This document shows, in pieces, positions 1-24,000 of a stretch of 24,000 bases of DNA. The translations under genes and the position numbers were made by a program. Under the pieces are notes generated by a model that made no database searches, was not told the origin of the DNA, and saw only the letters and a list, made by a program, of their open reading frames with translations. Each line of letters begins with the position of its first letter. Positions within the stretch are counted from its first letter, which is position 1. The DNA lies in contig CAYXGZ010000012.1 of the NCBI GenBank assembly GCA_964464755.1, positions 43,755 through 67,754 of the forward strand. Direction: 5' to 3'. The DNA comes from an uncultured Planctomycetales bacterium. Lineage in GTDB: Bacteria > Planctomycetota > MHYJ01 > JACPRB01.

Positions 1-1398
1 GTCGACGAGGAGGTTCTGCTCGTCGAGCAGCACGAACTCGGTGGGGTCGGTGACGATCGCGTAGACGCGGATCGGCCCGCCCCCGATCTTGCGCGGGTCG
101 AGGATCACGACGTCCTTGCCGTCCTTGTTCGTCGAGGGCAGCACCTCGCCCAGGGGCTTCTTCCACTTCGGGCCCTCGCCCTTCCGGTCGCCGGGCCGGC
201 CGTCGCGGCAGCGGTAGAGGTCCTTGAAGCGGCCCTCGGTGTCCGTCCCGCCCTTGGCGTCGGAGCCGCCGCCGTACTTCTCGCCCTTGTTGATGCGCTG
301 GTAGATCCACTCGACCTTGAGCTTGTGCGTCGCCGGCTGCAGCGTCCGCACGTGCAGCTCGATCGGCGCCTCCGCGTTCGCCGCGACGGGCTTCTCGAAG
401 GGCGAGCCGCCGTCGATCGGGCGCACGTGGGTGTAGAGCATCAGGGTGAGCGCCTCCCGGCAGACCGCGCAGAACTCGGGGCCGCCGCTGAGCAGGCACT
501 CGCCGTCCGGGACGGCCTTCCAGCAGCGGCGCGTCCGCCAGTGGGCGCCCTCGAGGATGTCGATCGCGGCCGCCCGCTTGTCGCCCGCCTTCTTGGCCTC
601 GAGCCAGTGCGCCCAGGGGACCTTCGTGGCGTCCTCGGTCACGTTGACCGTCTCCGGAACGGCCGGCGGGTCCTTGCGGTCGCCACCGCCGCCCCAGCCC
701 CAGCCTCCGCCCGCGCTGAACTCGTCCCCGAGCCCCGCGAGCGCGTGGGCCCAGGCGTGCTGGATCCGCGTGGCCGTGGGGCGGGGGCCCGAGAAGGCCG
801 CGACGCCGTGCCCGCACTGGCTGTGGACCGCGCCGCCGGGCCGGATCTGCAGCAGCGCCAGCCCGTCGTCGTCGCCGCACATCTTCGCGACATCGCGCGC
901 GGCCTGGCCGTCGTAGAGCAGGTCCCCGTTGTCCTCGCGGCCCCCGAAGTAGGTCGTCAGGGAGCCCTCGGCGCGGTTGAGGCGGGGCTCCTTCGAGGCG
1001 ACGTTCGCGCGGTAGAGGTTGAAGTAGCGCGAGTACTCGCGCATCGGGTCGACCTTGAAGATCGCGCGGAGGATGGGATCCGTCTCCTTCTCCCACACCT
1101 GTTGCTTGCGGTCCTCGTACTCCACGCCGTCGGCCATGAGGACGAGGTCGAGGCGGTTCGAGGGCAGCCCGTTCACCTCGATGGGCAGGATCCGGAGGTA
1201 GGAGTTGTCCCCGGCGAAGTTCTTGGCGCGCTCGGCGACGGGCGACTTGGGGAACTGCCGGACGATGGCCATCGCGATCGCGCGGCCCTCCTGGAAGCGG
1301 CCCGCGTCCATGGCCTTGAGGAGCTTGTCCCAGGCCTTCTCGGCGCTGTCCTGGGGAGGGGGGACGAGGACGAGGAGCGCGAGGACGACGAAGCGCAT
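1..1398 (-). CDS. Secreted peptidase M64 (IgA-peptidase-like) family protein; C-terminus lies beyond the left edge; zinc motif reads HAWAH instead of HExxH
   Basis: Absent from the ORF track because it has no stop in the window. My reverse-complement translation starts at ATG 1398-1396, with SD GGGAGGAG at 1401-1408 (complement). It gives MRFVVLALLVLVPPPQDSAEKAW (signal-peptide-like), NRLDLVLMADGVEYEDRK, SRYFNLYRANV, IQHAWAHALAGLGDEF and ECLLSGGPEFCAVCREAL. This is the order and spacing I associate with the M64 family. The frame stays open to position 1 and codon position 3 is strongly G/C. Confidence 0.7.
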   Translation of the reverse strand, partial: MRFVVLALLVLVPPPQDSAEKAWDKLLKAMDAGRFQEGRAIAMAIVRQFPKSPVAERAKNFAGDNSYLRILPIEVNGLPSNRLDLVLMADGVEYEDRKQQVWEKETDPILRAIFKVDPMREYSRYFNLYRANVASKEPRLNRAEGSLTTYFGGREDNGDLLYDGQAARDVAKMCGDDDGLALLQIRPGGAVHSQCGHGVAAFSGPRPTATRIQHAWAHALAGLGDEFSAGGGWGWGGGGDRKDPPAVPETVNVTEDATKVPWAHWLEAKKAGDKRAAAIDILEGAHWRTRRCWKAVPDGECLLSGGPEFCAVCREALTLMLYTHVRPIDGGSPFEKPVAANAEAPIELHVRTLQPATHKLKVEWIYQRINKGEKYGGGSDAKGGTDTEGRFKDLYRCRDGRPGDRKGEGPKWKKPLGEVLPSTNKDGKDVVILDPRKIGGGPIRVYAIVTDPTEFVLLDEQNLLVD

Positions 1399-1413
1399 GG
1401 CTCCTCCCGGTGT

Positions 1414-1650
1414 CTAGGCGTTGAAGTAGGCCCGCCCCGATTTGTATACGACGCCGGGGAGGAAGAATTCGGCGTCTTCCATCTCCTCCATCTGGTCGAT
1501 CTTGATGGTGTGCTTGAGCTTGGGGTAGGGGAAGTTGTCGAGCAGGTAGCGGGCCGCGGACTCCGCCGTCTCCTCGATGACGTGGAAGTTCTGGTAGAAG
1601 GACCGGCCGTCGTTGCCGGTCACCAGGATATTCCACTTCTTGTTCTTCAT
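1414..1650 (-). CDS. Small hypothetical protein (78 aa), no family recognised
   Basis: Track ORF MKNKKWNILVTGNDGRSFYQNFHVIEETAESAARYLLDNF... Its composition is protein-like and balanced, not Arg/Pro/Gly-rich like the artefact ORFs. The stop at 1414-1416 lies 15 nt upstream of the M64-like start, so the two are probably co-transcribed. Confidence 0.6.
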   Translation of the reverse strand: MKNKKWNILVTGNDGRSFYQNFHVIEETAESAARYLLDNFPYPKLKHTIKIDQMEEMEDAEFFLPGVVYKSGRAYFNA

Positions 1651-1736
1651 GGGGTCGGGTGAATGTAATCGAAGGTTCCGGGGTATGCAATCACCGGAAT
1701 CCGAAACAAAACGGGTTTCCCGGCGGTCGACAGGGC

Positions 1737-3071
1737 ATGAACAAGCTGCTCTTCGCGGTGGGCATCGCCCTGGCCCTTGGAGTCGGGATCTTCGGCGTCC
1801 TCGCCTGGCGGAAGCACCTCCACGCGGACGAGATCGTCGCCCGCCACGAGAAGGAGGCCCGCAAGCGCCTCGCGGAAATCCGCTCGGCCTCCTCCGAGCG
1901 GCCGCCGCACCGGAGCCCCGCGGTCGACGGCAACGGCTGGACGCACCTCTCCAAGGCCCTGGCCGCCTACAAGGTCGCGCACGAGGCGAAGGAGACCTCG
2001 GTGTTCCCGTCGATCTCCGGGGAGGAGCCCGAGCCGCCGCCCCACGCGCCGAGCATCGACGCGTTCCTCGACAAGCACGCCGCGATCTTCGAGGGCCTCC
2101 GCACCTCGCTGGCCTGCCGGAGCGTGGACCCTGCCTACCGCTACGAGGACGGCTTCGCGTTGCTGCTCCCCGAGGTCACGTCGCTGCTCTCCGTGAACAA
2201 GGCCATCTCCGACGTCGCCCGGCTCCGCCACTCGCAGGAGCGAGACGACGAGGCGCTCGAGTGGATCGCGCTGGGCCTCGGCCTGGGCGTGGACGGGGAG
2301 GCGCGGGGCGTGCTCGTGAACCGCCTCGTGACGGAGGTGATCTTCGGGATCCAGTCCCGGACCCTCAGGGAGGTCCTGGACAGGACGAAGGCCGGGCCGG
2401 CGGCGCTCGCCGCGATGCAGGCCGCCCTCGACCGCGTCCTCGCGCAGCACGGGCCGGGCTGGAGCGGCTGCGGGGCGGAATGGGCCATGGCCCAGCTCAC
2501 GTTGGTCGACCTGGCGCACGGACGACTCCGGGGCGAGGACCTCGCCAACTCCGGGCTCAAGGGCGAGGGTCTCACCATCATGCCCGGGTACTACTTCTCC
2601 ATGAAGGTCATGGTGGCCGACGCGCTCGAGGGCTGGAGCCAGATGACGCGGGAGATCGAGGAGCTGGAGCGGCTGGCCCCGCTCCAGGCGCGGCGAGAGG
2701 CGGACACGCTGACCGCGGACCTGCTGGCGCGGCGCAACCCGCTGCTGTCCCTGCTGGTCCCCGCGTACGCGCGGCTTCCCATGAACATCGGTCGCTCGCG
2801 CTTGATGATGGACCAGGCCCGGATCGCGCTCGCGCTGGCCCGGCACCGCGCGGAGCACGGGGTTTTCCCGAAGGACCTCGCCGCCCTCGCGCCGGCGTAC
2901 CTCACGGCGATCCCCGAGGACCCGTTCACGCGCGCCCCGTACCGCTACGAGCTGCGCGACGGCGCGGCCGTGCTCTGGTCGCTCGGGGCGGACCTGGACG
3001 ACGACGGGGCCGCCAAGCCCGTGGACTGGGAGGAGGGCCTCGACGGCGACGTGGTGGTGACCCTGCGCTGA
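1737..3071 (+). CDS. Membrane-anchored hypothetical protein (444 aa) with N-terminal TM helix, helical body and a C-terminal DPF...Y...SLGADLDDDG motif
   Basis: Track ORF 1659..3071. I place the start at ATG 1737 (MNKLLFAVGIALALGVGIFGVLAW, a TM helix), because the 26 codons upstream have poor GC3 and lie in the low-GC intergenic stretch. The C-terminus reads IPEDPFTRAPYRYELRDGAAVLWSLGADLDDDG. No function recognised. Confidence 0.65.
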   Translation: MNKLLFAVGIALALGVGIFGVLAWRKHLHADEIVARHEKEARKRLAEIRSASSERPPHRSPAVDGNGWTHLSKALAAYKVAHEAKETSVFPSISGEEPEPPPHAPSIDAFLDKHAAIFEGLRTSLACRSVDPAYRYEDGFALLLPEVTSLLSVNKAISDVARLRHSQERDDEALEWIALGLGLGVDGEARGVLVNRLVTEVIFGIQSRTLREVLDRTKAGPAALAAMQAALDRVLAQHGPGWSGCGAEWAMAQLTLVDLAHGRLRGEDLANSGLKGEGLTIMPGYYFSMKVMVADALEGWSQMTREIEELERLAPLQARREADTLTADLLARRNPLLSLLVPAYARLPMNIGRSRLMMDQARIALALARHRAEHGVFPKDLAALAPAYLTAIPEDPFTRAPYRYELRDGAAVLWSLGADLDDDGAAKPVDWEEGLDGDVVVTLR

Positions 3072-3075
3072 TCGA

Positions 3076-3094
3076 GGCGGTCCCGGGGACCGCC
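3076..3094. terminator. GC-rich palindrome between convergent gene ends; candidate bidirectional terminator hairpin
   Basis: GGCGGTCCC-G-GGGACCGCC is a perfect 9+9 nt inverted repeat. It starts 5 nt after the TGA of the 1737..3071 CDS and lies 12 nt downstream of the tRNA-Leu 3' end on the other strand. There is only a weak T-run (GTTGGAGTTTAT) on the plus side. Confidence 0.4.
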
Positions 3095-3105
3095 GTTGGA
3101 GTTTA

Positions 3106-3193
3106 TGGTGGGCGCGAGAGGACTCGAACCTCCACGGCTGTTGAGGCCACTAGGTCCTGAGCCTAGCGCGTCTGCCAATTCCGCCACGCGCCC
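3106..3193 (-). tRNA. tRNA-Leu, anticodon CAG, class II (long variable arm), CCA encoded
   Basis: The reverse complement folds by hand as GGGCGCG-UG-GCGG-AAUUGGCAGA-CGC-G-CUAGG-CU[CAG]GA-CCUAG-UGGCCUCAACAGCCGU-GGAGG-UUCGAGU-CCUCU-CGCGCCC-A-CCA. It has a 7-bp acceptor stem, a 5-bp anticodon stem and a GGUUCGAGUCC T-arm. It closely resembles E. coli tRNA-Leu in the D-arm (UGGCGGAAUUGG.AGACGCGCUAG). Confidence 0.93.
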
Positions 3194-3210
3194 ACGTTGG
3201 AGGAACGGGG

Positions 3211-3238
3211 ATTATAGTCCCGCCCGCCACGCGCGCAA
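3211..3238 (-). promoter_or_regulatory. Sigma70-like promoter for tRNA-Leu: TTGCGC-16 nt-TATAAT
   Basis: On the minus strand, TTGCGC is the complement of 3233-3238, followed by a 16-nt spacer and a perfect TATAAT (complement of 3211-3216). The -10 box ends 17 nt upstream of the mature tRNA 5' end. The element sits in the 48-nt gap just after the dxs stop codon (3242-3244). Confidence 0.55.
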
Positions 3239-3241
3239 GGC

Positions 3242-5218
3242 CTAGTAGAACACGCGGCCGGAATCGTCGCGCAGCGCGGGCCGCGGCCGGCCCGCCACCT
3301 GCATGCGCACCACGTCGGCGATCCCCTCGGCGTCCAGGTGCAGGAACTTCAGCAGCTCCGTCCGGCTCCCGTGCTGGATGAAGCGGTCCGGCACGCCGTG
3401 GATCTTCACCTTGCCCGCGTCATCGTTCCGCAGCGCGAGCGCCTCGACGACGGCCGAGCCGAAGCCGCCCGCCATCGCGTGGTCCTCGAGCGTGAGCACC
3501 CAGGGGTAGCGCCGCGCCAGGTCGGAGGCGAGCTCGGCGTCCAGCGGCTTCGCGAAGCGCGCGTTGGCCACCGCGACGTCGATCCCCTCCTTGAGCAGGA
3601 GGTCCCGCGCCTGCAGCGCCTTGACCGTCATCACGCCGTACGCGAGCAGGGCGCCGTCCCGGCCCTCGACGAGCAGCTCGCCGCGGCCGGGGGCCAGCGG
3701 CGTCGTCTTCAGCGGCCAGCGCGAGAGGTCCGGGACGTTCTCGCGCGGGATCCGGATGGCGCAGGGGCCCTTCAGCGCGACGGCGTAGGCGAGCATCTCC
3801 TTGAGCTCGGCCTCGTCCTTCGGCGCCATGAGCGTCATGTGGGGCAGGGTGCGGCAGAACGCGATGTCGAACATGCCGTGGTGCGTCGGCCCGTCCTCGC
3901 CGGCGATGCCGCCCCGGTCCAGGACGAGCGTGACCGGCAGGTTGTTGAGGCAGAGCTCCTGGTAGATCATGTCGTAGGCGCGCTGCACGAACGTCGAGTA
4001 GATCGCCGCCACGGGCCGCAGCCCCGCCTGGGCCGTGCCCGCGGCGAAGCTCAGCGCGGCCTGCTCGCTGATCCCGACGTCGAAGGTGCGCTCGGGGAAC
4101 TCGCGACCGAACTCGAGGATCCCCGTCCCGTCCGGCATCGCGGCGGTGATCCCGAGGATCCGCTCGTCCTTCCGGGCCATCGCGATCAGCGTGTCGGAGA
4201 AGGCCTTCGTGTACGACTTCGCGGGGACCGCGGCGGTCGCGGTCACGGGCTCGACCTTGCCGGCCGCGGGCGGCACCGCGTTCGCGCCCGTCGGCACCAC
4301 CGCGGGCTTGGCCTTCGGCTCGGCGGGCTTGTGGACGCCGAAGGGGTCCGTCGGCGCGTCGGGATGGCCCTTGCCCTTCTGGGTCACGACGTGCAGCAGC
4401 ACCGGGCCCTTCAGGGTCTTCACGTTGTGCAGGACCTCGACGAGCAGCTTGAGGTCGTGCCCGTCGATGGGGCCGTAGTACTGGAAGCCGAACGCCGTGA
4501 AGATGTTCGGGAGGATGGCCTGCTTGAGGCCGCGCCGGGCCGAGTCGACCATGTGCTCGACCGTCGTGCCCAGCGGGAGCTTCTCGAGGACCCTGTGCAG
4601 CTCCTTCTTCAGCTCCGTGTAGAGCGGCAGCGTGCGCATCTCGGTCAGCACGTTCTTCAGGGCGCCGACCGTCGGGGCGATGGAGAACCCGTTGTCGTTG
4701 AGCACGACGAGCATGTCGCGCTTCGAGTGGCCGATGTTGTTGAGCGCCTCGAAGGCCACGCCGGAGGTCATCGAGCCGTCGCCGATGTACGAGATCACCT
4801 TGCGGCGCCGGCCGAGCAGCGCGTCGGCGGTCGCGACGCCGTACGCGGTCGCGGGGCCCGTGCCGATGTGGCCGAAGTTGAAGGGGTCGAAGACGCTCTC
4901 GGGCTTCCAGCCGAAGCCGCACATCCCGCCGAACTGGCGCAGGGTCTGGAACTTCTCCCGGCGGCCGGTCAGCAGCTTGTGCGTGTAGCACTGGTAGCTG
5001 CCGTCCCAGACGATGAGGTCCTTGTGGAGCTCGAAGACGTAGTGCAGGGCGATCGTGAGGTCGACGATGCCGAGGTTGGAGCCGAGGTGGCCGCCGTTGC
5101 GGATCACGACGTCCATGATGAGGTGGCGGATCTCCGTCGCGAGCGCCGGCAGCTCCTCTTGGGTGAGGCGGTGGATGTCGTCGGCGTCCTTGATGCGGTC
5201 GAGCAGGGGATGGCTCAC
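3242..5218 (-). CDS. dxs: 1-deoxy-D-xylulose-5-phosphate synthase
   Basis: Track ORF of 658 aa: MSHPLLDRIKDADDIHRLTQEELPALATEIR...GGHLGSNLGIVDLTIALHYVF...IGDGSMTSGVAFEALNN. It shows a TPP-binding GDG motif and transketolase-like layout. GTG start at 5218 with AGGAG 7 nt upstream. It lies downstream of ispA, as in the classical xseB-ispA-dxs operon. Confidence 0.93.
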   Translation of the reverse strand: MSHPLLDRIKDADDIHRLTQEELPALATEIRHLIMDVVIRNGGHLGSNLGIVDLTIALHYVFELHKDLIVWDGSYQCYTHKLLTGRREKFQTLRQFGGMCGFGWKPESVFDPFNFGHIGTGPATAYGVATADALLGRRRKVISYIGDGSMTSGVAFEALNNIGHSKRDMLVVLNDNGFSIAPTVGALKNVLTEMRTLPLYTELKKELHRVLEKLPLGTTVEHMVDSARRGLKQAILPNIFTAFGFQYYGPIDGHDLKLLVEVLHNVKTLKGPVLLHVVTQKGKGHPDAPTDPFGVHKPAEPKAKPAVVPTGANAVPPAAGKVEPVTATAAVPAKSYTKAFSDTLIAMARKDERILGITAAMPDGTGILEFGREFPERTFDVGISEQAALSFAAGTAQAGLRPVAAIYSTFVQRAYDMIYQELCLNNLPVTLVLDRGGIAGEDGPTHHGMFDIAFCRTLPHMTLMAPKDEAELKEMLAYAVALKGPCAIRIPRENVPDLSRWPLKTTPLAPGRGELLVEGRDGALLAYGVMTVKALQARDLLLKEGIDVAVANARFAKPLDAELASDLARRYPWVLTLEDHAMAGGFGSAVVEALALRNDDAGKVKIHGVPDRFIQHGSRTELLKFLHLDAEGIADVVRMQVAGRPRPALRDDSGRVFY

Positions 5219-5228
5219 TCGGGCTCCT

Positions 5229-6119
5229 CTAGTGGGAACGTACCAGGATGAACTCCGCCAGCAGCACCAGGTCCAGCGCGTCCGGACCCAGCGGGGACAC
5301 GGACCGGACCGCCGAGCCGATCAACCGGCCGGCGTGGCGGCGGGAGGCCTCCAGGCCGTGCAGCGCGGGGTACGTCGCCTTGTCCTGCGCGGCGTCCTTG
5401 CCCGCCGTCTTCCCGAGCTGCTCGGTCGTGCCGGTGACGTCCAAAATATCATCGACGATCTGGAAGGCAAGGCCGAGGTCGCGGCCGTAGCGCCCGAGGC
5501 GCTCGACCGTCGCTTTCGCGGCGCCCCCGGCGATCGCGCCCATCCTCGCCGCGGCGACGAACATCGCGGCCGTCTTCGCGAGGTGGATGCGCTCCAGGTC
5601 CCGCGCCGAGGTCCGCCCGCTGCCGTCGAGGTCCAGCTGCTGACCGCCGACCATGCCCGTGCTGCCCGCGGCGAGGGCGAGCTCCCGGGCCTGGGCCGCC
5701 GCCGTGGGGCCCGCGTGCTTGGCCAGCGTCCCGAACGCGGCGGCCTGCAGCGCGTCGCCCGCGAGGATCGCCGTGGCCTCGTCGAAGGCCTTGTGGCAGG
5801 AGGGGCGGCCGCGCCGGAAGTCGTCGTCGTCCATGGCGGGCAGGTCGTCGTGGATCAGCGAGTACGTGTGGATCATCTCCAGCGCGCAGGCGGCCGGCAT
5901 CGCGGCGGCGGGCGCACCACCCACCGCGCGGCAGGCGGCGAGGGCGATGTACGGGCGCAGGCGCTTGCCCCCGCCGAAGAGGCTGTAGCGGATGGCCTCG
6001 TGGAGCCGGGAGGGCACGGTCTTCGCGGAGGGGATCCAGCGATCGAGGGCGCGGTCCACCCGGGTGCCGACCCGCGAGAGCTTCGCCTCGACGGAGTTGA
6101 CCGAGTACGTCCGGATCAA
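5229..6119 (-). CDS. ispA: Short-chain (E)-polyprenyl diphosphate synthase (farnesyl/geranylgeranyl diphosphate synthase)
   Basis: Track ORF of 296 aa carrying both aspartate-rich motifs: LIHDDLPAMDDDDFRRGRP (FARM with the bacterial 2-residue insertion) and FQIVDDILD (SARM). The TTG start at 6119 overlaps the xseB stop (TTGA). Confidence 0.9.
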   Translation of the reverse strand: MIRTYSVNSVEAKLSRVGTRVDRALDRWIPSAKTVPSRLHEAIRYSLFGGGKRLRPYIALAACRAVGGAPAAAMPAACALEMIHTYSLIHDDLPAMDDDDFRRGRPSCHKAFDEATAILAGDALQAAAFGTLAKHAGPTAAAQARELALAAGSTGMVGGQQLDLDGSGRTSARDLERIHLAKTAAMFVAAARMGAIAGGAAKATVERLGRYGRDLGLAFQIVDDILDVTGTTEQLGKTAGKDAAQDKATYPALHGLEASRRHAGRLIGSAVRSVSPLGPDALDLVLLAEFILVRSH

Positions 6120-6406
6120 AACGGCACGTCCCCCTTCTTGGGCCGCGGGGGCTTCGCCTCGGCGGGCGGGGCGTCGAGGTCGCGGGCGGAGAGCGAGCCG
6201 TCCTTCTCCTTCACGAGGAGCTGGATCTTCTTCTCCGCCTCCTCGAGGATGCGGTAGCAGGTCTTGAGCGCCGCGAGGCCGGCCTCGTACTTCTCCAGCG
6301 ACTCCTCGAGGCCGAGCTTGCCCGACTCGAGGTCGCGGACGACCTGCTCGGCGCGCGCGAGGTGGTCCTCGAAGCGCTCCTTCTTGGCGGGCTTTTCGCT
6401 GGTCAT
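6116..6406 (-). CDS. xseB: Exodeoxyribonuclease VII small subunit
   Basis: Track ORF of 96 aa: FEDHLARAEQVVRDLESGKLGLEESLEKYEAGLAALKTCYRILEEAEKKIQLL. This is the typical XseB helical hairpin signature, and the gene sits directly upstream of ispA-dxs. Confidence 0.88.
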   Translation of the reverse strand: MTSEKPAKKERFEDHLARAEQVVRDLESGKLGLEESLEKYEAGLAALKTCYRILEEAEKKIQLLVKEKDGSLSARDLDAPPAEAKPPRPKKGDVPF

Positions 6407-6418
6407 GGGGCCGCCATT

Positions 6419-7456
6419 CTAGGCCGGGCGCGGGGGCCGATCAACCGGCTTCCGGTTCCAGGGCAGGAGGGCGGTGAGTTTCGGGATCCCCCAGCAGAGC
6501 AGGGCGGTCGCGATCCAGAGGTAGACCGTGCAGCCCCAGAACAGCTCCCAGGACGCCCGCTCGTACCAGTGGGCCACGGGGGCGAACCGGGCGATGGGGA
6601 AGGCCAGCAGCAGGAGGTGGCCCGCGTAGGCGGTCATCGAGTTCTGGCCGTAAAGCTCCAGGAGCCAGATGACGGGATTCCGCTTCGTCAGCCAGGAGGG
6701 AGGCGCGAAGCGCTCCGCCGCGCAGAGCAGCACGCCGACGCTCCCGAACTTCACGAGCCGCTCGCCGGCGTTCTCCAGCTGCCAGTTGACGCCCGTCACC
6801 TTGAGCCAGGCCCCGAGGAGGGCCACGCCGGCCAGGGCCCAGGCGCAGGCGGGCAGGCCGCGGGTGGAGATCGCGCCGGCGGCCGCGCCGAGCAGCACGT
6901 ACCCGGCCCAGGGCAGGACGCCGAATTCCCAGGACGCGGGCGGATTGACGAAGTGGCTCCAGACCGGGTGGGTGACGCCCGAGCACCAGGTCGAGGCCTG
7001 CAGGCAGAACAGCCCGAGGACCGTCGCCACGACCACGTAGACGCGGGGCCGGTCCGCGAGGAACTGGAGCAGGACCCACACGACCAGGAGGCTGAGCGCG
7101 ATGCAGGAGAGGACGTCGCTGGCCAGCCACCAGCCCTTCTCGTTCCAGTGGAAGTAGGCCGTCAGCGCCTTGCCGACGAGGAGCACCTCGGCGATCCGGC
7201 GCAGCGACTTGATCGACCGCGCCCGCGCGGCGGCCGGGTCCTTCGCCGCCCTCGCCATGACGAGCGTCAGCGCGAAGCCCGCCGCGAAGAGGAAGGAGGG
7301 CGCGACCAGTCCGTTGATGCCGTTCAGGAAGTCGCGCAGCGGGGTCCCGTGGAACTCCTTCGACAGGAGGATCAAGGCGTGCACCTCGATCATCACGAAC
7401 ACCGCGAGCCCGCGCAGCCAGTCGATCGCGCGGATGCGCTCCGAGGGGGCGCTCAT
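6419..7456 (-). CDS. Polytopic membrane protein, DUF1624 / heparan-alpha-glucosaminide N-acetyltransferase-like acyltransferase family
   Basis: This is the C-terminal 345 codons of track ORF 6419..8602. I place the start at ATG 7456-7454 (MSAPSERIRAIDWLRGLAVFVMIEVHALILL), where the R..IDWLRG motif is typical of the family. About 10 hydrophobic segments follow. The ATG overlaps the xseA stop (ATGA). The track residues upstream are out-of-frame overlap with xseA. Confidence 0.7.
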   Translation of the reverse strand: MSAPSERIRAIDWLRGLAVFVMIEVHALILLSKEFHGTPLRDFLNGINGLVAPSFLFAAGFALTLVMARAAKDPAAARARSIKSLRRIAEVLLVGKALTAYFHWNEKGWWLASDVLSCIALSLLVVWVLLQFLADRPRVYVVVATVLGLFCLQASTWCSGVTHPVWSHFVNPPASWEFGVLPWAGYVLLGAAAGAISTRGLPACAWALAGVALLGAWLKVTGVNWQLENAGERLVKFGSVGVLLCAAERFAPPSWLTKRNPVIWLLELYGQNSMTAYAGHLLLLAFPIARFAPVAHWYERASWELFWGCTVYLWIATALLCWGIPKLTALLPWNRKPVDRPPRPA

Positions 7457-8808
7457 GCCTCGTGGCCCTCGACGCGGCTGCGGAGGCGGCCCTTCGCGAG
7501 GCGGGTGACGATCCGGTCGCCGGGTCTCACGGACGACGCGTCGCGGACGACGGTGCCGGACTCGTCCTGCGTGATCGAGTAGCCCCGGCCCAGGACCGCG
7601 AGCGGGCTGACGGCGTCGAGGTGGCCGGCGACGGACGCGCCCCGCTCCCGGGCCAGGCGGAGGCGGTGCTGGATCTCGGTGGACAGCCGGCGCTGGAGCG
7701 CGTCGAGCTCGCCGCGCCGGCGCGTGATCAATTCGCGGGGCGTCGGCACGCGGATCCCCTTGAGGCGCTCGCGGTGGGATTTCACGAGCGAGAGCAGGGC
7801 GGTCCCGAGGCGGTCGTCGAGGTCGTCGAGGCGCTGCCGGTGCTGGGCGACGAGCGCGGCGGGCTGCGCGAGGGCGGCGCTGTGGAGCCAGCGGTCGAGG
7901 GTGGAGCGCGCCAGCTCGGCCCGGGCCGCGAGGGCGCGGCGGAGCTGGCCCTTCATCTCGTCGAGGCGGGCGGCGAGTTCCACGGCCCGGGGCGCGACCC
8001 GCGTCGCGGCGTCCGTGGGCGTCAAGGCCCGCACGTCGGCCGCGAAGTCGGCGATCGTGGTGTCCGTCTCGTGCCCGACGGCGCTGATCGTGAGGATGCG
8101 GCTCGCGGCGAGCGCGCGGGCGACGACCTCCTCGTTGAAGGCCCAGAGGTCCTCGATGGAGCCGCCGCCGCGTCCGACGATCATCACGTCGATCTCGGGC
8201 CGCCGGGCGTTGAGGTCCCGGATGGCCGCGGCGATCTCGTCGGCCGCTCCCTCGCCCTGCACGCGGACGGGGTACACGTAGACCTCGAGCGACGGGCAGC
8301 GCGAGCGGATCGTCCTCAGCATGTCCTGCAGCGCGGCGCCGGAGGGCGACGTCACGATCGCGACCGAGGCCGGCAGCAGCGGGAGCGGCCGCTTGCGGGC
8401 GGGATCGAAGAGGCCCTCCGAGCGGAGCTTCTCCTTGAGCTGCTCGAAGCGCACCTGCAGGGCGCCCGCACCGAGGGGCTCGAGGGAGTCGACGATGAGC
8501 TGGTAGTTGCCGCGGGGGAGGTAGACGTCGATCTTCCCGCTCGCGAGCACCTGCATGCCGTTCTCGGGGCGGAACTTCAGGCGAGAGGCGGATCCGCGCC
8601 ACATCGCGCAGTTCAGGACGGCGCCCGCGTCCTTGAGCGAGAAGTACAGGTGCCCGGAATCGGTGGGCGGACGATAGTTGGAGATCTCGCCCTGCACCAG
8701 GACCGTGGGGAACTCGTCGGCGAGCGCGGACTTGATGCGGGTCGTGAGTTGGGTGACGGTCTCGGGCCGCCGGACGTCGAAGAGGGGGAGGTCGGCGGGC
8801 AGGCCCAT
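7453..8808 (-). CDS. xseA: Exodeoxyribonuclease VII large subunit
   Basis: Track ORF of 451 aa: VTQLTTRIKSALADEFPTVLVQGEISNYRPPTDSGHLYFSLKD (N-terminal OB fold), then IVTSPSGAALQDMLRTI...IVGRGGGSIEDLWAFNEE (catalytic core) and a C-terminal coiled coil. The size is typical of XseA. Confidence 0.92.
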   Translation of the reverse strand: MGLPADLPLFDVRRPETVTQLTTRIKSALADEFPTVLVQGEISNYRPPTDSGHLYFSLKDAGAVLNCAMWRGSASRLKFRPENGMQVLASGKIDVYLPRGNYQLIVDSLEPLGAGALQVRFEQLKEKLRSEGLFDPARKRPLPLLPASVAIVTSPSGAALQDMLRTIRSRCPSLEVYVYPVRVQGEGAADEIAAAIRDLNARRPEIDVMIVGRGGGSIEDLWAFNEEVVARALAASRILTISAVGHETDTTIADFAADVRALTPTDAATRVAPRAVELAARLDEMKGQLRRALAARAELARSTLDRWLHSAALAQPAALVAQHRQRLDDLDDRLGTALLSLVKSHRERLKGIRVPTPRELITRRRGELDALQRRLSTEIQHRLRLARERGASVAGHLDAVSPLAVLGRGYSITQDESGTVVRDASSVRPGDRIVTRLAKGRLRSRVEGHEA

Positions 8809-8846
8809 CGAAGGAGTCTACGGAAACCGCGTCCCGGGCGGCAAGG

Positions 8847-9659
8847 CTACTTCGCGGGCGAGGGGATGGGCGCGCCCTGGCGGAGCACGATGCGCTCGAT
8901 GGCGAGCGCGCGCCCGGTGTCGGTGTCGATCGTCGCGACGGCGCCCGAGATGCGCACGTCGCCGGTGGCGACCTCGAAGTAGGCCGGCAGCCCGGTGGTG
9001 AAGCGGTGCAGCACGCGGTCGACGCGGCGCCCGATGACGCCCTCGTGGGGCCCGGTCATGCCGACGTCGGTGATGTAGGCCGTCCCGCCGGGCATGACGC
9101 GCTCGTCGGCGGTCTGCACGTGGGTGTGGGTGCCGAACACGAAGCTCGCGCGGCCGTCCACGTGCCAGCCCATGCCGATCTTCTCGCTCGTCGCCTCGCA
9201 GTGCATGTCGACGATCACGACCTTGGTCTCGGCCTTGAACTTCTCGATCCAGGCGTCGGCGGCCCGGAAGGGGTTCTCGGCGGGCTGGTGCATGAACACG
9301 TTGCCCTGGAGGTGGATCACGCCGTACTTCTGGCCGCCCGCCTCCACGATCACGGCGCCGCGGCCCGGCTGGTCGGACAGGTAGTTCGCGGGCCGGAGGA
9401 TGGCCGGCACCTTGTCGATGTACGGGATGATCTCCTTCTTGTTCCAGACGTGGTCGCCGCAGGTGATGACGTCCACGCCGGCCTTGAAGAGGTCGTCCGC
9501 GTCCTCGGGCGTGATGCCCGCGCCCTGCGCGACGTTCTCGCCGTTCGCCACGACGAAGTGGATGCCCGCCTCCTTGCGGTAGGGGGCCAGCCGCTCCCGG
9601 ACGATGGCCTTGCCGGGCTTGCCGACGATGTCGCCGATGGCGAGGACGCGGACCTGCAT
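8847..9659 (-). CDS. ymdB: YmdB-family metallophosphoesterase (2',3'-cyclic-nucleotide 2'-phosphodiesterase-like)
   Basis: This is the C-terminal 270 codons of track ORF 8847..11222, with the start at ATG 9659: MQVRVLAIGDIVGKPGKAIVRERL...VVANGENVAQGAGITPED...VITCGDHVWNKKEI...ILRPANY. It is collinear with B. subtilis YmdB (MRILFIGDVVGSPG...INGENAAHGKG...TMGNHTWDKKE...VRPANF). It starts 2 nt after the rny stop, which is the conserved rny-ymdB pairing. Confidence 0.9.
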   Translation of the reverse strand: MQVRVLAIGDIVGKPGKAIVRERLAPYRKEAGIHFVVANGENVAQGAGITPEDADDLFKAGVDVITCGDHVWNKKEIIPYIDKVPAILRPANYLSDQPGRGAVIVEAGGQKYGVIHLQGNVFMHQPAENPFRAADAWIEKFKAETKVVIVDMHCEATSEKIGMGWHVDGRASFVFGTHTHVQTADERVMPGGTAYITDVGMTGPHEGVIGRRVDRVLHRFTTGLPAYFEVATGDVRISGAVATIDTDTGRALAIERIVLRQGAPIPSPAK

Positions 9660-9661
9660 GG

Positions 9662-11203
9662 CTACCTCGCGTACTCCACGACCCGGGTCTCCCGCAGGAC
9701 CGTGACCTTGATCTCGCCCGGGTACGTCATCTGCTGCTCGATCGTCTTGGCGATGTCGCGCGCGACGAGGAGCGCCTGGTCGTCCTTGATGCGGTCGCTG
9801 TCGACGAGCACGCGGATCTCGCGGCCCGCCTGGATGGCGAACGCGCCCGTGACGCCGGCGATCGACTTCGCGATGCCCTCGAGCTGCTCCAGCCGCTTGA
9901 CGTAGCGCTCCAGGTTCTCCGAGCGGGCGCCGGGGCGGGAGGCGCTGATCGCGTCCGCGGCCGCCGCGAGCACCGTGTAGGGGAACTTCGCGTCCGCGTC
10001 GTTGTGGTGGTTCGCGGCCGCGTCGATGACCTCCTTGGCCTCGTCGAAGCGCTTGAGCAGCTCGCCGCCGATCACCGGGTGCGAGCCCTCGAACTCCTGG
10101 TCGACGGCCTTGCCGATGTCGTGGAAGAGGCCGCAGCGGCGGGCCAGCTTGACGTCCATCTTCAGCTCGGCGGCCATCGCGGCGGTCAGGTGGGCCACCT
10201 CGCGGACGTGCTGGAGCACGTTCTGGCCGTAGCTCGTGCGGTACTTGAGCCGGCCGAGCAGCGTGATCAGCTTCGGGTGCACGTTCTGGATGTCCATCTC
10301 GTAGACGAACTGCTTGCCCGTCTCGAGGATGTGCTGCTCCATCTCGCGCTTCTGCTGCTCGACGATCTCCTCGATGCGCGTCGGGTGGATGCGGCCGTCC
10401 ACGAGGAGCTTCTCCATCGAGCGGCGCGCCATCTCGCGGCGCACGCCGTCGAAGGCCGAGAGGATGATGACGCCCGGGGTGTCGTCGACGACCACGTCGA
10501 CGCCCGTCGCCCGCTCGAAGGCGCGGATGTTGCGGCCCTCGCGGCCGATGATGCGGCCCTTCATCTCCTCGCCCGGCAGGTCGAGCGTGGTCACCACGCT
10601 GTCCGCGGTGTGGGAGGCGGCGAAGCGCTGGATGGCGAGGCCGATGATGCGCTTGGCCTCGGACTCCGCGTTCTCCTTGGCCCAGTCGACGCGCTTGCGG
10701 ACGAGCTCCGCCTTCTCGCGCTCGACCTCGGGCTCCAGCTTCTCGATGAGGAGCTTGATCGCGTCGTCCTTCGTCATGCCCGCGATCTGGTGGAGGGTCT
10801 CCTTCTCCTTGTCGATGATCTTGGAGATCTCCTTGTCCTTCTCCTGGAGGTCCTTCTCCTTGCGCTCGATCTCCTTGGTCTTGCCGTCGATCCAGCGCTC
10901 CTTGCCGGCGACGGACTCGCCGCGCTTCTCGATCGTGTCCTCCTTCTTCAGGAGGCGGTTCTCGAAGTCCTTGAGCTCGCGGCGCTCCTCGCGGATGGCC
11001 TTGTCGACCTCCTCCTTGGCCTTGACGGCGTCGGCCTTGGCGTCGACGACGACCTTCTCGCCCTTGATGCGGGCCTCGGCGAGGATCTCGTCGGCCTTGC
11101 GGAAGGTGGCCTTGTTGACTCGGCTGAACCAGGCGTAGCAGAAGGCGAAACCGGCGGCGAGCGCGACCGCTCCGACGATCGTGGCGAGCAGGGCGGGGGG
11201 CAT
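9662..11203 (-). CDS. rny: Ribonuclease Y
   Basis: Track ORF of 513 aa with an N-terminal TM helix (ALLATIVGAVALAAGFAFCYAWF) and a long Lys/Glu coiled coil. It also has a KH domain (GRIIGREGRNIRAFERATGVDVVVDD) and an HD domain (LFHDIGKAVD...ANHHND). Confidence 0.93.
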   Translation of the reverse strand: MPPALLATIVGAVALAAGFAFCYAWFSRVNKATFRKADEILAEARIKGEKVVVDAKADAVKAKEEVDKAIREERRELKDFENRLLKKEDTIEKRGESVAGKERWIDGKTKEIERKEKDLQEKDKEISKIIDKEKETLHQIAGMTKDDAIKLLIEKLEPEVEREKAELVRKRVDWAKENAESEAKRIIGLAIQRFAASHTADSVVTTLDLPGEEMKGRIIGREGRNIRAFERATGVDVVVDDTPGVIILSAFDGVRREMARRSMEKLLVDGRIHPTRIEEIVEQQKREMEQHILETGKQFVYEMDIQNVHPKLITLLGRLKYRTSYGQNVLQHVREVAHLTAAMAAELKMDVKLARRCGLFHDIGKAVDQEFEGSHPVIGGELLKRFDEAKEVIDAAANHHNDADAKFPYTVLAAAADAISASRPGARSENLERYVKRLEQLEGIAKSIAGVTGAFAIQAGREIRVLVDSDRIKDDQALLVARDIAKTIEQQMTYPGEIKVTVLRETRVVEYAR

Positions 11204-11211
11204 GCGACTCT

Positions 11212-11238
11212 CCCGTATCCAATGGGTTCCGATACGGG
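11212..11238 (-). promoter_or_regulatory. Stem-loop in the rny leader that overlaps the Shine-Dalgarno sequence
   Basis: The minus strand reads CCCGTATC-GGAACCCATTG-GATACGGG-AGAGTCGC-ATG. This is an 8-bp perfect stem with an 11-nt loop. The last GGG of the 3' arm is the start of the only SD-like element (GGGAGAG) ahead of the rny ATG at 11203. Confidence 0.35.
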
Positions 11239-11516
11239 CGCCGGACGGTGCAGGGAAGGCGGCGGCCGGGGTTCCCCCCGGATCGGCCTGCCTCCGCGGA
11301 CGACGCTGGACTCGACTACGGGAATCCCGCGCCGGAGAACGGCGCGGGCTTAAGCTCGGATTTAGGAGCGTCGGGTCGCACCGGACGAACGCCCATCTAT
11401 AGTTAATCCGCCGCGGTTCGGAACATTCTGCGGCGGAGGACTGCGCAAAAAGTACGCGATTCCCGGGTTCGAGTCAAGCCGAACCGGCGGCCCGGACGCA
11501 TTCCTGCACCATTTGC

Positions 11517-11545
11517 TTGACCCCCCCCGTCCCATGGGATAAGGT
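11517..11545 (+). promoter_or_regulatory. Candidate promoter of the FHA/pilMNO-like cluster: TTGACC-17 nt-TAAGGT, with a C8 tract spanning the -35 end and spacer
   Basis: TTGACC at 11517-11522, a 17-nt spacer, then TAAGGT at 11540-11545, which keeps T1, A2 and T6 of TATAAT. It lies 117 nt upstream of ATG 11662. The homopolymer CCCCCCCC is at 11521-11528. Assigned by hexamer inspection only. Confidence 0.3.
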
Positions 11546-11661
11546 TCGTCGGTTCATGGAGCGGGATCGGCAGACACGGCGGGGGGATGGTGTCTACCGT
11601 GACCGGATCGTCGTCGGCCTCGAGTCCCGCCCGATTCCAATCCCCGTTTCGCCCCTCTTCC

Positions 11662-13788
11662 ATGCCTAAACTGATCGTGCAGTTCCAGGGCCAGGAGTGG
11701 ACGGTCGAGCTCCGGGAGGGCTCCAACATCGTCGGCCGCTCCGCGAAGGCCGAGGTCCCCGTCCGCGACCCCAGCATGTCCCGCGAGCACGCCGAGGTGC
11801 GCCGCGAGGGCGACACCTGCACGATCGTCGACAAGGGGAGCATGAACGGCACGCTCCTCAACGGCACCAAGGTCGCCGAGCAGAAGCTCGTTCCCGGCGA
11901 CAAGCTCCAGATCGGCAACGCGGTCTTCTGGTTCGAGGAGAAGAAGGGCGACGCCGCTCCGCCCCCCGCGGTCCCCATGGCGACGCCGGACCCCGGCGCC
12001 CCGACCCGCATCCCCGCGCCCGCCGTCGAGGTGCCCAGGGCCCAGCCCTCGCCCTCCACCAAGCGCTCCGAGCCCAAGGCCTCGGCCCTCGTGAAGGACT
12101 TCGCCCAGTTCGGCAAGGACGGGGGCGGCCTCAACCCGGCGGTCCTCGCCGCCATCGTGGTCGTCGTCCTCGGCACCGCCGGCTGGTTCGGCTTCCGCGC
12201 CCTCTCCAAGGGTCCGGAGGGCGACGTCGACAAGGACAACCTCGTCGGCTACAACGGGTCCTTCGAGCTCGCCTCCGACAAGGGCGTGATCGGCTGGACG
12301 CTCCGCACGCCCGGCGCCTCGAAGCTCTCCACGATCGACAACGTCGCCAAGGACGGCGCCCGCTCGATGGGCCTCGAGAAGGCCGGCGGGCCCAGCGACC
12401 TCGTCGTCGAGATCGCCTCGAACGACGCCTTCGAGCTCCAGAAGAGCTCCCAGGTCGAGATCGGCGCGTGGGTCAAGGCCGAGTCGTACACCGGCCTCGT
12501 CGCCCTCCGCATCACCTGGCTGAGCAAGGTCGGCGGCGCGGTCATCCTCGAGGAGATCTCCGAGCCCTCGCCGCGCGGCGCGGAGTGGCAGTCCGTGCAG
12601 AAAACCTTCGCCGCGCCCGCGGGCGCCGGGGCCTTCGTCCCGGGCTTCCTCGCGGTCGGCCGCGGCGGCCGGATCTACATCGACGACGTGAAGGTGAAGC
12701 GGCGCGAGGGGGCCCCCTCGGACCGCTCCCTCGACCTCGGCAGCTTCCAGGTCTCGGCGGCCTCGACGGGCTCGTTCAACGTCCAGCAAGGGGGAAAGCG
12801 CGTGCTCTCGGGCGCGCAGGTCTGCCTCTGGAGCGAGAAGGACGGGGCGCTCTCGCAGGCCGTCGCGGCCGAATCGCGCTGCGACGTGGACGCCGCGAAG
12901 AAGACGCTCACGGCCGGCGGCAAGCTCTTCAGCCCCGTGGACCTCCGCACGGTCGACTTCGAGCAGGAGGTCAAGGGCTCGACCTCGCTGCTCGTCGGCT
13001 ACACGGTGAAGGGCGACATCCTCAAGCAGGTCGACCGCGTCGGGCTCCAGGTCTTCGTGCCGCGCGGCGAGATCGTCGGCGACGTGTCTCGGCCCGTCTC
13101 GAGGGCGACCCTGCGCGGCGAGGCGGGCGACTTCACCGTCGAGGTGGTGTCCGGCCAGCTCGCGACGGTGAGCGTCGAGTCGCTGCCCGGCGGCCGCCGC
13201 ATCCTCTTCGGGATCCCGGTCGAGCGCGGAGCCTCCGAGGTCGTGGCCGCGTTCGAGGTGAAGGCGGGCGTCTCGACCTCCGCCGACCCGAAGGTGAACG
13301 CGCAGAAGTCCGAGCAGGAGGGCCGGATGGCCGACGCGCGCCAGTGGTGGCGCCAGCTCGTCGACACGACCAAGGAACCCGAGAAGCAGGAGCAGTTCCG
13401 GCTCGAAACGCGTCGCCTCGACCAGCTCGAGACCACCGAGTGGAACGGCGTGCTCTCGGCGGGCTTCCGGGCCGGGCTGATGCGGCACCGGGCCCTCTTC
13501 GAGAAGGCGCTGCAGCTGCTCGATTCGCACGAGAAGCGCTGGCCCGGCGGACGCTACGCCGCGGCCGCGAAGTCGGAGCGGGAGCGCCTGTCGCAGGCCG
13601 TCGGCGGCGCCGCGGCCGACCGCGACTCCGAGCGCGCCCGCCGGCTCCTCCAGGAGGCGCGCGACTGCCTCGACACGGGGCGCAAGACCCTGGCCCGCGA
13701 GATCCTCCGGACGATCCGCGAGGTCTACCCGGCGTCCGACGCCGCGGGGCCCGCGGCGGAACTCCTCAAGCAGGTCAAGGCGGACTAA
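11662..13788 (+). CDS. FHA-domain / single-pass TM / CBM4_9-like beta-sandwich / C-terminal helical-repeat protein (708 aa)
   Basis: Track ORF 11587..13788. I prefer the start at ATG 11662 (MPKLIVQFQGQEWTVELREGSNIVGRS...SMSREHAEV...GSMNGTLLNG, the canonical FHA GR/SxxH/NG motifs). The 25 upstream codons have poor GC3, so 11587 remains possible. A Pro-rich linker follows, then a TM helix at 12130-12204. At 12235-12705 the sequence reads NLVGYNGSFE..GVIGWT...SQVEIGAWVKAES...WQSVQKTFAAP...GRIYIDDVKVKR, the pattern of CBM4_9-type jelly rolls. The C-terminus is helical and TPR-like. Confidence 0.8.
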   Translation: MPKLIVQFQGQEWTVELREGSNIVGRSAKAEVPVRDPSMSREHAEVRREGDTCTIVDKGSMNGTLLNGTKVAEQKLVPGDKLQIGNAVFWFEEKKGDAAPPPAVPMATPDPGAPTRIPAPAVEVPRAQPSPSTKRSEPKASALVKDFAQFGKDGGGLNPAVLAAIVVVVLGTAGWFGFRALSKGPEGDVDKDNLVGYNGSFELASDKGVIGWTLRTPGASKLSTIDNVAKDGARSMGLEKAGGPSDLVVEIASNDAFELQKSSQVEIGAWVKAESYTGLVALRITWLSKVGGAVILEEISEPSPRGAEWQSVQKTFAAPAGAGAFVPGFLAVGRGGRIYIDDVKVKRREGAPSDRSLDLGSFQVSAASTGSFNVQQGGKRVLSGAQVCLWSEKDGALSQAVAAESRCDVDAAKKTLTAGGKLFSPVDLRTVDFEQEVKGSTSLLVGYTVKGDILKQVDRVGLQVFVPRGEIVGDVSRPVSRATLRGEAGDFTVEVVSGQLATVSVESLPGGRRILFGIPVERGASEVVAAFEVKAGVSTSADPKVNAQKSEQEGRMADARQWWRQLVDTTKEPEKQEQFRLETRRLDQLETTEWNGVLSAGFRAGLMRHRALFEKALQLLDSHEKRWPGGRYAAAAKSERERLSQAVGGAAADRDSERARRLLQEARDCLDTGRKTLAREILRTIREVYPASDAAGPAAELLKQVKAD

Positions 13789-15593
13789 TGGGCTACGGGA
13801 TCGACATCGGCGCGGCCAACCTGAAGATCGTCCAGGTGCGCCGGACCCTCAACGGGTTCCGGATCGTCGGCGCGTCCCGCAAGCGGCTGCCCCGGGTCGA
13901 GAAGCCCGAGGAGACCAAGCAGAACGCGATCCGCGGCGTCCGCGAGGCGCTCGGGCTCCGCGAGGGCCAGGTCGCCGTCGTCGGCCTCAGCGGCCGCGAC
14001 ATCAACCTGAAGACCGTCCAGCAGGCCCAGATGAAGCCGATCCAGTACCGGACGATGATGGGCTACGAGGTGGACCAGGCGCGCGGCTCGGACAACCAGC
14101 TCTACGGCGACTTCTGCACGCTGCGCGAGCCCGACCCGTACTACCCGAACTACCTCGCGATGGTCGGCCTCGCGAAGGTCGCCTACGTGGACGACCGCCT
14201 CGCCATCGCGCAGTCCGCGGGCCTCGACGTCCGCGACGCCGTCCCCACGCCCTTCGCCATCTACACCGCGTACCACAACGCGTACGGCGACGAGAACGGG
14301 ACCGTGATGCTCCTCGACATCGGCGCCGAGACGACGGACCTCGTGCTCGTCCGCGGCGGCCGCCTCATCTTCTGCCGCAACGTCTCGACCGGCGCCCGCG
14401 TCTTCGACCAGAACATCTCCTCGATGGCGGGCCTGTCGTCCGACGACGCGGAGGCCCGGAAGATCCAGTACGGGACGCTCGGCGCGCCCGCGGAGGGCGC
14501 CGATCCGCGCGAGGAGGAGATCCGTCCCGCGATCCGGACCTCGGCGGGCCAGCTCGCCGGCGTCATCACGTCGAGCATCACGTTCGCCAAGGGGCAGCTC
14601 AACGACCGCGAGCTGACCGTGGACAAGATCTACGTGTCCGGCGGCGGCGCCCGCCTCAAGGGCCTGCCCGAGTACCTCCAGAGCTCGACGAAGATCGCCG
14701 TGGAGGTCCTCGACCCGTTCAAGAACTGCGAGTGGGGCTCCATCGGCGACAACCCGGACGCCAAGCAGCTGCCCAGCGACCTCGTGGCGGCGCTCGGCCT
14801 CGCGCAGATCTCGACGCAGTCCCGGGGCGGCTCGATCCTCTCGATCATCCCGGACCGCCTGAAGGTCCGCCGGAACTTCTTCCGCAGCGCGGTCTTCCTG
14901 ATCGCCGCGGGGGTCGTGCTGGCCGTGGGCGTCGCGGCGGCGACCGGCGTCGCCATCATGCGGCGCTCGGCGGCGGCGGCGGAGCTGGCGAAGTTCCAGG
15001 AGGAGACGAAGGCCGTCAGCGACCGGATCACGCAGCTCGACAAGCTCGAGGAGGAGCTGCGGGTCCTGATCGCCAAGCGGCGGCTGCTCGACAGCCACGT
15101 CGCGCCGGGCCGGGGCCTGCTGGAGACCGTGCTCAAGCTGCGCAAGACGCTTCCGGACGGGATCCACGTCCGGACGGTCGAGCTGGTCAACCTCGCGGAG
15201 GATCGCGCGGCGACGCCGGGCGGACCGCGGCGGCTCGTCTTCAGCTACCCGAACCGGGGCATCCTCGAGGGGACGGTGCCCCGGGGGAAGACAGAGTCGC
15301 CGAACGACCCCGACGTGCGCGTGCACCTGAGCGACGCGGCGGGCCACTCGGAGCCCGAGGTCTTCAGCAAGGGCGCGATGATCGGCGCGATCCCGGTGGA
15401 CGCGCCCTGGCTGGGCGTCCTGGTCAAGGGCGAGATCGACGACAACATCAAGGGCGGGCCGGGGACCGTGCTCGACGACCTGCGCCTGAACTTCACCGAT
15501 CCCCTGCGCGGCGTGTCCGCGGAGATCTTCCAGGAGGGCCCGGGCAACCGGCCCGGCTGGCAGACCTTCCGCATGGTGCTGCGGGGGGAATGA
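13788..15593 (+). CDS. PilM-PilN fusion protein (GspL-like architecture): actin-like ATPase-fold domain, linker, TM helix, coiled coil, periplasmic domain (601 aa)
   Basis: This is the C-terminal part of track ORF 11697..15593. The start ATG at 13788 overlaps the preceding TAA (TAATG). The N-terminus MGYGIDIGAANLKIVQVRR...VVGLSGRDINLK...LLDIGAETTDLVLV...IYVSGGGARLKGLPEYL is PilM-like. It is followed by ILSIIPDRLKVRRNFF (like the PilN INLLP...RR peptide) and a TM helix at 14877-14960. Then comes a coiled coil (AELAKFQEETKAVSDRITQLDKLEEELRVL) and about 190 further residues. Confidence 0.8.
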   Translation: MGYGIDIGAANLKIVQVRRTLNGFRIVGASRKRLPRVEKPEETKQNAIRGVREALGLREGQVAVVGLSGRDINLKTVQQAQMKPIQYRTMMGYEVDQARGSDNQLYGDFCTLREPDPYYPNYLAMVGLAKVAYVDDRLAIAQSAGLDVRDAVPTPFAIYTAYHNAYGDENGTVMLLDIGAETTDLVLVRGGRLIFCRNVSTGARVFDQNISSMAGLSSDDAEARKIQYGTLGAPAEGADPREEEIRPAIRTSAGQLAGVITSSITFAKGQLNDRELTVDKIYVSGGGARLKGLPEYLQSSTKIAVEVLDPFKNCEWGSIGDNPDAKQLPSDLVAALGLAQISTQSRGGSILSIIPDRLKVRRNFFRSAVFLIAAGVVLAVGVAAATGVAIMRRSAAAAELAKFQEETKAVSDRITQLDKLEEELRVLIAKRRLLDSHVAPGRGLLETVLKLRKTLPDGIHVRTVELVNLAEDRAATPGGPRRLVFSYPNRGILEGTVPRGKTESPNDPDVRVHLSDAAGHSEPEVFSKGAMIGAIPVDAPWLGVLVKGEIDDNIKGGPGTVLDDLRLNFTDPLRGVSAEIFQEGPGNRPGWQTFRMVLRGE

Positions 15594-15599
15594 GGAGCC

Positions 15600-16394
15600 A
15601 TGGACTACTGGTGGAAGGAGAACCGGAAGTTCGCCCTCGCGGTCGGCGGGGGCGTGCTCGGGCTCGCCGCCTGGGCGCTGTTCGTCGTCGGGCCGATCAA
15701 CGCGTCGGCCGACAAGGCGCGCCAGGACCTGACGAACCAGCGCCTCATGCTCCAGGGCCGGCTCGCCGCGGGCGTCCCCGCCGAGGACTCCGTGGGCCGG
15801 GCCGAGCGCGACCGCAAGGCGCTGACCGAGGACCTCAAGAGCCTGCAGGCGGCCGCGGAGTTCAAGCTCGAGGAGGCGTTCAAGGGCTCCGACGGCTCGA
15901 AGACGCCGCAGGAGCTGCTGGGCCGCGCGCGCGGCGACTTGGTCAAGCTGCTGGACCTGAAGTGCAAGGAGCGCGGCTTCCCCCAGATCGCCCAGAACCT
16001 CGGGATGCCCTCGAGCGTGCAGACCCTGCCGGACCCGGTGGCCACGGAGTGGCTGAAGCGGCTCGCCATCCTGAAGCGGGTCTGCCTGCTGGCCATCGAG
16101 CACGCGGAGAAGCTGGAACTCGTCGAGGTCGTCCCCAACCCGAACCAGGACGAGTCGCTGATCCAGGACGCCCGCTTCATGAACAAGCTGACGTTGAAGT
16201 TCCGCGTGCAGGCGCCGGCCGAGGGCACGCTGCGGCTGGTGCACGCGCTGCAGCAGAAGGGGACCTTCCTCGCCGTCGAGGCCTTCTCGACCGGCCTGGC
16301 CGACGCGGGGCGCGACCTGATGTCGACGGAACTGTCCGTGTGCGGGATCTTCGCGAACCTGTCCGGGGGCGTGATGCCCGAGCACAAGGAGTGA
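15600..16394 (+). CDS. PilO/GspM-like bitopic inner-membrane assembly protein (264 aa); assignment by architecture and position
   Basis: Track ORF, with SD GAGGAG 3 nt upstream (15591-15596) overlapping the previous TGA stop (15591-15593). It has an N-terminal TM helix (FALAVGGGVLGLAAWALFVVG), then a coiled coil (ADKARQDLTNQRLMLQ...KALTEDLKSLQAAAEFKLEE) and a C-terminal alpha/beta region. It sits immediately after the PilMN fusion. Confidence 0.6.
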   Translation: MDYWWKENRKFALAVGGGVLGLAAWALFVVGPINASADKARQDLTNQRLMLQGRLAAGVPAEDSVGRAERDRKALTEDLKSLQAAAEFKLEEAFKGSDGSKTPQELLGRARGDLVKLLDLKCKERGFPQIAQNLGMPSSVQTLPDPVATEWLKRLAILKRVCLLAIEHAEKLELVEVVPNPNQDESLIQDARFMNKLTLKFRVQAPAEGTLRLVHALQQKGTFLAVEAFSTGLADAGRDLMSTELSVCGIFANLSGGVMPEHKE

Positions 16395-16398
16395 CGCG

Positions 16399-19224
16399 GT
16401 GGGCCCGCTGAAGAACTTCAACAAGGAACAGGTCACGCTCGGCGCGGCGGCCCTGCTCGCCGCGCTTGTCTTCGGCTGGCAGTCCGCCCGCGGCGGGTCC
16501 GGGACCGCGGGCGCGGGCGGGGCGGGCGGCGACCGGACCTACGGCACGCCGCGGCTCCAGGTGCCCGAGTTCGTGCAGCCCAAGGTCGACCACTACCTCC
16601 AGGGCCGCAACATCTGGGAGCCGCCGATCACCGGCCGGCTGCCCATCCCCGAGATCCGCCATCCCGAGCCGCGGCTGGACGGCCCCGTGCTGCCCCCGCT
16701 GCGGCCCTCGCCGAACTTCGAGATCTTCAACCGCGCGCTGCTTCCGGGGAAGGACCGCGTGCTGCCGCGGGCGCTGGGGGTCTCGACCCCTCCGGGCCTG
16801 CTGCCCGCGGCCGAGCTCGAGGCGCTCAAGGCCCTCAAGGAGCCCGAGGCGGTCGGCGTGCCGGACCGCCGCAAGCAGCTCATGCGGCCGACGGGCGAGG
16901 CGATCGTCCACCTGAAGCCGCCCGCCAAGCCGATCGAGGGGCGGGTGCTCCTCGAGAAGCCCGACGGCACGATCATGATCGAGATCGTCAAGGGAGACTC
17001 GAAGCAGCGTCGGGAGATCAAGCCCGACGACATCGACCGCGCCCACCCCGGCACCGAGGACGGCGTCGAGCGCGGCTGGGAGTACGAGAAGGACTACGAC
17101 CGGCGCTCGCGCCGGCTCAAGGACACGGACGTCGACGGGCACGTGAAGCTCGGCCGCTGGTGCCGCGAGCAGTCCGGCATGCTGCCGGAGGCCGCGCGGT
17201 CGTTCCGCACGGCCCTGGAGACCCTGCGCCGGAAGAACGACGTGTCGCAGAAGTCGCGCGAGATCCTCTTCCAGCTCGCGGACACGCACCGCGACCTGGG
17301 GGATATCGACGGCGCCGTTGCCGTCGTCTCGGAGTTCCTCGACTCCGTCCGCGGCGGCACCCAGGAGACGGGCGACCTCCACCTGAAGCTCGGGGATCTC
17401 TTCCGCGCGATCGGCCACTTCGAGCGCGCGGGCCAGAGCTACCTCGCCGCGGCGCTCCTCGAGCCCGCGCGCCAGGCCGGCCGGACGATGCTCGCCCGCG
17501 TGCAGTACGAGGCCGGGCGCGACGTCGACGCCCTCGACACGCTGGACCAGATGGCCAAGGCGCTCGGCAAGCTCGAGGACGAGGCCCTGCTCGTCCAGGC
17601 GCTCTGCCAGCTCCGCCAGGGCAACGCGGCGGCGGCCCAGGCCTCGCTCGCGGGCGTGCTGGCCGCCAGGCCGGACCACTCCGAGGCCCTGAACGCCGCG
17701 GGCGTCGCCCACGCGCTCCTCGGCCAGCCCGAGGGGCCGGCGAGGTTCGCGGCGGCCATCAAGGCGAACCAGTACGAGATCGACGCGTGGCTGAACCTCG
17801 CGGTGCTCTACCTGGCGGCGGGCGCCGCCCCCGAGGCCGAGGCGCTGTACCAGGCGGCCGCGCAGCGCGATCCGGACTCCCCGACGGCGCTCGCGGGCCT
17901 CGGGCTCGTGCAGGCGCTGAAGACCCAGGGCAAGGACACGGGCGGCCACCTGGACCGCGCGCTGGCCGTGCGCCCCGGGCACTACTACTCGAAGTACGCC
18001 CTCGGGCACCTCGCTCTCCAGGCGGGTCGCGCGCAGGAGGCCCTCGACCGCTTCACGGAGAGCTTCCGGGACGAGTCGTCCTACCTCCCGGCCTACTACG
18101 ACGCGTCGCTGGCCTACCTGGCCCTCGCCCGCGAGGAGCAGCGCGCCGGCCAGTACGGGCCGGCCGAGCAGCGGGCCGGGCGGATGGAGCGCGCCGCCTC
18201 GCTGCGCGTGAACGCCGAGACGCTGCTCGGGTCGATGCGCGAGCTGGACCCGACCCGGGCGGAGACCTACATCGCGCTCGGCTGCGTCTACGCCTCCCAG
18301 GGCCGCCCCTCGGAGGCCCTCGCCGCGTTGAACCAGGGCGCGACCGGCGCCCAGCCCGATCCGCTCGTCGAGTACGCCCGGGGCTTCGTCGACTACTGGT
18401 ACTCGGGCGAGAACCGCAAGCAGGGGATCGAGCTCGCCGAGGGCCGCTTCCGCGGCGGCTCCCTGATGCAGCCAGTCACCGAGTCCGACAAGGACTGGAT
18501 CGCCGCGTGCGTCGACGCGCTGAAGAAGGTCGACGATTGGAAGACGAAGCGCGTGCTCTTCGAGGACCGCTTCGACAACAACCAGTGGTCCCCGACGGCG
18601 GCCTGGCTCCGCGTCGAGGCGCCCAACGGCCCCCAGATGAAGGCCGAGGGCGGCCGCTGGGCCGTCAGCGGCGTCCAGGGTTCGGGCCGCAGCTCCCGCC
18701 TCACCGGGCTGGAGCGCCGCGACATCGCCGGCGTGGAGTTCCTGAGCGTCGAGGCCGTGCTCACGTGGGAGTCGCTGGCGGGCCAGGAGATCGGCTGCTC
18801 GGTGTTCGTCTCGAAGCCGGCGGGTTCCGGCGCCACGGAGCAGGCCCAGGGCGTCCACCTCGTCGTGACCGAGGACCGCGTCAAGGGGCTGCGGCTCGGC
18901 TTCGGCTACGGCATGGCCGTCCGCGAGCGGGGCCCGGACCAGCTCGGCGCGTTCACGATGGCCCTGGCCGCCGGGACCAAGTCCCTGCGCTTCAAGATCG
19001 AGCGGCGCGAGGCCGAGGCGCGCACGTGGGTCTTCGAGCTCTTCCTCTGGGACGAGGCGAAGCAGGACTGGAAGCTCGCGATCGAGAAGGCGCCCCCGAA
19101 GGTGCCTCACTCGGGGGATAATGTCCCGTACATCCTGTCGCTGTGGGGCCGGTCGGCCGTCGAGTCCCAGAAGGTCGGGTTCGGGATCGACGACGTCCGC
19201 GTCCTCATCACGACCCGGCGCTAG
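16399..19224 (+). CDS. 941-aa TM / Pro-rich / small beta-domain / TPR-repeat / C-terminal ConA-LamG-like beta-sandwich protein occupying the PilP/GspC slot
   Basis: Track ORF with GTG start and AAGGAG (16387-16392) 6 nt upstream. TM helix VTLGAAALLAALVFGW is followed by a Pro-rich stretch. The segment at 16894-17033 (GEAIVHLKPPAKPIEGRVLLEKPDGTIMIEIVKGDSKQRREIKPDDI) resembles PilP/GspC beta domains. At about 17100-18400 there are many Ala/Leu-rich 34-residue-like repeats (LGDLFRAIGHFERAGQSYLAAALLEP...). At about 18530-19221 the sequence reads FEDRFDNNQW...WAVSG...FLSVEAVLTWES...KVGFGIDDVRVL, which is jelly-roll-like. Confidence 0.75.
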   Translation: MGPLKNFNKEQVTLGAAALLAALVFGWQSARGGSGTAGAGGAGGDRTYGTPRLQVPEFVQPKVDHYLQGRNIWEPPITGRLPIPEIRHPEPRLDGPVLPPLRPSPNFEIFNRALLPGKDRVLPRALGVSTPPGLLPAAELEALKALKEPEAVGVPDRRKQLMRPTGEAIVHLKPPAKPIEGRVLLEKPDGTIMIEIVKGDSKQRREIKPDDIDRAHPGTEDGVERGWEYEKDYDRRSRRLKDTDVDGHVKLGRWCREQSGMLPEAARSFRTALETLRRKNDVSQKSREILFQLADTHRDLGDIDGAVAVVSEFLDSVRGGTQETGDLHLKLGDLFRAIGHFERAGQSYLAAALLEPARQAGRTMLARVQYEAGRDVDALDTLDQMAKALGKLEDEALLVQALCQLRQGNAAAAQASLAGVLAARPDHSEALNAAGVAHALLGQPEGPARFAAAIKANQYEIDAWLNLAVLYLAAGAAPEAEALYQAAAQRDPDSPTALAGLGLVQALKTQGKDTGGHLDRALAVRPGHYYSKYALGHLALQAGRAQEALDRFTESFRDESSYLPAYYDASLAYLALAREEQRAGQYGPAEQRAGRMERAASLRVNAETLLGSMRELDPTRAETYIALGCVYASQGRPSEALAALNQGATGAQPDPLVEYARGFVDYWYSGENRKQGIELAEGRFRGGSLMQPVTESDKDWIAACVDALKKVDDWKTKRVLFEDRFDNNQWSPTAAWLRVEAPNGPQMKAEGGRWAVSGVQGSGRSSRLTGLERRDIAGVEFLSVEAVLTWESLAGQEIGCSVFVSKPAGSGATEQAQGVHLVVTEDRVKGLRLGFGYGMAVRERGPDQLGAFTMALAAGTKSLRFKIERREAEARTWVFELFLWDEAKQDWKLAIEKAPPKVPHSGDNVPYILSLWGRSAVESQKVGFGIDDVRVLITTRR

Positions 19225-19233
19225 GGAGGTACG

Positions 19234-19857
19234 ATGCGGCGCTCCCCGGGGTTCACGCTGATCGAGATCCTCGTCGTCATCGTCATCATCGGGATCCTCG
19301 CCTCGCTCGCGCTCGTCGGCGTCAACGCGGCCCTCAACAGCGCCAAGGTCAGCGCCACCGAGTCCATGCTCCGCACGCTCGAGGGGGCCTGCCACCAGTA
19401 CCGCACGCGCTGGGGCGACTACCCGCCCTCCACGCTCACCGAGTTCAACGTGCAGCTCTCCAACGAGGTCAACAACGGCGCCGAGTCGCTCTGCGCCTGC
19501 CTCGGCTCCACGCTGAAGGGCGGGTCGCTGCTCTCGTCGGTGAAGGATGACCAGTTCGTCAACATGGACCGCGACGCGGCCCCGCGCAACGTGACGACCT
19601 GGTTCTTCGGAGACACGCAGCTCCGGGAGGTCGCCGACGCCTATGCGCAGCCGATGACCTACCTCCACTGGAAGGACTACCGCCGCGCCCCGGTCCAGGT
19701 CCGGAAGTACTGGATGGCGGACGGGGGGCCGGAGCAGGTCGTGCAGGTGGAGGTCAGCGCCGCCACGAAGGCCTTCCAGCGCCAGGACTCCTTCCAGATG
19801 AGGTCCGCGGGCAAGGACGGGAAGCTCGGGACCCCCGACGACATCCAACTGCCGTAG
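19234..19857 (+). CDS. GspG-family major pseudopilin / type IV pilin-like protein with prepilin N-methylation signal (207 aa)
   Basis: Track ORF with SD GGGAGG 4 nt upstream. MRRSPG|FTLIEILVVIVIIGILASLAL shows G-1, F+1 and E+5. ...AKVSATESMLRTLEGACHQYRTRWGDYP resembles the GspG helix, and the C-terminal SAGKDGKLGTPDDI resembles the GspG SAGPDG..GT.DDI calcium-loop motif. Confidence 0.85.
   Translation: MRRSPGFTLIEILVVIVIIGILASLALVGVNAALNSAKVSATESMLRTLEGACHQYRTRWGDYPPSTLTEFNVQLSNEVNNGAESLCACLGSTLKGGSLLSSVKDDQFVNMDRDAAPRNVTTWFFGDTQLREVADAYAQPMTYLHWKDYRRAPVQVRKYWMADGGPEQVVQVEVSAATKAFQRQDSFQMRSAGKDGKLGTPDDIQLP
19253..19287 (+). repeat. Copy 1 of a 35-nt perfect direct repeat (pseudopilin signal-sequence region)
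   Basis: TCACGCTGATCGAGATCCTCGTCGTCATCGTCATC is identical, including all synonymous positions, to 19899-19933. Confidence 0.9.
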
Positions 19858-19867
19858 GGGAGACACG

Positions 19868-20845
19868 ATGGGCCGCGCCAGGCGCGCCGACGCGGGCGTC
19901 ACGCTGATCGAGATCCTCGTCGTCATCGTCATCTTCTCGATGCTGATGGGGCTGGGGGTCTCGGTCCTCCGCAACGCGAACAAGGACCTCGGCGTCCGGG
20001 CCGCGGCGGGCCGCGTCGTCGCGATGATCCGCGCCGCCCACGACCACGCCCGCGCCGAGAACAGCCCGGCCTGGGTGATCTTCACGATGCAGGAGCCCTC
20101 CGCGGGCGCCCTCACCAAGGAGACGGTGGGGATGTGGCACTGCGAGGAGGACGGCCGCGGCGCCTTCGGCCTCGACCCCAAGGTGACCGGCGCGGTCATC
20201 CAGCCCGGCCGCATCGGGATGGGCTACCGGATGCGCAAGCCCGGCGACTCCGTGGAGCTCGGCGAGATCCCGTTCCAGGCGAAGGACCAGGGCGTCGCGC
20301 TCGAGCTCTGGTTCTGGCGGGACGCCGGCGGCCAGAAGTCCACGATCGCCGCGGCGGGGAAGGACCTCGAGCTCCTCCTCGACGCCACCGGCCGCGTCAC
20401 GGCGCGGATCGGCGGGCTCAACCTCGGTTCCGGCGACGCGCTGCTGCCCCGCGAGAGCTGGATCCACGTCCAGCTCCTGCACAACGGGCGCCAGGCCAAG
20501 CTCTTCCTCAACGACGTGGAAGTCGCCTCCGTGAACGGCGGGGTGCAGTGGTCGGACAAGCCCGCGCCGATCCTCGTCGGCGGCGGGCGCGACGGCCTGG
20601 TGGGCATGGTCGACGAGATCCGCCTCAGCCTCATCGTCCGGCGGGACATCTACCGCCTGCCGGCCCAGGTCGAGTTCCAGTTCGCGCCCGGCACGGTCCC
20701 CGTCAACGACGAGGTGATCCTGGCCTTCGACTCGCTGGGGCGCCTGGACCCGGCCCGCCACCCCGGGCCGTTCTCCTTCAAGGTCAAGTCGCCCGCGGAC
20801 GAGAAGGAGATCGTCGTGACCCCCCAGGGGGCGGTCCGGCGCTGA
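19868..20845 (+). CDS. Minor pseudopilin (GspH-like N-terminus) fused to a LamG / Laminin_G_3-type jelly-roll domain (325 aa)
   Basis: Track ORF. MGRARRADAG|VTLIEILVVIVIFSMLMGLGV carries a prepilin signal with E+5 but V instead of F at +1. At about 20243-20629 the sequence reads VALELWFWRD...ESWIHVQLLHNGRQAKLFLNDVEVAS...LVGGGRDGLVGMVDEIRLS, the signature I associate with Laminin_G_3 domains. Confidence 0.8.
   Translation: MGRARRADAGVTLIEILVVIVIFSMLMGLGVSVLRNANKDLGVRAAAGRVVAMIRAAHDHARAENSPAWVIFTMQEPSAGALTKETVGMWHCEEDGRGAFGLDPKVTGAVIQPGRIGMGYRMRKPGDSVELGEIPFQAKDQGVALELWFWRDAGGQKSTIAAAGKDLELLLDATGRVTARIGGLNLGSGDALLPRESWIHVQLLHNGRQAKLFLNDVEVASVNGGVQWSDKPAPILVGGGRDGLVGMVDEIRLSLIVRRDIYRLPAQVEFQFAPGTVPVNDEVILAFDSLGRLDPARHPGPFSFKVKSPADEKEIVVTPQGAVRR
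19899..19933 (+). repeat. Copy 2 of the 35-nt perfect direct repeat
   Basis: Identical to 19253-19287. It encodes TLIEILVVIVI in both pseudopilin genes. Confidence 0.9.
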
Positions 20846-20864
20846 GGAATTTTCCCGGCCCGCG

Positions 20865-20893
20865 TTGACACTCCCCTCCGGGCGGCGTACAGT
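20865..20893 (+). promoter_or_regulatory. Internal sigma70-like promoter: TTGACA-17 nt-TACAGT
   Basis: A perfect -35 TTGACA at 20865-20870, an exactly 17-nt spacer, and TACAGT at 20888-20893. It lies in the only sizeable gap (139 nt) of the cluster, 92 nt upstream of ATG 20985. An imperfect hairpin CAGCCG-CT-CCGCG...CGCGG-A-CGGCTG at about 20928-20958 lies in the resulting leader. SD GGAGGG is at 20975-20980. Confidence 0.4.
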
Positions 20894-20984
20894 TGTTGAT
20901 GGAGCGGGTCCTCTTTTCCTGACCGAGCAGCCGCTCCGCGTCCGCCCGCGGACGGCTGTCCCGGAACGCCGCCTGGAGGGCTTG

Positions 20985-23900
20985 ATGCCTCGCACGTCCC
21001 GCCGATCCGGCCTCGCGCTCGTCCTCGTCCTCACCGTCGTCATGGCCCTCGCCATCATCGCGACCCCGTTCGTCCTCTCGATGATCGAGCAGGAGCGGAC
21101 CGCGGTCACCGGCCGGGCCTGGCAGCAGGCGTTCACGGGCGCCGAGGGCGTCCGCAATTTCGCGATCACCCGGGTCCTGGCGGGGACCGACGGGATCGAG
21201 CGCCACGGGAACCCCCCGGGGACCCCGTACCTCGACACGCGCTCCGAGACGTTCGTTGACCTGCGCGACGCGAGGCTGCGCAACGCCGGCGTGCTCGACG
21301 GCAAGGGCAACCTCTGGGGCGTCATCGTCCAGGACGAGCAGGGCAAGGTCAACTCGCTGTCGGCCCCCGGCCCGGTGCTCCAGAATCTCCGCCGCGTCGT
21401 CGATCCCCGGGTCGTCGACCCGAAGGACTACCTGACGATCTACTCGTCCCGGCCCGGCCGCTGGATCCATCCCCAGCGCATCCGCGACCTCGGGACGTTC
21501 ACGAACCAGATCGGGTCCATCACCGGGCTCCAGCTCGACAGCGTGGTCCACCTGGCCCAGGGGGCCAAGGTCCGGATCTCCAAGCCCGGCCTTCCGGCGA
21601 TCGAGGCCGAGGTCGTCCAGAACGGCCGCTTCTTCTTCGGGATCGAGGCCATTTCGACGTCGCCGTCGGTCGGGGTGAACTACGCGAACGGCCTGGTGGA
21701 AGTCGAGGCCCGCCACCCGGTGAACGTGAACACCGCGCGCCGGGAGACGCTGATCGCCATGCTCGAGGGCCTCGCGCTCGCGTGGCCCGCGACGATGCCG
21801 CAGGGGCAGAAGTCGGCCGTCCTGAGCCGCTCCGACGCGATGGACGTCGCCGACGCGATCCGGGACAAGGGCTTCCAGACCTGGGACGCCTTCGTGCAGG
21901 CGGTCCTGGGGACCCAGGTGGACGACCTCGCGAAGTGCGCCGTGATCCTCAACGCGGTCGACCCCACGAACTTCCTCCTGGCGACGGCGGGGGGGCAGGG
22001 GTCCGGCACGTTGCCGTTCTGCTTCACGTCCTGCGAGACGATCACGGTCCTCGCGCGCAGCTCGGTGAACAACCCCCAGGGCGTCCCGGTCTCCGGCGCG
22101 GGCTTCCGCGAGGTGATCGATTACGCGCCCGCGACGACGCTGACGCTGCACGTCGAGAACGAGTACGACTTCGACCGCTTCCTCGGGCCGCCCCGGTTCG
22201 TCGTCAACGGCAACTCGATCTCGCTGGGGCAGGACGCCGCGGTGACCATGCAGATGGCGGGCTGGCCGGGCGCCTACAACGGCTACCCCTTCGGCGCCCG
22301 GATCATGACGTTCCCGACGGCCATCGCCTCGGGGCAGCCGGCCGACATGACCCTGAAGCCCCAGCCCGCGCAGACGGAGAACTACCTCTCGATGCGCACG
22401 GACCGCGACGTCCGCGGCGGCGGGCAGTGGATCAACAACTTCAACCACTTCGACGCCGAGGTCGACGGGCTCAAGCTCGTGAACGCCGTCCACTCGCCGG
22501 GGACCTGGGACACGGTCTTCAGCCGGAACCCGAACCAGTTCGGGCCGGACCCGACGCAGAACTTCCCCGACGTCTCCGCGGGCGGGACCGAGTTCTGGAT
22601 CCGCTTCGACGGGTCGGTCCCCGCGGCGCTGAAGCTCTTCGACATCCGGGAGGGGGACAAGAGCAACCGGATCTCCCTCGAGATCGAGGCCAAGGACATC
22701 GTCTACCGGATCACGGACGGCACGGTCGGCCGGCAGAACGCGCAGAACTTCGTGCTCGACAAGGGCTGGTCGGAGATCCGGGCCGTCCACCCCTTCGTGG
22801 CCGACACGTGGTACCACATCGCCATCTACTGGAAGGGCACGCGGTACGGGCACATGCTGCTGATGATCGACGGGTTCGTGCCGACCGGAGCGAAGTGGCG
22901 CTGCGTGGACGACGAGTCGCTGACCGACTGCTCGACGGAGCTGATCAACCCGCTCACGATCCCGACCGATCCGAACGACCTCAACCAGACCTACATCTCG
23001 CTCCCGATGAAGAACACGGGCTGGCTGCAGAAGCCCGCCTCGTGGCCCTCCACGGAACCGTTCATCGTCCCGCTCCTGATCGGGGCGGAGGTCTTCCACT
23101 ACGAGCCCGACACGGGGATGGCGGCCCGGGGCCAGCGGGCGACCGCGTTCCAGGACCACGTCGCCGGGGCCAAGGTCACCCTCTTCGGCTACGCCAGCCG
23201 GATCCGGGACCTGGACGTGAACATCGACTACGGAGACGGCGAGCCGCCCGTCCAGATGCGCTTCGACTTCCTCCCGCGTGCCCAGGCGGTCACGACGCGG
23301 CAGTTCGGGGCGATGATGACGGCCAGCATCAACGGGCCGGACGACATCGACGCCGACGGGATGGCGACCGAGCTCGCGATGGCGACGACGACGGGCATCA
23401 AGTTCACGACGAACGACACGGCCGCCTGGCCGCAGCCGGGGTTCATCCGGATCCAGAACGAGGCGATCTACTACGAGAAGATCACGGTCCAGGACGCGAC
23501 CAACGGGACCTTCGACAACTGCACCCGGGGGGCGGAGGCCACGATAGCCGCGGACCATCCGGCGGGCTCCATGATCGAGATGTGGGGCATCGCCGTCGAC
23601 ATGCTGGACGCCAACATCCCGCTCAACACGGCCCTCATGATCCAGGACGAGCTGTTCTGGCCGGTCCGGACCACGACGAACACCACCGACCCCAGCCAGA
23701 TCAACTTCTGGGTCGGGGTCGTGGTGAACCCGGGGATGTCGAACGCCATCGCCCGCCCGCTGCGCCGGGACCCGGTGGCGGGGCCGCAGGTGCCGCACCC
23801 CGCCGGGGAGCGCATCATCCCGGGCTTCGCGATCCGGGAATCGGACCCCGGCCAGTTCCGCTGGAACGCCGCCCGGGGCGACCTGGTCACGGTCGTCGAC

Positions 23901-24000
23901 TCCAACGACCGCAAGGAGACCCACCAGGTCGGGGCCGTGCGGAACCAGCCGAACCCGCCGGACACCGTGACCCCCAACAACCCGTCGGTCGTCTTCAACG
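20985..24000 (+). CDS. Giant GspK-like minor pseudopilin (more than 1005 aa, runs off the right edge) with internal LamG-type domain
   Basis: Absent from the track because it has no stop in the window; translated by hand in the frame of ATG 20985, with an in-frame TGA upstream at 20898. MPRTSRRSGLALVLVLTVVMALAIIATPF is a pilin-like hydrophobic N-terminus lacking Glu+5, as in GspK. VIVQDEQGKVNSLS (21327-21359) and HPVNVNTARRETLIAMLEGL (about 21717-21773) match the GspK DE.GK.NLN and NxNTA helix-hairpin-helix motifs. At about 22440-22900 the sequence reads GTEFWIRFDG...DTWYHIAIYWKGTRYGHMLLMIDGF, which is LamG-like. The frame is still open at 24000. Confidence 0.8.
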   Translation, partial: MPRTSRRSGLALVLVLTVVMALAIIATPFVLSMIEQERTAVTGRAWQQAFTGAEGVRNFAITRVLAGTDGIERHGNPPGTPYLDTRSETFVDLRDARLRNAGVLDGKGNLWGVIVQDEQGKVNSLSAPGPVLQNLRRVVDPRVVDPKDYLTIYSSRPGRWIHPQRIRDLGTFTNQIGSITGLQLDSVVHLAQGAKVRISKPGLPAIEAEVVQNGRFFFGIEAISTSPSVGVNYANGLVEVEARHPVNVNTARRETLIAMLEGLALAWPATMPQGQKSAVLSRSDAMDVADAIRDKGFQTWDAFVQAVLGTQVDDLAKCAVILNAVDPTNFLLATAGGQGSGTLPFCFTSCETITVLARSSVNNPQGVPVSGAGFREVIDYAPATTLTLHVENEYDFDRFLGPPRFVVNGNSISLGQDAAVTMQMAGWPGAYNGYPFGARIMTFPTAIASGQPADMTLKPQPAQTENYLSMRTDRDVRGGGQWINNFNHFDAEVDGLKLVNAVHSPGTWDTVFSRNPNQFGPDPTQNFPDVSAGGTEFWIRFDGSVPAALKLFDIREGDKSNRISLEIEAKDIVYRITDGTVGRQNAQNFVLDKGWSEIRAVHPFVADTWYHIAIYWKGTRYGHMLLMIDGFVPTGAKWRCVDDESLTDCSTELINPLTIPTDPNDLNQTYISLPMKNTGWLQKPASWPSTEPFIVPLLIGAEVFHYEPDTGMAARGQRATAFQDHVAGAKVTLFGYASRIRDLDVNIDYGDGEPPVQMRFDFLPRAQAVTTRQFGAMMTASINGPDDIDADGMATELAMATTTGIKFTTNDTAAWPQPGFIRIQNEAIYYEKITVQDATNGTFDNCTRGAEATIAADHPAGSMIEMWGIAVDMLDANIPLNTALMIQDELFWPVRTTTNTTDPSQINFWVGVVVNPGMSNAIARPLRRDPVAGPQVPHPAGERIIPGFAIRESDPGQFRWNAARGDLVTVVDSNDRKETHQVGAVRNQPNPPDTVTPNNPSVVFN

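Follow-up and report, generated by a model that had tools for sequence, protein, structure and literature searches.

A conserved unit of nine genes (J-K-L-M-N-O-P-Q-R), the first seven of which lie in the analysed stretch of 24,000 nucleotides (the window), probably encodes the scaffold and the prepilins of a predicted multi-locus type IV filament (T4F) machine in an uncultured Planctomycetota lineage, with the motor encoded elsewhere. Combining PilM-type platform parts with T2SS-type pseudopilins and an FHA protein, the module is an uncharacterised version of a familiar machine type. The initial annotation proposed an undescribed system in this region; the layout is indeed not described in the literature searched, but what is encoded is one module of an already known sort of machine, not a system of a new kind.

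Seven co-directional genes, J to P, fill positions 11662-24000 (table 1), and the tight packing reported for them was reproduced in both coordinates and spacing: J and K overlap by 1 nt (TAATG at 13786-13790), and the intergenic gaps from K to P measure, in order, 6, 4, 9, 10 and 139 nt. The GC3 profile backs one frame for each gene, with values of ~0.96-1.00 in a single + frame per gene between 11.6 and 24 kb, and the flanking housekeeping genes are alike in this respect. No reading frame in the window is disrupted, and the start of J at 11662 is backed by the J-family consensus, which opens with MPKL. The apparent lack of GspI and GspJ, which had been listed among the missing parts, arises because the window ends at 24000: a GspJ-like gene (Q) and a GspI/PilV-like gene (R) sit directly beyond this base, as is seen in locus L003 and, for the Q orthologue P0168, on the source contig. 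Four of the encoded proteins (J, K, L and M) are bitopic inner-membrane proteins. The gene-by-gene assignments were each backed at family or fold level, those of PilN and PilO weakly; profile-HMM searches matched FHA, PilM_2, TPR, N_methyl and Laminin_G_3 (Pfam), and the likeness to GspK was recovered via NCBIfam.

Table 1. Positions of the module's genes and promoter-like sites in the window.
Feature	Position	Strand	Description	Basis or context
J	11662..13788	+	708-aa bitopic FHA protein	Pfam, family profile, hydropathy scan
K	13788..15593	+	601-aa fusion of PilM with a PilN-like tail	Pfam, NCBIfam, AlphaFold/Foldseek
L	15600..16394	+	264-aa bitopic PilO/GspM/Amuc_1100-like protein, TM helix 12-30	family profile (weak)
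M	16399..19224	+	941-aa bitopic TPR protein, TM helix 12-30	Pfam, NCBIfam, profile
N	19234..19857	+	207-aa GspG-like prepilin, G|FTLIE	Pfam, NCBIfam, profile
O	19868..20845	+	325-aa GspH-like prepilin, G|VTLIE, LamG inserted	Pfam, NCBIfam
P	20985..24000	+	giant GspK-like minor pseudopilin, residues 1-1005 of 1380 in window	profiles, AlphaFold
Candidate promoter	11517..11545	+	sigma-70-like, TTGACC-17 nt-TAAGGT	117 nt 5' of J; single match in window
Second promoter-like site	20865..20893	+	TTGACA-17 nt-TACAGT	inside the 139-nt O-P gap

The fusion protein K consists of an actin-like, ATP-binding PilM domain (residues 1-343), the sequence LSIIP (351-355), a TM helix (368-386), a coiled coil reaching to ~454 and, in the periplasm, a domain rich in beta structure (459-600). 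Its PilM part is recovered both by sequence, with matches to Pfam PilM_2 (3.7e-26, over the Pfam cut-off of 27 bits) and NCBIfam pilM (2e-21), and by structure: the top ten Foldseek matches of the N-terminal domain of the AlphaFold model (pLDDT 88) are all PilM (E 1e-24; TMt, the TM-score normalised to the target, 0.78-0.84). The PilN part is more weakly indicated, the top PDB match of the C-terminal profile being M. xanthus PilN (3jc8_Na) at a marginal E of 0.032; the family motif LSILP, in which S352 and P355 are invariant, resembles the PilN motif INLLP (PDB entry 2YCH). Neither the tail of K nor L, which has no Pfam match at all, matches Pfam PilN or PilO, and a profile-profile comparison of the two (hhalign) found nothing. 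L, proposed earlier as PilO/GspM-like, weakly resembles PilO/Amuc_1100: the top PDB match of its family profile is Amuc_1100 (6kny, residues 61-222) at a marginal E of 0.03, and its NCBIfam match to GspM (E 0.015) is not significant. Amuc_1100 has the two-alpha-beta-beta fold common to T4P and T2SS platform proteins (PMC13119276). In 15 loci from relatives L is kept between K and M.

A prepilin cleavage site, G|[FVLM], is present in all five pilins, and E5 is found in N, O, Q and R and not in P. In N and O (window) and Q and R (relatives) the site reads G|[FVM]TLIE, in agreement with N_methyl and TIGR02532 matches; the class III signal peptide pattern of type IV prepilins (G-1, hydrophobic +1, E+5) was found. 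Judged by their profile matches, the five prepilins are a complete T2SS-style set, N being G-like, O H-like, P K-like, Q J-like and R I/PilV-like, in the gene order G-H-K-J-I. N, which is likely the major subunit, matches Pfam N_methyl at 9.5e-9 and T2SSG weakly; its match to GspG TIGR01710 (8e-13, 48.6 bits) covers residues 6-66 only and lies under the cut-off of 88.85. The N profile matches GspG 5wda (3e-13) and other type IV pilins too, and GDYPP is conserved in the family, as is a C-terminal S-x-G-P-D-G...D-D-I loop that appears GspG-like by eye in the alignment. In O, Pfam matches to Laminin_G_3 (4.1e-9) and N_methyl (2.2e-6) are joined by an NCBIfam match to GspH TIGR01708 (2.9e-7). The minor pilins, with 325, 1380 and ~370-380 aa, are much enlarged in comparison with those of T2SS.

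The largest of them, P, is known in full as P0121 (1380 aa; 100% identity to the window translation), and its family ranges from 1380 to 1900 aa. After a pilin-type N-terminus (G|LALV, without E5) it is GspK-like to ~400, followed by a LamG domain at ~530-640 and beta-rich repeats; the AlphaFold model (pLDDT 80.6) has an N-terminal helix of 58 residues, and family members share DEQGKxN and RHPVNxNTA as invariant motifs. The likeness of P to GspK comes from family sequence profiles and was not recovered among structures. On the one hand, the N-termini of the P family match NCBIfam T2SS_GspK in 12/12 members (best 2e-12), Pfam T2SSK in 7/12 and PilX_N in 5/12. On the other hand, Foldseek with P gave LamG matches only, the PDB sequence profile likewise recovered no GspK structure, and P by itself gives only a weak Laminin_G_3 match in Pfam. 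By profile similarity P is related to GspK but stays under the equivalog cut-off, since the window protein scores 19.6-21.2 bits against GspK NF037980, for which the cut-off is 130.

Such a pilin set could also belong to a true T2SS, of which the module would be the GspL/M and GspG-K half, building a short periplasmic pseudopilus that moves folded exoproteins through GspD, with gspD, E, F and O in another locus. The similarity of N to GspG (8e-13) and its retained GspG-like loop, the GspK-like cap in 12/12 family members scanned, the five-member G/H/I/J/K set and the topology of the PilM-PilN fusion, which is the same as that of GspL, are all in keeping with this. However, the cytoplasmic domain of K is PilM, with PilM throughout its top ten Foldseek matches and no T2SSL match; every Gsp match remains under its curated cut-off; and a pseudopilus confined to the periplasm would hardly accommodate a cap that measures 1380-1900 aa and bears lectin-like domains. 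Pfam and NCBIfam scans of the window detected none of GspC, GspD, GspE, GspF, GspL, GspM and GspO, and GspC, D, E, F and O occur in no neighbourhood examined. A true T2SS is accordingly regarded as unlikely.

The remaining two scaffold proteins lie at either side of K and L. J is composed of a cytoplasmic FHA domain (23-85), a TM helix (160-178, by hydropathy), a periplasmic CBM4/9/22-like beta-sandwich (~197-353) and a beta-rich region, and its C-terminus is helical and TPR-like. Its FHA domain is matched by Pfam FHA (PF00498; 3.9e-15; 56.5 bits, cut-off 20.7) and Yop-YscD_cpl (6.9e-14), and by FHA structures with the family profile (6e-19). The same profile matches xylanase CBM22 2w5f (3e-7), the CBM 4d0q (1e-5) and YbgF/CpoB (2e-7), which bears out the CBM-like domain suggested initially. 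J carries the pThr-binding signature G-R, S-x-x-H, N-G, with R26 invariant and S-R-x-H and N-G-T in the consensus, and may gate assembly. The succession of cytoplasmic FHA, one TM helix and periplasmic domain is common to J and the FHA inner-membrane parts of T3SS (SctD/YscD), T6SS (TagH/Fha1) and M. xanthus GltG, the last matched at 3.6e-11; however, the likeness is confined to the FHA domain, and the other T3SS, T6SS and Glt components are absent. From its position, we infer that M occupies the PilP/GspC slot. It has a Pro-rich linker, a TPR solenoid (~250-650) and a C-terminal beta-rich domain (~690-941); Pfam TPR families match at up to 2.6e-19 and TPR structures are strongly matched by its profile. 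The NCBIfam matches to Tgl (1e-10) and PilW (7e-10) cover the TPR repeats only, and neither the N-terminal nor the C-terminal part is matched in Pfam.

The initial annotation was right that ATPase, platform protein, secretin and peptidase are absent locally: none was found in the window, among the Pfam-annotated genes at the loci of four relatives or in the flanks sampled at five others. The GspE/PilB Walker A pattern G[PS][TS]GSGK[ST] is missing from the window and from 40 loci (+/-10 kb), T2SSE from the gene calls and flanks examined, GspF/PilC and A24 peptidase from the Pfam annotations of L001-L003, L039 and L040 and from the scanned flanks, and PilQ secretin/PilP from the cluster and from the flanks examined in relatives. 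In the calls and Pfam-scanned flanks examined, the genes around the module are housekeeping or otherwise unrelated. T4aP genes are normally spread over several loci and MSH loci are without peptidase (PMC6668835); therefore, the local absence of a motor is not a mark of a new system. By analogy, the motor is presumably encoded elsewhere in the genome, in a multi-locus organisation, and its local absence does not point to a motor-less machine.

The order J-K-L-M-N-O-P(-Q-R) recurs colinearly in 13 species-level Planctomycetota MAG loci at identities down to ~22% (22-30%), and eight further contig fragments (partial loci) are consistent with it; synteny of the seven genes was thus confirmed, with the cluster split in two lineages by 13-28 kb insertions in the O-P gap. 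One such insertion encodes a Wzz/GNVR polysaccharide co-polymerase. In three lineages the module lies between rny-ymdB-xseA-ispA-dxs and ksgA-dnaG-rpoD, and GC is uniform (~0.70); the shared housekeeping flanks and the uniform GC point to vertical inheritance. A TTGAC[CG]-N17-18-TAnnnT element precedes the J orthologue in 7/13 loci, and we infer that the putative promoter upstream of J is that of the operon. The second site is the sole sigma-70-type match in 13 kb, against an expectation of 0.2; a counterpart is seen in L003 and in none of the other loci checked. An orphan or decaying cassette, its motor genes lost and without present function, would likewise have no ATPase, platform, secretin or peptidase in any neighbourhood examined. 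This is very improbable, given the intact frames with GC3 like that of flanking housekeeping genes, the order kept in 13 or more genomes, the dozens of residues invariant across the family at 22-50% identity and the promoter-like element conserved upstream.

If J-R are the scaffold and prepilin module of a multi-locus machine, K and L would pair via their coiled coils, and the resulting assembly platform would be the docking site for the extension ATPase and the polytopic platform protein, both encoded elsewhere. A prepilin peptidase, also encoded elsewhere, would process the five pilins, and R, Q, P and O would prime a filament made of N. P lacks Glu5 and is therefore proposed to cap the tip, where ~1000 residues of LamG and beta-repeats would be shown as a ligand-binding, probably glycan-binding, head. 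M would bridge the periplasm from the platform to whatever outer-membrane conduit exists, and the FHA domain of J would tie assembly to Ser/Thr-kinase signalling. A bolder proposal, to which we give little credence, places the module at the heart of a surface-fibre machine specific to Planctomycetota, in which the lectin-like giant GspK tip captures polysaccharide under an FHA/Ser/Thr-kinase switch; the fibre might cross the outer membrane without a classical secretin, M and periplasmic J replacing PilP/PilQ. If true, such a machine could explain in molecular terms the fibres with which planctomycetes have been proposed to harvest glycans.

Among known systems, the T2SS (GspC-O) shares with the module a five-pilin set (GspG-like major subunit, GspK-like cap without Glu5, H/J/I-like minor pilins) and the GspL-like topology of K. 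The module differs from it in the PilM type of K (by sequence and fold), the pilin order, the enlarged minor pilins, the absence of linked GspC, D, E, F and O, and the lack of any Gsp match at curated cut-off. GspL/M are homologues of PilM-N/PilO, and so the 'hybrid' character claimed initially, although borne out as a PilM-type platform with T2SS-type pseudopilins, partly restates deep homology. The MSHA architecture, which we take to be similar in its fused PilM-N, TPR protein and large LamG protein, is a lead only; NCBIfam scans of all ten proteins gave no Msh family at E up to 0.1. With the PilM-PilN-PilO(-PilP-PilQ) series of T4aP (P. aeruginosa, M. xanthus, T. thermophilus) the module has in common the actin-like PilM of K, the PilN-like succession of motif, TM helix and coiled coil, a bitopic, weakly PilO-like L after K and the presumed multi-locus encoding, which is normal for T4aP (PMC6668835). 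It is unlike T4aP in its fusion of PilM with PilN, in the absence of PilP/PilQ, in having as extra members an FHA protein and a TPR protein of 941 aa, and in its pilins, which are of Gsp type, not PilA/FimU/PilVWXE.

Two further systems bear on whether the machine handles glycans, either by polysaccharide capture or import (as in Akkermansia muciniphila MUL2) or by export (as in cyanobacterial Hps), with CBM and LamG domains that would bind sugar; we consider such a PVC-type T4F possible, though rather less than even in probability. The best NCBIfam model for K is Amuc_1101_fam (MUL2B; NF045709; 4.6e-38, 131.4 bits, residues 142-430), whose 608 positions approach the length of K, and the adjacent K-L pair mirrors Amuc_1101/Amuc_1100. 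By its score, however, K is not a member of that family, which has a cut-off of 650 bits; the module has no Amuc_1102-type pilin, and the secretin Amuc_1098, adjacent in the Amuc_1098-1102 locus, is absent here. The Akkermansia locus is itself without FHA protein, TPR protein or five-pseudopilin set (PMC13174399; PMC13119276). MUL2 is tied to mucin and glycan acquisition (PMC13174399), and J has a CBM4/9/22-like domain and O and P LamG domains, but proteins too are bound by LamG and CBM folds, and the module has neither a glycoside hydrolase nor a transporter linked to it. The co-polymerase in the O-P insertion would fit glycan handling; however, only one lineage has it, and its presence there may be coincidence. 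The Verru_Chthon cassette proteins A-D (TIGR02596-02600) and the cyanobacterial Hps pseudopilins likewise combine a number of prepilin-like proteins with a very large one next to them. N and O match cassette protein D, Q matches C in 10/10 family members, R matches B, and Q and R weakly match HpsC and HpsB; P does not match cassette protein A. These matches lie mostly in pilin N-termini and under cut-off, and the cassettes themselves are uncharacterised. Judged by profile scores, no model comes nearer to the module than Akkermansia Amuc_1101/Amuc_1100 and the Verru_Chthon pseudopilin cassettes, and every one of these matches is under its family cut-off.

Throughout the part of the window beyond 11.6 kb the coding signal follows one plus-strand frame at a time, as can be read from base composition at a GC content of ~71% and a GC3 of 0.96-1.00, and seven co-directional genes, J to P, are obtained. 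Their spacing, with a TAATG overlap at 13786-13790 and gaps of 6, 4, 9, 10 and 139 nt, is exactly that of the initial annotation, which had proposed an FHA-headed hybrid T4P/T2SS-like cluster without motor, secretin or GspI/J. In the related locus L003 (GCA_016209705.1), whose K is 53% identical, Q, R and a non-conserved 223-aa ORF come after the seven genes, and then ksgA, dnaG and rpoD. A Q orthologue (P0168) on a contig of 74,846 bp, a length equal to that recorded for the contig of K and P, indicates that the source contig goes on likewise past base 24000. GspI/J thus seemed absent because the window stops short of GspJ-like Q and GspI/PilV-like R, and the pilin set of this nine-gene module is a complete G/H/K/J/I quintet.

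Coordinates of the module genes, their surroundings and the motif shared by P and Q (window positions unless a locus is named)
Feature	Position	Strand	Description
Genes 5' of J		- (470-aa ORF +)	M64 peptidase, 470-aa ORF, tRNA-Leu, dxs, ispA, xseB, HGSNAT-like gene, xseA, ymdB, rny; housekeeping
470-aa ORF	1659-3071	+	strong coding composition, GC3 0.91
tRNA-Leu(CAG)	3106-3193	-	between 470-aa ORF and dxs
HGSNAT-like gene	6419-7450	-	membrane acyltransferase, between xseB and xseA
rny-J intergenic region	11204-11516		sequence blocks shared with relatives
TTGAC[CG]-N17-18-TAnnnT	11517-11545		window copy, 5' of J
J	11662-13788	+	708 aa
K	13788-15593	+	601 aa
L	15600-16394	+	264 aa
M	16399-19224	+	941 aa
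N	19234-19857	+	207 aa
O	19868-20845	+	325 aa
O-P gap	20846-20984		139 nt
P	20985->24000	+	runs off window end; full protein P0121, 1380 aa
Q	in L003, 3' of P		prepilin, 382 aa; GspJ/Verru_Chthon-C-like
R	in L003, 3' of Q		prepilin, 163 aa; GspI/PilV-like
P/Q motif in P	23073-23165, 23460-23558		P residues ~697-727, 826-858
P/Q motif in P0121, further copies			residues ~1111-1142, 1189-1226
P/Q motif in Q	L003:14925-15035		Q residues 323-359

The order J-K-L-M-N-O-P(-Q-R) is shared colinearly by 13 genomes at the species level, with identities falling as low as 22-30% (tblastn, blastp, HMM), and eight contig fragments agree with it. At least three lineages share the whole context, in which dxs-ispA-xseB-xseA-ymdB-rny precede the module and ksgA-dnaG-rpoD follow it (window 3242-11203; L003:16675-21082); in distant lineages the flanks differ, and are still housekeeping or otherwise unrelated genes. 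When a pattern from the P-family alignment was run against 185,579 species genomes, 35 loci were recovered, all but three labelled Planctomycetota (the exceptions are labelled Salinarimonas, Proteobacteria or Spirochaetaceae), and one more locus is labelled just 'uncultured bacterium'. At E<=1e-3 the P family amounts to no more than 303 clusters in a set of 1.84 billion representative proteins, and its named members are all 'hypothetical protein' entries of Planctomycetota MAGs. A mobile or horizontally acquired island was considered and rejected, given the uniform GC, the conserved chromosomal position and the lack of visible mobility genes. In two lineages (L006/L039 and L007/L040), the module is interrupted precisely at the O-P gap by 13-28 kb of unrelated genes, among them a Wzz/GNVR polysaccharide co-polymerase, an Fn3-rich giant protein, a PD40 beta-propeller and a DUF7133-cytochrome c protein.

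Some features of the flanks and spacers are recorded here in their own right. The HGSNAT-like gene is missing from its place in L001, L039 and L040, and a Pfam search of the 470-aa ORF gave no family at E<=0.01. The blocks TTCTGCG..GG.GACTG and GAGTCAAGC in the rny-J intergenic region are shared with relatives, and the latter may be a divergent rny promoter, because its minus-strand reading gives a TTGAC -35 box. Seven of the 13 loci carry the TTGAC[CG]-N17-18-TAnnnT element 5' of J, and the O-P gap holds the sole sigma-70-like promoter match within 13 kb.

The first four products, J to M, are by sequence bitopic inner-membrane proteins, with the PilM-type and FHA domains facing the cytoplasm. 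J begins with an FHA domain (Pfam, 3.9e-15; the family profile matches FHA structures of Rv0020c, GarA and OdhI at ~1e-18) that keeps the pThr-binding residues Arg, Ser-x-x-His and Asn-Gly; a single transmembrane helix (residues 160-178) leads to a periplasmic part with a CBM4/9/22-like beta-sandwich (xylanase CBM22, 3e-7) and a YbgF/CpoB-like TPR end. K joins a PilM domain to a putative PilN-like half. The PilM part spans residues 1-343 (Pfam 3.7e-26; AlphaFold pLDDT 88), with all ten top Foldseek matches being PilM of Pseudomonas, Myxococcus or Thermus at target-normalised TM-scores (TMt) up to 0.84. It is followed by an invariant LSI[IL]P motif, which we take to resemble the INLLP motif by which PilN binds PilM, and then by a transmembrane helix, a ~90-residue helix and a beta-rich domain; the top PDB match of the C-terminal half profile is M. 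xanthus PilN, at only E 0.03. Pfam scans of the K tail and of whole L found no family, and profile-profile comparison of the two detected no similarity outside the transmembrane helix. The top PDB match of the L-family profile is Akkermansia Amuc_1100 (E 0.03), which has two alpha-beta-beta motifs, as in T4P/T2SS platform proteins (PMC13119276). M carries a long TPR solenoid; M 31-250, M 690-941 and J 350-650 gave no match in a Pfam scan. Kinship with the Glt gliding-motility machinery was dismissed, as the J-GltG and M-GltE/Tgl matches cover FHA or TPR domains only.

The remaining five products are by sequence prepilins, one of them very large and lacking Glu5. N is a canonical prepilin with GspG as best family model, and its family keeps the GspG-like C-terminal S-x-G-P-D-G...D-D-I loop; O combines a GspH-like N-terminus with a LamG insert. 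In P the N-terminus is pilin-like without Glu5. All 12 scanned members of the P family match NCBIfam T2SS_GspK (best 2e-12), 7 of the 12 match Pfam T2SSK and 5 match PilX_N, and the motifs DEQGKxN and RHPVNxNTA are invariant. In the AlphaFold model of the 1005 residues (pLDDT 80.6) an N-terminal helix of 58 residues is accompanied by an alpha/beta region, a sandwich resembling LamG and repeats rich in beta structure; Foldseek of this model against PDB returned weak LamG matches only and no GspK, and a sequence profile of the N-terminus found nothing in PDB. Verru_Chthon cassette protein A was ruled out for P, there being no match. P and Q share a motif of ~25-40 aa, E-x-[IV]-x-[YF] ... R-G-x2-[GS]-T-x-A-x2-H-x2-G, with four copies in P and a single one at the Q C-terminus. 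The Glu, Arg and His of this motif are invariant across the family, and it may form a hairpin that binds a metal or a ligand. Pfam scans of P 690-1380 and of Q gave no match, the only hint for the motif being DUF7265 (E 0.09). Variation in the P gene was noted in L014, L015, L016 and L018 (for example L014:9290-13795 and 14138-18145): one sub-lineage has a tandem duplication (paralogues P0163 and P0164), and elsewhere the protein is enlarged to 1650-1900 aa.

The proposed absence of an ATPase was borne out, the GspE/PilB-type Walker A motif being missing from the window and from all 40 fetched loci, and the annotated or scanned neighbour genes of the module loci include neither an ATPase nor a platform protein, secretin or peptidase. 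Because T4aP genes are usually spread over several loci and MSH loci use a peptidase from another system (PMC6668835), we infer that the motor parts are probably encoded elsewhere in the genome. By analogy with PilMNO, GspLM and GspHIJK, K and L would form a platform engaging a distantly encoded ATPase and platform protein, and R, Q, P and O would initiate a filament built of N and tipped by P. M could span the periplasm as a bridge, the LamG/repeat domains of P and the CBM-like domain of J might bind a ligand, probably a glycan, and the FHA domain of J could couple Ser/Thr kinases to assembly. Given its very large size, the P cap would fit a filament exposed at the cell surface better than a short piston confined to the periplasm.

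What kind of system does this module represent? The gene block is real and its initial interpretation was essentially right. It is not a categorically new system, and is best regarded as a variant, specific to its lineage and so far uncharacterised, of a machine type already known, forming one part of a type IV filament system whose genes are spread over several loci. A full-text literature search found no publication on this module, and a reference survey of type IV filaments mentions neither Planctomycetes nor FHA (PMC6668835). Within the literature searched, three components are new to type IV filaments: the FHA-transmembrane-CBM protein, the ~940-aa TPR scaffold replacing PilP/PilQ, and the 1300-1900-aa GspK-like caps with LamG and a repeated invariant Glu/Arg/His motif. 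The module defines a conserved, vertically inherited type IV filament layout for a phylum in which envelope machines have hardly been studied, and profiles of its nine families would allow genes now listed as 'hypothetical' in hundreds of MAGs to be annotated.

Compared with known systems, the platform is like that of T4aP and the pilins are like those of T2SS. The nearest curated models are PVC-specific, namely Amuc_1101_fam for K, Amuc_1100 for L, and the Verru_Chthon cassette proteins B for R, C for Q and D for N and O; every match falls below the curated cut-off, and the module is therefore not assigned to T2SS, T4aP, MSHA or the Amuc_1101 family. The connection of these planctomycete genes with the Akkermansia Amuc_1100/1101 proteins extends across the PVC superphylum and suggests that a PilM-N/PilO-type platform is ancestral there.

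Follow-up and report, generated by a model that had tools for sequence, protein, structure and literature searches.

A gene whose product joins an FHA domain, one transmembrane (TM) helix and a jelly roll opens a pilus/secretion-type operon in the 24,000-nucleotide stretch of planctomycetal DNA analysed here (the window), an arrangement that our analysis confirms. We favour, with a probability of roughly 0.55, a role for this product as a phospho-gated, bitopic inner-membrane accessory subunit of a divergent machine of the T2SS/type IV filament class, that is, a pseudopilus machine. Literature searches that combined FHA with PilM, T4P or Planctomycetes turned up no account of the FHA-TM protein or its operon.

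Gene and operon organization

The features of the gene, its product and the genes downstream are listed below by window position.

11223..11661, no strand: intergenic region separating the FHA gene from the divergent, minus-strand rny and presumed to hold the cluster promoter (gene layout)
11662..13788, plus strand: whole gene for the 708-aa FHA / TM / CBM_4_9-like / β-supersandwich / TPR-like protein, P0001 (ORF translation, domain search, homologues)
11662..11943, plus strand: FHA domain predicted to be cytoplasmic (residues 1-94), its pThr-binding pocket intact (Pfam, alignment, Foldseek TMt 0.86-0.95, AF2)
11944..12132, plus strand: Pro/Ala-rich disordered linker of about 60 aa, residues 95-157 (AF2 pLDDT <50)
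12133..12207, plus strand: single TM helix, residues ~158-182 (Kyte-Doolittle and AF2)
12229..12705, plus strand: predicted periplasmic jelly roll and CBM_4_9 homologue, residues 190-348 ('NGSFE..GW' motif through 'IDDV' motif; profile searches, Foldseek)
12724..13266, plus strand: predicted periplasmic β-supersandwich of galactose-mutarotase-like or YidC-P1-like fold, residues ~355-535 (AF2, Foldseek)
13288..13785, plus strand: C-terminal helical TPR-like domain, residues ~543-708 (AF2 helices, weak profile matches)
13786..13790, plus strand: TAATG stop/start overlap between the FHA and PilMN genes (sequence)
13788..15593, plus strand: PilM-PilN fusion (PilMN), GspL-like, the conserved downstream partner (Pfam PilM_2 E 3.6e-26; TM at residues 360-389)
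15600..16394, plus strand: PilO/GspM-like bitopic protein (N-terminal TM; syntenic in relatives)
16399..19224, plus strand: 941-aa TPR protein (Pfam TPR families; syntenic in relatives)
19234-19857, plus strand: GspG-like pseudopilin (domain searches)
19868-20845, plus strand: LamG-bearing GspH-like pseudopilin (domain searches)
from 20865 (..24000), plus strand: giant GspK-like gene that extends beyond the window end (domain searches)

The reading frame at 11662-13788 translates without a stop into the 708 residues of a bitopic product. We take 11662, and not the upstream ATG at 11587, as the true start because the methionine of its 'MPKLIVQ' is invariant across 31 homologues. Upstream, rny and ymdB lie on the opposite strand, and the FHA gene heads a co-directional cluster, as the sequence-only reading had proposed in calling it the first gene of a filament cluster. 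The TAATG overlap with the PilMN start suggests translational coupling of the two genes. Beyond the window, the contig continues with two more pseudopilin genes and then ksgA-dnaG-rpoD.

The cluster resembles the canonical T2SS (GspL, GspM, GspC, GspG-K) in its GspL-like fusion, its GspM-like protein and its G-, H- and K-like pseudopilins; unlike the T2SS, it includes an FHA protein, and the TPR protein replaces GspC. Every NCBIfam Gsp match in the cluster falls below its cut-off, and Pfam and NCBIfam searches returned no match for the PilO/GspM-like protein. GspD, GspE, GspF and GspO are absent from the cluster, and no motor ATPase or secretin is conserved near the FHA gene.

A predicted phosphothreonine-reading domain in the cytoplasm

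The N-terminal domain had been recognized as a canonical FHA domain from three motifs (IVGRS, SREH, SMNGT), and these align to the FHA profile. Pfam FHA (PF00498) scores 56.5 bits over residues 23-85 (E 3.9e-15; cut-off 20.7) and matches all 31 members of the FHA-TM family as well. In the conservation alignment of these sequences, which share 31-58% identity, the pocket residues G25, R26, S40, R41, H43, N62, G63 and T64 are invariant. The motifs GR (25-26), SREH (40-43) and NGT (62-64) align with their counterparts in the FHA domain of M. tuberculosis FhaA, to which the FHA part also gives a PDB profile match (E 1.5e-16). The AF2 model, with a pLDDT of about 90, adopts the eleven-stranded β-sandwich fold and superposes in Foldseek on solved pThr-binding FHA domains with TM scores of 0.8-0.95 (TMt to 0.95) and rmsd values of 1.1-2.2 Å. 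Judged by sequence, then, the domain is canonical and probably of the pThr-reading type, with its pocket intact.

The linker that follows carries a moderately conserved T-R-R motif; we considered T115-R-R as a linker self-ligand and set it aside, since residue 115 is threonine in only 18 of the 31 sequences, which is too weak for a claim. Close to the membrane, a D146-[YF]147 motif (nt 12097-12102) is invariant, both positions being kept in 31/31. The sole Kyte-Doolittle segment at or above 1.8 spans residues 154-181, and AF2 places a helix at 159-182; the Pro-rich linker and single TM helix noted earlier (at 12130-12204) thus stand, the helix now at nt ~12133-12207. An N-in/C-out topology fits the sequence: the FHA-TM protein lacks a signal peptide, and its TM helix is preceded by a K/R-rich, net positive flank and followed by an acidic one. 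The CBM-like part is accordingly not predicted to be cytoplasmic.

Periplasmic modules

The jelly roll, claimed from sequence as CBM4_9-like at 12235-12705, is borne out by its homologues and its fold. On P0001 itself, Pfam CBM_4_9 (PF02018) scores 18.2 bits (E 0.0033), below the cut-off of 25.9, and among the 31 close homologues only three match at E ≤0.01. In more distant relatives of full architecture, the same region exceeds the cut-off (P0089, 32.5 bits; P0097, 27.4; P0126, 26.3), and the FHA-TM family profile retrieves bona fide CBM_4_9 proteins at E ≤1e-20, establishing homology. In P0110, for example, the family profile matches residues 486-630 and Pfam CBM_4_9 residues 488-616. Foldseek likewise identifies a jelly roll, with matches to CBM16 2zey (E 3e-6, TMt 0.68), CBM22 4xun and CBM4 3k4z. 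The invariant residues of the jelly roll may have a structural role only.

The "second beta-rich region" and helical C-terminus of the sequence-only reading resolve into a β-supersandwich and TPR-like helices. The AF2 sub-model of the supersandwich (pLDDT 86.9) matches 1k1x, 5wzn, 8r73, 3bs6 and 1txk in Foldseek at E 3e-5 to 6e-3 and about 10% identity, and the fold is also found in non-glycan proteins such as YidC P1. Matches of the C-terminal domain are weak: YbgF/CpoB 2xev (E 0.0095), NCBIfam tol_pal_ybgF (E 0.0078) and, in Foldseek, BamD. We infer that the periplasmic modules may bind glycans.

Conservation of the operon across Planctomycetota

About 33 full-length homologues of the FHA-TM protein were found, all from uncultured Planctomycetota; a search for a named or cultured carrier of the single-FHA and twin-FHA forms gave none, every homologue being unnamed or MAG-derived. 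The order FHA, PilMN, PilO-like, TPR and pseudopilins is preserved in 12/12 close relatives, and the same FHA-first order recurs at seven of eight divergent loci retrieved from other GTDB families of Planctomycetota (L017, L018, L020-L023, L105), where it survives changes in the flanking genes. Adjacency to a PilM/GspL-like platform gene together with pseudopilin genes holds for the same 12 and seven loci. Across all related loci examined, the PilMN gene follows the FHA gene in 19 of 20; the sole exception, L019 (genome G016), has the FHA / TM / jelly-roll gene and no PilMN match on the 12 kb examined. The place of the FHA gene at the head of the cluster, beside pilMNO-like genes, is kept in all relatives examined with enough flank except this one. 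Some syntenic loci encode two tandem FHA domains, and database relatives have up to three. Overall, roughly one in five or more of the Planctomycetota genera sampled contain the operon.

PilM-fusion paralogues that are more distantly related (genomes G021 and G012) lack an FHA neighbour, and the FHA linkage is thus specific to one PilMN orthologous group. We excluded four Verrucomicrobiota and 'bacterium' loci (L055, L056, L060, L062), whose matches are long but which encode multi-FHA proteins with neither the periplasmic module nor a PilMN neighbour. Contig C8 carries another FHA gene close to the canonical pilMNO genes; as this gene is convergent and comes after a FliN-like gene, we claim no link.

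Kinases, phospho-acceptors and regulation

The sequence-only reading had suggested searching the genome for Hanks-type kinases and PP2C phosphatases. The kinases are plentiful, with about 97 Pkinase matches in 3.67 Mb alongside 15 FHA domains; of the phosphatases, the classical PP2C families PF13672 and PF00481 gave no match in this 88%-complete genome, which has only five SpoIIE-type domains. Near the cluster, neither kind of enzyme is conserved: a kinase lies within ~5 kb at one of 20 loci and a phosphatase at none. The conserved phospho-threonine sites sought in the cluster were likewise not found, either in the linker or in PilMN, where no threonine is conserved at ≥80% in 19 orthologues and only Ser262, Ser284 and Ser352 are conserved. 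We thus set aside a phospho-acceptor threonine in the PilMN partner.

A sigma-54 promoter upstream of the FHA gene was also rejected, as no -24/-12 match with ≤2 mismatches occurs in 11223-11661, and the window-wide count of such matches is below chance. The genome encodes at least four FHA-sigma54 proteins, and genes for FHA-GAF-sigma54 activators adjoin the operon in two distant relatives.

Comparison with known systems

FHA-containing proteins occur in several other envelope machines. GltG of the Myxococcus gliding motor is one, in a different machine; its periplasmic part is TonB-like and not a CBM, supersandwich or TPR module. The GltG model (NCBIfam NF033760) is the third-ranked NCBIfam match of the FHA-TM protein, with 42.3 bits against a cut-off of 650, and covers only the FHA domain and part of the linker. 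Fha of the T6SS (Fha1/TagH) provides another parallel: it is a canonical pThr-binding FHA protein, its gene lies inside the cluster for a trans-envelope machine, and it has been proposed as a gate for the assembly of that machine. However, Fha1 is soluble, with neither a TM helix nor a CBM-like periplasmic part; the ppkA/pppA/fha arrangement places a kinase and a phosphatase within the cluster, a pair that the planctomycete operon does not conserve in cis; and the T6SS is a contractile sheath machine, whereas the FHA-TM operon is of the pseudopilus class. No T6SS genes occur in the window, and the gene context is thus not that of Fha/TagH.

Within the type IV filament superfamily, the Kil Tad-like system of Myxococcus includes several proteins with FHA domains as well as an ATPase fused to one (PMC8460266), and one class of CpaF ATPases, class III, bears an N-terminal FHA domain (PMC12019362). 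The earlier statement that T2SS/T4P operons hold no equivalent is too strong for this wider superfamily. In these systems, as in ours, an FHA domain is tied to a machine of this superfamily, and its assembly is suspected to be under the control of signalling; there, however, it is fused to the motor ATPase or carried by other Tad-type proteins, whereas the FHA-TM protein is bitopic, has ectodomains of glycan-binding type and is encoded beside a T2SS/T4aP-type PilM-PilN gene in a cluster without an ATPase. Another comparison is offered by the MUL2 locus of Akkermansia muciniphila, Amuc_1099-1102 (PMC13174399), also a PVC pilus-like locus with a known or suspected link to glycan attachment or uptake. 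The four genes given for MUL2 include none described as encoding an FHA protein (PMC13174399). PilMN scores 131 bits against the NCBIfam Amuc_1101 family, under the cut-off of 650, which makes the PilMN locus a distant cousin of MUL2 and not its orthologue.

A model for the FHA-TM protein and its alternatives

We propose that one of the many Hanks-type kinases would generate a phosphothreonine to which the FHA domain docks. Docking would recruit or license the assembly platform or a trans-encoded ATPase, much like T6SS Fha and in line with proposals for the Kil Tad-like system, and the long disordered linker would allow the domain to scan the vicinity of the membrane. The periplasmic modules could anchor the platform to a glycan, either peptidoglycan or captured polysaccharide, or else contact the TPR protein; in both cases the state of the envelope or of the cargo would be linked to assembly. 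The machine would draw its motor, platform protein, secretin and peptidase from elsewhere in the genome. A bolder version, which we consider a long shot, makes the protein a checkpoint of a glycan-harvesting pseudopilus, in which the CBM_4_9-type and supersandwich modules would signal that the LamG-bearing pseudopilins have captured polysaccharide and the FHA domain would respond by licensing the platform in a phospho-dependent way. In that case, the operon would be a planctomycetal counterpart of MUL2 and a candidate for the unexplained fibre-mediated capture and uptake of polysaccharides in Planctomycetes (PMC5394234).

Phosphorylation might instead play no part. The protein could be a purely structural inner-membrane scaffold whose periplasmic domains oligomerise around the platform and whose FHA domain is a phosphorylation-independent module, as in SctD of the T3SS (YscD, PrgH, EscD; Chlamydia CdsD). 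SctD proteins also have an N-terminal cytoplasmic FHA fold, one TM helix and a large periplasmic part, and Pfam Yop-YscD_cpl (PF16697) matches the FHA-TM protein with 52.3 bits, above its cut-off of 33.2. The scaffold would also agree with the finding of neither a conserved cis kinase or phosphatase nor a conserved phospho-acceptor. The YscD/PrgH precedent cited in the sequence-only reading, however, extends to topology only, because the ring-building α-β-β-α-β motifs of SctD are missing, their place being taken by the jelly roll, the supersandwich and the helical repeat. Two Foldseek searches listed 50 matches each, none of them an SctD chain, the family profile retrieves no YscD or PrgH chain at E ≤1, and the neighbouring genes are PilM-like, TPR and pseudopilin genes and not a T3SS cluster. 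The FHA domain of YscD is not known to keep all pThr-binding residues, unlike that of the planctomycete protein, in which the pThr-contacting residues are invariant family-wide; this would be unexpected had phosphopeptide binding been lost. We therefore consider a scaffold unlikely, if worth bearing in mind.

Rather unlikely, too, is that the protein acts outside the machine as an outside-in glycan sensor, its FHA domain sequestering or recruiting phosphorylated regulators, such as FHA-sigma54 activators or kinases, and thereby setting operon expression. Two carbohydrate-associated folds beyond the membrane, the LamG modules on other cluster proteins, the activator genes beside the operon in two distant relatives and the genome's FHA-sigma54 proteins all point that way. 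Yet the FHA domain has no catalytic output, the upstream region gave no sigma-54 promoter match, and the gene is coupled through TAATG to a platform gene and stays with that gene, not with a regulator, in most loci. Very improbable, finally, is that the protein regulates the cell envelope or peptidoglycan synthesis in the manner of M. tuberculosis FhaA and is no more than a neighbour of the filament genes. FhaA (Rv0020c) does give the best FHA matches, and in close relatives the operon sits amid housekeeping genes (rny and ymdB upstream; ksgA, dnaG and rpoD downstream), but nothing outside the FHA domain is common to the two proteins, the stop/start overlap ties the gene to PilMN, and the PilMN linkage persists across families despite different flanks.

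Significance

FHA-based control of envelope machines is known for the T6SS, for the T3SS as a scaffold and for Tad-like systems, and is undescribed for a platform of the GspL/PilM type. Here, a single family of membrane proteins combines a predicted pThr-reading FHA domain, its pocket apparently intact, with ectodomains of glycan-binding type at the head of an operon. If our preferred reading of a phospho-gated accessory subunit is true, it would provide a testable way to connect a surface machine with the very large sets of Ser/Thr kinases in Planctomycetota, and a defined entry point for finding the kinase and its substrate. The protein would also be a candidate component of the little-understood systems with which PVC bacteria capture polysaccharides.

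Domain layout and topology

To define the first gene of the pseudopilus operon, we translated the window and found an open frame of 708 codons from 11662 (+). We place the start there, and not at the ATG at 11587, because the Met of the opening 'MPKLIVQ', shared with 30 other proteins of ~700 aa, is invariant in the aligned homologues. Pfam detects an FHA domain at residues 23-85 (E 3.9e-15) as well as a Yop-YscD_cpl match (E 6.9e-14). An AlphaFold2 model computed from a 31-sequence alignment (mean pLDDT 83.6) divides the 708-aa protein as follows.

Domains of the FHA protein in the AlphaFold2 model
residues 1-94, FHA domain
residues 95-157, disordered linker
residues 159-182, single (TM) helix
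residues 190-348, beta-sandwich (jelly roll)
residues 355-535, second beta domain
residues 543-707, C-terminal helices

The sole TM segment in a hydropathy scan (residues 154-181) has a K/R-rich flank before it and an acidic flank after it, and no signal peptide was found in the protein, which together indicate an N-in/C-out orientation. The protein is bitopic: its FHA domain faces the cytoplasm, and three further modules lie in the periplasm.

The FHA domain and its linker

Residues G25, R26, S40, R41, H43, N62, G63 and T64 are invariant among sequences sharing only 31-58% identity with the window's protein, and a profile alignment (E 1.5e-16) pairs them with the corresponding motifs in M. 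tuberculosis FhaA. The top Foldseek matches are the phosphothreonine-binding FHA domains of FhaA, GarA, OdhI and Bdellovibrio DgcB (TMt 0.8-0.95, 30-35% identity). By sequence and model, the domain looks like a working phosphothreonine reader. Across 19 orthologues of PilMN, the GspL-like PilM-PilN fusion encoded by the next gene, no conserved Thr was found as a phospho-ligand candidate.

A T-R-R motif in the linker is only 58% conserved. Within this poorly conserved, disordered stretch, D146-[YF]147 (D146-F147 in the window; 12097-12102) is invariant in 31/31 homologues, ~12 residues before the TM helix; this juxtamembrane motif could be a docking element.

Periplasmic modules

The jelly roll matches CBM_4_9 directly at E 0.0033 (18.2 bits, below the cut-off of 25.9), and three remoter relatives that keep the complete architecture exceed the cut-off over the equivalent region (P0089, 32.5 bits; P0097, 27.4; P0126, 26.3). 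When 1.84 billion representatives were searched with a profile built from the periplasmic part, proteins with strong CBM_4_9 domains came up, among them P0110, where the profile match (486-630) coincides with the Pfam match (488-616), and P0100, which combines CBM_4_9, CBM_X2 and SLH. Foldseek matches include CBM16, CBM22, CBM4, the Fbs1 sugar-binding domain and a porphyran CBM. As these four lines agree, homology to CBM_4_9 is well supported at the level of sequence and predicted fold, with sugar binding putative. The family profile also hits a phage 'central fiber protein (gp20)' (PDB 8zdo chain v, E 8.7e-6) over residues 259-351, which make up the latter half of the jelly roll; this suggests a CBM-type module common to both.

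In a separate model of residues 350-708 (pLDDT 86.9), the second beta domain resembles the galactose-mutarotase-like beta-supersandwich of glycoside hydrolases, phosphorylases and polysaccharide lyases (1k1x, 5wzn, 8r73) and also OpgG and the periplasmic P1 domain of YidC (3bs6), with E 3e-5 to 6e-3 and ~10% identity over all these matches. Profile and Foldseek searches give the helical end a weak likeness to YbgF/CpoB and BamD-type TPR domains.

Operon position and neighbourhood

The upstream genes dxs, ispA, xseA, ymdB and rny all lie on the minus strand, so the FHA gene is the first of the co-directional block. Its stop codon (TAA) and the PilMN start codon (ATG) overlap in TAATG (13786-13790), and five pseudopilin genes close the cluster on this contig, followed by ksgA, dnaG and rpoD. 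Between xseA and ispA lies a long HGSNAT_cat (heparan-alpha-glucosaminide N-acetyltransferase-like) acyltransferase ORF (6419-8602, -); in the ORF list its frame and that of xseA overlap, so its start is provisional.

The order FHA, PilM-PilN, PilO-like, TPR (~915 aa), GspG-like pseudopilin and LamG pseudopilin recurs in all close relatives whose flanking sequence is long enough (loci L001, L003, L024-L026, L028-L033, L036) and in divergent loci from other GTDB families (L017, L018, L020-L023, L105). The FHA gene and the gene for the GspL-like platform protein are inherited together and coupled in translation. For L019, the 12-kb stretch that carries the FHA gene yielded no PilMN match, and more distant PilM-fusion paralogues in two relatives (G021, G012) have no FHA neighbour. 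Flanks vary by lineage: close relatives have rny and ymdB there, L020 and L105 an FHA-GAF-sigma54 activator. This variation argues that the block moves as a unit. At L003, an IS605 OrfB/TnpB-type (Cas12f-like) gene (19748-20827) directly follows the second pseudopilin gene, and the window's third, giant pseudopilin has no match in that locus.

The FHA-GAF-sigma54 enhancer-binding protein gene adjoins the operon in two distantly related Planctomycetota (G026, L020:3152-5131, +; G022, L105:13190-15121, +), which hints at a second, transcriptional layer of phosphothreonine-dependent control there. In the window, the operon has no such gene beside it, and no sigma-54 promoter match either.

A search of 20 loci related to this one, plus all 75 kb of the contig, gave neither a secretin nor a phosphatase. 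Over the same scope, a Hanks kinase lies near the cluster in one locus only, and a T2SSE ATPase likewise in one, with another 55 kb off on the window's contig. Outside the cluster, the 3.67-Mb, 88%-complete genome holds 23 T2SSE matches, 6 secretins, ~97 Hanks-type Pkinase matches, 15 FHA domains and 5 SpoIIE-type phosphatases. The genome as a whole also gives 20 sigma-54 activator matches, several of them truncated where a contig ends, and has at least four FHA-sigma54 fusions (contigs C22, C1, C27, C36). Elsewhere in it (L104, C8:52000-68000; 2439-8807), a second FHA protein of 477 aa is preceded by a FliN-C-like protein; its gene faces, in convergent orientation, a canonical stand-alone pilM (363 aa), after which come two small ORFs that occupy the places of pilN and pilO and have no Pfam match.

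Family and distribution

The ~33 full-length homologues, all from uncultured Planctomycetota, are annotated at best as 'FHA domain-containing protein'. The periplasmic tri-module occurs whole in many 50%-identity clusters, in proteins of two size classes, ~680-750 aa and ~790-1000 aa, the larger carrying two or three tandem FHA domains. The N-terminal FHA count ranges from 1 to 3 over the same tri-module (L018:5463-8039, L020:4974-7667, L105:9757-12231; P0105, P0157). Tandem FHA domains are otherwise known in T7SS EssC and Chlamydia CdsD.

At E of 1e-12 or better, the periplasmic profile is present in 64 of 301 Planctomycetota genomes (56/238 genera), a count that is rough both ways: it missed G022, which has a twin-FHA version beside PilMN, and a few matches are unrelated large CBM proteins. 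Matches occur in 12 of the 14 genomes of the same class, and in none from several well-sampled families (0/15, 0/15, 0/10, 0/7).

Comparison with known systems and proposed mechanism

The sequence-only reading likened the protein to T3SS YscD/PrgH (SctD). Topology and Pfam model are indeed common to both; the periplasmic ring-building motifs that define SctD and a T3SS context are absent, and we rejected membership of SctD on these grounds. The T6SS Fha protein follows a similar logic; unlike the window's protein, it is a soluble one whose kinase and phosphatase are encoded in cis.

The same reading knew of no FHA equivalent in T2SS/T4P operons. For pilus-type systems this needs correction, since the Kil Tad-like system includes multiple FHA proteins as well as an FHA-ATPase fusion (PMC8460266) and class III CpaF has an FHA domain (PMC12019362). 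PilMN, encoded next to the FHA protein, scores 131 bits with the Amuc_1101 family model (cut-off 650) and is only distantly related to that family, which is part of Akkermansia MUL2, a pilus-like locus that has been implicated in attachment to glycans (PMC13174399). Dextran binding by pili-like fibres has been reported for Planctomycetes (PMC5394234), a possible parallel. Our literature searches found no description of the FHA protein or the operon. FHA-equipped envelope machines are an already known kind, and the operon here is a variant of it.

The architecture and its conservation are solid; in the mechanism we infer, the FHA protein would join the inner-membrane platform as an accessory subunit, and its FHA domain would bind phosphothreonine made by a trans-encoded Hanks kinase. 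This binding would gate recruitment or activity of the platform or the ATPase. The ectodomain may anchor to, or report on, a glycan, whether peptidoglycan or captured polysaccharide, or may contact the TPR protein.

Follow-up and report, generated by a model that had tools for sequence, protein, structure and literature searches.

Cap pilins determine whether a type IV filament forms and what its tip contacts. The locus described here, in a 24,000-nucleotide stretch of DNA from an uncultured Planctomycetales bacterium (GCA_964464755.1 CAYXGZ010000012.1:43755-67754; the whole stretch is referred to as the window, and positions are counted from its first letter), raises the question of what is encoded by a gene that starts in the manner of the cap pilin GspK and then runs on to the edge of the window. 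We shall argue that the product is probably a K-type minor pseudopilin of the GspK/PilX family, about four times the usual size, that sits at the apex of a type IV filament machine. About 30% of the Planctomycetota genomes sampled have a putative cap subunit of this kind, with ~110 kDa of predicted binding domains and always set in the same five-gene cassette, and the giants make up a large and unannotated share of envelope biology in a phylum noted for attachment to surfaces and for its use of polysaccharides.

The gene and its reading frame

Across 21001-24000, the + strand ORF 20865..23999 lies in a frame whose third-codon-position GC is 0.96-1.00. The start is placed at the ATG at 20985, which yields a short basic leader, as in homologs, and lies 4 nt downstream of a Shine-Dalgarno-like GGAGGG read from the sequence (20975..20980, + strand). 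From this start the gene occupies 20985..24000 on the + strand (aa 1-1005 in the window), as judged from GC3, ORF closure and homologs. The earlier note had described a giant of more than 1005 aa, incomplete; the frame is indeed open at the window edge and is completed on the same contig (C12) by a stop at window-equivalent 25127, 1,127 nt past the edge, to give a protein of 1,380 aa. That note had also reckoned with an in-frame stop or a frameshift, and neither is present from the window through to closure at 25127. Forty full-length homologs (1,290-1,420 aa, 34-49% identity) are found in Planctomycetota MAGs; they are conserved end to end, and every one of them is annotated as 'hypothetical'. 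The giant GspK-like gene of this planctomycete encodes a real, complete and conserved 1,380-aa protein. That the ORF might be an artefact, be it a high-GC shadow frame or a fusion of two genes through faulty assembly or a frameshift error, is suggested by a regional GC content of 70%, which permits long ORFs in several frames (including a 1,046-aa antisense one, 20784..23924, itself a shadow frame), but is effectively refuted because the GC3 of 0.97 is seen in the giant's frame and in no other and because the 40 homologs are independent and conserved over their whole length; the AF2 models of both halves are, moreover, confident.

The GspK-like head

The head extends from aa 1 to about 390-395 (20985..22169, + strand), as delimited by hhalign, AF2 and matches to the NF037980 family, and consists of a helix, beta strands, a helix-hairpin-helix alpha-domain and a beta-hairpin at aa 352-379; aa 8-385 are modelled by AF2 with a pLDDT of 85-95. 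It opens with a class-III-like leader without Glu+5, MPRTSRRSG/LALVL, and a long N-terminal helix, aa 8-64 (together 20985..21176, + strand), which are recognized from the sequence, from AF2 (pLDDT about 80-90 for the helix) and from the PilX_N and GspK profiles, both of which match here. The leader MPRTSRRSG, which precedes the mature LALVLVLTVVMALAIIATPF, is short and basic, ends in Gly and is followed by about 20 hydrophobic residues, an arrangement kept in the family and the superfamily. A pilin-like hydrophobic N-terminus lacking Glu+5 had been recognized beforehand, and correctly so, residue +5 being Leu (RRSG/LALVL); all four neighbouring prepilins, unlike the giant, have Glu+5 (G/xTLxE).

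Two internal motifs point in the same direction. DEQGKVNSL, a GspK-type strand motif at aa 117-125 (21333..21359, + strand), is conserved in the family, with D117 and E118 invariant and Q119, K121 and N123 nearly so, and falls within the region aligned by hhalign; the motif and its end had been given properly in the earlier note, whose start at 21327 has to be moved to 21333. The second, PVNVNTARRETLIAMLEGL, at aa 245-263, lies at 21717..21773 (+ strand), exactly where it had been placed as a GspK hallmark, and is seen from the profile alignment to be the NxNTA helix-hairpin-helix motif of the GspK alpha-domain. In hhalign it pairs with iNiNTAp.EVL of the canonical GspK profile, and it corresponds to positions 1-20 of PF03934.

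The expectation that the 21300-21800 region would match GspK profiles holds for profile-profile comparison and fails for the curated models. Alignment by hhalign with 11 canonical Planctomycetota GspK sequences gives a probability of 98.7% (E 2.6e-16; query 2-302, template 7-256 of 331). NF037980 scores the giant at 22.4 bits (E 7e-5) and PF03934 at 11.3 bits (E 0.45), neither reaching its curated cut-off (130 and 24.2 bits, respectively); NF037980 matches 27 of the 29 family members, with a best E of 1e-10. No solved GspK chain was listed by Foldseek when the N-terminal 700-residue two-domain model, a query ill-suited to the head, was compared with the PDB, nor was GspK found among PDB sequences by family profile, phmmer and the family-profile hmmsearch giving chance matches only. 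The assignment of aa 1 to about 390 as a divergent GspK homolog is thus supported at the level of remote homology and not at that of curated thresholds.

The LamG-like module and the beta-domain body

Beyond the head there are ~985 further residues, made up of a LamG-like sandwich, an array of beta domains and, at the C-terminus, a conserved domain of 280 aa. The C-terminal AF2 model is all-beta (pLDDT 86.5). The earlier note had put the extension at no fewer than 700 residues, with beta-rich sequence among them. The LamG/ConA-like beta-sandwich (aa 530-645; 22572..22919, + strand; Laminin_G_3 and Foldseek) accounts for about 115 of these residues. A LamG-like module had been proposed at about 22440-22900, and the module itself stands, with its core shifted to about 22572-22919 and TEFWIRFDG starting at 22587. 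Laminin_G_3 matches aa 534-630 at 18.7 bits (E 2e-3), under the Pfam gathering score of 27.6 bits; at E<=0.1 it finds the domain in 17 of 29 members of the family (best 1.3e-5). AF2 places strands at 533-642 in a jelly-roll beta-sandwich fold, and the N-terminal model finds only LamG, pentraxin and LNS domains in the PDB by Foldseek (probability up to 1.0), the top matches being PTX3, perlecan LG3, agrin G2 and laminin LG4-5, with probabilities of 0.97-1.0, and of 0.99-1.0 for the first three, at E values of only ~1e-2.

A regex scan locates five beta repeats, the first three of them at 23073..23816 (+ strand). The unit is h-h-I-x-x-E-h-h-x-[YF], a gap of 25-45 aa, and then R-G-x-x-[GA]-T-x(4)-H-x-x-G-x-x-[VI]; the RG..GT..H motifs lie at aa 715, 848 and 927 in the window and at aa 1129 and 1216 past it. 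From the structural models, we infer that the array resembles the small beta domains of phage tail-tip proteins. The C-terminal model has 37 matches in BFVD at E<=1e-3, all of them tailed-phage tip, tail or fibre proteins with low TM-scores (0.1-0.18), and nothing significant in the PDB by Foldseek. The Pfam family Rcc01698_C (GTA/phage tail) gives short matches on the repeat motif in family members; no GTA or phage homology is claimed past this domain-level resemblance because these matches span only ~20 residues.

The C-terminal domain and the topology of the protein

A superfamily of 354 clusters is defined by the conserved C-terminal domain of 280 aa, which always lies at the extreme C-terminus and is accompanied in nearly all cases by a GspK-like head, a K-type helix being present in 73 of the 79 long members. 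The non-head part is matched in 122 of 401 genomes of the phylum, several of them complete, mostly via the last ~280 aa, inside GspK-headed giants. No curated family covers either this domain with its tail or the five-repeat RG..GT....H array, and their definition as new domains would improve the annotation of several hundred 'hypothetical' giants.

The body may precede the last strand of the head, because the last nine residues of the protein (..NRVLFHEER) resemble the closing strand of canonical GspK. Scored with a PSSM of canonical GspK end strands, this tail ranks 2 of 5,174 ORF C-termini in the genome, the other high scorers being shadow frames or unrelated proteins, and 3 of 329 sliding windows along the giant. 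A pattern ..V-h-x-[HR]-E is found within 2-5 residues of the end in 16 distant superfamily members, and with a head+tail chimera the local alignment continues through the GspK profile to its end. With hhalign, the canonical closing strands themselves gave no placement on the giant (E 0.9). The body may thus be inserted between the penultimate and final GspK strands, as has been described for cyanobacterial PilX/HpsA, ComZ and CpaL; in CpaL the last strand of the N-terminal pilin domain is predicted to come from the extreme C-terminus, and the middle is partly dispensable (PMC13533445). The last nine residues would then fold back to give the closing beta-strand of the GspK sheet, and this would couple correct folding of the head to the licensing of filament assembly. 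We infer this insertion topology, and claim no more for it, because the window aa 496-510 scores equal to the tail in both chimera tests.

Alternatively, the giant might be the same K-type tip pseudopilin with its head closed by an internal strand, at aa ~496-510 or directly behind the hairpin. In that case the other ~900 residues would form a simple C-terminal extension, and the tail might, for example, dock a partner pilin in trans or stabilize the C-terminal domain. This is a real possibility, if not a probable one. Besides the tie just mentioned, it is in keeping with a short strand predicted by AF2 near aa 389-390 and with the fact that Streptococcus sanguinis PilB and PilC, and most described modular pilins, are C-terminal grafts. 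Set against it are the segment just after the hairpin, which ranks only about 300 of 329 as a closing strand and has a pLDDT <50 at aa 386-411, and the tail, which has the GspK-like end already described, is fixed at the C-terminus superfamily-wide and, though invariant, is left unpacked by AF2 in a C-terminal-only model.

The prepilin cassette

The giant is flanked by canonical prepilins, two upstream and two downstream, to form a five-gene cassette. Upstream are a 207-aa GspG/FimT-like prepilin (19234..19857, + strand; MRRSPG/FTLIE; N_methyl E 9.5e-9, T2SSG, TIGR01710 E 8e-13) and a 325-aa prepilin in the GspH/FimU position (19868..20845, + strand; ..DAG/VTLIE; N_methyl E 2e-6, gspH E 3e-7), the latter carrying a LamG domain of its own (Laminin_G_3 E 4e-9). 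Downstream are two genes, of 370 and 128 aa, coupled by overlapping stop/start codons. It had been asked whether GspI/GspJ-like genes follow, and prepilins in both positions do: the 128-aa protein matches PilV (E 4e-8) and GspI (E 2e-6), and the 370-aa protein is assigned as J/PilW-type from its prepilin N-terminus, size and position only. Neither of these partners has a match in the PDB. Synteny of the cassette is kept in relatives, with the same gene sizes at six distant Planctomycetota loci. The cassette is conserved throughout the phylum, is single-copy and is linked to housekeeping genes.

The wider cluster contains an FHA protein, a PilM-type protein (Amuc_1101 family, PilM_2), an unknown, a TPR protein and the pilins only. 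There is no GspC/D/E/F/L/M adjacent to the giant, and genes for ATPase, platform and secretin are absent from the cluster; other contigs carry six secretins and many GspE-type ATPases. A prepilin peptidase is encoded elsewhere in the genome, as is a separate canonical GspK of 355 aa, on contig C34, which scores over the cut-off.

The function of the giant

From these components a pathway can be proposed. The prepilin peptidase encoded elsewhere would cleave the leader of the giant, whose head would join the 370-aa (J/PilW-position) and 128-aa (I/PilV-like) subunits in a priming complex capping the fibre. The ~985 further residues, on the distal face, would serve as a ligand-binding head, the ligand most likely being a glycan. 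The filament tip would most likely gain a built-in glycan-binding head, and a PilY1-like adhesin role is plausible for the giant by analogy with the systems discussed below.

It has also to be considered whether the giant caps the short periplasmic pseudopilus of a type II secretion system (T2SS) and not an extended pilus. Its body would then work on the periplasmic side, for instance by selecting exoproteins or polysaccharide or by pushing them through a secretin. The best profile matches of the cassette are indeed to T2SS proteins (GspK, GspG, GspH and GspI), the secretins and GspE-type ATPases noted above could serve such a machine, and a link to the secretion of polysaccharide exists for the HpsA-type proteins of cyanobacteria. 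We regard this as rather unlikely, however: the cluster has a PilM-type protein instead of GspL and no GspC/D/E/F, the genome already has its canonical GspK on contig C34, and a ~110 kDa tip body accompanied by a second, LamG-bearing pilin suits display over a piston. 

A more specific version of the extended-filament reading, which we consider doubtful, is that the giants are the tips of the retractile fibres of crateriform structures, where their lectin-like and phage-receptor-binding-like head would capture high-molecular-weight polysaccharide, and retraction would haul this cargo into the enlarged periplasm. Were this so, the C-terminal strand would be a folding checkpoint, licensing assembly only after the whole head is made, and the route would be the uptake route left uncharacterized by Boedeker et al. 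2017 (PMC5394234). It is very improbable that the giant acts outside any filament, its GspK-like N-terminus being the uncleaved membrane anchor of a periplasmic or envelope scaffold; scores below threshold with the curated pilin models and the lack of motor genes nearby would fit such a role, but the homology spans ~300 residues of the GspK body, well beyond the helix, the gene is always set among four true prepilin genes, and the lack of Glu+5 where every neighbour has it is the signature of a tip subunit (PMC13759059).

Comparison with known systems

The reading of the giant as an apical pseudopilin can be set beside systems of known function. With GspK/XcpX (NF037980, PF03934), the apical minor pseudopilin of the T2SS and part of its GspI-J-K tip complex (PMC8179133), it shares the Gly-ending leader, a hydrophobic helix in which Glu+5 is missing, the D-E-Q-G-K strand motif, the NxNTA alpha-domain and neighbours in the I/J/G/H prepilin positions. 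It differs in being four times larger, with ~985 residues between the hairpin and the C-terminal tail, in its scores under the curated cut-offs, in its lack of adjacent GspC/D/E/F/L/M and in coexisting with a canonical GspK.

The cyanobacterial PilX-EPS proteins (Synechocystis PilA12, Nostoc HpsA) are K-type cap pilins with a bulky module before the last beta-strand; they reach >1,280 aa, are encoded in the pilA9-12 / hpsA-D operon and have been proposed by their authors to be polysaccharide tip adhesins (PMC13759059). Their operon partners, of 300, 158 and 360 aa, are close in size to those of the giant, a FimT-like pilin that carries an additional domain being among them, and here too there is no PilY1. 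The module, in contrast, is a beta-solenoid there and LamG plus small beta domains in the giant, and gene order and phylum differ. Membership of the HpsA/PilX-EPS family itself was rejected, since NF038301 (1,503 positions, cut-off 400 bits) matches nothing in the genome at E<=10. Large minor-pilin-like tip subunits are also known from Tad pili (CpaL/TadG) and from Thermus (ComZ) (PMC13533445; PMC8179133), but no sequence relationship with the giant was detected, they are roughly half its size and have other middle domains, and the fold-back of the giant is putative.

PilY1/PilC/MshQ are large binding proteins displayed at the tip, as is proposed for the giant, and their extreme C-terminal peptide is essential to license assembly (PMC13533445). 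They are, however, non-pilins with a beta-propeller (PF05567) that dock in trans on a small PilK/PilX, whereas the giant has a pilin head; nothing in the genome matches PF05567 at E<=0.1, and PilY1/PilC was rejected as an identity. The giant family provides an independent, deeply diverged test of the recently proposed licensing of tip-complex assembly by a terminal beta-strand, and of whether bulky modules sit before that strand. Among modular pilins (PMC8179133), S. sanguinis PilC has a ConA-like lectin module and PilB a vWA module, and N_methyl combined with PF13385 (Laminin_G_3) ranks among the common architectures. The joining of a pilin module to a binding module is shared with the giant, and the 325-aa upstream gene is exactly N_methyl + PF13385; modular pilins differ in bearing Glu5, in having <900 residues and in being simple C-terminal grafts, whereas the giant would be a Glu5-less cap with a multi-domain body. 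A tip subunit with a built-in binding head is a design known in other phyla and unstudied in the planctomycete giant family.

Closer in phylogenetic terms is the Verru_Chthon A-D cassette of Verrucomicrobia (TIGR02600, TIGR02598, TIGR02599, TIGR02596), within the PVC superphylum, in which three prepilin-type proteins accompany one of about 1,300 aa whose N-terminus is PilX-like. The neighbours of the giant weakly match D, C and B, with model lengths in agreement. No mention of this cassette, or of the planctomycete giants, was found in the literature searched. The giant itself was rejected as Verru_Chthon A, since TIGR02600 (1,296 positions, cut-off 332 bits) has no match on it at E<=10; its only matches are in six other giant ORFs of the genome, over their N-terminal ~60 residues. 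The giant has no paralogs in its genome, and the five other giants there belong to a different family, with only the head in common.

The gene and its extent

The GC content of the window is ~70%, and long ORFs therefore occur in several frames. The coding frame was decided on codon-position GC: in the + strand frame of ORF 20865..23999, GC3 stays at 0.96–1.00 from 21001 up to the edge of the window, alongside a typical GC1 of ~0.65 and GC2 of ~0.45. An antisense ORF of 1,046 aa is, by the same measure, a shadow frame. The gene of interest (the giant) starts on the + strand at ATG 20985, preceded by GGAGGG (20975–20980, + strand), and its leader, MPRTSRRSG/LALVL, agrees with the N-termini of its homologs. 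The window corresponds to G000:C12:43755-67754 in the source genome, and the contig sequence closes the frame 1,127 nt further on, at window-equivalent 25127, uninterrupted by any stop or frameshift, to give a complete protein of 1,380 aa. The earlier note had described an incomplete product of >1005 aa; the size stands, and the incompleteness is a property of the window only. The hallmarks that it listed are also present, DEQGKVNSL at aa 117–125 (21333–21359) and PVNVNTARRETLIAMLEGL at aa 245–263 (21717–21773).

The giant is single-copy in its genome. Forty full-length homologs (1,290–1,420 aa), all from Planctomycetota MAGs and either labelled ‘hypothetical’ or nameless, align with it end to end at 34–49% identity and form, with it, the family discussed below. 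Conservation is about even over the length of the protein, with dips at aa 401–440, 641–680 and 1081–1120 that mark linkers.

The GspK-like head

The giant is a complete and conserved protein with a K-type head, encoded in a conserved cassette of five pilin genes. Curated models would identify it as a GspK only weakly: NF037980 scores 22 bits (E 7e-5) against a cut-off of 130 bits, and PF03934 (T2SS_K) and PilX_N give E 0.45 and E 0.46. The T2SS_K match anticipated by the earlier note is thus weak for the single sequence, but matches across the family are consistent, NF037980 being found in 27/29 members (best E 1e-10), PF03934 in 10/29 and PilX_N in 5/29. A canonical profile was made from 11 Planctomycetota GspK genes (300–350 aa) collected with NF037980; against it, hhalign places residues 2–302 of the giant, in the family N-terminal alignment, on template columns 7–256 of 331 (98.7% probability, E 2.6e-16). 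The alignment covers the helix and first strands as well as the NxNTA alpha-domain, of helix-hairpin-helix type, and takes in the stretch 21300–21800 in which GspK character had been proposed.

The AF2 model of aa 8–385 is confident (pLDDT ~85–95) and shows a helix of 57 residues, then a body of mixed alpha/beta structure whose helices lie at 253–325, and lastly a closing hairpin at 352–379. No GspK chain was among the PDB sequence matches of the giant and its family, nor did Foldseek return one with the 700-residue model, so the membership of the head in the GspK fold, suggested by profile comparison, is not a structural assignment. The mature N-terminus lacks Glu+5, as had been noticed, and has Leu at this position; the four neighbouring pilin-like genes read G/FTLIE, G/VTLIE, G/MTLIE and G/FTLLE. 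It is by the absence of Glu5 that the distal cap subunit is recognised (PMC13759059).

The body

The body adds ~985 residues to the head. The LamG-like module of the earlier note has its core at aa 530–645, a beta-sandwich whose only structural neighbours are LamG/pentraxin/LNS domains (Foldseek, probability 0.97–1.0, E ~1e-2). Laminin_G_3 is sub-threshold in the giant itself but matches 17/29 family members.

The model of aa 641–1380 is a very confident all-beta assembly (AF2, pLDDT 86.5, pTM 0.77). A unit that ends in R-G-x-x-[GA]-T-x4-H-x-x-G-x-x-[VI] is present in it five times (aa 715, 848, 927, 1129 and 1216), in an array spanning aa 697–1232 (window 23073 onward and L002:2828-4435 in the extracted locus). 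Short Pfam matches to Rcc01698_C, the C-terminus of a GTA/phage tail protein, coincide with the RG..GT....H..G..V motif in family members, and the repeat may be an undescribed small beta-domain that these pilus tips have in common with phage tail proteins. Foldseek gave no significant match for this model among solved structures. Among predicted viral structures there were 37 matches at E<=1e-3 (best 2.6e-8, probability 1.0), and all those with names are large proteins of tailed phages, from the tip, tail, fibre or baseplate. From the models, the likeness can be read as one of individual domains, of a sort with which phages bind receptors; the TM-scores are low, and whole-protein homology to phage tip or tail proteins is not claimed.

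A superfamily of head and tail domain

The GspK model matches 114/121 sampled genomes of the phylum, finding both canonical genes of ~320–400 aa and dozens of frames of 1,000–1,800 aa matched at the N-terminal part only. When aa 401–1380 of the giant were the query, 122/401 genomes gave matches, which are full-length in the same taxonomic family (6/6) and in most of the class; elsewhere only the last ~280 aa match, within frames of 1,300–2,300 aa, several of which are the same frames that match GspK at the N-terminus. An exhaustive search with aa 1101–1380 gave 354 clusters (50% identity), of which 159 have E<=1e-10, the match extending to the extreme C-terminus in every listed case. The K-type N-terminal helix is found in 73, and NxNTA in 58, of the 79 representatives with 1,200 aa or more. 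The definition of the superfamily by a GspK-like head together with a C-terminal tail domain is new here, as are the conserved sizes of its cassette genes.

Gene surroundings

All genes from ~11.6 kb on are on the + strand. An FHA-domain protein (733 aa) is followed by a PilM-like protein (597 aa, 13800–15593; PilM_2), a gene without assignment (264 aa) and a TPR-repeat protein (941 aa). The best match of the PilM-like protein is the Amuc_1101 family (NF045709, E 5e-38), which links the cluster to PVC-type pilus loci; it is ~250 residues longer than PilM, and its top match is an Akkermansia ‘Amuc_1101 family PilM-like pilus complex protein’. Two prepilins precede the giant, one of 207 aa with a GspG-like N-terminus and one of 325 aa (19868–20845) with its own Laminin_G_3 (E 4e-9, above the Pfam threshold), so that two adjoining filament subunits have LamG-type sandwiches. 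Just one true intergenic gap, of 139 nt, occurs in the cluster; it contains TTGACA-17 nt-TACAGT (20865–20893) just upstream of the giant’s Shine–Dalgarno sequence. Pilin genes do follow the giant, as the earlier note had asked: a 370-aa prepilin whose start overlaps the giant’s stop by 14 nt, and, with a 4-nt overlap, one of 128 aa that matches PilV (E 4e-8) and GspI (E 2e-6). Beyond them lie a gene without assignment (187 aa) and ksgA, dnaG and rpoD (window-equivalent 27210–31091; L002:6965-10846).

The nearest relative keeps the entire arrangement, and a relative at 35% identity keeps the giant, both downstream genes, an unannotated upstream gene and ksgA-dnaG-rpoD. In 6/6 distant superfamily loci, prepilins of ~365–425 and ~130–155 aa come after the giant, and most of the six also have prepilins of ~205 and ~320–330 aa before it; the position of the TPR protein is taken by an ORF of ~950–1,050 aa in 3/6. 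In three distant cassettes (L064-L066), a prepilin of ~320–330 aa stands in the position of the 325-aa one. The cassette lies immediately 5' of ksgA-dnaG-rpoD in loci L002, L003, L004 and L005, a linkage kept in relatives to 35% identity and persisting even with the upstream PilM/TPR genes replaced. Such a stable tie between a pilus-tip cassette and core housekeeping genes is unusual.

The giant’s cluster contains no ATPase, platform protein or secretin; elsewhere the genome has >20 T2SSE matches, six secretins and a prepilin peptidase. PilY1 was not found in the genome (88% completeness).

Proposed fold-back of the terminal strand

K-type pilins require a final beta-strand, which GspK supplies in cis, as does CpaL, by a predicted return of its extreme C-terminal end to the pilin domain at the N-terminus; for PilY1, PilC and MshQ it is given in trans (PMC13533445, 2026). 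We lean towards a similar topology for the giant, in which the tail closes the head sheet and the body is inserted before the last strand. Canonical Planctomycetota GspKs end in a hairpin, a short loop and h-x-h-[FY]-W-K-E-E. The giant ends in ..NRVLFHEER, and ..V-h-x-[HR]-E plus 2–5 residues closes 29/29 sequences of the family and 16 distant ones of the superfamily. With a PSSM built solely from canonical GspK end strands of other genomes, the giant’s tail ranks 2nd of 5,174 ORF C-termini of its genome. In a chimera test, with a window of 14 residues joined to the hairpin, the tail ranked 3rd of 329 windows and the segment directly after the hairpin ~300th. With the tail joined to the head, the local hhalign alignment, which had stopped at template column 255, reached column 314, and the global score was 106.2 instead of 95.6 (96.0 +/- 1.6 in sixty controls). 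The invariant tail is unpacked, with low pLDDT, in the C-terminal-only AF2 model, and aa 386–411 are poorly modelled in the N-terminal one. It should be noted that the absolute scores are small and that window 496–510 equals the tail in the chimera rank and hhalign-extension tests. This quantitative, indirect support for terminal-strand fold-back is new here.

Comparison with known systems and proposed mechanism

Enlarged cap pilins with a built-in binding module in place of PilY1 are known from cyanobacterial PilX/HpsA, Thermus ComZ and Tad CpaL (PMC13759059, PMC13533445). The giant is of this known design, which also fits the ‘modular pilin’ concept, with a body, conserved C-terminal domain and tail that no curated family covers; no description of the planctomycete giants was found in the literature searched. 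Profile searches exclude it, at the sequence level, as a member of HpsA, Verru_Chthon_A or PilY1.

By analogy with its relatives, the leader would be cleaved by prepilin peptidase, and the giant and the two translationally coupled downstream pilins would form an I-J-K-type priming complex, with the giant, as the absence of Glu5 suggests, at the distal tip of the filament. The folds of the body suggest a ligand-binding head. Its ligand is probably a glycan, given the LamG domains in the giant and in the adjacent pilin and the modelled resemblance to phage receptor-binding proteins.

Other GspK-type genes of the genome

The genome has one canonical GspK (G000:C34:30178-31038, locus L030), of 355 aa, scoring 133 bits, over the cut-off. 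Its C-terminal tail is atypical, being long and Pro-rich, and lacks the W-K-E-E ending present in 6 of the 10 other canonical Planctomycetota GspKs examined. There is also a second giant family of five GspK-headed paralogs (1,403, 1,446, 1,231, 1,112 and 991 aa, on contigs C25, C18, C36, C5 and C38; L006-L011), 30–49% identical among themselves and without relation to the giant beyond the head. TIGR02600 (Verru_Chthon cassette protein A) matches their first ~60 residues, and a tail DDVT-h-Y..G..Y-h-x-Y is conserved in four of the five.
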